In this document: positions 1 through 64,000 of the stretch, piece by piece | Layout of the letters: each line of letters begins with the position of its first letter | Position numbering within the stretch: position 1 is the stretch's first letter | Assembly: GCA_036172245.1 (NCBI GenBank) | Contig: JAYWIR010000055.1 | Location: 186,001-250,000 of the forward strand | Direction: 5' to 3' | DNA length: 64,000 nt | Source: Raillietiella orientalis | Taxonomy: Eukaryota | Made by a program: the position numbers and the translations under genes | Notes under the pieces: generated by a model | Databases searched by the model: none | Seen by the model: the letters and a program-made list of their open reading frames with translations, nothing else | What the model was told of the DNA's origin: nothing

Positions 1-775
1 CCTCCCAATGGACTTCTGCGCTGGGAGCGCAGCTCGATGTTCCGATTGAAATCTGAAGTGGCCCCCGGTGCTCATGAACACTTCCACCCTCCCCTTAAAA
101 TGGCAAGAGTCGGCTCTACTGTTGCAGCATTGGGGACTCTCCTGCAATGCCCGCCGACATCATTGGACCTGGGGAGCGGTGGATCCCGATTGTGTTAGGT
201 ATGGGGAACGGGAGTCCCTCCCCCACCTCCTAGTGGATTGTGTTGCTTTTTGGCCCCTTTATTTCCGCTTTGCCGCGGCCATCGGAACCCCTGCGGCAAC
301 CCCAGGGACGCTTTAAAAGCCCTCTTCGTTGCCGGCGCCCTCCGGCCAGCAGCCTCGATAGCGGCCTTGTGCTGCCTTCGCAGGATCGTCGCTGCATGGA
401 GCACGGCTACGGGAGGACCTCGCGCTAAGGATGCCATCCAGTGCGCCTCTCAATTCCTGAGGAGGGCGTCGCGATGGCCCCAACTGGATCCTCCAATGCA
501 GCAAGAGCTTGCCGGCATCCTGAGAAGGATGATGCGGCCCCAGCAGCAACAGTGATCCCTTCCCGTACCCTCCCACTCTTTTTTTCTTTTTGTTTATTTT
601 TTTTTGTTTTTTTCCCCTTTCCCTGCTGCCATGGTGGACCGTACCGGTCTGCGAACCGGTGTCCTGGCTGGTTCCGTGGTTCTTCGTGCTTGGCTGCAGC
701 ATTGCTGCAGCCACTGACATTTTTACTATAAAGTTTATTTTTTTAATAAACGACCCGGAGAATTCCGGGTGAAAA
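1..775 (+). mobile_element. L1/Tx1-like non-LTR retrotransposon, 3' part (copy 1; runs off window start)
   Basis: C-terminal zinc-finger-like motif DCVRYGERESLPHLLVDC with a frameshift near 300. Clear similarity to 2700-3476. Stop at 553-555, T-rich 3'UTR, AATAAA at 745-750, terminal hairpin acccgg-agaatt-ccgggt, then GAAAA. Confidence 0.85.
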
Positions 776-779
776 TCGA

Positions 780-3476
780 ATGCCTTCTGCCGATCGGAGC
801 TAGGAGCACTCGGCACCCACTCAGATTCGCAGTCTTCTGCAGCGCTTTTATTCCTCCCTGTACGCAAGAACGCCTCCCGAGCGGGTTGTCTCACGACTCC
901 TGCTCCCGGAAGGCGCTCCAGCGATCGGGGAGGAGGAGAGAAAGAACCTCGACAAGCCTTTCACGATGGACGAGATCATCTCGGCCATCGGAAAGCTCAA
1001 GAGGCGCAAGACTCCAGAGGAGGACGGCCTGCCGGCGGAGTTCTTTCAGTGCTTCGCTGCAGAGCTGACCCCCCTGGTGCTCAAGTTGACACGGCTGATC
1101 CGAGACCAAGGCGATGTTCCCGCCTCTTTTCGGTCTGCCAGGGTGAGGCTCCTTCCTAAGGGAGGAGATCTGAGGAGCATGAACAACTGGCGTCCGATAA
1201 CGATTGTGAATGCGGACGCCAAGCTGCTGGCTGGACTGTGGGCTGCGCGGCTGTGACAGGTAGCTGACAGCTTCGTCAGCCCGGAACAGACGTACGCTGT
1301 TCCCGGGCAAAGCATGGAAGCGAACTTGTTCTTCGCCAGCACATGGTTTTATGTGCAACGCGAAGAAAAAAAGAAAAAACGGAATGTCGGCAAACCTGAT
1401 CTGGGGGCGCCAGCGCGGCAAGTAAGGGACGACCGGGAAGGGAAGGGGGCTCTAGCGATCGCAGTCGATCTGCACAAAGCGTTCGATTGCGTGGACCAGG
1501 AACTCCTTCTGGAGCTCCTGGATCGCATGGGCTTCCCGGACACCTTAACGGCCTACCTGCGCGCCTGATGGCACAATGCGATCATCAACTTGTTTTTCAG
1601 AGGACAGCACGTGTTCGGCGTGCCGGTGAGGCGTGGCATCCGGCAGGGCGGCAGCTTGAGTCCCCTGCTCTTTAGCACCTATTTCGAACTGGTGCTGACA
1701 GCATACAGGGTGACATTGGCTGCCCAGCCAAGCTCGTGCCCAGGTACGCCGGCCGTGTCGGCGTATGCTGACGATCTTTTGCTCCTGCTGCCCATGTCCG
1801 CCCCGGCTTCGGCAGTCGAGGATTTCTTCGACTTGCTGAGCCGTGGGACAGGACTACGGGTGAACAGGATGAAGTCGTCGCTGGTTGCGGTTGGTGCAAA
1901 GTGGGCAGGACGACCTGATTGGATCCCCCTGGGGATCCCCACAGAGAGGTACCTGAAGTACCTCGGCGTTCAGTTGGGGGACTTTTGCCAGTCAGAAGCC
2001 TGGTCAGGTCGTCACCAAAAGGTAGAGTTGCCAATCGGCCCGTTCCTGGAAGGCAAGTTCCTTCTGCCGGAACGGGCCGCGGTGTGGAACGCGTTCGCGG
2101 CTTCCATCCTCCGCCCCCTGCTTTTTGTTTGCCCTGTCCCCCCCAGTTGGAAAAGAGGACTAAGGACCTCCTCCGCATCGCCCTCTGGGGCAGCGGAAGG
2201 CCTCGTGTGCCTCTAAGGGACTTATGCGCTCCGCGTCGGGACGGCGGTCTTGGCCTCCTGACGATGGAGCGAATGGAAACAGCTGCGGTGGCGTACTCTA
2301 GCCATCGCAGCGAAAATGTGGAACACCCCTTGGTGCGTTCCGGCCAGCCTTCTCGCCAGACGTGTGTCCGGGACTGAAGGACTTGCGTCTTTTCTTCTGT
2401 GCCCCGCCCGGAAAATAAGAAGATGCGGAAGTTGAATAACCCAGGAGCAGAAAATTGGAACCGCCTGCGATTCGGCCCCAACGCCTGCTGCACACTGCGG
2501 ACCACTTTGGAGTATCCCGCCAGGAGCACGTGGGCGGAGACCACCCCTTTGGCTTCGACGCTGCCCTTCCTACGGAGGGCCCTATCCAGCGGCCGGAAGC
2601 CGAAGTGGCAAGTCTCCTGCCGTATCGCAGGAAGAGAGAGGAAGATGAGCGGGTGGACCATGGGAGAACTGGCAGACGCCACGACCCCGAGTGCCCTCCC
2701 GCGTGGACTTCTGAGATGGGGAGAGCTGCTCGGCATTCCGACGGATGACCTGAAGTGGCCCCCAGTATTAATCGGATCCAGGCTTCTCCCCCTGAAGTGG
2801 CAAGAGTCGGCGCTGCTGCTTTGCACTGGGGTTTACCCTGCAACGCGCGCCGCTTCCACTGGACGCGGGGAAGTGTAAGGCCTGAGTGTGCCGAGTGTGG
2901 GGAGCAAGAATCGCTCCCCCACCTATTTGTTGACTGTGCTGTCCTCCGACCCCTATGGGAACGGTTCGGGACGACCCTCGGACTCCCGGTGGCCAGCCAA
3001 CCCAGAGACGTTCTCCGTCTTCTCTTCGTGCGGGACGCCCTGCAGCCAGCTGCAGCCGTTGCAGCACTCTGCTGCATCCGAGGCATCGTGGCAGCCTGGA
3101 GCGATACTTGCGACGGAGGAGTGGATGCCAACGAGAGGGACGTCATCCCGTATGCGGTCTGCTTCATGCGGAGAGCTACAGGATGGACCCAGCTGGGTAC
3201 AATGCAGATGGACCTCGAGGGAATCCTGCGAAGGATGGACCCTCCTCTCAGTGGACTGTGATCCCTTCCCTTCCTTCCAAACTCTTTTTGCATTTTTCTT
3301 TGTTTTTATTTTATTTTTTGTTTTCTTCCCCATCCCCCTCCACTGCCGAGGAGCGTCACGCCGGGCTGCGTCCCGGCGTCCCGGCAGGTCCGGTGTTGTG
3401 TAGCCGTTAGTGGGGCCTTATACCACGTTTTTGTAGAGTTTTTAAAATAAACGCCCCGGGGGTACCCTGGTGGAAA
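780..3476 (+). mobile_element. L1/Tx1-like non-LTR retrotransposon, 5'-truncated and decayed (copy 2): RT plus C-terminal zinc finger
   Basis: RT motifs KTPEEDGLPAEFF, WRPITIVNADAKLL, AVDLHKAFDCV, RQGGSLSPLLF, YADD (1764-1775), KYLGV, plus CAECGEQESLPHLFVDC. In-frame stops (1254-1256, 1566-1568) and frameshifts. No endonuclease or ORF1 upstream. Same 3' terminus as copy 1. Confidence 0.92.
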
Positions 3477-4739
3477 CCCCGAACTTCCCAGAAGACTGTG
3501 CGAGGGCCCCGCCCTTCGCCTCTTCGCACCGCGGTGACCGCAGCCGCGTGCTGTGCCCTGCAGCCGCTGCGGACGGCGCCAGCAACCGCAGCGACGGAGA
3601 TCAGCCACCCCTTTCCTCATCCTCTCGTTGCTGAGGGGCACGGCGAAATGGAAGCACCACCCGAGGCACAACCGGAAGAAACTTGCCGGCATCCTGGAGA
3701 AAATGTGGAGTGCCACTGGGTAACAGACTGAGACCCCTTCCCTCGCTCCCCTCACCCCATACACTTTCACCCCTTCTTCGTTCCATACTGGTCTGTTTAT
3801 TTCCCTTCTTCCTGACCTTCCCCACGCAGTCCTTTTCCGGCGAGCAAAGGACTTCTCCGGGACGCGCGGAAGTGGTGGTGCAGCGCCGCCACTACGGCAA
3901 GACTGAAGGATCCGTCGGGGGATCCACGGAGGGTCCACGGCGAATCTCCGGTTCACTGAAATGGGCGCGGAGCCCACCTCCTCCACGGGGCTGGAGTCCC
4001 GGCAGTGCCGGCTGCAGAGCTCCTCTGCTCCACCCACGGCAATGGAATGGGGTCCGGCGAGACCTCTTGCCGGATGGGTGGTGGCCGCGGACCGCTACCG
4101 GAATGACCACCTCGGAGGGAACCCGTCTGCTGCTGCTGCTGCTATGGAGACCGGTCCGTGCCTTAGCCCTCCTCTGGCGTTTGATAAGGAGGAGAGGTCA
4201 GGAGGGGGAGCTGCCGCCGAGGGGAAAGTGGACGCAGCCTCCGCGCCTCCCGGAGGAGCCACGTGCCCTCGGCGCGGTTCCTCCAGGAGCCACCACGCGA
4301 GACGACGCCCTGTTTGCGCCCACGTAGATGACGCTGCAAGCAGTGCGCAAAGGACGCCCTCCAGCGCCCTGCGCTTCAAGAGCTGCGCGGGCAGACCCGG
4401 ACAGGCTGCAGGGAGCACCAGGGGACTCCGCAATTCCCGGGAGTCCGTCGAGAAAGGTGGCGCTGTCGTAGACGCCTCCCAAAGCAGAGAGTTTCAGGAA
4501 CCCGGGGAAGAGAGGGAAGCGAGGGGGGTGCCTTTCCCCTCCGTTATCTTCCGCACGAGGGAAGGCCTTTCCTCACCGGGAGAGAAGCCGAGCATGGTCT
4601 CCTCCTGGGTGCTGCCGGAGAGGCGCCAACTTTCCGGTAGGGTTGCTGAAGACACCCGGAGCTCCAAGGGAGTTCGTGAGGCTGCTGCTGGAGGTGCTGC
4701 TCTCTGAGCACCTGGCGGGGGAATGGGATCGGAAGGACT

Positions 4740-6500
4740 TGTTGATGGAATTTCTTAGGAAACTCCCTCTGGCTTGACCGGGTGGAAGGGACGCGTCGAC
4801 CTCTGATCTTCGTGATCGCGCAAAGCGAGCGCAGGTAGAGGACTAGAGGTTGCGGGAGGTCTCCGTGTTCCGGGAGCTCCAGAAGAGTTTCTGATTTCTT
4901 TTCGAGAGCAACTGCTATCGCCGAGGTCCCTGACGCTTCCCTCGGTTTCTCGTGTACTGCTTTCTTTTTCCTGGGCTCTTCTAGCTTTGGGGAGTTCAGT
5001 CGCGACCCTCTTCGGCAGATGATGTCAGGTCCGCGCAAAGGGCAGGGTGTGCTCCGCGCCCCCCCAGGAGCAGCACAGGGCTAACGATGTACTTGGCATG
5101 TACCTGAAGATGTACCTGACGCGGCGCATCACCAGTTTCGAGAGTACCTTGGCGTTCGAGTTAATCGAGGTGATCGGACGCAGATCGCCCATGGGGGCGT
5201 CGCATCTCTCTCGTACCGGCGCCGCCTGTCTACATATCGGGGGGCGCAGCTGCCCTGCCCCCAGCGCCAAATGGTGAGAGTACCCTGTCAGAACCGAACA
5301 CTTTGCGCTCTTCGATCTTCTTGATGCTAGCAGCGATCCCTGGCATCGAAGAAGTTAGGCCGTGGTCGTTTCCCAAGCGATCGCCTTCCCCTCCACTTAG
5401 CACCAAGGCGCGTCCCGAAGGCAGCACATAGCAATGGTGTAAAGTCGCAGATGACCTCCCTCCCTCTCCTGGAACCGAATATCTCGTGCCTTGCATGCCC
5501 GGTGGGCAGTTCAGGGCAGAATGAGGGTAGCGTTCGGCCAGCCTGCCCGCGCACGTTGGGGCGTCTGGAGCGCGTCTCCGCTCCCGCAGAAAGGCGCTGC
5601 TGTTCCCGGTGCCCTCCCTGTAGCCTCGGGCCAGGAGTTTTCCTGCCGAGCCGGATCCTTTGAGTGTTCCAGTCCCTCCGACTGGCGGCCGTCAAGCCAC
5701 GGAGGAAGGTGCGGAGCTGCTCCGTGGGTTCCTGGAAGTTGAGCCAATTCCCCGACAGTATCCTCCCGATGGCTCGATCCCGGAGCGATTCACAAGGGAT
5801 CGATCTCCTTCTGCCTCTTGCGCCCCACCTGCGAGCACGGGAGGTCGTCGAGGATGTCAATTGGGTCGCGAATTCCAGAGCGAGAGAGTCCTTTTTGCAC
5901 TCGCGCAGCCAGTCCTCCTGCCCTCAGGCGGCCTTTCTGACGGGCGTCAGCTGACGGCAGACGGAGGCTGCGATCCCTTGCCGTGAGATGTGTCACGTGG
6001 TGGGACCAGCACCGCCGCTTAGTCGTTGGCTCCCAACAGCACCAACGAAAACAGAGTTTCCCTCCGTGTCCTGGTTACGTAGTGCGCGCGAGTGCGCGTG
6101 GGCGTTCGGTCAGGGCGAGGTCGATCGCCGCGGTCGGACCACGTGAGCCACGTGCTGGCCCAGTCGACCGGCTTCGTCGGAACGGCACTCGCTACCGTTG
6201 CAAATTTGGCGCCGCTTGCCCGTGAGCGCAAGCGCCTTGACACTTTCGCCGCCTCCTTTCTACGGGAATCTTCGAGGACTCCTGTCGAGGAAGGGTGAGG
6301 TCGACGTGGCACAGGGGTGTCAGCAGCCTCGCCCGCTTCCTTGCGTCGCTGTCAGGAAGTTTACGACCACTTCGCGCTGGAGCAGGCCGCTCGTAGGGAG
6401 ACGGAAGTCGGGGTCCGGGGGTTTCGTTTCTTTGCCCCTGAAGGAGCACCTGGGGTACCTCCTCATGGTGGCGTTCCACGACCCCGCGGACGTCATCTCT
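4740..6500 (-). mobile_element. Heavily decayed related L1/Tx1-like element (AP-endonuclease and RT remnants)
   Basis: Minus-strand fragments LRPITSINSNAKVLSKLVMRRV, IAASIKKIEERKVFGSD and AIAVALEK...GDLPQPLVLYLRSL are collinear with the copy 2 RT. Weak endonuclease-like remnants (AGSWNA, LTWS...HYV) lie at about 6000-6500. Confidence 0.65.
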
Positions 6501-7959
6501 CTGTCGGGTGCCAGCGTTTGCCCCCCGTCGCTGCGGATACGTGCCGCCTCCGGATCTGGGCCCCGCAGGCCCTCACACCATAGGGCTCCTCCAGCAGAAT
6601 CTTTGTGGGCCCCAGACGGGACGCGGAGGTCTCTCTGCAAGTCGCCTTTGAGGTCCCTCCGGTCTTTCCGTCCAGTCTCCCCGTTGCTGCCGGCTCGTGT
6701 CTGACTGTGGAGAAGGCCGCAGCGTAGCCGCCGCTGAGTCTCGCGGTAGCCGTCGCGTAAAGGAAGGCGCCGCATCGGTCGTCGTCTTGGCAACGGGACG
6801 TTTATACTTCGCGTTGCTCGTGGGTGGATGCTGTGCCTCGCTGCTGCTTGTTGTTCCTGCGGTAGAGGGAACGCGGCTGCCCCTTTTGAGGGGCACACGA
6901 ACGGCGTGCGTCCCACCCCTTTCTTGCAGCGGCAACGTTCCATTTTGGGACTAATTCCTTTTCCGTCCCACCCCAACGATTGCGGACTATCGGTTTCCCC
7001 GGAACATCAAGACGACACACCCTGCGCAGTCCTGCGCGCAGTCTGCAGAGGAGCTGGAGGGGAGAAGGTTGCCATGGCGAGGCGCTGGTGCTGCGCACGC
7101 TGCATGCGGGCAAGGTTCGAAGAATCATCCGGATCCCGGGAACAGGCTCGACATCGGTCAGAGCACGCGCACCCGTCCCGCACCCCGGTGATGACGAAGA
7201 GACTTCTCTCGTTCATCTACGGTGGACCATCGTGGCTGGAAGAGACTTCCAACTGGGGTAGAGAGGTCATTGAGCCTGTCCTGCGCCTTTGTAGTCGATC
7301 CGGCAGTCCCGTTCCCCCCGTTGGCCAGGCCGCAAGCACCTCCGCTGAAGAGCGCGCAAAACCGGCTCAAGACCAAGGCTTAGCAACTGACCCGATGTCG
7401 CAACGCCGGCCGGTGCTCTTGAGCTACGCAGACCTCGGTTTCTGCTAGGGTGCCGCAGTTGCCGATATCTGGATCCACGTCCTCCCTCTTCGATTCTTCG
7501 GAAGCTCTTGCCTCCACCTCCGGTGTAAGGAGGCGACCAAGCTTTCTCTTCACCTCCCCTCCCTTCTCTTCTCCCTCGCCCATTCCTGCTTTGGCCACTG
7601 CAACACCGCAGCATCCAACCTGCGAGAGCTTCCTTCGAGAAGAGCGGAAGGGGAACCCCGCGCACCATCGAAGCGCGCCGGCGCCACCAGACGAGGGGGT
7701 GGGGTGATCCCGAACCGTAGCCTCGCAACCTCCAGGGCGTTAATCTAATGAAATGAACGTACGGAATTCGGTGGGAACCCATTGCCCCGCCGAGTCCAGG
7801 AACCCAGGCAGAGGCCCAAGAGGAGCACGGAGGGGAATGGGGCATAAAAAACAGGGACTCAAACAGGAGAGCGGGATGGAAGCCGTTCACTGTGCGGAGG
7901 TGGGTGGGAGGGGAGGGAAGAGAAGGGGTGGACCCTTGTCCGTTTCTCTTCATTCTTAG

Positions 7960-8560
7960 CGGGACGCTGGCGAGCTGCTCCTTATGGCCGACTGGGTGGG
8001 TATACCTCCACGCCACCCTGAGAAACCGATGGCGTGCCTGCCGTTGCAGACGCGCTCCCGGTCTGCTCCTCGCAGCGACCACGCCGCGCAGAAAGAGGGG
8101 TTCCACGATGCCCTTGTTCATCGAACTCGGAACTGTGCCCGTTGCGGCGAGAAGGGGGAGTCTCTCCCCCCTCCACTGCACCTGCTGCTCGAGAGCGCCT
8201 CTCTCCTCCGGAGTAGGCCGGGACGTTTTGCTGCGGCCTCGCTACTCAAAAGGGACATCCCGGAGGACATACCAGTGTCGCCCGAGGCGGCGATCACAGC
8301 TCTGCGCTGCCCCTCCGCCGAGCCGGGCTGGAGCGAAGTCACGCCGGGATGGGCCGGACAAAGAGGGACGCCATCCCCGCCCCACCTCTTTCCTTGAGGA
8401 TCGCTACAAGATGGCCACGTCTGAGATCTGGGCTAGTGGGAAACTTGGCAGGGTGCTGAGGACGCCGGGGATGCTCCTATGATTCCCACCTCGCCCCCTC
8501 AGAGCTCTCTAAAGCAGCCGCCTCCTTCTCGGTTCTTTTTTGCCTCCTTTGCCTTTTCTC
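7960..8560 (+). mobile_element. Decayed 3' end of a related L1/Tx1-like element (zinc-finger region and pyrimidine-rich 3'UTR)
   Basis: ORF 7984-8397: WVGIPP...CARCGEKGESLPPPLHLLLE...AAITALRC parallels WGELLGIP...CAECGEQESLPHLFVDC...AAVAALCC of copy 2. Possible ORF1 remnant at about 6960-7450. Confidence 0.55.
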
Positions 8561-9856
8561 TTGTGGGGACCCCATTGGGAAATCTGACTCTCAGCAGGAG
8601 CACCACTCGGGATGTGGATCGTCCGCCCGCACCGGCGTGTAGGTCAGGAAACTCGGTAGTCAAGAAACCTGACCTCGCCGTGGAGAGCGCACCCATTGCG
8701 CCCCTTCCTCCCGGATGGGATGCTCTGGGGTTGCCCGCGTCCCTCTCCCTCTGCAAATGCTCTCTGTGAGGGGTGACAGTAGTTGGTTAAGATGGATGGG
8801 GAAGCGTCGGAAGTGACCTTCGTTCTGGTCGCCCGCTGTATCCGCCCCTCAGTAGATCAGGAAGTCGATCTGTGCCAAGACCCTGAAGAAAGGTGCTGGG
8901 AGGAAAGTCCATATCTCCAGAGGGACGCGCTCTGTCACCGGAGCAGAGAGAAATCCGCCTCCCTCGCTGCCTGGATCCCCGTCTTCCTCTTCCTCCCTTC
9001 TGCCTTCAGACACGTTTTCGCCCTAGTCCCTCCTCCGGCCGTCAGAGGGGAGGGGCAAGGATACAGACCCTTGTCCGGAGGGAAGGGGAGGGTGTGGATC
9101 CGCTCCTCCGCTCTGCGGACAGGACCCCTACGGACCAATCCGCTGAGGGCCTCCTCCCCTGCGGCATACCATCCGAAGGTCTCGGGATGCACGCAACAAA
9201 AAGTGCAGGAGGGGCGGGTCTGGGTTGCCAAGGAGAGGTGCGGGAGGGAGAGGGGGAGACGTGGGTCCTTTCTTGGGGGTCTTTTCGGATGCAGAAATCA
9301 GGCAACAGCGGGAGCGAGGGTGTAAGGAGGGAAGGCGAAAGGAGTGGTCGGGTGCGCTGCTGTGAGGCACCAGGAAGGAAAAAGGGGAACACACCCAGTG
9401 CTCCCGGAGGAGGGGGGAGGATTGCGACTCCTTTCGAGCGCGCACGCCCTTGTGGGGTGGGCGGCGCTGTCTCCAGATAGGAAGTCTCCACCTCTTCCTT
9501 CCCCTTTCTCCCCAGAAGTTGTCAGCCGCGATGTTGGACGGCACTGCACGCCGTTGTCAGGAGACGCGCGCGGTGGAGGGACGACCCGTGCCCTCCGCCT
9601 CGCTAGCCCACCTCGAGACGGAGACGTCCGCTTCGCCGAAAGCTCCCGCGGGCGCGATGAGTAGATAGATTCCCCCTCCTTTTCTCCACTCTTGGTGCTC
9701 CTCCTGGCGGCAAGCAAGCAGCTGGCGGAGGAGGGCGCGGGGGAAGGGGATTGTATCCACTCCCTTAGACGCTCCCGAAAGGCGAGGCGGCCCTCCCCGG
9801 CCCCATCAGGGATGGATGGGAGTCGCCCGAGAGGAGGGGCTCAGGACTCCGCTGGC

Positions 9857-10678
9857 GTCGGAGGCTTTGTGGTTAAGGCTTCCGCGCGTGGCACCATGCG
9901 TCGCGGGTTCGAATACTTCGGCAGATAACTGACGCCACTGAGTCGTTTGGGTTCCGAGTTTCTCCTGCAACGGCGCTGATTGGCCGAGACATTCGGGCGT
10001 GGCCCCGGCGGTGGATAAAGCCGGCGGCCTCCCGATGAAGGCCGGAACAATGGGAGTCGACCTTCGGGTCCTCCCAGGAATCAAGGAGTGGGGAGTTCCC
10101 CCTCCGGTCGTGCAACGGAGAGTGGACCCCCATCACCGGGGGACCTCCTCCTGTTTCAAGCTGGAGCAGGAGCTACCTCCCTACGATGGGCACTTCTCCA
10201 GCTGTTCACAGGAGCAGATCCCCCTGTTGGGGGTCCCTCCGAGTCGCCTCTTCACAGAGTGCAAGGAAGCAAGCGATAGCGATTCCCTGCGGGAAGCTGC
10301 AGCGCCCCTTCTGAGTTTCGGAAGTGTCCCTCCGGGGTTCTCTTCAGAGGAGTGAACAGGAGCGGTTCCCTTGCGGGCTCCCTGCGGAGAAGAAAAAATG
10401 GAGAGGATCACTCCCCTCCCAGGGGGTGTCCCTCCGGAGAGAATGAGGAAGGAGATTCCCTTCGGGGTTCCCCTTCGGAGACAACCAGGGTGGGAGATGC
10501 GATCCCCCCCTCCGGAAGGATTTCTCCCCAAGCGTGAGAGGAACGGACTCCGAGCCCTTCCAGGATTCATAGGGCGGATCCCCATCCCGGGATGCCCCCT
10601 ATCCTGAAGAAGAATTACAATGAAGAATTACACGCCCCCCCTGCGGGTTGCCGCGGGCGGAGAGGCGTGGAAACAAAA
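9857..10678 (+). mobile_element. tRNA-headed SINE-like structured repeat, copy A (near full length)
   Basis: Head gtcggaggctttgtggttaaggc...gggttcgaatacttcggc has A-box-like and B-box-like motifs and a pairable acceptor-like stem. Body is homologous to 23975-24896(-) and 55468-55775(+). Degenerate TSD candidate caggactcc (9842) / caggacttcc (10679). Confidence 0.7.
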
Positions 10679-10761
10679 CAGGACTTCCTTCTCGGCGGCT
10701 CTTTCCTTCACCTGACTCCCTTACCCCCCTTCTTCCCGCCCTTGAGATTGCCGAGAAGAAG

Positions 10762-12009
10762 TCACATGGTTCTTGTGGACAGATTGGTGGGCACCTCGGT
10801 CATCGCGGACCCGATCGATGACATGCCCGCGCCCGTCCGGTGAAGGCAGAGAGGCACTGCACCCGACTGGTCAGCACTCCGGAGCACTGTGGCGGGCTGT
10901 TCATGCAGCGTCCTCCCGGGTCTGCGGCATGAGGCGGCGTCCCGCAAGGACTTCTTAAAGTCCTCCGACAAGAAGGCGTACAGGAAGGGGTTCACGCAGG
11001 AGTTCACGTAGGCCAGGCAGTTGCATATGATCTGGGCGACGACCCTCCCCTGGCTGTCTCCGCGGAACAGTCCAAGGCTCTTCAAGAGCAGGATGACCTG
11101 GATGGGGCACCAGCAGACGGCGAAGACAACGACGAGAGCGACCGCCAGCCAAGTGATCCTCCTGCGGCGCCGCAGTGAGGCGCGGGAGGAATGCCCGCCG
11201 ACGGCGACGCTGCTCCACAGGCGCCGGGTGATCCGGACGTAGAGGAAGGTCATGGAGACCAGCGGCAGGAAGTACGACGTGGCAAAGAACACGACCTGCG
11301 CCAGGGGGAAGCTGAAGTCCTCGTGTAGGAAGCGGCACTTCCCAGAGGTGCGTCCGGCCTGCCCATGGACCCGGAGCACCGGCAGGCAGACGAGTAGAGC
11401 GACCGCCCAGGTCAGGGCCGCCGCGACGGCCGCGTTCCCGACCGTCCGGATCGTCCTCGAGGTGATGGGGTGGATCACAGCAAGGTACCGGTCCAGGGAC
11501 ATCAGGACCAGGGTGTACACGCTGACGTACGCCGCCACGTGGATGCAGTACTGGACGGCCTTGCACCAGGCTCCGCCCAGGGTCCAGCGATCCTGGGCCA
11601 GGTAGGTGACTCCGGTGGCGGGAACGCACACCAGGATGAAGAGCAGGTCGGCTACGCCCAGGCTGAGGATCAGCGGGTTCGCGGTGGACCTGCAAGCCCT
11701 GCCGCTCGTCACCATGAGAGCCAGCACGAAGAGGTTGCTCAGCAGCCCCAGGAGGAAGATGGTACCGAAGAGCGGGGGCACCGCCGCGGACACGGTGTCC
11801 AGCAGGCCCTCGCGTGCCTCCAGGCACGTCGGCAGGAAAGGGAGCTTTCCGCACAGCAGGGCCTGCACCCCCTCTGATGTGATGTTCCGCGCCCCCCCGA
11901 GGTCGGCCAGCAGCTCCGCGCTCAGCAGCCGCAGCAAATTCTCGTCGTCGCCGGCCCAGGCGGGGTCGGAGGAGACGTTCCAGGGGTGCTCCATGGTCCC
12001 GCCGTGCAT
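10762..12009 (-). CDS. AstA-R: Allatostatin-A receptor-like (galanin receptor family) class A GPCR, intronless CDS, paralogue 1
   Basis: 7TM ORF with WCKAVQYCIHVAAYVSVYTLVLMSLDRYLAVIHP, CWCPIQ and LAYVNSCVNPFLYAFLSEDFKK. Start at ATG 12009 or 11994; N-glycosylation sequons NVS and NIT; splice acceptor ttttccag at 12101. Confidence 0.93.
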   Translation of the reverse strand: MHGGTMEHPWNVSSDPAWAGDDENLLRLLSAELLADLGGARNITSEGVQALLCGKLPFLPTCLEAREGLLDTVSAAVPPLFGTIFLLGLLSNLFVLALMVTSGRACRSTANPLILSLGVADLLFILVCVPATGVTYLAQDRWTLGGAWCKAVQYCIHVAAYVSVYTLVLMSLDRYLAVIHPITSRTIRTVGNAAVAAALTWAVALLVCLPVLRVHGQAGRTSGKCRFLHEDFSFPLAQVVFFATSYFLPLVSMTFLYVRITRRLWSSVAVGGHSSRASLRRRRRITWLAVALVVVFAVCWCPIQVILLLKSLGLFRGDSQGRVVAQIICNCLAYVNSCVNPFLYAFLSEDFKKSLRDAASCRRPGRTLHEQPATVLRSADQSGAVPLCLHRTGAGMSSIGSAMTEVPTNLSTRTM

Positions 12010-13130
12010 CACGGCGCGGGCGGACACCGGCACGGGGCACCCCTCTCGACGGAGGTCGTCGGCGGGGCACGCATCCCTCGGTGTCACCAGCAGCGCTGAT
12101 CTGGAAAACACCAAAGGAAACCGGAAGCTTCCCGCTTCGCGTCTGCAACGCAGATGCGGGTGTTCAATTGCCTCAGAGACGGGGCTTCCCCCCTCCCTTC
12201 GGCGCGGAACCTCCCGGAACCCTTTCCGGAGGAGAGCCTTCCCCCGGCCTTGAGACGAGTCCCTCCGTTCCCTCCCCCTCCCTTTCTCGGCGAGGAATAC
12301 GCGCCCTGCCGGCCCTACGCTTCCCCTCCGGGAGGCAAGGAGAGGTAACAGTGACCACCGCAGCCGGACGGGGGGTGGGGAGAGCATCCCCAGCCGTTGC
12401 CTCCCTGATCCGAGGGATCTAGAGGAGAAACGGATCGCTCTCGCGGTCTCTCATCAGGTACCAGGGCGGAACGGGGGCGAAGATCCCGTAAAGGGGCCCC
12501 GACGGAACACCTCCCCACTACTCCTAACGCGGCCGTCAAGGGCGAGCGCGATCTCCTCTGATCGCGTGCAGCCGGGGAGGAGCTGTGCAGGAAGACCCCC
12601 TCCTTCAGCGCTTTGCCCTCCGGCGGGAGCGCTGCGGGAGGATGGGGAGGAACAAAGCCTTGGAAGAGGCGACGGCGCGCCGGTGGGCGGGCCCATCCCG
12701 CTGCGGTCGTGGCGGGCTGCACCCCGCGGGTCCTCTTATTACCGCGGGTCCTTTTGCGGTCGATTCATGCTCATCCGGGGGCCGTGTCCTGGAAGACAAC
12801 CTACGAGAGCGGGCCCGTCGAAGGGGCGGAGGAAGAAAAGGGATGACGGTCCGCGTTCGCCCCCGCCCCCCCCCCCTACTTCTTTTCACGGCTTCCGCGT
12901 CCCACTCGCGCCCACAACTCCTCGGGTCTTCTCGCCCCGAGGGGTGGCGTGGGCCGTGGACAGCGACGGGACACAGGAGACAGGCGTGACGGGAAGGAGG
13001 GCCTTTGAGTGTCTCTCCCCCCTCCTCGAGGCATTTTTTCCTCCTGCGGAAGATCCACGGGACCAGCAATTCCAGCTGCCTTCTGGCCACAGATCACTTC
13101 CCGCGTTCCAAAGTCGGGAAGCGAGGGAAG

Positions 13131-13230
13131 GGCTTATATATTTTACTTTAATGTGTATTGGAGGATGTGATTGGGTAAGAGATGGTTTATTAGTTTGGAA
13201 GTTTGGATTGATGTTTATTTGGAGTTTATC
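13131..13230 (+). other. Short AT/GT-rich island, possible mitochondrial insertion (ND1-like NUMT)
   Basis: Abrupt T/G-rich, C-poor 100 bp inside GC-rich DNA. In the invertebrate mitochondrial code it reads GLMYFTLMCIGGCDWVSDGLLVWKFGLMFIWSL, reminiscent of the ND1 C-terminal GG...FIW region. Confidence 0.35.
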
Positions 13231-13649
13231 CGGAGTTTCCAGGTCCCGCCCCTTATGAGGCACCATCCTCACGTCCGCTGTCCCAGATGCGGCGATGTTC
13301 TCCGGCACGGGCGCTCCCTGAGGAGAGACAGGGGAGAGGCACGGCGCTTGGGACGTGGACCGCCGCGGGCCCATCATCCGATCCCACCCAGTCTCCTCGC
13401 CACACGACAGCAAGCTGTGCGCTTGGATTCCGCGGGCTCCATCGGTGCGCGACCCCTTTTCACCAGGGGGAACGGGATGCGGGGTCGTGCTTCGGCCAGC
13501 GCCCTCAGGAGGAAGAGGGACCGGGAACTAACGGCCCCTCCTCCTTCCTTTTAGACCCCCTAGGTCAGAGCCAACTCTTCCCGTTCCCCTTCCCATCTGC
13601 TGCTGGAGTCTGCTGCGTTCTTCCACCCCTCTCTCCTCCCTACGAAGCC

Positions 13650-15050
13650 GAAGGACCAAGGGAGCCACCGACCCTCGTCGGAGGCCTTACCAGTCCAGAG
13701 GGAGGGAAGAGGACGGAAACCTGGAGACAGAAGGAAATTGCAGGGGGGGGGGAGCATTCAGCGCCTTGGTGCTCCCTCGCCCGCAAGCGTTTCAGTGACC
13801 CTCCCCGAGGAAGCGGAGGATTCCCCCTCCCCTTTGCGCGACGCCTCCGTCAGGAGAGCAACGCCTGGGAAGTGAGGACAGGGAGGCAAGGAGGGAGAGG
13901 AAGCATCGCCCCCGCTCCCCGGGGAGATGACCCTTCCCGGCTTGATCTCCGGGTGACATCGGGGTCGGACCGCGGCCCACTGCTTCCCTCTCTTCCACCG
14001 TCATCCCCGGCTATCCTCCCGATTCCGCTCTCCTTCGGGAGAAGGCAAGTCTGCACAGAGAGCTTCGGCGTTCGTTTCCTGGACTTCTGCAGAGCGGCGC
14101 TTCTTCCTGGCGGCTCTCGGGCAGTGTGGCATGAGCTACCGGTAGCCTTCCGGGAGGACCCTTGGAAGGGCTACAGTCCCTTTCCGTCTCGGAACCCGAG
14201 GCCCACCGTTCCTCGGGTTCTTCTGTCTGCCAGAGGAAGGAGGAGGGAGGAGTGGAAGGACCATCAACTCCAGAGATTTCGGGGGCAGCCACGCACAGAA
14301 CCCTTGGTGGGCGCGATCCGAGAGGGGAAGAGGGCTCTCCGCTCGATCTGGACAGCGTCCTGGGAGAAACTCTTTTTTTCCGCTCAAGCTGGCAGTCTCC
14401 ACCCCCTAGGAAGGTACCAGCAGAGTAAATGCCGGGGATCCCCCAGGGACAACGCCAGTGCACCATCCGCAGCGGGGTCGTCGTCTTTTCCACCCCGCGC
14501 AGAAGGCAGGCAAGCCCCCTTTGTTCGCCCCAGACGACATGAGCGGCGGCGGATGTCGCGCTACCGGAAAGCTGGCCAAGTTTCTGGAACGTGTCCCGTC
14601 CCCTTGGGGAAAAAGCTCAGGCCAAACCACAGTGCCCGCCTGCGTTTGCAAAGCAGCCGCTGCCGCGTCGCCCCGAGCAATGACAGTCCTCTTCCGCGCC
14701 GTTCGGCACCCTGGAACATCACCTCGAACACCATCACATCGCTCAAGAGCTCGCCCTTCCAGGCTTCCTGCCTTCGGACGCGTCGCAACCTGCGCCCTCT
14801 CATCCGCGCGCCTTCTTTAGCCCTCCCAACGCTTCACGGCGCCCTCGAATGGGAACGTGTCGAGACCTACGGATCCGTTGCGGCCGCGAAAAAACGTTAT
14901 TTTCTGAGCAACAAGTTGCCGCTTCCTGCTTCTAATCTTTACACGCCCTTCTTCTGGATATCTCGGATTTGTTTTGCTTTTGAGCAAAATTGGATTACGG
15001 AACTCAGCTCGAAGTTGAACGCTTTCTTATTTTTTTCTTTCCCCAATTCA
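13650..15050 (+). mobile_element. Decayed CR1/L2/Jockey-type non-LTR retrotransposon remnant
   Basis: Remnants in different frames: PRGDDPSRLDLRVT (endonuclease-like), GKSSGQTTVPACVCKAAA...MTVLF...GTSP and NLRPLIRAPSL (RT N-terminal motifs), LLDIS near 14950. Confidence 0.55.
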
Positions 15051-15649
15051 CTATTAGGATGCAGACTACGATGCCTCCAGAGGGTAGGACTTTTTCCCCC
15101 TCTTCCTGAGGAAGAAACAAAAGCGAACGGAGGGACCGATAGGTCAGCTGGTGACCCTGCATCGAAGCACGAGGTGGCGGGAATCGCCTGCACGCACGAG
15201 CGGTTCACGCCATGCGCTGAAGCGAAAATTAGCCTATGAGCCCGAGCCCGTGCTCATTGTTGGCAGCCATTTTGCCCTTTTTGCGCACTTTGCGCTGTGT
15301 TCATTTTGCTGAGAGCTGGTCCAGGTGCACGGTCCAGGTGCAGATCATCCGCTCATAAGCGGCGGAAAGGGGTTCCTGCAGGGAAACGGGGAGAAAGCAG
15401 CTCTCCTCCTCCTCCCTCCTTCCCCAGAAAATGACAGACTTTCACCTGAAACGGCTATCATTGCGAGTTTCTGATTAGAGTGCTACTCCATATGAAGATT
15501 TTGGCAACCCGAAAAGTCGAGCAAACTAACGAGTTTGAAAAGTGCTCTACCTCGGTGAAAGCTTGTGTCCCTTCCCAGGCTGTGTGTGTGTTTTTTTCTT
15601 GCTGGTTGCCCCCGCGTAGGTACAAAGATTGTTCTATTCGGTGACCCTT

Positions 15650-17650
15650 TTGATTCGCACGTCACTAGGAACTCTCAAGAGCCTAGAGGTTCCCGATCTG
15701 CGGGGAATTATATCTGAAGGTCGAGGTGGTTAGTCTTCCAGGATCGTCCTTTCGAAGATCAGGAATGATTAAGAGGATCGTGAGTCCCGAAGCCTGGTCG
15801 AGGGAGGAAGCTCCCAGCGTAGAATCTGCTTGAGTATGGCAAAAAGCGGAGAGCTACGCATCAAAAATGAGTGAACCAGTCCACCTTTCCCTCCTCCTTT
15901 CTAGAAAAAAGAAATGGGTTTTTCTTCTCTTTGAGCAGTGAACTCGAAATCTTTTTAAATTTGGCTAGATCAGTGTCTCGAACCAGGTGCGGTGGGATCA
16001 GTCCCTGTGATGGCGCGAGCTCCGGGCTCATCCTCAGAGCTGCTCTCATCCCTCCCAAGGGAGAATCTCTTAGCAGAAATAATCCAAAAGGTTTCCCATC
16101 CCGAGCGTGGAAAGTGTCGAGGGATGCGAAGACAAGGAGCGCTTCGAGTTTTCGAGGTTGATCCTCTCCGCTTGGTCCACCTTCCCAGAACTCGGCGTGT
16201 ATCCACGGGAGAGCTCATTGCCACGCTCTTTGCCTTCTCTCGCTCTTTCTCCTCCACTCTCACTCTCACTCTCAGGAGTCCTACTTACTGTTCCTTCAAA
16301 GAGGTTTCTTTTCCAGGCTTCAGGAGGAAGAAGAAACCGGAGGATCAAGAAGCTTGGAACTTCACTTCCAGTGAAATGGCACAGAGAACATTTCCTCGGG
16401 CCGATCCCTCTCGGACGCACAGGAACTCTCGCAGGCCGACGAGCCGCACGAACGGATGTGCAGCGAGGCAGCCTCACTCACTTCCAAACGTCCTGCATCC
16501 GGCATGATCAGTCCCAGGCGCGTGTGCGACCACACTCCGCCATCGGAAAAGGAGAGAGGGATTTCTACTTGTGTACTTTTTGGGCTTTCCTCGCAAGCGA
16601 AGAAGGTTCGCCAGTGCTTCGGAGGATGGGATTCCTCCCGTTGATCTTCTTCCTCCAGCACCCAGACGGTACTCTCGGATCATGGCCCCCTCTGCGGAAG
16701 GTGTTCTCCGGGAGGACTTTCCGAGGAAAGTGGGATTCGAGGCCTACAAGAATGCCTTCTGGCTGGAAAACCCTCTCTTCTCTCCTTGCTCGAGCGGGAG
16801 GAGTTCAAATCTCCTACCGGAGGAATGGGAAAATCCGAAAAGAAGGAAAGGAAGCGTGAAAGAGACAGAGGTGCCAGCTGTTCCCGCAATCATCCTGAGA
16901 CGGACGATTTGGCGTAGGGGGTCGTGGACTTTGTTACGTCAGTGGTGGACCCGGAAGACGGAGCTAGGTCGGCTCGTCTCTCACCGGCTGTCTCCTCGCC
17001 CTCGGTCCTGGGGGAGAGAAAAGTCCCCTTGAAGAGCACATGAAGGAAGCAAGGGGGGATGTGCTGGTTGTCCTCCTCTGAGAGCTTTCCTGCTTCTGGT
17101 TTCCTGCAAGGGCGGCCTCCAGCAGTTCCTGGAAAAGCAGGGGAGGAAAAACCGCTCCCTTTCGTCTTCAAGGAAGCGCTTGCTGCAGAAGCGGCGAAGA
17201 TGCGGGAGAGAGAAGCACGTCCATTCCTGTGCTGCTCTGTGCCTATTGGTTTCCCTACCGCACGATTCTCTGTTCCTGGCTGCTGAACCTGGGCGCCCTT
17301 GCCTGGTCGGTCAGACGTGTGGCACCTCTTCCCCGGTAGAGGGGCTATCCAGAGTCTCTGTCCAGGACTTTCTTCGAAAATTCAGCTCACTTTTCCTCTC
17401 ATCCCACCTTCACCTCCTAAGAAAGCTGTCCTCAAAGTTGGTCGATTATGGTCTTCGATTCCAGCACAGGCTGCCGGGTTCAAATGCCACCTCGTCTGTC
17501 CATAGGGACGGCGGACGGTCCGCTCTCTGTGGACCTGGAAACTGGGGAGACGTCTTCTCACCGCAAGATCGCCTTTCCAGGAGGCACAAGGATCCCAATG
17601 AGGATGTTCGAGAGGGTCTGGGCAGCATAGAAATGCCTATTCTCTTCCTA
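15650..17650 (-). mobile_element. Very old non-LTR retrotransposon remnant (putative)
   Basis: VGDLNS (AP-endonuclease GDFN-like) near 16810 and a weak APSQGLIPPHLVR (RT-start-like) near 16000, in the expected order; many stops. Confidence 0.3.
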
Positions 17651-19696
17651 GAAAGGATGAGAGGATAAGGAAAGGAAAGGAGGGACTTCCTAAGGAATCG
17701 CCAGGGGCGCCGAGTAAGCGAGGGAGTCTATCACTGCCCGTGCTTGAAAGCACGCGTGTGGCGACGCTGCGTACAGGATCCGTGAGCAAGGAGAGGTGAG
17801 GGCGGCAGCAAGAGCGCCTGCAGCACGAGAGCGCACCTTGCATCCCGCGGAGGTTGCTGAGAGTGGTACACGCCTTCCCCCCTTCCCCCCCCCCCCCCCC
17901 CCCCACTGGAGCGTTGCTCTCTGCAACGGAAGGTTGTGGTCTGTACGTTGCGCACAGACCTCCAGAGCGAGGGCGGGCAGGGGTCTCAGTCCCAATGGCC
18001 AGTGGGTGCTCCTCCTCTCTGTCCTCCTTCCTCGCCCTTTTAAACTCGGCCCTTCCAAAATCCCGAACACGTCACTGCCAATGAGGAGAGGCGCTCCACG
18101 CTAGAGTGTTTGTGTCCATTCCCCGGAGACGGTCTCTTCATTGAGGAATCTTATCCTGCTGGAGAAAAGCCGGAGGAAAGGTTGGGCCGCGGCGGAGCAC
18201 CTCCCAGGCAGTCGACAGCGGTTGACCAAGAGACCGTGATCTTCCCCCGGAGGCAGGTTAGATGCGAGCGGCAGTTCTTTCCTCAAAAGGACGCCTCCTG
18301 CTCTGTGAAGCGGTCTGATTGTTCGTTAGGAAGAGGGCCTCTGCCTTGAGCTGGCCCCACTTCCGGTTCTCTTCTGCAGGAGCGAGGTTTCCTTTCTCCC
18401 TTCCGCGAGCTCCCCCACTAGCCTCCGGCCCGCAGGCCAGGGGGCAAGGAATGAGGAGGCATCGCTCCGAGCGTGCTCCCCTTCCCCACCCAAAGGAAGA
18501 AGGGGTCAGGCTCCACGGATTCCGGGAGAAGTCTGGAGGGGGATCTCGGGATGCAGGGGAAAGCGATGGGTGCATTACAGAGGATCCAGCATCCCTTGGC
18601 ATCTCTCTGGTGGCGGAGAATGCCGCCCACTCGTGAAGTGCGCGCCATTCCTGCCCTCATTTCCGTGTGTGGGTGTGTGTTTTCTTCTCTGTTTCCCCTT
18701 CCTCCACCCCTCCCTTTCTCCCGGATGCAGAGGCGCGACGCCCCGAGGCGGCACGCACGGAGGAGCCTCCGACTCCTCATCATTCCTCCGGGAGCCGTCC
18801 TAATCCCGGCTCCCCGGGACGCAGAGCGCGGGTGCGGGGGGGATGCGAATCTCCGTGGGAGATGCGGGAGCTGAAGGGATGCTGCGCTCGGATTCTCCTA
18901 TCTTCATCCCGTAGTTAGGCGTCTGGAGCCGTCGGAGCAGAAGATCCGGGAGCTCCTGGCACGAGGGGGGACCGTAGCGCCCCCTCAGACGTTTTTCCGA
19001 AGGGGCCGCCGCCCCTGGAGACCAGAGATGCGATTCCGCAGCATCCCATGCTCCGATAGCTTCCTCGGCGCTGCCCGAGCAGTGGCGGCGCCACGCTCCA
19101 GCGCGCAGGCGCCGTTTCCGGGGAAACGCATCGTCGACGCCTTGTGTTCGAATTCCTGGAGGCTTCCGGGGAAGCGGGGAGAATGGGGGGAGGGAAGGTG
19201 GTAGTTCATTCGAGGGGATTGGCTCGGACGGGAGTTCGCTGCGACTCCTCGCGTCCGGCTGGATGGGCGCGCCTTATGCTTCCCACCTTCCGCGGCGGCC
19301 GTCGTCGGAAAGCAGCGGCAGCCCCTTGCGTTGCCAGGTAACGCATGATTACCGCGGGCCTGTCGCTCGCGGGGCACATCATCCGAGGCCGGCTATGACA
19401 CGCGCTCCGGTCGGGTCCCTGGAGCACTTCCTGGGGAGGAATGAGCGCCACTCCTCCCCCCTTCGACGCTCCCCTTCTGCACGCCCTCTCGTGCAACTTT
19501 ATCCCAATCTTGCCCTCGGCAGGTCCCTGCTCAGGAAAGTCTCCTCGAGAGCTGGTCGGACGCAATCAGGGCCGCGCGCTCCTGCTGCGCCCTGGGAGCT
19601 CGGAGCAGGGAGAGGCAGGGAGGAGGGGGGGTCGGACGGGAGCGGCGGCAACAGAGGGGCGTCTCCAAGGCTACGTCCCTCCAACACCACGCGGGA

Positions 19697-20302
19697 ATGC
19701 GCTCCATGGACCTGCTGAAGGAAGCGGCGCAGGCGGACGAGGAGGCGGCTGCGGAGGACGCCATCAGGAGCGCCTTCCTGCTGTCCGTGGACTATCTGCA
19801 CCTCTTCATGGAGTGGATGATGGCACTGTCATCGGTGGCTTTCTGCTACTGCGTGTGCCTGCTGTTACTGGCCAGGGAGAGTCCAGTGAGTGCCTGCCCG
19901 GACAGGGGCGCTCCCACCTCCTCCTGCTTCCTCCTTTCGTAGCTGCAGGACCCCTTCCACACGCCCTCCGGGACGGAGGTGCGTTACCGGGACGACGTGG
20001 TTCGGACGCTGCAGCGAGGGACACCCTCCTTCGAGCCGACGGTGGTCGAGTTCGAGCAGGAGGTCCACCGGCAGCGGGTGTACGGGACCGGCACGGAGGA
20101 CATCCTCGTCCTGGTCGGCGAGAGCTCATTCGGGCGCCTCAACCGCCCCTTCCTGACGTCTAGCAAGAGGATCGCTCGCAGGATTGCCCTGGACACGGAG
20201 AAGGTGCCCGGCGTCTCTGGGCTCATGGAGAAGCACCCATCCTTCACGCGCTGCTGCTCCGGCAAGGAAGAGGCCCCCGAGGACGACGGCAGTTACGTGT
20301 GA
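19697..20302 (+). CDS. Two-exon orphan gene, about 180 aa single-pass membrane protein (exons 19697-19885 and 19943-20302)
   Basis: A phase-0 57-nt intron gtgagt...ctttcgtag joins MDLLKEAAQADEE...LFMEWMMALSSVAFCYCVCLLLLARESP in frame to LQDPFHTPSGTEVRYRDDVV...DDGSYV*. Strong GC3 codon bias. No family recognised. Confidence 0.6.
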
Positions 20303-21344
20303 AGGGCCGGTCCCCACAACCCCGGGGAGGAAGAGGAATACAAGCTCGGCTTCGTGAGTGCCGCAGGGAAAAAGCGTCCAGGGAGGAGGCAGCGGGCTGA
20401 GGGAAGGGTGGAACCCGCCGACGGCCCACAAGGAGCGAAGGGCTTACCTCCTAAGGGACTGACCCCGAGGCTCCGTGGAAGGGCCCGCCTCTCTTCGTTC
20501 CCTGCTCTCTCCGCGCTCGACCAGCAGACCCTCACGGGGTCAGGGAACCCCTTGATCCGGAGAGGAGGGTGGGTGCAGCTCATTGGTCGCCGCGCGCGGA
20601 TCCTCGCACCGGGATGTACAGAGACTCCGCGAGGACCAGGAATCTCCTGAAGAGAGCCTGCTCGGGATGTTTCGGCCGCCTTTCGTCCGAAATGAGGGGG
20701 AAAGGAAGGGGAGGCGTGGCCCTCCCCGCTCCCCTCTCTACCCTCACAAAGGGGAAGAGCCTGGAACTCCTGGATTGGTCGGTTACTTTCCTCCCCTTTC
20801 GGCTCCCGGAAAGATGCGCTCCTGGAAAGTCCTTGGTCTCCCCAGGAGCCCGGTCCCTTGCTCGTCCCCTCGAGTAGTGCCCGCGAACCCTCGAGAACGC
20901 TTCCTTAGCTTCCTGGAGCAGTTTTTCAGGCGGCCCTCTTTTCGGCCAGGAGGAATGGAAGTGAGGATGGTGCCCCAAGGGAAGTGTATTCGGACTTTGT
21001 GCCCTCTGGGTATTCCCTGAGCGGCTTGCAGCGCCTCTCCTCTCCCGCGCCACCTCCCTTGTCGGCGAGAGCATCCGCCAGTGCTCGCCCACGACTCCTT
21101 AGCTTCCGGGGAGCGTTGAGCGCCCACATGAGGGTGAATGACAGGGTCTGAAGGAATCGAGGGGGTGAGGGGCCCACCGACGGTGGCTCGACTCCCCTGC
21201 CGCCGTCGCACCTTGGGCAGGCGTGACGTTGCCTTGACGGCGACGGATTGTCCCAGAGCAGGCGAGCGAGGCTCGCGCGCAAGGAGGCTGAGGGGCGTCT
21301 CGAAGAAGCGGCCGGGACCGCAAGTGCATCCAGGGTAACGTCTG

Positions 21345-21350
21345 TTTATT
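21345..21350 (-). promoter_or_regulatory. Polyadenylation signal candidate for AstA-R paralogue 2
   Basis: AATAAA on the minus strand about 62 nt after the stop codon, in otherwise GC-rich DNA. Confidence 0.5.
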
Positions 21351-21412
21351 CGCGGGCTCCCCCAAAAGGGTATCGGCGGCGCCCTCCGAAAGAACCGCGG
21401 GCCGCCTCGGAC

Positions 21413-22681
21413 CTATTTGGTCCTCTCCCGCTGCAGGTTTTCGGTCGGTTGCTCCCAGTCCCTGCCGTCGTGCTGGCTGGCGGCCGCCTCGAGGGCCGGG
21501 TTGCTGTTGGCTGTTCCGGGGTGGTGCGCGTGGACCCACCGGCAGGAGACGGCGTCCTTGAAGGCGTCCTTGAAGTTCTCCGAGAGGAACGCATAGAGGA
21601 TGGGGTTCACGCAGGAATTGGAGTAGGCCAGGCTCTGAGCGGATATCTGGAGGATGACCCGGAAATAGCTGTCGCTGCGGAAGACGCCGAAGCTCTTCAG
21701 CAGCAGGAGCAGCTGGATGGGCAGCCAGCAGGCCGCGAAGATCGCCATGACGATGACGACCATGGTGGAGACCCTCCTCCTCTTGCGGGCGCCGTCCCTT
21801 GCCTGCCGACCCGGGTGACGTCCGGACAGGCTCCAGAGTCTGCGTATGATCTTCAGGTACAGGCAGACGGTCACCGCCAAGGGTAGAAAGTAGGAGGTCA
21901 CGAAGAAGGCCGTCTGGAAGGCTGGGTAGCTGTGCTCCTCCGACAGGAACTGGCAGGCCCTCTTCAGCGTGCCCGCGACCGGGTCAGCGGTCGGTGCCAC
22001 CCCGTAGACGAGGAAGGCAGGGGTGCAGAGCATGGCGAAGACAACCCAGGTCAGCAGGGAGGCTGTGCCGGCGTTCCTGGGCGTCCTCAGGGAGATCGCC
22101 CCCACAGGGTGGACCACGGCCAGGAACCGGTCCAGGGACATCAGGACCAGGGTGTAGATGCTGGTGTACGCGGCGACATGGATGCAGTACTGAACGACCT
22201 TACACCAGATGTCGCCGAAGCGCCAGTCGTCGCCCGTGAGGTAGGTCAGCCCCGTGGGCGGCACACAGAAGACGATAAAGAGCAGGTCGGAGACGGCCAG
22301 GTTGAGGACCAGAGTGCCGGTCGTTCCGCGCGACGACCTCCGGCCGTGGAGGACGACTGCCATCACCAGAGCGTTGCCCGCCGCCCCCAGCACGAAGAGC
22401 GCTCCGAAGAGGACGGGCACGGCCACCGACACGAGAGCCCACACATCCTCCAGGACGAGAGGGCCGCGCTCGTGCCCACCGCACACCGACAGAAAGAGGA
22501 AGCGCTCGCAGAGCAGCGCCCGTGCCTTCTCCGGGGTCAGTTCTTCCGCGCTAGCAGCGGCCTTCCCGCGCAGCAGCTCCGCGCTGACCCGTTCCAGGAG
22601 CGCCAGATCTTCCTCAGCCCGACCGGCTGCCGAGGCCTCCAGCCGCCAGCCGCTGGCGTTCAGCGCCGCAGCGGGGGCCAT
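21413..22681 (-). CDS. AstA-R: Allatostatin-A receptor-like class A GPCR, intronless CDS, paralogue 2
   Basis: GNALV, WRFGDIWCKVVQYCIHVAAYTSIYTLVLMSLDRFLAVVHP, CWLPIQ, LAYSNSCVNPILYAFLSENFK. Likely start MAPAAALNAS at 22681; splice acceptor cttccag at 22787. Confidence 0.94.
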   Translation of the reverse strand: MAPAAALNASGWRLEASAAGRAEEDLALLERVSAELLRGKAAASAEELTPEKARALLCERFLFLSVCGGHERGPLVLEDVWALVSVAVPVLFGALFVLGAAGNALVMAVVLHGRRSSRGTTGTLVLNLAVSDLLFIVFCVPPTGLTYLTGDDWRFGDIWCKVVQYCIHVAAYTSIYTLVLMSLDRFLAVVHPVGAISLRTPRNAGTASLLTWVVFAMLCTPAFLVYGVAPTADPVAGTLKRACQFLSEEHSYPAFQTAFFVTSYFLPLAVTVCLYLKIIRRLWSLSGRHPGRQARDGARKRRRVSTMVVIVMAIFAACWLPIQLLLLLKSFGVFRSDSYFRVILQISAQSLAYSNSCVNPILYAFLSENFKDAFKDAVSCRWVHAHHPGTANSNPALEAAASQHDGRDWEQPTENLQRERTK

Positions 22682-23974
22682 GGGCGCCAGCAAGGAGCGC
22701 GGGCAACGAGAGAAGCTGCACGAGGACAGGTTCCTCCTCCCGGGAGCGCTCGGATGCGGCTCCGAGGTATGCGGGGCGCACGCCACCTGGAAGACAGCGG
22801 CAGGTTGGGGGCAGAAACTGTGCGCGGGTGCCTCCACCGCGCCCACATTGGATGGCAATGGTCTATCCCCTCCCCCTCGCTCATTCGAAGAGACCAGGAA
22901 AGCCGCGAGCTCCAGGGAGATGCCGGAGATCCTCTTCCCACCCATCCCGAAGGATGAGCGGAGGGATGCAGAAAAGGGAGAAGACCCTTCAAGGAACGCG
23001 TCTCAGGAACGAGCCTCCTCTCCCGTCCCGTTCGTCCTCCCGGAAACGATAGGGAACGGGTCTGGGAAAAAGGTAGAGGGTCCTGGAGCGCGTCCCGAAG
23101 TCCCACGAGGCTCTCCCGAGTGCGAGGTGACAGTCCCCCTCTTCCCTCAGAATCCATCTTTCCCTTACCTGAGGGGCAGCTCAGCCGACGGCGGGAAATC
23201 CGGGAAGGAGGAGTCGCCGCAGCACGGGAGAACGCATCCTACTCCAGGGAGTTCCTGCCTCATCCTGGCGGGAGGCACGTCGCACGTCCTGCGGCCTCCA
23301 TCCGTGGGACGGGCGACACGCGTCCTCCCGAAATTGCGCGCGCTGTGTCCGAGTATCCGGGAGCGATGCCGGCGGAGGGAGAGACGGGACGAGCACTGCG
23401 AGGCGGCGAGCCGTCGAACCGGCGGGACGAGCGCGCGCGGCGGAGGCTCCCGAGACAGGGGAGGGACGGAGGAGGAAGCACGGGAAAAAAGGGACTTTAT
23501 GGAGTGGAGTCCCTTCAGGACCCCGGACAAGGCACCTCTTCTGCTCTGGGGAAGCAGACCGCTTGAAGGGGTCCCCCGAGAGTCCCTTGCGCAGAACGTC
23601 ACCTCCGAGACCAACCAGAAGTGCCGAAGACAGAGTCGAGAGAAAGAGAAGGGGCCGGGGGATTCTATCCATCCTTCGGTGACTCTGGAGCCGGCCTTCC
23701 CCAGGAGGGGTAGGGGGAGGGTCACTCTGCAGTTAGCCATCGAGGAGGATCCCCAAGAATGCCTCAAGTGGTCCGCCTGGCTCCCAAAGCGCCTCCGCGG
23801 GGCCGCCCTCGAGGCACCCTGGAGGGGGAAAGGCAGCAAGGCCCTGTCCACAATGTTAGCGGAAGGGCGAGGGGTAACGCATCTTTGGCGGAAGCAAGCG
23901 TGGATCTGGAGTTGCCGCTGCCATGAGGATGCGGCAGCACCAGGGTCAGGGATCTATCTTTTCTGTTTTCCTTC

Positions 23975-24896
23975 CGTTTTTTTTTTTTTTTTCGTTTTTT
24001 TTTTTTTTTGGTTCACCAAGCACCTCAAGAGCCGTCACGCCTCTGGTGTCGGCGCTTGCAGCTCTTTGACGCTGCTCTAAGGCACCCGAGGTTGCATGTA
24101 ATTCTTCAAGATACGGAGTACCCGGGACGGGTCCTCCCTATGAATCCAGGAAGGGCTCCGAAGAAAGTTCACGACTGAGGAGGGATCCCCGAAGGGAGAT
24201 CACCTTCACCCTGGTTGTTTCCAAAGAGAACCCGAAGGGAATCTCCTCTTCCTTATTCTCTCTGGAGGGACCTTTGGAGGGGTCCGAATTTCTTCTCCTG
24301 AGGTAACCTGCAAGGGAACTGCTCCTGTTTATTCCTCTGAAGAGAATCCCGAAGGGACGCTTCCGAATTTTCTCAGAAGGGGGCTCCCCGAAGAAAGCGG
24401 CTTGCTTCTCTGCACTCTTTGGAGAGGTGGCGACACACCTACTCCATCAGTACGACGCGGAGGGTCCTCCCGGAACAGGAGGTCCGCTCCTTCACAATCG
24501 GAGGGGAGCTCCCACTCCTTGATTCCTGGAAGGACCCGAAGGTCAACTCCCATTGTATCTGCCTCATCGGGGGTATCCGCTGACGTGGTGTGTCAAGTCG
24601 GTCTGCGCACTGACCACCCGACAGCTCCATAGACTTATTGGCTGCAGCGGGGCCTTGTACCGCAAACACTGACGGAAAGTTTTTCAATGAACGCCCCGGC
24701 TTGACAGGGTGAAAACATCGGGGGCATTCGGTTTGAACTGCTACCAGTGCCGCACCAGAATGAATGTGGTTGAGCTAACGTCATCTTGCGGGAGGAACTT
24801 CAACCCGCGACGCACCGCGTCGATCCTTTCAAAGTGTTCGAACCCACGACGCTTGGTGGTTCCACGCGAAAAGACTGCAGCCACAGGGTCTCCGAC
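23975..24896 (-). mobile_element. tRNA-headed SINE-like structured repeat, copy B (full length, interrupted by a LINE 3' fragment)
   Basis: Reverse complement aligns with copy A from gtcggag...gggttcgaac through gaagaattaca. A-rich tail appears as T-runs at about 23977-24009. Six C-TTCG-G loops on the minus strand. Confidence 0.75.
24580..24715 (+). mobile_element. 136-bp 3' fragment of the L1/Tx1-like family with a 15-bp target-site duplication
   Basis: Shares cggtctgcg, ttggctgcagc, ggggcctt-tacc and aa(t)-aacgccccgg...gggtgaaaa with the 3'UTRs of copies 1 and 2. Flanked by catcgggggtatccg (24565-24579) and catcgggggcattcg (24716-24730), a 13/15 match. Confidence 0.8.
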
Positions 24897-26522
24897 ACGG
24901 GCCCAGGAAGCGAGGAGGAGGCTGAGGAGAGTTCTGCTGGGCTGAAGTGGCCTGCGGGAGGTCCAGTGGGTGGTGCGCAGGTCCTTCCGACCAGACAGCA
25001 GCCAGGGACGCACCTCGCCAGTCGTCCGGGAAGCACTACCCAGCAAGGCCAGGACAAGGAGGACCAGAAGCCGCAGTCCCGGCCTTGTCCCACGTCTTCC
25101 CGAGTTCCGTCCTCGCTCCTGTCCGTCTGCCCGGCCGTCTCCCCACCTGGCGCTCCACGGGCGTTCGCGCGCAACCGCCAAAGGCTGCGGACCCGACCGA
25201 CCGCCTCCTATGCGAATGGAGCCGCTCCCTTGGAGCCCTCCACTGCGGGATGGAACGCCTAGGGCCGCGGATCGCCCGCTGCACGCGAACGGGGGAGCGC
25301 ACCAACGCGGCCACCGATGTCCGGGAATTCCGTAACTTCGCTTTCCCCGTGCTCCAGAGAGTCCTGCTAGCTTTCTGGGGTCCGGAGGGAAGAGCTTCTG
25401 CTTCTCCACCCCCGACTCGCGAGCTACCCTTATCGCAAAGGGAATTCTTCCCTTGAGTTCGCCTCAGTCCCTCAGCAGAGCTCAGGCGGTCAGCTTCCGG
25501 TTGTCACGACGACCATAAGCTGTCCCAGGGACTCGGCACCTCCGACCCCAGGAGGTGTGCAAGGAACGGAGTAAGAACAAGGAATGCTGCTCCCCTTTCG
25601 CAGCTGCTGCGGACCTTGCCTCTGACCGTGATCCTCCCGGATGAATACCCTTGCAGGGGCACTGTCCCATTCCGCGGTTCCCGTGAAACACCGCAATTAT
25701 GTCCGGCAATTAGCGGTATCGCAGGACGACGTCCAGGGAGAGGGCACGCCTTCGCGAGACGAGGGAGGGTCACCGGGCGACCTACTTCCGGGAGCCGCTC
25801 TTCCCGGTCAGTGCCGTCGCGGAAACTCGCCAAGTCCGGCAGCTCCGGCGTGTCTGGCGCGCCAGCGCATCCCGGCCTCTCCATGACGACGACCGCATGG
25901 ATGAGTGCGTTCCTTTGTTCGAGAGGATAAATCAAAGTACTAAAAACCGTGCCATGTACGCCTGCTTTCCTTCCCGTTCTGTTCTGTTGTCCCCCTTCCT
26001 CCTCCTCATCTTCCCCCTCACTCTCCCTGAAGTTTTCCCGTCTTCCCCTTTTCCGAGGCATCTGCACGCTCAGGTTCCTCGCGACACTCAGCTCATCTGT
26101 AAACGCAGGTGCACCGTTGCGAAAAACACCATCACGAGGGCGCCTCTTATCACGGCGCTGCCATGCAACGGGATGTCGGCAGGCTCTTCGTGTTCATGGC
26201 AGGGCGAAGGCGGGGGCGGAAGCTCCGCGTTCGCTCCCTCGTCAGCACGAGACGTGTTTTGCCACCTGCCCCGGCCTGCTTGCACATGCAGACATCTGAT
26301 TTTTCCAGCTTCCCCCTTCATTCAGTAAGCCACTGTTTTCGTGAATGAGAAATGAGGAGCTCCACGAAGTTGCCTCCCGTGTTCCCGAAACGACTCCTGC
26401 AGATCCTCACGCAGAACAAACGAGAACCCCGCAGCCAAATCGATCATGCCGGATTTCGTCGGATTTGGTGTTTGTTTGTTTTTTTGAATTTTTTTTTTTT
26501 TCCACCCGAAGGGAGTTGCAAA

Positions 26523-26525
<3 letters not shown>

Positions 26526-26557
<32 letters not shown>

Positions 26558-26578
26558 GCACAAACACACACACACACA
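26526..26578. repeat. (CA)n microsatellite
   Basis: Imperfect acacac... run seen directly. Confidence 0.95.
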
Positions 26579-29163
26579 AGGAGAGCAAGGAAGAAAAAAA
26601 GGCGGACCACAACAAGACACATCGCTTTCAACTTAAGCACTGCTTCATTCTGACGAAGGCCATTGAAAGGTGCCAGTGACAAATACCGACACCGACGCAA
26701 TGGCGACCGTTCCCTGTAAGTGACGCTGCGAGCACGAACCCGCGCTCTGTCGTTTCCATGATGGATTCGAGGAATTTTCTCATTACGTGTCCTCACATGC
26801 AGGCATGCTTGCCGCTGTATTTATGGCTTTCGAATGCGATGCAGAGGCCTTGCTGATGCAAACTGGGAAATTATAAATCATAGGCTGACAATAAATTGAC
26901 ATCGCATGTCCGAAACCATTCGAGGGAACCGCAGCATCGAAAAAGCACATGCTGCGAACCAACGAGACACCCACACCTGCATAAGGCGTATTGGGAGGCG
27001 GGCTGGCAAGCCTGGCGAGAATCATCAACGACTTCCTCCTCCTTTCCCGCCAAGCACCTCGGGGCCGTTCGCGATGCGCTCTTCAGCGCAAAGGTAGGCG
27101 CTGAAGAGTCGGTCCCCTCCGCTCGGCGGACGCTTAATTGCTCCGCATTCCGCGTGAAACCTTTCCTCAGCTGCGGAAGCCCTGGCACCCCTGCTCCCGA
27201 TTATTGCGCGCCTTATCGATTTTGAAATTTTTGATCCGCGGCCAAACAGCTGTTTGGAAACTGTTCGTCAAGCAAAACTCTTAATGCGAGTTTCCCACTC
27301 ATTCGCTCATTTTTCCAATACATTTTTTTTCTTCCCGTCTCACAGGTATTCCGGGGGGATAATTAGTAGGCATAAGCCGCGTGGGCCACGTTTTTCGAAC
27401 AGGTGGAAAGCAGGTTCGTTGTCGAGTGGCACCATTGCAAGCAGTAGGGTGGAGGCTTCCGCCTCGACACTTTCCTCACGCAGTCCCCTTCCGACCCCGG
27501 TGGAATTTCTTCCAGATTCCATGCTTTGGGAGTTCCTGCATCTGCTCACACCTGCTTTCGTTGCAGCTCCTTAGCTGTGCTGTGTACACGTACATGCACG
27601 TTCCTGCATGTGGTTTGACGCCGCCCTCGCCAACGTCCACTTGCGCACTTCCATGTTAGCAAATTTGTTCGGACGCAAGTCGAAACTGCGCGGAGGGACG
27701 GACTCAGTAAGGTTGGAGCATAATTTACGACCCCCCCCCCCCCCAACTTTCGCCTGGTCACCCAACGGCTTTGGCCGGTCCCACCTGAGCAATGCCCCAC
27801 GGTGCGTCCGTGGCTGCTGCATATCCCACGTTCTTCTTTCTTTTTTTTCTTTTTTTTTTTGCGAACGTAGCCACACTGCCAGCGGCGATCCGCCCGGAGG
27901 GGGTGGTGTGCCTGGTCCATGTGCCATCTCTTCCGCGCCCAAACGTTCGTTCCATCTTGCAGCCGAACGCAAGCGGCGGAAGCAGCTTTTTCCGGGGACC
28001 TCGGGCCAGCTAATTGCAGCCGCGTAACCGATCCCACTAAAGCCACGCTGAGAAATTATTCCCTCCTTCTTTCTTTTTGTTCCTTCCGCGTCCGGTGAGA
28101 CGTTCTAACATATGCAAATCCGACAAACTTGAAGGCATGCAGCGGAAAGTTCCGTCGGTATGAATTACCGTGACCCGCTGGGCGGGCAATTAGATGAGTC
28201 GGTCCTGAAAGGTTCCGTCGGGTCTGCGGTGAAGACATGCGAATCGGAGCATAAATTGTGGCCTCTCTTCCCGCTGGCATCCGGGGCTCTTCTCCGGGAT
28301 CGGACGACCTTTCGAGCGAGGAGCGAGCCGTTCGAATGTTTCCGACCCGCACTGCCATGCAAAGCGTCGTGCAAAACGCAAGTGAAATCGAACGTGCATG
28401 CATTCCATTTGCCTTTCCTCGCCCCCCTTCCCCCTCCTCCCTTTCTTTTTTCTTTTGTGTCTAAACCAAAAAGGAAGGGGGGGTCTCGTTTTTGTTTCAT
28501 TTGAAAAAGCTCGGATGCAGCCCTCAACGCGCACTCTGTTCCTTCTGAATGCACTTTCGGCCGGTCGTTTCGCCTTCTTTTCTTTTTTTTTGCGTTTCTC
28601 TTTTGAGAAGTCATGGGGCTTCCTGGGACAGGCGGAGGTTGAGAAGATTCGCATTTCCATGTCATGGCAGGCTGGGGGGTGCTCGGTCAGCCCCAGCTCG
28701 GTGAGCCCCCTCCGCTGCCTGTGTTCAGCGGATCTGCGGCGCCGCGTTCCTGCCGCCCCGGGAGTAAACTCGGGCTCCAAAGATCCTCTGCGGACGCCCG
28801 CTCAACTGCCCTGGGATCCCCCGCATCTGGGATTGGCCGGACCCACAACGCAAAGGGGGTTGGCTCGCGAGGGCGCGGGCGGCAGGGTGGCACCCCGCGC
28901 GTCCCGCTGCGGGAGGAAGAGGTTTGCAGAACCGACCTGCCTTCGGAGTTCGCACTAGTGGCTCCTGGGTGACCGACCTCCCGGGTGGTTGGCGTGGTCT
29001 CGGCGAGCGATCTCGGACGGAAAGAGGCAAAGAAGGGAGGGGAGAGAGCGCGCGGAACTCCGGCGGGCGGAGGGCCGAGACATCCGAAGGACTATCGATC
29101 GCCGCGATCCTTGCTCTCCGACAGAGGAGCTCTCCGCGACGCCCAGCCTCCTCATCTTTGCAG

Positions 29164-29602
29164 ATGGAAACTTTCTCTCGGCGCAATTTCAAGTTTCTTA
29201 GGATGAAGCGCGAGCTGAGGCGCCTCCTTCCGCTGCTGATTGGTTTCTCCTCCCCCCCTCTCCGCCTCCTCTTCCCCCTTTCTCGGAGCGCGCGATGGAA
29301 GAGGATTCCTGCGGCGGGGGCGGCGGGGAAATCAAAGGGCGCACGCCCGGAGCGGGCAGGGAGACCGAGAGCAGATCGAGACAAACCGAGCAGGAAGGGG
29401 TACGTGAGTGACTCGCGGCCCGCGCTGGGAGGGGCGCCGTCCCACCCCTTTCCTGAACCCTTGGACCCCGTCGAAGGACACTTGAAGCAGTTCGCTGAGC
29501 TCCTCTCAGCGGCGACCTCACGGAGCTGAGGGAGGTTTGGCAGCAGGTCGTCCGGCAGCAGCGACCAACGCTCGCAGACCAGCGCTGCTCTTTGGTCCCT
29601 CG
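29164..29602 (+). other. Partial duplicate of the first large exon of the coiled-coil gene (upstream exons or pseudo-exons)
   Basis: gagctgagggaggtttggcagcaggtcgtccggcag (about 29523) vs gagctgagggaggcgcggcagcaggtcgtccggcag (about 31467). METFSRRNFKFLRMKRELRRL vs VDSLTRRKAFLGIRTDLARV. An open splice 29164-29399/29510-29602 is possible. Confidence 0.5.
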
Positions 29603-31154
29603 GTGAGCGCGCGTGAGGGAGAGGGGAAACTACGATGCGGAGGGCCCCCTCGAATGGAGGAGGGGGGATAGGCGGAAGGAAGTTGCTTCGAGGTCCTCTG
29701 TCCTTTCTGCCTCCGCTTCCTGGCGGCGGCGGCGGCGGCGGCAGCGTGTGGAGACTTCCGGGCGGCATTCCCGTCGGGAAGCGGGGAAGGAAGGAAAGGG
29801 AGGGGGGGGCGAGAAGGGGAGAATGCACGAGGCTCCCGCGCAAAAGTTCCCCTCAATCAACTTTAGATTGGCTTCCGTGGGTCCCGACGGATCGCTGCCC
29901 CCAGGCACTCGCGCACCCCGTCATCGCCGAAGCGTCTCCGGAAGAGGGGCGGCACCCGGGAGAGAACCGGAGGGGGAGGGAGTAGGAGAAAAAGAAGGTG
30001 GGGGGTAGAGGGGAGGGGGCGATCCCACGCCATCCCTTCCTGACTCCCCTTCTCGTGCGACCCCGAACGCTATCTCATTTACTGGAAAAGCGGTCCAGAA
30101 AGACAAGGAAAGCCCTCGGATGGACGGCCCATCCGGGGCCAGGCAGGCCGTCTGGACAAGGGGAACGCCGGCCTCTCTTCGCTTTGCTGAGCTCTGGAAG
30201 AGCCGCAGGCAGGAAATATGCCGGGGAAGGAGGCGCCGACATGGATCGACCGCGCCGTAGGAGCCTCGTCCGGAGGGGCTGCGAGAGAAGGGACGGGGGC
30301 TCTCCCAGAGGGGCTGTGCAGCTCCCTGTAGGGACTTTTCGGACGCCCGGCTGTTCAGAAAGTCCTTAAGGACAAGACAGCCAGGCACGGGGTGCATTGG
30401 CCCCCTCGAGGTCGCCACTCGTGCTGTCGCCTGGCAGGCGGGTCTCTACGGGAACAGATACCGCCGGAGCTCACGTAAGCCACAAGAGACCCTAGGAGCT
30501 ACCCCTCTCCTCCCGAAGACGCTCTCTATTTCTTTTTTTAAGTGGCAGAAGGGAGAGCAGGGCGAGAGGACCATGTCCTTCCCCGCTGCCGTCGCACTGC
30601 CCCCCGCCTCCGCGGAGGGGAGGGCGCTTCCCCCCTATTGATCATCTTCTCTCCCGGCGATCGATGCCCACGGCGCGCGTACTCGTCTTCCTGGACACCG
30701 TGGCGTCCCTGAGCGGGAGTGAAAGCGCCCGTTCGCAGGGGCGTCCTGGGGCTTTCGCGCAAACGAAGGGCTGGAAGACGCCGGGCCCCACTTCTTGCGG
30801 TCCCGGAGGGTCCCAAGGAGGAATAGGGCGGGCAGCCTCGAAGATTGCGTTCCAGGATGAGTCCGGCCCCCGACGGGGAAAAGGACGTTCGCGACGCCCC
30901 TGACCTGCTTTCCTCTCCCCACAGCCAGGCTCGAAGGAAGGGAAGGGAAGAAGGCAGCGCAAGAGGTGGACAGGGAACGCGGGGGTTCGGAGACGATCCG
31001 GGAAGAAGGAAGAAGTTCCTGGGAAGAGCATCCCCTCCCCCTCTGGGCTCTCTGGGGAGTTCCGCGGGAGGGAGGTCATCGCATGTGCGCGCGAGCGGCA
31101 CCACCTCCACTCAGCGTCTTCCCCCTCCCGAAGGTGCGGTCCTGCGACCCCGCC

Positions 31155-31979
31155 ATGAGGATTGTGGCGGAGGAAGAGCTCCTGAACAACCCGACGGGCA
31201 AGATGAGGTGGAGGAGGGACGGGAGGCAGCAGCAGGAAGAACGGGATGTCGAAATTCCGGCTCGTGGGATTGCGGACGCCCCACCCCCCCGGGTGGACAG
31301 CTTGACCCGGCGCAAGGCATTCCTGGGTATTCGGACGGACCTGGCGAGGGTGCAGAGCGCCTTCGAGAGGATCCGGCGGCAGCTGGGTGACCAGGCGGCG
31401 AGAGAGGGCAACGGCGGGGGGAATCCGGAAGCTGAGCTCGACCGCCCTTTCGAGACGCTTCGTGCAGAGCTGAGGGAGGCGCGGCAGCAGGTCGTCCGGC
31501 AGGAGGCGGTCATAACCGGACTGAAGAGGGAGGTGTCGCTCCTGAGGAAGCATGTCGAGGCGCGGGAGCGTCCCCAAAGCGACCGATGCCGACGTCCTGG
31601 CCCCTTCTTCCCCCTCCGGAGCACAGTGGGGCTGCTCTCCTCCAGCAGCAGCGTCAGCGCCAGCAGCGCCGCCGACGCGCTCTCGAAGCAGCCGCCGGCT
31701 GCCTCCGCAGCGGCCTTCAGCACTGACGGCATCTGCTCGCTGATTGCCGCCGTCAGCAAGGAGATCATCGATCGCTCCTCCACCGACGAGGAGGAGAGCG
31801 CCAGCGGTGGCCCGGATCTCCTCCTCGAAAGCTTCCCGAAGGGAGGGATCAACGTCCACGAGGTGGAAGCGCTCCTGAAGGACGTGCCGATGGGGCAGAG
31901 GCAGCGGCAAGCGGCTGGGTCGAAGGACCCCTGCGGAAAAAAACCCGAGGCTCTCACGAAGAGTGTCGGCTTCCCGGAG

Positions 31980-32015
<36 letters not shown>

Positions 32016-35000
32016 TGGAAGTCCTGTCTGCAGATGAGCAAGGAGACGGCAGAGTTTCTCAAGCACAGGAACCTGTGCCTGGCCAAAGAGGTGCGTGCAG
32101 GGAAAAGGGTGGATGTGCAGGGAAATCCCGGTCTCCTCTGTTCCTTTGCGATCTCCCGCGCGGGCTACTTCTCTTCCGGTTCCTCAGCTGGAGGAGGAGC
32201 GCAGGAAGGCGGAGGAGGCCCAGGAGGAGTCAAGACAGCAGGCGCATAAAGCGAGGCTCTCAGAGAACAGACTCAGGGACAGCAGCAGGAGGACCCGAGC
32301 TCTGTTGGAGCAGGTCAAGTGCCTGCAAGCGAGGCTGGACGCCTCAGAGTCCCGCGTCAAGCATGAGAGACAGAGGGACGCCTCCGCGGCACAGGACTCC
32401 CTGAAGCATCAGGCAGAGATCCGGCAGCTCCAAGGCAAGGTTAGGGCAGCGAACTCCAGGATTTCGGAGCTGCTGCGCGAGTGCAAAGATCTGAGGACTA
32501 GGAACGAGGACCTTCAGAAGCTCTGCGACATCCTCAGGGACAAGTGAGTCAGCTCTTCTCTGCTTCCCTCCCCTGGGAGTCCGGAAAACAGACGCTCCTT
32601 CCCTTCCTCGCCTCCCTTCCCTCTCTTACGCTCTTGCCTACCCCTGCACGTCCATCCATCATTACGTGCTGAGCGGGAACTTCCGGAAGGTGGGAGGATC
32701 CCTGGCGCTGCTAATGCTCTGCTACCTTCAGCTTCGCTTCTTCCACTGCCTGGCAGAGAACGCAAACGCCCATACCGCTCTCGAAACTCTTCCTCTCGCC
32801 ACGGACCGGGTGGGAGGTGGCGCGAAATTCTCGGCCCGGTGCTGTGTTCCCCTATGTGTCTTCCCCTCTGCTCTCCCGTCTTCTGGTTGGCTGTCCGGGA
32901 ACGTCGCTAAGGACTCCTTCATCTCTCTCCTACCCCGCGTTCCCTCGAGGCGCGCACAGCTGGAGCGAGGAAGATGAGGGTCTCGGTCGAATCCCCAGAG
33001 TGGTCCCGGGCGAGCCTCGAATCCCTCCCGGAGAGGGACGACAGCGGAATTCGGGGCGACGGCAGATAAGCTCCCCCCACACACACGGGCAGCGAGACGG
33101 TTGTGAAGTTTCCAAGGACGATCAAATAGCTCAACGGAGGGAATGAAGGAAGAGCCTCGGGGAAGGGAAAGCGGGACGAGAGGAAGGGAGGGGAAATCCC
33201 GGCAAAAAGGCAATGGGGAAGGAGTAGGTGCTTTCGCCGTTTCCTCGCTGCACGAAACGTGCCGAGAAACCGTACGTGCGCTGGCAGGAGGCGGGCCGAA
33301 GGATCTACCAGAAGCGCGCGTCGAAGCACCGATCTCCTCCGTCGTCTCTTAGGAAATAACGAGCGGACCCTTTCGGCACCGCGGGAACTCCGTATCTTCT
33401 GCCGAGGTGGGCTCAAGGCGAGCAATCCGAAGGATCCACTGGGAGGAGAAGCCGCATCCGATAGTGGGAAGAAGGAAGGCCTCCAGCAGCAGGCGACCTC
33501 CGATCGGGCGCCATCAGGGGGTCGAGCGATTGAGGAACGGGAGTGTTGAGGAGCAAACACAAGGAGGAGAGGGAGGGGTGCCGGAGGGCAGGTGGTGAAG
33601 CGGGCAGCATGCTGCCGGCCGAGCGCCTACCATGAGGGAGAGTCCGCGAATCGCATATTCCGAGAGAGCCGCCTGAATGCCTAATTTGCCTTCCGAAAGC
33701 CTCCGCGAAACCCCTTTGCTTTCTTGCGCTCTACCTTCTTGGCTGGAAGCAAGCAACCCGCTGAGGGGGGTCTCCATTGGGAGAAGAAAATGGTCCGGGA
33801 AGCGCACGCACCGACCGAGAGGAAGAGGAGAATAATGATGCTGATGGGCGAGTGCTCGGGACCGCTGTATCCGGAAGGGTGTCGTGAGCAGCAAGGCTTG
33901 CTTAGAAGTTGGTGAGTGATGCGAGCCTCCAACTCCTCCTCCTCCCCGTCCTTCCTTGGGAGAACCTATGCCGCGCAGTAGGCCTGAGTGACTTGAGGAA
34001 AAAGGCTTCGTTGGATTTGCCTCGCTGAATCCTGGAAAGAACAGCTCCTTTCGGTTAGGCCGCGTGGAACTGCAGCGTGGTGACGGTTGTTCGTGTCTGT
34101 GGTCAGCAGCGCCGCCACCACGCATGCGCGAGCACCTCAACGAGGGCTTTCCGAGACACGTGCATCCCTGTAAAGATGCAGACAAGAGAACAGCTGGACA
34201 TCACAATGGCATGACCAGGATCAGCGCAATCGGCACGTTCCATCTGGCAGCCGGAAGCGAGTGGCACCGTCTTCTTCTTTTCGACGAACGCATGGCAAGC
34301 GGCCGCAGGACCAAAGGGGGGGGGGGGCAGTCGTCTAGGGAACGCGTGCGACGAAAGTCGGGTTCACTTGAGGGCGTCGAGAATTCTGGAACATGGCTGG
34401 CTAGCCAAGCAGAGTAGGGAACTTCTGCACCGACCCGGAGTGCCTGCTGTGGGGGGAAGGGGGGGTCTGGAGGAGGGAACGGGGCGGAGTCGTTGCGGGT
34501 GATGTCCCGCAAGGCAAAGCGGGAGCACTGCGCCGGGTGCCTAGGCTTAGCGGATCGCATCCGTCCCGAAATAGATCAACAATGCCGGTATCCGCCAACA
34601 ATGCCGTCCGCGTCGCAGGACGTCTGCCGCGTGCACAGTTCACCTGAAGGCGCCGTCCAGAGGCGTCCCGTGGGTGCGTTTCTCTGTTCCTCCTCGTCCA
34701 ACTACCTCCTCCTCCTCTTCCCTCCCGCTCGCCCACCTCCCGTCATGGGGAATTTGCAGGAATGCGAGAACTGAGCAGCAGAGCGCGGAGATGAAGAACC
34801 TGAGCGAGGGCTACCGGCAGAAGCTGAGCACCATCCAGACCACGGTGGAGGGGCTCCGGGTGCAGCTGGAGAGCACGGAGAACCACGTACGGACGCTACA
34901 GAAGAGCAGCCAGAAGCACAAGATCCAAGTACGGGGACGCGCGCGCTCCTACTCCTTGCCCCCCCATCCTCCCCCGATCCGCCCCTCTAACCTACTTGGG

Positions 35001-38000
35001 TAGAGAAAAGAGGGGGCTAGGCCGATCGTTGGGTGGCTTCTGTGGAACCCCTCAATCGACGCGGCCTTGGTGAGCATCCCCCTGTGGTTGCAGGGAACCC
35101 CTATCCCGGGTCCATCCTCTGCTTGAGCGCCTCTCCCTTTCCGCGTCTCCTTTTCCTTCTATCTCCCTCCGACTTCGTCCCCTCAACGGGAAGCCGCCAC
35201 GCAGCGGGTCGACCAGCTCCATCTAGGTCGACCCGCTGCGGCGGGAATGCGGCATGGCGGAGACTGACGAAGAGGACACACCCCTCACCTTCTGCTGTGC
35301 GGACTCCTGATGATGATGGTGTTGATCCCCCCCCCTGAACTCCGGCTGCCCCCAGGGACGACTAAGCACGTCCGCACGAGAACCCAGCGCGAAGGCCGGC
35401 TGCGAACTCAGGGAGGCCGCTCACTTGCTCGTCCCGAGTGGGATTTCGCGGGCCCGTGATCCTTCCCGTGTTCCTCTGTGCTCACCGCGCCGTCCCCCCG
35501 GAGTCATGCCAGGAGGGAGGCAGAGACACGCGGGATCTCACAGACCGTTCCATGCTGGCATGGGAGCCGAAGCGCGCTTCCGGGCTCCGGGACTGAGAGA
35601 CAGGGGGACTGAGGGCTGCGGGAACTCGCAGGTCCCGAGAGGAGAGAGCGATGCACCCGGACTCCGCCTCCTCCCCTCCCTTTCCCTCTTAGTGGGGCCT
35701 GCAGAGAGCGAGCGGCAGCTCGTCCAAGCGAAGGACGACGAAAGACGGGGGCCTCCTTGGACACTTCCCCACCCGTGTATCCTCTCCGCAGATGGAGAGC
35801 TGCATGCGCGAGCTGGAGGACAAACGGGAGGAGCTGCGGAATTTGCAGGAGGAGCACCGAGTGGTCACCGAGGAGCTGCTGGAGGTCCGGGACCAGGCGA
35901 GTAGCCCAGCGCGCGTTCCTCGTCTCCCGTCGCTGGAGGGGCGGACGGACAGGACGAGGGAAGAGGAAAGCCCCTCCAGCGGCTTCCTCTGCCCCCTGAG
36001 CCCCCTCAAACGCACCAGGGGCTCCTCCTCCCTGACAAACTCCACAGCGCGTCCCTCGGGTGTTCCCTAGCAACAGAAGACCGCGGCGCTGGAGAAGCTG
36101 GTCGCACGGCGGGAAGACGAGATGAAGCGCGTGGAGTCGACGACGCGGATGGAGATCCGGAGGGCAGTGGAGCAGTCCTCGCTCAGCATGGGCGATGCCC
36201 AGGTCAAGCTCCGGAGAGCCGAGCAGTGGATCGCCGAGTTCCTCAAGTTCGGACCGGTAGGTGGCAGAACCCCCTCTCTCATTCCTCCCCCCTCCCCTCA
36301 TCTCGAGAGGAGGGGCAAGAGCCGCCTCGGAGTGAGAGCGTGCGTCGTCACTCACGCCATCCTCCCTTCCCTCGCTGATGGCAAGGAGCCACCCCCTTCC
36401 GATACGAAACCATGCGCGCCCCCGCCGGAGTCGGCATCGTCCTGAGGAGCGGGAGGAAAGGGCGACGGGAGCAACCCCTTCCTCCCTTCCACGAGTTCCT
36501 CGAATGAACCTCCCTAGTGGAAGGATGGAACCCCCTGCACGAGAAGTCCGCGACGACCACTCACTCATATCCCTGCTTCGTCATTCCCGGGGGCTTTGCC
36601 TTTCCTTCTGGACAGGGGGGGCAGGAGACTCTTGGAAAGGGGCAAGTTGCAGGGTCCGGCCGGCGACCCCTTGTCCGCGAGGGATCCTAGGAAGGGCGCA
36701 GGGCAGAACGCGGCAAAATTACCCCTTTCTCTCCCTTCCACATCGATCTACGCACAAACGCCACGATCACCGGCCGTTCCCCCCGTCCAGATGTCCCACG
36801 CAGGGAACAAGAGAAAGCAAGGGAGAAGGGAGTGAGGAGTCCCGACGATGTCCGCTCTCTAGAGGCGCCCAAGACTATCGACTCCCGCGATCCGCGTGTG
36901 CTTTTTCCCCGTGAGGCGGCTGCCCTTCTCCCTCCTTCACCGGCTTCCTTCGCTACACCCAGCAGAGATGCCTGGCCGCCTCTGCTGGGGCGCACAAAAG
37001 GAAGGAAGGAGACAGGGAAGACGCGGTTGTCTTTGCGTGGACGAGGAGTACTGTTGAAGGAGCCTCGGGTCATCCTGTCATTTTCCAGGCGTTCCTCTCG
37101 CGGTGCCAGGAGCTACACGCGAGAATGGAGGCGTCCCGGGAGGGCGCCCGGCTGCTGGATTCGGACCCGTCGCTCCGGAAGGCTCAGAGCGTCGCCTGCA
37201 ACATCCTCAGCATCTCACGGGCGGACCTGGAGGACATCATGCAAGCAGCGGCGATGGCAGCAGGGTCCGAGAGCCCAAGGGCGTGGACCGACATGGCGCT
37301 CCTCGTGCGCGACTGTCAGGAGCTTCTATCAGACGTGAGTGCAAAGGCATGTGAGAGGCTTCCAGTCCCTTCCCTCCACGCTGGGGAGGGAGTTTATCCT
37401 CATCGAACGGGGTACCCCCTGTCAAGGGGCGGAGCCGCTCCACGAGGGCAGCACCACCTATTACACACCGGCTTCTCGAGGGCGCAGAACGCAGCTGGAG
37501 TGGGGGGTGGGGAAGGGAGAAGTCGCCGTCTGCAGGCATCGCGGCGGCAGAGCCAGAGGTCTCCTCTGGGTCTGCCACCGCGGCGAGCGAGTACTCCGCT
37601 CCGCGACCCCAAAGGCGGCAGGCAGCACCATCCGAAAAAGTGATCTGGCGCTCCATGCCTTCGCATCCTGGATGTTACCTGCGGCAGGGTGGTGCGTGAA
37701 CATGGTGCCACTTCGGAAGCGGTGAGAAGGGGTGGAATTTGCTGGAGACGCCTGTGCGCGCGAGGGTGGTTCCGCGAAGGCACCCGGACAGAGGAGCCTG
37801 TGGTGATTCGAGATCTAGGCGTAGGGAGATCTCCTTCTCTTGGGATGCGAACGAGAAGAACAAAGGCGGCACCTGTAGGGGGAGCCCCTACGAGAGGGCG
37901 GGCGACGAAAGCAAAGGGCCAGGTTTCGGCTTCCTCCTTTCGCAAAAATAAAAAGCACACGGACCGCAGGACTTTTTTTTGCGCACCCTTGGACTCCTCC

Positions 38001-38401
38001 TCTCTCCTTCCCGAGGAGTTTCTCTGACCTCTGGATAAGCTCGGAGCGACCGTTTTTACCTCTGCTTCCTCCTCCCACCTGCTCGCCAAGGAATAGCAGA
38101 CAAAGGAAGCGGACGCCAGTTCTCTCTTTCTGCTGCGCGACCTTCGCACGAGCCCAGACGAGGTGACCGGAAGAACAACCGGGCTCTTGTCCTCCTGCGC
38201 GCGCTCGCACCGCCTTGCGCATCCCCACACCCAGAAGGGGGGAGAATCCGGGGGAGAGCGTAAGGGCGTTGCGGAAAGCCACCCTGACCGCAGTTGTGAT
38301 CCCTCTTCCTTTCTTCCCCGATCCAGGTACCCTTCGCCGAGAACCTGGCGGATTTTTTCGCAGACATCATCCGGACAAGAGTAGCGAAGCTGGAACAGTA
38401 G
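31155..38401 (+). CDS. Multi-exon coiled-coil protein, centlein-like (5' end uncertain)
   Basis: Phase-compatible exons 31155-32090, 32188-32543, 34760-34928, 35792-35884 (or 35896), 36071-36256, 37089-37334, 38327-38401. Heptad-rich protein. C-terminus AQSVACNILSISRADLEDIM...LLSDVPFAENLADFF resembles my recollection of the vertebrate centlein C-terminus. AATAAA at 38463. Confidence 0.7.
31986..32015 (+). repeat. CAG trinucleotide tract encoding polyQ in the coiled-coil gene
   Basis: (CAG)9CAA in frame. Confidence 0.9.
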
Positions 38402-39229
38402 CAGGAGCCTCAGCAATTGGCAGAAGTTGCTCCCCCACTTCCTGGTTCCCTCTCTGTGCGGCAATAAACTTCTCTTCCACTTCATCCTCCCGAATCGAAA
38501 ATTATTGCCGGTGCCAGGAAATGGTGCGCATATAAGCGCAACCTCGTCCTCGTTTGCTAAGCACACCCGGAAGCTCGGGTGGCAGGCAGCAGCTGCCCTC
38601 CGCGCACCTTCCGCCATGATTTACACCTCTCACTCAACCGAGGCCGAACAGAAGGAGCGCCAGCTGGGGGAAACGTCTTCACAGGAGAAGCACCAGAGCG
38701 CGTCTCCGAAAGGGGCGCAGGGCCGGCGCCAGAAGTAGAGCAGGTGACTTCAAGTGGTGCGTGTTGACGCAGGCAGGAAAGCGGCGGTCGACCGTCCGTC
38801 CACACGCAAAAGACGCTTCGGTCGCAATAGTGAGAAGAATCCTTCCGAGGAGTTTCAGCAAAGGGGGTGCGCTGGGGGAGAGAAACAGCGTGTGGACCGT
38901 GCAAGCTCGCCCGTCTTCCCGCTTTACTTCTAGTCCCCTGCCTTCCTCGGCATAGTTTCTGAGGAGCGTCCTTCCTCAGCAAGGTGACCCTCAGCCAGAG
39001 AATACTCACTACCAAATGCTCATGTTCGTGGAAGACCAAATACAAAAAGAAACCTAGGAGGATCCTTTTTTTCATCCACAAGTCCCCCCGTCAAAATAGG
39101 TCGCGTTCGCGACTACACAACCATCACCGAGACTTGATAGCTGATTGACTGTCTGCTTGGGCATGCCAGCATGTTGGCCAACATTACAGGGGGGGTCCTC
39201 CCACACAACTTAAAGGCAGCAACCTCCTC

Positions 39230-39500
39230 TCAGATTGTGTACTTCTTGCATCCCACAGCGTCAGCTGCACCATTTTCCAATTCGGCATGAATCATGGGTA
39301 TTCATGTGCGGATGTATCGGTTTCTCAGAATTCGCAAACGCAAATTATGAGGTGGGTTTCATCGTGAATCGCACATTCACAATGCAAAGAGCATGGAGAA
39401 GGGCAGGCAAAAAGGGAAATGATCACCCACTCACACGCAGTTCCACACATGGAGTGGTCCGGACAACTTTGGATGCTAAAATAGTTTCGTTGATTATCTG
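39230..39500 (+). mobile_element. RTE-like AP-endonuclease remnant at the GC/AT boundary (putative)
   Basis: EVGFIVN and HTWSGPD...VDY resemble the RTE endonuclease motifs GVGFIV and TW.SPD...IDY. A (TAAA)n/poly(A) tract follows at about 39625-39658. Confidence 0.35.
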
Positions 39501-39858
39501 AATTAATAAGAACGAACATCGTGCAAAATGATGAGAGCTGGTAGTAAACGGCAATCTCAAAATTCTGAAGTCATGAATACTACACTGGAGACTTCGTTGC
39601 AACCATGGGCAGGGAGGGGGGGAGAAAATAAATAAATAAATAAATAAAAAAAAAAAAACCCGGTTTCCTAAACTTACTCGCATCGCAGCCAAGCATTATC
39701 CGTAGTTTATGCTGAAATGGTGATTTGCATGTCAAAAGGAAAATTGGGGAGAGATGGCAAAACGCTTCTTCGGAAATGATGGGCAGTTGAAAAATAAAAT
39801 TGCATTGATATTGGAACAAACAAAGGGTATACGATGCAAAATTATTCATAAAAAAAAG

Positions 39859-41633
39859 TCAGATTTTTTTAACAATTTGCACCACATCTTCATCATGTAG
39901 ACAATGGTCTTTCCCAACCTTCTGAGGTTGATGTTTTACTGAGGATCCCCAAACCAAGGCACTAAAATGAAAAAGAATACAATAAAACAATGAGAACGTT
40001 CCAAAAGAATCTCGACCCTATTCATCAGCACTCACTATTTGAATTCACTGATTATTGAGCGATGCAGCTTATTGCAGAAATCCTCTACACTGCATCTATC
40101 TCTAGGAAGTATCACAGGTGCTGCATAATCTGGTAGCTGGGCCTTTGGCTTTGTATAGCTGGACAAAGAAATAGAGGGGCTAATCACACACAAAGTCATC
40201 TTTTACATTCGCATTAGCTGGAGATATTCCCACATTTTGGCCAATAAATCATCCAAGTTCCATTGATGCTGGGCTGAGATGGGTACACAGTGGGGAATTT
40301 TATAGATTATGTCCAATTCCTCGATAGTTATTTGATCTAAAGCAATGACTGAAGTTTCTCTTTAAAGAATTACCATTCACTTACCTATTTTATTCAACAC
40401 ATAAATACATGATATGTACACCCGATTGCCTTCAACAACATCGATCAAATCATCTGTAGTTGCATCATACCTTAACACAACATCAGCGTTGTGTATCTTG
40501 TACTCTGAAAGAATTGTACGCACAACTTCCAGATCCAGTTCTGACTGTGGAATCTATATCTACCCATCAACTCATAAACCTAATCACATAGTTCACTTCT
40601 ACTGACCAAACATTGCAAACTTATTCCACCTTTATCTTTTTTACGAAAACCAATGTTTGGAGGTGATTTATTAAGGCGGATGCCAAAACCTTCCAACTCT
40701 TTTTCCAAAATTTTCTTATCCACTAGCGGTTTTGCCACATCCAAAATCATGTAGATAAGATTACAAGTACGGGCCACTGCAATCACCTGCCGTCCTCTAC
40801 CTTTCCCATCTTTTGCCCCTTCAATAATACCAGGCAAATCCAGCAACTACATGAAAATTAGAGAAGAGACATGCAAAAAATAATTTCATCATGAAATTAC
40901 ATGACAAAGCACAAACTCTTCCCATCAAGTTGCATACCAGCACCTCAACATAATCAGAATAATAAAACTTACTTGTATTTTTGCTCCTCTGTAGGTTATA
41001 CAGCCTGGGACCGTTGTCAGAGTAGTAAATTCATATGCAGCGACCTCAGAGAAAACACCTGCCAAATTTGTAAGTAAGGTTGATTTTCCAACAGATGGGA
41101 ATCCTTCAGAAATTATAGACTGTAAGATTCCCTTCGAATTGAACCCGAGGATTACCGACAAAACCAATCCTTGCATCACCAGTTTTGGCAACATCAAATC
41201 CTTCACCACAACCTCCACCACCTCCTTTTGGGGTAATAAGCTCCCTACGTAATTTTGCCAACCTGGCTTTCAGCAAGCCCAGATGGCCCATCGTTGCTTT
41301 ATTCTTTTGGGTTCTGGCCATCTAGTATTAACAGAATCACACGTGTGAATACTCTAATAAAACCGTCAGTGCACACATGAATGCACAGTGCGATTATTTC
41401 TCCCGGGTTCGCCGAAGCAAACTTTCCGTCCATTTCTATTAAGACTTTCGGTAGAAACAAACAACTCTCTATTTCAGCATAGTGCGCAAATTCGGTGCAC
41501 ACAAATGCACAACATTCGGCAAATAAATATACATGGCGATTCCATATACGGCATATACATGCATAAAAATGGAAGAGTAGGGAACAGTTACCTCGTTCTC
41601 TATTAACGCTATCTTTTCCAGCGTTGTTGCCAT
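39859..41633 (-). CDS. DRG1: Developmentally regulated GTP-binding protein 1 (128up), multi-exon
   Basis: [61 protein letters not shown] and C-terminal [13 protein letters not shown]. Short GT-AG introns. Confidence 0.97.
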
Positions 41634-43423
41634 CGTGATCTTGGAAGGATCCTCACAAACTAATGGTAATGGGCAATGAAATGGTCACACCGTGCGTTCC
41701 GCTTCGGACACCACGTTGTCTTTCCCCGCAGACTGCTATGCTACAAGGAGCTCTCGATGTCGCACAAGCTTACCAAGCTATCCGCCACATTTAACCTTGC
41801 CAAGAATTGCAAGTTCAAATGTGTAATGGGACTAACCAGCACACAATGAAATCGTTAATTCATCAGAATTTCTTATGCTTATTCCTAAAGACCTTATCCA
41901 TAACATGCACAATGAATAGAACTAAGGATCTTTTTCATGCATCCATCGCATCGAAGACCTGCAAGTCTTTGAAAGACAACTTGCATCTCACAAACTTTGT
42001 ATCCTGAATTTGACAAACTCTGACCATCCACATTTGCGTGTGAGCCCTTAATTTTTGATGATACGCGTATTCCTTTCTTCAGTACGTTCAATATATTGTC
42101 TCCACTTTGAATCTGAAACTGCGTGGCATTACATTGCTAGATTAACATGTGGGTGATTCCAGTCTGTAAATCTCAGCCGTTAACGTTGGAAGCATTTCTG
42201 ATGTCATGACGCATATATTGGTATAAATTTGGTTTCAATATGATGGATCGCGAAATACAAACCAGGTGAACAAATTCGAGGTGTTCTTAACTGTTAATGA
42301 AGTAATAATCGGGAAATCGTGTTATAAAGTTTATATTCATGCTAAGCAGCTAATCATCAGTGGAATGGTTCTATTACATTGTGTTCCATGTACCCGTCCA
42401 AAAACAAGTCCTTTCAATTTTCTACTCCACATGGATCCGTCTTTGTGATTTATTAGTCTGATGAAGGCAATTCTTAATGAAAAAAATTTTCTCGAAAGAA
42501 TTCGGATGTTTACGGATAGCTTTCTGTGCTTTAGGAACAATTTCAGGTCCGTGACGCGGTGATAGGCACGAGTAATTCCTAAAGGTAGAATGAATGGGAA
42601 ATTTAACGCAATAAGGCCGTCCGCAATCAAATACTTTTCCCACTTTCACTTCAATAGTCGTAAATTTCGATGATTCTTGCCGCCATTACTTTGCACCTCC
42701 TAATTTTCGTACCTTTTAGGCTATGCAGGTGTTCTTCGTCTTTTAGCACCTCGGTCTTTCCAATTGCAATACCAGCACGCCCTGCACCGAAAACCGCTCC
42801 ACGAAAGTTACTCAGCAATTTTACTTGGCCTTCGTTGCAAACAGGATAGCAGAGGCTGGGCACGGTGACCTTAGAATGGGTTCCTCGCCAAAACGGTGTG
42901 CCACCACCGCCTTGGGACGTTAGCCAAGAACGGACAAGAATTTCCATTTGCACAACCGCGCCGCAAAACGAGGTCTCTGGACGACCCAATCCACTCAAAA
43001 CATGGCGCTCGCATGATCCTTTCCACACAACACACAATTTCCCCCAAGTGTCCTGGAATTTCACAAAAATACCGCTTACTTACACAGAGATTCTCGACAA
43101 AGTTGGGTACAAATGCCAATTCACCACCAATCTAACGGTCATATTCGTGTCGGCCACTTACTCGGAACTCTCATTTCCGTGATAACATAACAAAGGATAA
43201 AATAGAGAACAAAATTCGATGGAAAAGCTGATAGGGAGACTTTATGGTAAATGCTACTGGCCAACAAAAGCATGCACGAAAATGCATAAAGCATTTAATG
43301 GAAACTGATAACAAATATGACGAGATTGCAATGGGAAATATATTTGAGATTATATGTGTTTTAAACTGAACCAAAAAATACGAAAGATTACAGTCCTGAA
43401 ACTGGGTAGAAATAAGGCCTCCA

Positions 43424-46400
43424 TCACGATTTGAGGGCACAAAACTGCCGAAAAACATCCAGGATGTGTACATCCAGATCCGGGGTGAAAAGTAGGGTCT
43501 CCAGAGTATCTCGATATTTCCACACCTGATCCAAATGCTTCACAAAGAAAATAAACAGGGCCATAAAAGTAATATTTACCAAAAGAAAAACTTGTCGCAA
43601 TCTGCCAATCACCCAGTGATACCAGGCAGTATTGAAATCACGTCCATCAGTATCAGAGCGCACCAGATGCTCACTCAATAACATTATAAAACGCTACATG
43701 AACAAAACAAAGCTGCTAAAAGTGTTCCAAAATATTACAAAAAATAACCTGGAAAATCACCAGAAACAAATTCTTCTGATCAGACTGTGCTTGCTCTACA
43801 CGTTCCTCCAGTTTATCAATCATTTCTGGAGTTGGTCGATCAACTTCCATGCTGGGAAGCTTCCCATACTTGGAATGCGGTTCCTCTCCTTCTGAGGGTG
43901 AAGAGTCACTCTCTCCCTGCTGCAGTTTTTCCTGAGCACTTTTCAATTCTTGCTCAAGCTTGATCACATGCTTACTCATTTTACGAATAGTTAAATGAAG
44001 AATGTCCCACACATAGTGTCTACAAAATGAGATAAAATCAAGAACTGTTTGAATACACTCACCTTGTGAATTCACCTGACATATTCTTGGAAAACAGCCA
44101 ATTGGCTATGGCACCACAAGAAATCAGTTGTGCTTTAAGTAATTTATCAACTAGAATGCAAATCATCTGAGGACGCTTTGGCCATACAGAATACAGAGAA
44201 TGAAGCACACACAGCTGTTCTGCCTCAGTGCTAGTGAGTGTCTGTAGTACCTCATAAAATCTGGAGAATGCTGCAAAGGAATGGGACATGCTCTTTGCAC
44301 TCAGCATAAGCAATGTCTGTCCAAATACATCGATGATAAAATGACTATAGGGAAATGTGGAATCAGAGCCATTCAGAACTCCATGGGACTGAGATAATTC
44401 TTGAAGCAGGCTCAAAAGTTCTTTGCAGTTCATGCGCTGGGTTATAGCAGCTTGGATTTTTTGTGCCTCATGATAACCATCTGATTCAGGTTCTGAATAG
44501 CTATAGCATACTTCCCCCTTTGGAGGTGCAAGAGGCAGGAATGCTGGTGGTAGAAAATCCAAAACTCTCTGATGGTAAGAGAGCCTCATGCAGGCTTCTA
44601 GCACTTCTCTCACAAATGCAGGTTGAGGCTGATCTGGATCTTGTTGCAAGCAGTTAGACCAATCCTCCCAACTCCAACGAAATTGAAAATTGCTCAAATG
44701 ATGAGAAAACCAGAGAACAAGACGTGCAACACAGCATGGTTGCATGGTATCTATGCGATCATACAGCAACTCAGCAGCCTGAGCTAATACTTGAGGCAAA
44801 GTACTTGGCTGCAGACGACACAGTTCCATGAGCACAGAAGAATAAAACAACTGGGGATAGACAGAATTGGGCAACTTTAACATCTCTCCTAACAATAATT
44901 CAACAACTGCATAATCCAGTGGCAGCTGATGATGAGGAAGAGCACCCAACAGATGAGCAGCACATTCTTTTCTCTCCCCATGAAATTGATGCAAAATGCA
45001 ACAAAGCTGTTCATCAATCAGATGTCGTTCAATGGCATGTGCACCTGGTAATGGAGGTCCATCTGGACAATCTGTGTAGTCAAATAATCGAAATACAACC
45101 CAAGGAAGAGGATAATTTGTATCTGGGAGATGCACTGGGGGTTGAAATGGAGGCAAGGTATGCTGTAGGGCTTCACACAGAATGCTATCAAATGACTGGT
45201 AAGGGCGCAAAATGTGCTTTTCCTGCCAAAAATCTGCACGTAGCTTGGTCAACTGGGCCCATAAGCAATCTAAATATTCTTCCTGAGGGTGTGGACGATC
45301 TATACTCCAAACTTTTAGCAATGGCACATGTTCTCGAGAACGACAATTCATGTACTGTTCAATCTGAGCAAGAAGACGATCTAATTCTGGTTCCTTCTTT
45401 TCATACAGTTCACGTCCTGCCCAAGGCAATGCACTCATAACACAATAGGCATACCAGTCACAGCGTGCTTGAGGTACATTTTGCTCATTCAGTACTTCTA
45501 ACAGTTTATGAAATAATGCCAACAATGAACCAGCAGATACAACATGACAGTTGACTAGATTGGACAAAAAACGAAGTCCATAACGAGCTTTCTCCCATTG
45601 TCCGTCACGTAACGCCTCTTTCAGATTTTTCATTACCAACTCAACCAGTTCACCACCAAATGCATAGTTTTTCACATTTATGAGACCAACAAGAGTTGCA
45701 TATATTGTGCACTTCTCTGGCATGCGCACAATGCAATCTGCCATAATGTGTAAAATCCGTGGTTTAAAACTTGGCAGATCTGCCTCCAAGACTCCAGCTA
45801 ACCCTTCCAAATTGCTTTGGAGTGAGGAAGTGCTCTAACAGTGTAATCAAGAACTAAAAAGTGACTTTGAAATTTTCATGGAATACCTTCTCTCCAACTC
45901 GCGAAATCAATGACTCCAACCTATCCTGTATTTCTGGTGTTTCTGATGGAATTCTTCTCCTTTTACGGGATCCTGAAAAATAAATACGTCCAAGTTAAAC
46001 AGTCAAAGTTTCAACAAATTGAAAAGAAAACTGCTGGAAAAAATAAAAAATGGTAGTCTACTTATGTTTTCAGCTCTAACACGAGAACTATTCGATTTAA
46101 AGCTGCAAAAAGTATGCAGATCACATCGACACTTTCAAAATGAAAAACTGTTTAAGAACTTTCATCACCAGAATTATGGATGCACTGACTCTACATGAAT
46201 AATCTATGTCATGCTAATGAGTTGCAATCAAGAGATTCTTCAAAACCTCAAGCCAAATCAAAACAAACGGATGCATCATAATAGAAACAATGTTTATGAC
46301 ATAACAGAATCAATTTTTTCATACTGAAAGAATGCGTGATAAAAGTAGTGGACGTGACAGTTGACATCAAGCACTTTCAATAAAACTTCATCCTTTTCCG

Positions 46401-46727
46401 GATCGCATAACAAAAACCTCGAATGATTTGGTTCATTCTATCCAGCAACTTCGAACAAGAACTGAACCCTAGCTACAGCCTGACCAGCCACAAGAATTCA
46501 AACTGAAAAATGAATCTCAGGAGCACACATTTAAAATTCTGCGAGTCTTAGCTTCAAAACACTTTTTCGCAGTTCAACACATGCACTCCGTTTCGTTAAT
46601 GTTCAATATTCCACTTGGCTACTTTGAATGCACGAATGGCATGTATTCCATGTTGTAAATATGCTAGAAAAATTCAAAACCGCTTTTTACCTAGATTGTC
46701 TGAAAAATAACGCTTCTGAGTCGCCAT
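43424..46727 (-). CDS. NCBP1: Nuclear cap-binding protein subunit 1 (CBP80), multi-exon; first exon uncertain
   Basis: SRKRRR...[75 protein letters not shown] and C-terminal [11 protein letters not shown]. Confidence 0.96.
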
Positions 46728-49655
46728 CGGGAACCACTGCTTGTTTTTAAGACTCCTGGGTTCTTAGATCATGAAATCAATCCTTCACAGGAGCACAACA
46801 GACATTCACCAGCCGGCATGAAGCCCTCCTCACAGGGTTGCGTCTCCTCCATGCCGTTTTTCGCCACAAACCATTTAGTAATTTCGTAACCTCGAGATTG
46901 CTAAGATCTTTCTGCTGAGCTCAGTACTTTATGAATTAAAGTTCTCCTTATTCGATTCACATAATCGCTCTTGTTTCTCAATACCGTCTCTCAAAGCTGC
47001 AGCACTGAATGCTTGCGGGCATCATATAGGTAAGCATTGGGTGCAGAAGCATTCAAATTAAAAGGATAGGAAGCTAAACAGCGTATGCTTTCGTCATTCA
47101 ACAAGAGTTTTTATGGACACTAGAAAATATGAGGAATACCTAATAATGACTGCAAAAATAATGATGGATAATTGCTGTTGTTTTTTTCTAAAATTCACCA
47201 TATTAAAATGTTTAAAACCAATTTAAATGTTTATGTCATTTAAATGTTTAAAACCAAGGATGTACGCCTTTTAAAATGAAATTTAGCTATATCCATGGCT
47301 TGACAAATGTGAAAATTTTTATTTCATTTGGTGATATTTTTTTATTTTAATCCGGTGAGTACTTTTTATTTCGGTGATATTTCTTTGAAGATTGCTACAC
47401 AGTGTCTAAGCTAATTAAGAAACGGTTAACTACTATATTACATCTGTTATTACTTCCTGAAGCGTAACCTCGTTTCTCCGAAGGCTAAATACATTAATCT
47501 GAAGGACAGAACACTTTCCAGCGTTAGAATAATACGACAAACTTAATTATTTCGTGTCAGCGGGGAAAAAAGAACGATTACCTACTGTTATTAATAGTGG
47601 GACTTGAGAAAACATCAACTATTCAGTAAATCAGTGACGAAGTTTGAAAAGCATGCTGTGAATAGAAAAAAACAATAGTGAAAAGGTAAAGTATAGATTT
47701 GAATGACTAATTTTTAAAATCATCAATATGGAAAAATATAGATTTAAACTCCCCTAAAAATGATTGGTTGGAAAATTCCTAGACCATCGTGGCATTGTGT
47801 AATAAGAAATGTGTACTTTAATGCTTTTCTTAAACTTAAAAGCACGAAAGTTGATAGAAGAAATGAACCATCCAGTGAATGAGACTTTCGAAATTCTAGG
47901 TTTTTAATGTTCAGATAGATCTTAACTTCTGTTTACTTCCTTACCAGATAAAATGAAAGATGGATGACTCTTCGAGATGCCTTCGACTTTTGCAACTGAA
48001 TGCGATGGGATGCTATTTTGCACTTATAGATTGGCGTGTCTCTCGTGTACTTTTTGTATGTTTGTTTGCATTGCAAAGTGCAGGTATTCAATTATTCTAT
48101 GTAAAATTCTCTTTGGATTCTGCATTAGAAAGTTACAAGAAACACTCGTTTTCAGAATGAATTCTTTAAAGAATGATCTGTACTTCATCAAATAAATTCC
48201 TGCATTTGTTCTGTATATGCATTTTCTCTAATTTACTTCCATTTATAAAATCACGAAGCACAAAGGATTATTGAAAATGGGAAATAAAAAACAAAAGTCA
48301 TTACATTATTAAAGTATTATGGTAAACAAATTTTCTATTGTCATAATCTTGGGCAAAAGTGTTTGTTTGCCTCTTGAGTTTCGAGTCAATCCCTCTCTAG
48401 AATCATTAGATTTTGGAGGGACCTTCTTGAAGATATTACCTTCCCGTAGAAATGAATAGATTCGGATCATACATTCGTTCTGGATAGAGAAAATAGAAAA
48501 GAAATTTAATTGCATGACAATGCTCTCGTGACCGTTCGTTCCGTTTAGAAAGCAGTTGTCTATAAAATTGAAAAACTTCCTGCCACCTTTATTTTGTTGT
48601 TGCTGTTTGAAATTTTTTGTGGAATTTGTCTCCCCAAAAGTAATTTTCGAATCCTTAAATCCTTGTGGCGGTTGTCCAGAAATTGTGATTCTAATCCTAT
48701 ACAGTTATTTTTCCAGTGTACCATGTTACAGACATTTTTTTTTTTTTTTGGATCTTATGATAAATAGCTTAAGCTCTTGGATTAAGAGTATGTCACAAAA
48801 AATGTTTTTGCATGGAATATTTTTTCTTTATTAAAAAGTTTTTACATTGAAAGGAACACCACCTTTCGACTATAGGAAGAATCGTATAATAAGTTGGGTA
48901 TTTCAGAAATGAAGTGTGAGGTGCTTTATGCGTTGATTACTTTTGAATAAAGATGAATCGAAACTTCTTTGGCAATATGGCTAAGTTAATTTGAAATGCC
49001 ACTTATCTGTAAGTGGATTTTATGATAACCTCGCAGAAGAATTATTATTCTGGAGCGCATTGCGTTCTGTGGAGCAAATATGAGGGACACATGAAGCGAG
49101 TTCAGCAAAGTATGTGCAATTGTTTTTATCGTTTTAAAAAGTTCAGGTGTCACGTAGTTTCGATGAAGAAACAAAGTTTCCACTTTATTTCCCCATTATC
49201 GAGCAAAATGTGTTGATACGTTGCTATTTGAAAACATAGTGCTACAAAGTATGTGCAGCTGCTGCAATAGAAGCGGATTTTGTCATACATAATTAAAAAT
49301 AAAATGTGTAGTAGTAAGTAGACGTTGACATGCAATTTTGAAAATCATAGTTTTTTGTGAGTTTTAGAGAATTTATTTTCAATTAATGAGATATGCATTT
49401 AGGAATTTTGGAATTTAGAGTGAATTTATTGGAGCCAGGGGAAAAAAAACAAAGTTTGTTTAGTTTGCCCGCAGTCTCGACAGACTTTCTCGTGTGCAAA
49501 AAGCATTAATTTTGGCATTCATCTTAGACCAGGCATGCTTCAGTTCAGTCTTTTATATTGCATTCATTCATGTGGAAGAACAAATACATGCATTCAAATT
49601 GCATTCGTTTTTTCTGCTTTCAATCCTGTTATGTTTTTCCTCTTAGGCATGCAAA

Positions 49656-51651
49656 ATGACTTCAGAATTCCATGATCCTCAACATCTTGCTAATGCTTTC
49701 AGTGTTTTGCAAGCAATGAGGCAGTAAGTGAATCCATTATATTCAACTTCACAAAACCTTTTCCAGTGATATGATATTATGTGATATTACTCTCATTGTG
49801 GATGAAACCAGAATTCCTGCCCATAAGATGGTTTTGGCTGCTTGTAGTCCATATTTCCATGCAATGTTTACCAGTTTTGAGGAAAGCAACATGCATCAGG
49901 TTATTTTACAAGAATTGCATCCTGAAGCAGTGAAACTTCTCATAGATTATTGTTACTCTGGAAGCATAAGCATTAATGAAGATAATGTGCAGGTAGAGTT
50001 GCTCCTTGTTTTCTTTTTATTCATTAACATTATGCAGACAGTGCTACCTGCAGCCAATTTGCTTCAGTTGGAACCAGTGCAAATAGCTTGCTGCAATTTT
50101 TTAGAATCCCAGTTACATCCATCAAATTGCCTGGGTATTCGATCATTTGCTGATTTGCATGGTTGCATAGGCCTTCTCGGAAAGGCACAACAATTTGTAG
50201 AACAGCAATTTAGGTAGCAATAAATATTATTATTTAATGAATAAGTTATGTAGTGAGGTTGTGAATGAAGAGGAATTTCTGCAGCTTTCATGGAAGTATT
50301 TGTGTCAGTTGATATCCAGTGATACATTAGTCGTTTCATCAGAAGAGAAGGTAACATGGAAACTGAGGTCTGTTGCAACTTGCATTCCAGGTTCTAGAAT
50401 GTGTTTTATCATGGATACACTTTGAACCAGATGAGCGAAAGAAATACCTCGGTTCTTTATTGCAACATGTTAAACTACCACTGTTACCTCGAGATTGTTT
50501 GCTTGAACTTGTGGAGAATGAAATACTGACCACAGCAGATGCAACATGTAAGTGCCATTTAATTTGTTATCCCTTATTATGCAGGATGCAGGCAAAGATC
50601 TTATAATTGAAGCTCTTCATTATCATCTATTGAGGGGTGAACAGAGGTCATTGGTTCAGTCTCCACGCACCAAACCTCGTCAGCCATTTAGCCCTCCACA
50701 AGTCCTTCTAGTAGTTGGTGGACAGGCTCCTAAGGCCATCCGTAGTGTGGAGTGCTATGATGTTGCAGAGGAACGCTGGTATCAAGTTGCTGATATGGCA
50801 GAACGCAAATGCAGGTTTTTAAGCTTATTGTTTTTTCTCCTGCATTTCTTGAATCAGAGCTGGACTAGTGGTATTGGCCAACAAAGTTTATGCTGTAGGA
50901 GGTTTCAATGGGTCAATGCGTGTGAAAACAGTAGAGATGTATGATCCCCAACAAGATATATGGACACCAATGCCAGAGATGCGTGCTCGTCGTTCAACTT
51001 TGGGTGTGGCTGTGCTGGAAGGCATGATATATGCTGTTGGTGGCTTTGATGGTTCCTCTGGCTTGAATACTGCTGAATGTTTTGATGTACAGTCTCAGCA
51101 GTGGCATTCCTTAGCATCAATGTCTACAAGGAGAAGCTCAGTAGGTGTAGGAGTAGTTAATGGTCTTTTATATGCAGTAAGTGGTTTGTATGTGTTGATG
51201 GATCATTCGTTATTTTTTTCAGGTTGGAGGCTATGATGGCTTATCACGTTTATGTTTGAATACTGTAGAGTGTTATGATCCTGTGCTAAACCTATGGCAT
51301 TCTGTTGCCAGTATGTCTGCTAGACGCAGTGGTGCTGCAGTAGGGGTGTTAGATGGCATCTTGTATGCAGTTGGTGGTCATGATGGACCTCTTGTTCGTC
51401 GTAGTGTAGAAGCTTATGATCCCAGAATGGACAGATGGTCAACTGTGGGTGAAATGGTTTTATGCAGACGCAATGCTGGAATTGCTGCTGTGGATGGTGC
51501 TTTATATGTGGTTGGTGGTGATGATGGCACTGCTCACTTGGCATCACTGGAGAAATTCAGTGACAGAACAAACAGCTGGGCATTACTGTCATCCAACATG
51601 GCTATCGGACGTAGTTATGCTGGCATTGCTGCCCTTGCACGAAATTCCTAA
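49656..51651 (+). CDS. kel: BTB-BACK-Kelch protein, ring canal kelch / KLHL2-3-like (upstream exons possible)
   Basis: BTB LCDITL...AHKMVLAACSPYFHAMFT, LHPSNCLGIRSFADLH, LLVVGGQAPKAIRSVECYD, and kelch repeats with YAVGG motifs. Introns of 40-45 nt. Confidence 0.93.
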
Positions 51652-51672
51652 GACATGCATTCCAGAATATTT

Positions 51673-53190
51673 TTACTCACTGGCTTCCTGTGTCCAGTTG
51701 TGCATTTTTGTTGTGATAGCAACATGACGAACACCACCAAAAAAATCTAGTACCAGTACATTTGCTGGATCACGCAAAAAGAGATCTGTACGGATACCAA
51801 CAGTAGACAAACAAAGATGTTTAGGACACACTGTAAACTAAAACTCTGCTTCAAAACAGACACTGTGCTGTATCCCACTTACAAATTGTGCCATTGTGTG
51901 CTTGCTTTCCACTGTTACTTGTTCTAGGAACTCCAAAGCATAATATGTGTAACGATCAATGACAAAAACACCAATTTTACTGTCTTTATGGTGCTGTTAC
52001 AAAATTTATGACTTGTGTGAGGTGCGCCCTACTTACTGATAGTGAATCTTCTCCTACTTGACTGCTAGCTACTGCTAAAATGTTAGGAGAATAAAACTTT
52101 TCGTACATGGAAGCTGCCTGGCAACTATCAATTATAAAAAGTAGCTCATTGTATCTGAAAATGAACCAAGAATGCAGAAAAATGCTGAGTGTCTATACCT
52201 TCCTTTTTGCCACATTTGTTCAAAAGCATCAGCTAATTCAACATTTGTGATTTCTTCTGAATCCTAATAAATTTAAAGTGGAAACAAGATCATAATTGAA
52301 ATCATTATCACCTGGAACTTGAGAAAACTTTCTCCCCCATGTCCAGTCATATAAATTAAAATATTACTGTGCTCATCAGTCAAGAGACGCTTTGAACGTG
52401 GTACACTATGTGATAAACGACCAGTGAGAAGCCTTACAAAGTTTTCTACAGTGACCTAGTGAGACAAATGTATTTAATTGAATGCAGATGAGCTTCCTTA
52501 AAAACAAGTTGCATTCCCATTATTTAAGATATTTTTTCTCAGTTTCAAGTTTTTCAATTAACATTTCTAGTGGTAATTCATAATCAGTTCACGTCTAACA
52601 CAAAGTGCAAACCTCATATCCACGGTAATCAACTTCCACATCATCACCATACACATTGATGTGCTTCAAAGCATTGTTATATACTGTTCCAGGGTGAGGA
52701 TTTCGTGGGTTGCAGGCAACATCATCTGCTATCATCAAAATGATCTGACTGCAAGCCAATAATACAATGAAGCAACACTAATGACTACCTATCTGGAATA
52801 CCAAGGCGTTTTACACTATGATAGATTGACAAAACATTTGCCACATGGCGATAGTTGAACCAAAATCGAGAAGTATCCACAAGGACAGCCCAATTGTTTG
52901 TATGTTTCAATGAATCGACCTTGGAAACACGTCAATGGTAGGTATTCCACAAAATTATGATTGTTTACATATTTTTTCTCAAGGGAGCGTTCAAGTGGAA
53001 TTTTTAATGCAGAATTGACAGTGACATACTCCAAATTGACTGTACCCAGAATTCACTTTTATTGATTATTTTTCATGCCTCAAAGCAACATGCGCAATAA
53101 AAGAATTAAATCCCAAAACCACAAACCTTATAAACACCCGAAAAGACAGTGAAAACCGACTTACTGATGGAATAATCAGATCTCTCATTA
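51673..53190 (-). CDS. PIGK: GPI-anchor transamidase catalytic subunit (peptidase C13, GPI8); 5' end approximate
   Basis: [48 protein letters not shown], catalytic YMTGHGG and IDSCQA, ending TDLF...DFFGGVRHV...QEASE*. Confidence 0.94.
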
Positions 53191-55467
53191 GATAAAATCT
53201 GAAAAGGTTCAACACAAGATTCATTTTCTAATGCTTACGAGATACTGGAACTCTAACGTTTACAAGACTACGACACTCAATATTCAGTATTAAATGTTTT
53301 CACGAAACAGAAATCCATGAATATCGGCTTAACTCAGTTCTTATTGGGGGAATGCATTCTTATCTGGGCAAAAATATCCAATTTGACATCGGATAAATAC
53401 TGGAAATACTGCATATTCCTTGCTGCCATTCTTTTAAATCCACTTCTACTTTTACTCTCTTTGGAATTATTACAAGCGCATAAAAAAGCATTTTTGGATA
53501 TAACGACACAAATAAACTATTTTAAATTCACGACTTCATCCTCTGCAATAATATCAAAAGACATCTGTTCCTTCAGGTTTCAGATTAGTGCCTGTCCACC
53601 AGACTCCTGCCAAAACGTTTTCAGCACTGCCAATTTCAACAACCCGGAATCTTGAATTCCTCGAAAACAAAATCAGCATAGGTAAAATAAGATCCGAATC
53701 ACTGCTTCCGGCAAAGTAAGAATGTCTAATATTAACGAAAAGTTTCTTTGAAATGCTGATTTTCAATCAATTACATGAAACAATAATCATTTACATGTAA
53801 TAGCATTGAAAAAAAAAAGCAATATAAAACAAAATCAATGATCAAAACAAATCAAAAAAAATCATTTCAAGTTTTCAGCAACTTAATTCCATACTTTCCA
53901 TCGTTATTTAAAAATCACGAGATATGGGTGACTCTAATGAGCATCTAATTTTCATCGTCATCGTCAAATGATATATAGAAGGTCAAATGCTAAACGTACA
54001 CAGAATAGTAGAAGTATGTCATACCCTAAAAAAAACTTTGCCACTAGTATTTGCAAGAGGATCATAAACTTATGATACCTTACGCTGATTGTTCCAGGTT
54101 ATTTAATCCATTTCTTTATTGCAAATTACATGAAGCAAATAAGAGTAGCATGAGAAATTGCATGATTCTTCCTCCTTCTTATTAATTCTTTCTTATTTGC
54201 TCACAATATTTAGTATGAATTTTTTTCATTTTTTTTACGGAATTTTGATAGATTAAAAAGGGAAATACATTCTACTTTTTCATACCTGGAAATGCAATCA
54301 AAATACAATTAATGTTGAGTTTCTAAGAAACTATGTAACACTGAATCCTCATAGCATGGCATAACAAATGGCCAGTTCTCGTTGTCTTTCGATACTTTGA
54401 AATGATCTTTTAAGAGAGGAAACCCTTTGAATTATAATGTAAATACAGCTTTCTTCCTATGCTGGACAGTTTTCACTTTGGATTTTTTTCATTAAGATAA
54501 CATTAACGAGTCTTCCTCAGGGTTCCGCTGATTGGACTATATTTATCTTTTCTTTTCGACTCTGGATGATCAAAATATTAATTTACTCAGAATACAGTAT
54601 CGGGTGATATTTTTTTCTTCATGATTTAGCTAATAGACTTCAAAAATTTCTTGCAGATAAATGCATCCCGAACACATTAAGAAATGAAACATGAAACTAC
54701 AGATTTTTCGCGAATAAGAAGAAGAATGTAGGACTGGAATTATCAGAAGATACTGATATTTAGATTATTTGCTTGTGATTATTAACATCAATAATATCTT
54801 TTACCAAATAATCCTTACCAGATCAATACAAATGAATGTTGTCTCAAGGTAAACGAATGCACACTTCTTTCTAATCTTTCTTTATTACTTTGAGAGTTCA
54901 CAAAAATCCTGATGCAATATTTCGGAATTTTTGCATTAAAGTTAATAAATTTCAAAAATACTGAATGTATTAGGATCTTAGGAACCGCGGTTTTTGAAAC
55001 TTTAAAGTGCATATTGATATTCCTTGAAATTGGTTCCACAAGAGAATCTGTCTTTAGAGCTATTTGTTCGCCTCCCTGGGTGATGGTAGTGGTGCAAATC
55101 ATAAGTTTTCAGACACTGTAGAATAATGAATATTATCATAACATTTATTCTTGAACTGTATAGGATATCTGTTCATGTGAGTATTTGTGAATTTTCCCCA
55201 TCATTTTGGTGCCAATTTAAGTTCGTATATTGCATTATACAAATTCAATTGGATGCTTGTTTTGACTCAAAAATTGAAAAGTTTTTTAAATTGGAAGTTT
55301 TTTGTGCGTAGTTTCTCTCGATTCCGTTGACTAAAACTATTTTATGTCGATGCACGTTAATTATGTTAAGACTTTTCTATATAATTACCATTTGTTTTTA
55401 TATTATCGATTGGCTCTTAAGAATTTAACCTCTTAGATGGCTCAGTTACTGTACTTCCCAATGGTCA

Positions 55468-55775
55468 ACGGGGTTCCCCTTCGGAGACAACCAGGCTGGA
55501 GGTGCGATCTTCCTCCCTCTTTCCGGGGGCGATTTCTCCCCAGGCGTGAGAGGAATGGACTCTTGAGCCCCTTCCTGAATTCTTAGGGCGAACCTCTCCC
55601 GGGGGACACCCTACCTTGAAGAATTACACGCACCCTCCGCGGGTGGCATGAAATCGTGTTAAAGAGTCGTGAGGTCGTCTAACCGTGAGTCGCAAGGCAC
55701 GCGACGGCTCTTAGCAACAAAAAAAAAGAAAACCCAGAAGAAGAAAAAAAAAAAAGCTGGAAGGAAAAAACAGCG
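55468..55775 (+). mobile_element. SINE-like structured repeat, copy C (5'-truncated, 3' part with A-rich tail)
   Basis: GC-rich island in AT-rich DNA. ggggttccccttcggagacaaccagg...gcgtgagaggaa...gaagaattacacgc matches 10464-10650. Terminal stem aagagtcgt...acggctctt, then A-runs. Confidence 0.8.
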
Positions 55776-58391
55776 AAGACGGAAGAAAAAGAAGAACTCA
55801 AAGGATTTCCATCATCAAATGTACATCTAAATGTACAATCGGAGCATTCGTATCATTTATGACATAACTTTCAGCTACAGCTGTTCCTTCAGGAAACTGT
55901 AATTGTGACTTAAAACTTTTCATTTCGCAAACTACAAACCCGAAATTCTTCATAATGGAAATGTACGTCGATTAGTCCACACGCTTACATTTTATGGTTA
56001 ACACATCACATGAATGAGCTGCCTTTTAGTTAACAGCTCTGTTGATAGTAGACGGAAGTACGAACTGTTGCTTGTATGAAGCTTTTGTTTTTCAAATAGC
56101 GTTTTTTCTCTATTTTCTGTTTTCTCGCCTAATTTTTGTGCAGTAGTTTAAATTACCATCGCGGTGTTTATGAGAAAACAAATGCTGATGAATGAAGATG
56201 CACATTGTTCTTTTATCTCTAATAAGTGCACTTATTTGATTATAATAGTAGCTTTAATGTGTTCCGTGTCAGAAAAATGTGCCGCCTCATCCTTGAATAT
56301 CAAAATTCATTCAAATTGAAAATTGAATTGCAGTTCAGTAACATAGTAAAAGCTTATATACATTTCACCATGTGCAGAATTTTTAGCTCTTGCACTAGAT
56401 TAGTACTGTGTGAAACTTGTGTGAAAATTCATTAAGCATGGTCAAAGGCTGCATTCTGCATAGATTGCATATCCTTTTGCTCTTGTTTGACTTGTTGCTA
56501 ATTGCATGCATCTCTGTTGCCAATCGCTAGCTTTCTCTTTTTCAGGAATCTGACGTCCGTTCCAAGATTAAAATGAACGGTCGCTTTATAAAGCACTGCA
56601 CAGATTCTTTCTGTATCTGGAGATGTGGTATCAATCCGAGTGATATTAACTGAGGCTGACATATTCTATTTTTTTTTGATTTAACGATCATGATTTAATG
56701 TTAAAAACATATTTGCTTTTAATTAAAGCAATCATTGTTTTTCTTCCGTGTGATCGTCTCTTTCTTGTGTACTGCCTCGCCATCATGGTGAGCCAGAATC
56801 ACGACTCTCAAGAGAAACCGTGCTGACCAGCAATTTGACATGGACTTATTAGAGGATTGCCTGTTGCCATTGTTTGCAGAGAAAAATTCCTTGAAAATGA
56901 AAAGCAATAATTTAGGAATGTGAATGTGCCAGGAGAAATCAATCACTAAATTTATGTCTTGAGAACCCTTAATCTGTTAGTAAGCTGTCTTTAGGGTTTG
57001 TTTCCTTAGTCGGAAAACCCTCTTGAATAACATTGGATCTATCTGCCATTTTTGCAGGATGATTGGAAAACAGAGAACCTGTCAATGTATTTGCTGTGAA
57101 ATTTTTACCAGAATTCATAGCAGGATTACTTTCCATACCTTTTCCTACGTTTGCATTAGAATCTGGATGTTCGTTTGATGTCCCCTTGAATTCTATTAAT
57201 TATACGTTTTAAATCACAAAATGGTATATTTCAAACACCTATGTTTGTTGAAATGCGCTTAGTTTTTATTCTCTTATCACAACTAACTTCAGCTTACACA
57301 AATGGCAACTCAGTCACTCTCATTACGACAAATCGGAATCAGTATTTCTTTTAGTATGCATGTTTAGTATTCACGCATGCATGTTCATGATCTCTTTTCA
57401 TAAAAAAACCGTTTTGGTGCTGAATGCAGAATCAAAAGCTTTTTCTTCCAAAAGGTTTGCTACTCAAACAAAATTTTGGCTTGTTAACTGTGCTGCTAAC
57501 TGTACGAAAGAAGAATTGGTACTCGCATTCAGCTCTGCTTCAGATAAACCATACACAAAAACAATAGGTTATCAGATTAGATTACAAGCAAGATCAGATT
57601 ACACTCAAGATTGAGTTCAATCAAATTTCATATCAGTTACCTTTATCAGATCTAAGCGTCAGCATCTCAGCATCCAACATCGTCCAGGAATGGGCATCTG
57701 CTAGAAATACTTGTACAAGTAAGTGATGAAGGTTGTGTCGACTCACCACGTGAAGAGTGAAAGTTAACTATAAAGACACCAAATACTTTTCTTGGAAAAA
57801 CAGATCAGGTTTTTGACGTTTATCTTCATATGAATCACCTTTGGAATCGAAATTGTAGTAAGTGAGAATGTAGGGGAGAAGATGAGAGGTCATTCATCTC
57901 TACGTCTTACGTATTCATTTGCTCATTGAATCATAGATGATTGTTTTGTGAAATTATGGTCCAAACTATAATATGAAATTTGTGTTGTTTCTGACGTTAA
58001 TGTGCCACCACTATCCTTTGGGCCAGTGGGGGACCTGCAGTTCTTAGCGTTTTCCTTGCGTGTCCCACAAAAATTTTCTAAAATTGTAATTAACCTCCTT
58101 ACTACGAGGTTCGTTGATCTCGCCGATGTGTACCTGCTGCCCCTCTACTGGCTGGACCAGTGAAACGAAAGGTATTCATATAATGTGAAAAGTTCACTAA
58201 GAAACTGATACTCTGCTTATGTCGAATTGTGACCTAAGGCTCATTTTTTTGAGTGGTCATGCGGCACGTTGTGGGAAAGGGGTGCTCCTTGGCCTGTCTG
58301 GACCTTATCAATGAATTCAGAGAAGCAAAAGCAATTCCTATCTTCACTTTTAATGCATCTTTCAGGGTGTAAGCAGTAGCCAACGATAGAA

Positions 58392-61300
58392 ATGAACTTG
58401 AGATCAGTGCCCGAGATATGCAGTTTTCTGTGTATGGGACTGATGCTGTCCTCGCTCGCTGAAGAGCTGCGCGCCTGCGATAAGGTCAGTACGACTCCAG
58501 GTGTCACGTTTTCACGGCATCGTAGGTATGCCCCGAGGCAGTTTCTGGGAAAATAAATGTTCACTTGATCTGTCATACACATGATGACCTCGGTTGGCTA
58601 AAAACCGTGGATGAGTACTATTATGGAGGTAACGAGTTTTATTTTCATTTTGGCATTTTATGTGAGTGGGCTGTAGATCGGCAAGCCAATCAAAGAGCAG
58701 GGGTGCAATATATTTTGGATTCGGTTATCACGGAGTTAACGAAAAATGCTTCCAGAAGGTAAGATATGTGTGTTCTCGTCAGGAAAAAAAAAAGAAAAAA
58801 AGGTTTTCTGAGCCCTGTTTCCAATTATTCATGGTTGGTCATTCGTATGTCCTTATCAGCTTTACCTTTTATATATCAAGTTTGATTCCTGCAGTGTGCG
58901 ACTGAGTCGCTGCGTATCTCCGTTATCGCAGGCGACAGCGCATGCGTTTCTCTGCAAGCGCGCATCCTAAATGTGTCGCGTTGCAATGTTGTTCCAAAGT
59001 TTTTCCGTTTCTTATTTAAAAAAAACAAAAAGAGAGGGAGAGAATCACGTGAACCGCAAACACACACAAAAGAGTTTCCCCCCAAAAAGAGTGAACACCC
59101 TTGAACTTGGAACAAACGTCCATTTCTGGATGGTGAGGTCTCCCCACACCCCGATTCACTTTGGATATGTCGAACAGAATGATGTAATCCAAAGTATAGT
59201 TTCCTTGATTTTTCTACCGATAGTCGAATATTATTGAACAGACTGGCCAATCAAACATTGAACAATGTTAAATTTTTCTCATGTCATGAGAAATTTCGTA
59301 TTACAGCCCTCAAAGATTGTTGCTCGCTCCATGGCTCTCCAAGAAGTTTGTCTTCTTGGGCATTTCCAAAATTGGGAATTAGAGAAGAGCTAAACGCTAT
59401 AGTGTTAATTGTTTGGTGCACTACACACAAAAAAAGAGAATATCTGATAAGCATAAGAATGTCAGAAGAAGAATGAGTGTAAGTGAATAGAGTGAGACAG
59501 GTTCCCCATTGAAACCAAGTATTTGTACTTACTGTGAAGACTAGAATAAGATAGGTTACAAGCAACTAACGAAAATAAATTGTAGATGTAATAAACGAGC
59601 ATGTCAGTTTATAACTGGTATCTCGAACTTTTTGAAACGACTATGGCACAAAATTTTCGGTTTTTAGTTCTTATTCTTTTACCACTGTCAACTGCATATT
59701 TATCCCAGAATGTCATTAATGCCCCGAAATTAAGTCTGAGCATGGAAATAGTGCGGAAACCTGCGTGCAGCTTTTATGTAATCATTCAAGGTTTTGTTTA
59801 TTCCAAGTTCTTAAATACGGTTTCTGTTTTGAAGCAGCCGTAAACTTGCTTGTGAAATCTTAATTTTATTGAAGTCCATGCATTTAATTAATATCAGTTT
59901 TTTAAAAAGTACTTTCAAACATTAATGTTTAACCTGATGATTAAATTTCATCAATGATTATTCTGATGTGATATTCTGTGAGCAATTGTGTGTAAGGGTT
60001 TATAGACTAATTTTTTGTTCATTTGGTTCTTGTCTTGAAATATAGTTGGTTTTTTGTGTGTGTTTTATTGAATAAAGCAATTTTTTGTTGATTGAACTAT
60101 AGTACTTATTCCATTTTGAAAGAAAGTTTCCTACCATAAGTGAATGTTTTCCTATCTGCAGTCAAGAAATGTCTAATAGGATTCATGGTTTCAAGAGTGG
60201 TACTTTCTGTTTTCTTTATTGCTGTTATCAGAGATGATTTTTATAGTGAGACCAATATTGCTGCCTTGTTTGATTTACAGTGCATTGTGTGTAGGCATAT
60301 AGGACACCTCAGTATTATAGATAGGTATTACCATCACATAGATGGACTTTAAGTAAGACTGGCACTGGTAAGATGCAATGTATTGAATATCTTTTGCAGA
60401 ATAATGAATTTCTTTTTTCAAGTTATGAGGTTTCTAAACAAGCTAAAGAGCTTCAGGCCCCTTCCAAAATTAAATTTTCATTTTTGGATAAATAAGTTGA
60501 AATTGTTGTGGTTGAGAATTACCAAAAAGCTTGTTTTTTTGGTTCAAGTCTCACATTTTTGTATGAACCAAATATATAATGTACACCTTTCCTTTGTTTT
60601 TCCAAAGTATTTTCTATCTAATATTTATTAGGTTTATATATGTGGAAACTGCTTTTTTTACATACTGGTGGAGACAACAGGATGAACGTACCAAGGAAAC
60701 TGTACAACAGCTTGTCAAGTCAGGCCAGCTAGAGTTTGTTGGTGGTGGCTGGAGCATGAACGATGAAGCTACAACTCATTATCAATCCATAATTGATCAG
60801 ATGTCATGGGGATTGAGGTAGAGATTTTGTTTTTTATAGGAAACGAATGAGATTCAAATACATGTAAACAGCCTTATATTTTCTCTCAGTCTCTCTCAAT
60901 TTTGGTGTATCTGTTGTTTGATCTCATTTGAATCAAAGTACTTAAATGCAAGATTTTTTGTGAATCGGAAGTGATTTGGAAAAGAATCAAAGTTTCTTGA
61001 TCTGGTAGTTATCTAGTCATATCAAGGAAATTATTATGGTTCTCAAAGAATTTTACAGTTTTCCCAGAGCTTAGATTGGTTTTTAAATAATTGTGGATCA
61101 GAGAGCAAAGTTTGATTTTACAATGCTTTTTTTAAAACTTTTGTTTACCGAAAGTTGTGCACTGATTGTTATGTAATCTTAAGAATGCTGAATCATACTT
61201 TTGGGACGTGTGGAAGACCTAAAGTTGCATGGCAAATTGACCCATTTGGCCATTCACAAGAACAAGCTTCTCTGTTTGCTTCCATGGGGTTTGATGGATT

Positions 61301-64000
61301 GTTTCTTGGAAGAATAGACTATATGGATAGGAAACTACGAAGAAAAACAAAAACCCTGGAGATGATATGGGAAGGAAGCAGAAGTCTAGGTTAATAGAAA
61401 ATTTTAGTTAGTAGCCAGGGGCATAGTTTATGAAGGTGAAAGTTCTAGGATATTTACTGGAGTTCTTCCTGATGGATATAGTCCTCCTCAAGGTTTCTGT
61501 TTTGATATTCTGTGTGACAGCAGTCCTATAAAAGATGATCCTCTTTTAGAAGATTATAATGTTGATAAGAGGGTATGCTTAACCTTTACACAAGAAAAAT
61601 AGCATCTCTACGGAATCAGAATGTTTTTTCTAGGTGCAAAAGTTTATACATCAGCTAAATCAGTATTCTCATTGGTATGCCAGTGGTCATCTCATTGTGA
61701 CAATGGGATCTGATTTCCAATACCAGAATGCAAACACCTGGTACAAAAATTTGGATAAATTGATCAAGTAAGGCAGCCTGAAAAATAGCTCACACATGAT
61801 CAACTTCAGATATGTGAATGCAAAGAGTGATCGTTATCATTTGATGTACTCAACACCTTCATGCTACTTGGAAGGTCTGAGTAAGGCCAACATATCCCTA
61901 CCTTTAAAGCAAGATGACTTCTTCCCCTATGCTAGTGATGCTCATGCATATTGGACTGGTTATTTCACCTCTCGTCCTACTTTGAAATATTTAGAGAAAT
62001 TGACGAACCAGGTACATCAGGTGTGTCAACAACTTGCTACACCTAGTACTGAAGATCAACGAGCATTGCACATCATGAGAAATGTTATGGGTATTCTTCA
62101 ACATCATGATGCCATTACAGGCACAAGCAAACAATATGTTGCAGCTGACTATGCTGTCAAGGCTATGAAAGGCATTGCTGCTTGTCAAGATGTAATAACT
62201 CACACACTTAAGTGAGTACAACATTTTTTCACCCAGTTTGATGATACTGCACTTTAGCAAACACACCCCAGTTGATTTCAAAAGTGGTATTTGCCTTCAG
62301 TTGAATATTAGTCAGTGTCAAATATCAGAATCCGAGGATAATTTTCTTTTGACAGTGTATAACCCTTTGGGCCACAGTTACAAATATTATGTTCGATTGC
62401 CAGTGCCCAGCAATCATGCTTATGCTGTTTTTGATTTGCAAGGTAACCCATTACTGGAGTTATTTGAAGTTTACAAAAAAAAAACATAGGGAATTTACTA
62501 CAGAGCGAATTATATCCCATACAAGAATGGATTTCCCAAATACCAGGAAGAACTAGCAAAGCTGCTTTTGAACTTGTGTTTCAAACTTTTCTACTTCCCT
62601 TAGGGTACCAAAGGTTTTTAATTAAAAGAACGAAGCAAAGTAATGTCCAGTCTGTGCAAGCCATCACTATGGCATCTCTTGAAGATTTCAGCGTAAAGAA
62701 TTCGGTAATTTTTCAAGCTTTTCATTGACAAACATAATTACCTGAGTTTGCATACACAATTTAGCAAGGCATGCAAAAGCATTTTCTCAATGCGATTGAT
62801 GATTAACATCATTTCAGAGGAGAGATAAGCTGATTCAGTTTTCTAATTTCATTAGTTTAGATAATGTTTCTAGAGTTAAAATTCCTGCTTCTGCAACTGT
62901 TCAGTGTTTAGTTTCCTCTTGAAGAGCTACTAATAAGCATAGGAAATGCAAAAAAGGATTGATGATCAACTCTGCCATGATTAGCAACAGATTGTTTGGG
63001 GATGCGCTGTTGATCTAATGAGGCAAATCATTCCAAACTTTTGGCAGCAGCGTTGGGTATTTTCAGTGTTGTTACATCTCGTTGCACATTGTATTGTCAA
63101 AAAGCTATTGGAGGTGCATTGCAGATAAAGCAAAATGCAATGTAACTATTCTCTGACGTAATGGTTTGAAGCCATAATTGTAATTTGAAAAGCTTTAAAT
63201 AATTTTTTGAAGAATTGGATGTGCTTACGCACTTTTTTTAATCCTCCCCCATGCCCTTTGTGACAGTTATATGGGACAGCGTAGTTTGTAGATCGGAGTC
63301 AAGATTTTAAATGCTGAAAGTGAGCTGATCGGAGCAAGAACTGCAAGATGAATTGGGTTCAGAAATACTGCAAGACCTTGGCATTTGTATTAGTGTAAGG
63401 AAGAACTACCAAAAAAATCAGATATTGGAATGCAAAGTCACAGAAAGGAAGATAGGCATGAAAAGCTTGACCTTGAAGAAATGTGTAGAGACAAGTTATG
63501 AGCAACAAACATCTCAAATTACGTCTAGGCCACACCATCTTTATTTGTTTGCTAGCTTCTGTATTTGTTTTGAGAAATGTTTGCAGTAAGCCTTTACCTG
63601 TGGAGAAATGGGAACTTGAGTTCTAAATATGAATGCCTGAATGATAAATGAGACTATAAACTAAAGGATTACGTGGGGAAAGCTGCAGACTCCCTGACTT
63701 GATTGTGCAAAGTGAAGATGGGAAACAAAAGACTTAATGGCATCACTTAAATTAGATCACTAGAAGTTGCAAGGCGCATCTTATTTGTTTGTAGCATATG
63801 AAGTTTTCTCATTGATGAATCTTGAGGATGCAGTTTACTTTCTTTGTCTTTCAGCACCTTCGAGTGTTCTTCGATGGCAAAACCCACCATATGCGATCTG
63901 TGGAAGTAGACAATGTTGACGTCCTTGTCAGACAGGGATACTTATGGTATCAAGCTATGAGCGGAAATAATAGTAAAGCCGAGTTCAGGGCATCTGGAGC
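58392..64000 (+). CDS. MAN2B1: Lysosomal alpha-mannosidase (GH38), multi-exon, continues beyond window
   Basis: Signal-peptide-like exon 1, [75 protein letters not shown], ending RASGA at the window edge. Confidence 0.96.

Follow-up and report, generated by a model that had tools for sequence, protein, structure and literature searches.

Rodent B2 and ID elements are tRNA-derived, A-tailed SINEs that are mobilised by L1-type LINEs, and the usual length of a SINE is roughly 80-600 bp. The eel UnaSINE1/UnaL2 pair represents the 'stringent' type, in which the SINE and its partner LINE have a common 3' tail. The schistosome Sm-alpha SINE and the metazoan retrozymes, which contain hammerheads, are non-autonomous retroelements carrying a ribozyme, and the hominid SVA is a long composite retroposon that depends on L1. 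Composite SINEs are also known to arise by the capture of cellular RNAs. The window analysed here, which is the whole 64-kb stretch of animal DNA, carries three related elements (copies A, B, and C) that we interpret, with a probability of roughly 0.6, as members of a SINE-like retroposon family that is old and lineage-specific and whose elements are long (~0.75-0.85 kb) and non-coding. Apart from a body made of UNCG hairpins, the family looks like an ordinary LINE-dependent SINE. As in B2 and ID, a discrete 5' end with box A- and box B-like words is followed by a non-coding body and an A-rich tail, dispersed and 5'-truncated copies occur, and an L1-like LINE is present in the same genome. However, the family is two to four times longer than B2 and ID, neither Rfam nor ARAGORN sees a tRNA in its head, and its body is a chain of UNCG-capped hairpins.

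Copy A, which we read directly, is a full-length element on the minus strand (23960..24896), running from a shared 5' end, GTCGGAG, at 24896 to an A-rich tail at 23975..24013 (minus strand) that consists of two A runs of 15 and 16 with CG between them. Copy B lies on the plus strand from 9857 to about 10700 and was found by BLASTN, MAFFT, and nhmmer; it has the full 5' end, lacks an A tail, and contains a palindromic extra stretch at 10122-10236 (within the copy, plus strand). Copy C (plus strand, 55468 to about 55790; found by the same three programs) is 5'-truncated, lacking the first ~600 nt of the element, ends in a long A-rich tail, and forms a G+C-rich island within A+T-rich DNA. The relationship proposed in the initial annotation between the element and the sequences at 9857 and 55468 is thus real: copy A matches copy B with an nhmmer E value of 2e-58, and copy C matches copies A and B with E values of 4e-26 and 9e-23, respectively. 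The identity between copies A and B is ~72% (BLASTN, largest block, 371 nt). We regard the three copies as old insertions.

The 5' end of the element is sharply defined. Copies A and B have the same first base in the alignment (24896 and 9857), their first 105 nt align with a score of 48 versus a null of 15, and the 400 nt upstream of each are unrelated (score 21.0 versus a null of 21.3). From this fixed end, the anatomy proceeds through the box A- and box B-like words to a central hairpin body of ~450 nt, a 3' domain, and the A-rich tail. The central body is composed of short GGAG/CUCC-type hairpins, many with a C(UNCG)G cap. Both strands of the copies have interrupted reading frames, the longest sense ORF contained entirely in one copy encodes 111 aa in copy A and 137 aa in copy B, and none of the 12 ORFs overlapping these two copies has a Pfam match. 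Terminal inverted repeats are absent from the copies, and the inverted pairs that were found are two internal ones. No significant target-site duplication surrounds copies A, B, or C, as 337, 191, and 308 of 500 shuffles, respectively, score as high. The dispersal amounts to three copies per 64 kb, at differing places and in differing orientations. Because of the shared 5' end, the truncation of copy C, the A tails of copies A and C, the broken frames, and the lack of terminal inverted repeats, the element bears the marks of a family of non-coding, A-tailed, dispersed non-LTR retroposons whose transcript start is defined. This agrees with the earlier description of the sequence as a non-coding retroposon. 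No further copies were found when patterns were scanned in public collections of metagenome contigs, prokaryote genomes, and viral contigs.

The length of copy A needs a correction. A stretch of 136 nt at 24580..24715 (plus strand, antisense to the SINE-like element), ending in ...GGGTGAAAA, matches by nhmmer the 3' ends of the LINE copies located at 3339-3479 (E 1e-6) and 623-787 (E 9e-4). It is flanked by a direct repeat (D6) at 24565..24579 and 24716..24730 (plus strand), identical at 13 of 15 positions with a spacing of 151. Copy B lacks the piece, and the flanking 15-nt word is present there once. Judged from this comparison, a 5'-truncated L1-like insertion is nested in copy A with a target duplication of 15 nt, and the 151 nt present in copy A and absent from copy B comprise the LINE piece together with one of the two copies of that duplication. 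After removal of these 151 nt from the 937 nt, copy A is ~785 nt long, whereas copy B measures 844 nt without a tail. The size of 0.8 kb initially assigned to the element therefore holds for the SINE-like unit proper (~0.75-0.85 kb), but not for the ~0.9 kb of copy A as it stands. Even so corrected, copies A and B are longer than the usual SINE range. In being longer than a classical SINE, non-coding, A-tailed, and modular, with hairpin modules gained and lost between copies A and B, the family resembles SVA; unlike SVA, it has no tandem-repeat (VNTR) or Alu-like parts and possesses a Pol III-like head.

The nested insertion and its 15-nt duplication show that this genome contained L1-type machinery leaving such a footprint, and a candidate for it lies in the same window. 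Two degenerate copies of an L1-like LINE occupy 1..3500 on the plus strand, arranged head to tail (copy 1 to ~790 and copy 2 from 792 to ~3500), with positions 9-678 resembling 2704-3395. Pfam detects an RVT_1 domain at 1257-2216 (plus strand, E 5e-10) and a weak zf-RVT domain at 50-316 and 2749-3261 (plus strand). By tblastn, the database relative P0121 is 63% identical to the LINE at 792-2429 over 550 aa, and among solved structures P0121 is best matched by human LINE-1 ORF2p, with an E value of 7e-40 compared with 7e-17 for R2. Two other, longer relatives, P0122 and P0126, combine Exo_endo_phos (an APE-type endonuclease) with RVT_1, and P0126 also has zf-RVT. On these matches, the element at 1-3500 can be assigned to the L1-type LINEs, with a reverse transcriptase that appears closest to L1 ORF2p, and it is the likely mobiliser of the SINE-like family. 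The family would resemble UnaSINE1 in being a non-autonomous, LINE-dependent retroposon with stem-loops in its RNA, which are predicted here. However, unlike in the UnaSINE1/UnaL2 pair, the 3' domain of the element has no similarity to the 3' end of the window LINE and the tail is A-rich. The lack of a shared 3' tail in the nhmmer comparison with the window LINE copies would fit the use of the A tail in mobilisation.

The head of copy A (24832..24896, minus strand) contains a box A-like TGTGG at nt 12-16 and an exact box B-like word, GGTTCGAA, at 24837-24844 (minus strand), approximately nt 50-60 from the shared 5' end. Both positions are near those of box A and box B in a tRNA. The word GGTTCGAA is not enriched in the window (3 seen versus 2.6 expected), but two of the three occurrences occupy homologous places in copies A and B, at equal distance from the 5' end and where the head is conserved best. 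We read the third, at 7114, and judged it to be an unrelated chance occurrence. The heads of copies A and B contain no tRNA according to Rfam at E values up to 10, and ARAGORN with default settings found none. A tRNA-Leu-like call for copy B under relaxed ARAGORN settings is noise, as 59 sites in the 64 kb pass that threshold. Runs of at least four T are absent from copy B (844 nt), and copy A has one TTTT in its head; we consider this depletion uninformative as a Pol III signature. Transcription by Pol III from an internal promoter and a tRNA-derived head are therefore readings of the box-like words that we find plausible; the former label 'tRNA-headed', which was not borne out by either tool, derives from these words only.

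It could also be that the copies are tails or internal-deletion derivatives of a longer autonomous retroelement, the body being its untranslated region and transcription being carried out by Pol II. Long non-autonomous elements of this kind exist, and both the length of ~0.8 kb and a head not recognisable as a tRNA would suit such an origin. However, copies A and B start at the identical base with unrelated DNA upstream, the only reverse transcriptase in the window belongs to a LINE with a different 3' end, and no part of the last 2.7 kb of that LINE resembles the body in an nhmmer comparison. We consider a derivation from a longer retroelement unlikely and retain the SINE-like reading.

The hairpin zone of copy A (24150..24545, minus strand) was characterised by word positions, shuffles, and stem counts. 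All six occurrences of CTTCGG in copy A, on the minus strand at 24158, 24189, 24232, 24349, 24388, and 24536, were found where the initial annotation had placed them. CTTCGG is the commonest hexamer of copy A. Its count of six over 877 nt compares with a mean of 0.35 in dinucleotide shuffles, none of 2000 of which reach six, and within the 401-nt zone the six compare with a mean of 0.26 and none of 5000 shuffles. In the whole window the word is not enriched (50 seen versus 46.6 expected), and the background in the G+C-rich half outside the copies is 34 in about 72 kb of strand, or ~0.47 per kb, compared with a density of 6.8 per kb in copy A. The accompanying statement that most of the loops close a stem is broadly right. 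The uninterrupted pairs beside the six loops number 4, 6, 2, 2, 4, and 3, so that four of the six close at least 3 bp, but the other two require an internal loop, and the hairpin at 24163 is weak.

The enrichment extends beyond copy A. Copy B has four CTTCGG words against 0.41 expected, a number reached by 2 of 2000 shuffles, and when the loop is widened to C(UNCG)G (CTNCGG), it has 11 against 1.38 expected, which none of 2000 shuffles reach. The local background of CTNCGG is 2.4 per kb per strand, compared with 6.8 per kb in copy A and 13.0 per kb in copy B. The words are confined almost entirely to one strand, the sense-to-antisense ratio being 6:0 in copy A, 11:1 in copy B, and 1:0 in copy C (17 to 1 for copies A and B together), and the reverse complement of CTTCGG is absent from the sense strand of all three copies. 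The C(UNCG)G caps are a trait of the family and not an accident of one copy, and the strand-specific excess of UNCG-capped hairpins common to two diverged copies is the unusual part of this element. Among the entries listed in a full-text literature search on SINEs and UUCG or tetraloops, none dealt with a SINE body built of UNCG hairpins.

In the alignment of the bodies, 11 cap sites can be compared: five are common to copies A and B, one to copies B and C, four are present in copy B only, and one in copy A only. The loops at three of the five A and B sites differ at the free position only (UUCG versus UGCG or UCCG). Several of the missing caps are explained by CpG decay, as with CTTCGG in copies B and C versus CTTTGG in copy A, and CTCCGG in copy B versus CTCCAG in copy A. 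Because cap sites are common to the copies and their absences are partly due to CpG decay, the common ancestor of the copies already had about ten caps, of which copy A has lost about half. We also considered whether the hexamers had multiplied by tandem or long internal duplication and rejected this. TRF finds the tail only, and self-comparison yields cores of only 10-14 nt. Within a copy, the only repeat is the 10-mer core TCCCTTCGGG, and the flanks of the caps have no detectable relation to each other. The number of caps is therefore not accounted for by recent tandem duplication. Occurrences of TCCCTTCGGG at 26505 and 31835 were read and judged to be unrelated chance occurrences.

The predicted folding of the body was compared with that of dinucleotide shuffles. 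For the body of copy A, the z score is -5.2 in sense and -2.8 in antisense, and for the whole of copy A it is -3.4 and -2.3, respectively. For the body of copy B, the values are equal on both strands (-2.7 in sense and -2.8 in antisense). The 3' domain common to all three copies, which is the part kept in copy C, has a z score of about 0. Twelve control segments from the G+C-rich half gave a mean z of 0.03 and a minimum of -2.0. Because z is low in both senses for copies A and B, inverted repeats are truly enriched in their bodies, but on both strands. Excess stability that is specific to the sense strand is seen in copy A only, where the sense advantage is ~15 kcal/mol; presumably, the special bonus that ViennaRNA gives to UUCG loops roughly accounts for it. 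Apart from which loop words occur and on which strand, no signal is specific to the sense strand.

These results bear on the suggestion of the initial annotation that the source RNA is under selection to fold into compact multiple hairpins, that the folded RNA has its own function (for example, as a ribozyme, as a scaffold for recruiting the reverse transcriptase, or as a domesticated non-coding RNA), and that it represents a new class of structured mobile RNA. The strong strand-specific excess of C(UNCG)G in two copies that are only ~72% identical would be expected of such selection, as would the swaps that preserve the loop class at three of the five shared sites and the low z score of the body of copy A. 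The pairs themselves give a less favourable picture. When the pairs predicted in copy A were scored in copy B, 115 of 165 stayed paired, but 43 of the 55 one-sided changes broke the pair; the eight double compensatory changes compare with a null of 5.2 (P = 0.12). In the reverse direction, 95 of the 125 pairs derived from copy B stayed paired, with eight double changes versus a null of 4.0 (P = 0.025). This slight excess is confined to the sense strand, as the antisense counts of 4-5 versus 3.4-4.2 represent no excess. In the five capped hairpins of copy A, comprising 55 pairs, copy B keeps 44, and a single pair has changed on both sides, which equals the shuffle mean of 1.0. The pairs of copy B have no strand preference (8 G-U-type cells versus 6 A-C-type cells), the local folds predicted for the three copies disagree at many points, and the 3' domain of all three is no more stable than shuffles.

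The covariation between the copies that was anticipated from the earlier suggestion is thus not significant, and compensatory changes are not clearly above the controls. An RNAalifold consensus of two sequences does contain long-range 'compensatory' pairs, which we distrust, as the method, given two rows, selects any pairs that are consistent. Because only three decayed copies are available, changes that took place in a source gene are inseparable from neutral decay after insertion, and the case for selection on the fold, judged from these copies, is weak. A ribozyme finds no support either. Rfam 15 at the gathering score gave no match in the window, ribozymes including hammerhead and HDV-like ones among the families searched, and at E values up to 10 copies A and B gave only sub-threshold hits of the microRNA and snoRNA type, which we take to be chance. 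The family is like Sm-alpha and the retrozymes in being mobile and non-coding, with a structured RNA that is predicted here, but unlike them in having no hammerhead, HDV-like, or other Rfam ribozyme match in the window or the copies. We therefore regard a functional fold that would define a new class of structured mobile RNA as quite improbable.

The same Rfam searches are relevant to the idea that the element joins a Pol III head to a body captured from a structured host RNA, with which the caps would have been inherited; the donor might be an rRNA spacer, an rRNA expansion segment, or some other hairpin-rich RNA of high G+C content. This idea would give the body an origin, and it draws on the precedent of the composite SINEs and on the fact that UNCG caps are typical of long structural RNAs. 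However, neither the rRNA models nor any other family of Rfam matches at E values up to 10, and we give a captured body an equally low probability. That the element is a DNA transposon or of the foldback type, its hairpins being palindromes in the DNA with no meaning at the RNA level, is very improbable, although both strands of copies A and B beat the shuffles with an antisense z of -2.8 in each, since terminal inverted repeats are absent, an A-rich tail and a 5'-truncated copy are present, and the loop words are distributed 17 to 1 by strand in copies A and B, which symmetric palindromes with random loops would not produce.

According to the SINE-like reading, the source copy would be transcribed from its internal promoter, probably by RNA polymerase III, and its RNA would fold into a chain of small, very stable hairpins. 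An L1-like LINE would supply, in trans, a reverse transcriptase that uses the A tail of this RNA and copies the RNA into nicked target DNA, giving rise to dispersed and 5'-truncated copies. Once inserted, the copies would decay neutrally, and the CpG inside each cap would often be lost, as in the changes from CTTCGG to CTTTGG and from CTCCGG to CTCCAG. A more specific proposal is that Pol III transcribes the source gene into an RNA of ~0.8 kb, that the body of this RNA is an array of about ten mini-hairpins with C(UNCG)G caps under selection, and that the array raises the success of retroposition. We put this forward as a tentative and rather doubtful extension. If true, the fold of the array might make the RNA compact and nuclease resistant or allow it to bind a host or LINE protein, the body would be of a kind not described so far for a SINE, and the family would offer a natural system for studying how RNA structure governs trans-mobilisation by L1-like enzymes. 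The excess of caps would matter only if both caps and stems are maintained in the source genes, in which case the family would be a rare mobile element with an RNA architecture visibly shaped by selection. If the broader reading is right, the family is a further lineage-specific SINE-like one, whose main use lies in the annotation of this genome.

As to that annotation, the SINE-like copies would explain three gene-free stretches, including one beside each of two neuropeptide-receptor genes. The proteins of the window point to an arthropod-like animal that lacks close relatives among the database entries. By database identity, these genes are represented by two allatostatin-A-receptor-like GPCR ORFs, at 10762-12450 and 21413-23002 (both minus strand), with best database identities of 45-50%, mostly to arthropods. 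The window also contains a gene for nuclear cap-binding protein subunit 1, no more than 56% identical to any database entry, as well as BTB-Kelch and alpha-mannosidase exons. Copy B, in antisense, adjoins the first receptor ORF at its 3' end, and copy A lies ~1 kb upstream of the second in sense. This difference in placement relative to the receptors argues that copies A and B were inserted independently and were not part of a gene duplication.

Within copy B, one of the copies of the SINE-like retroposon family, about 115 nt at 10122-10236 on the plus strand match their own reverse complement (nhmmer E value of 1e-6). This stretch contains a second, paralogous version of a hairpin that is present only once in copy A, another member of the family. 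Hairpin modules are both gained and lost between copies of the SINE-like family. At 26490-26600 on the minus strand, TCCCTTCGGG and then an A run come directly after a (TG)n microsatellite; this site is unrelated to the family.

The plus strand at 1-3500 carries a head-to-tail pair of degenerate L1-like LINE copies, the second starting at about 792, directly at the end of the first. The Pfam-matched reading frame of the LINE is closed by a stop at 1566-1568. The 3' UTR of these copies includes some 50 nt of T-rich sequence, terminates in GGGTGAAAA and ends without a long A tail.

The base composition of the window shifts sharply at 38000-40000, with a G+C content of 60-65% over 1-38 kb versus 35-40% over 40-64 kb and a CpG observed/expected ratio of 0.85 on the G+C-rich side versus 0.58 on the other, and both sides of this change carry ordinary genes. 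Database protein comparison identified two paralogous allatostatin-A/galanin-type receptor ORFs on the minus strand (10762-12450 and 21413-23002), which are spaced 9 kb apart within the G+C-rich part. In both, a long reading frame precedes the 7TM domain, and the top database identity is only 45-50%. The same type of comparison placed the gene of nuclear cap-binding protein subunit 1 (CBP80) at 43719-45834 on the minus strand; the gene contains one exon-like ORF, which is 591 codons long. Because its identity to any protein among the database matches listed is at most 56%, a close sequenced relative of the host is absent from the database. Eight consecutive CTG triplets were also observed at 31990-32020 on the minus strand, where the G+C-rich region has a long open frame.
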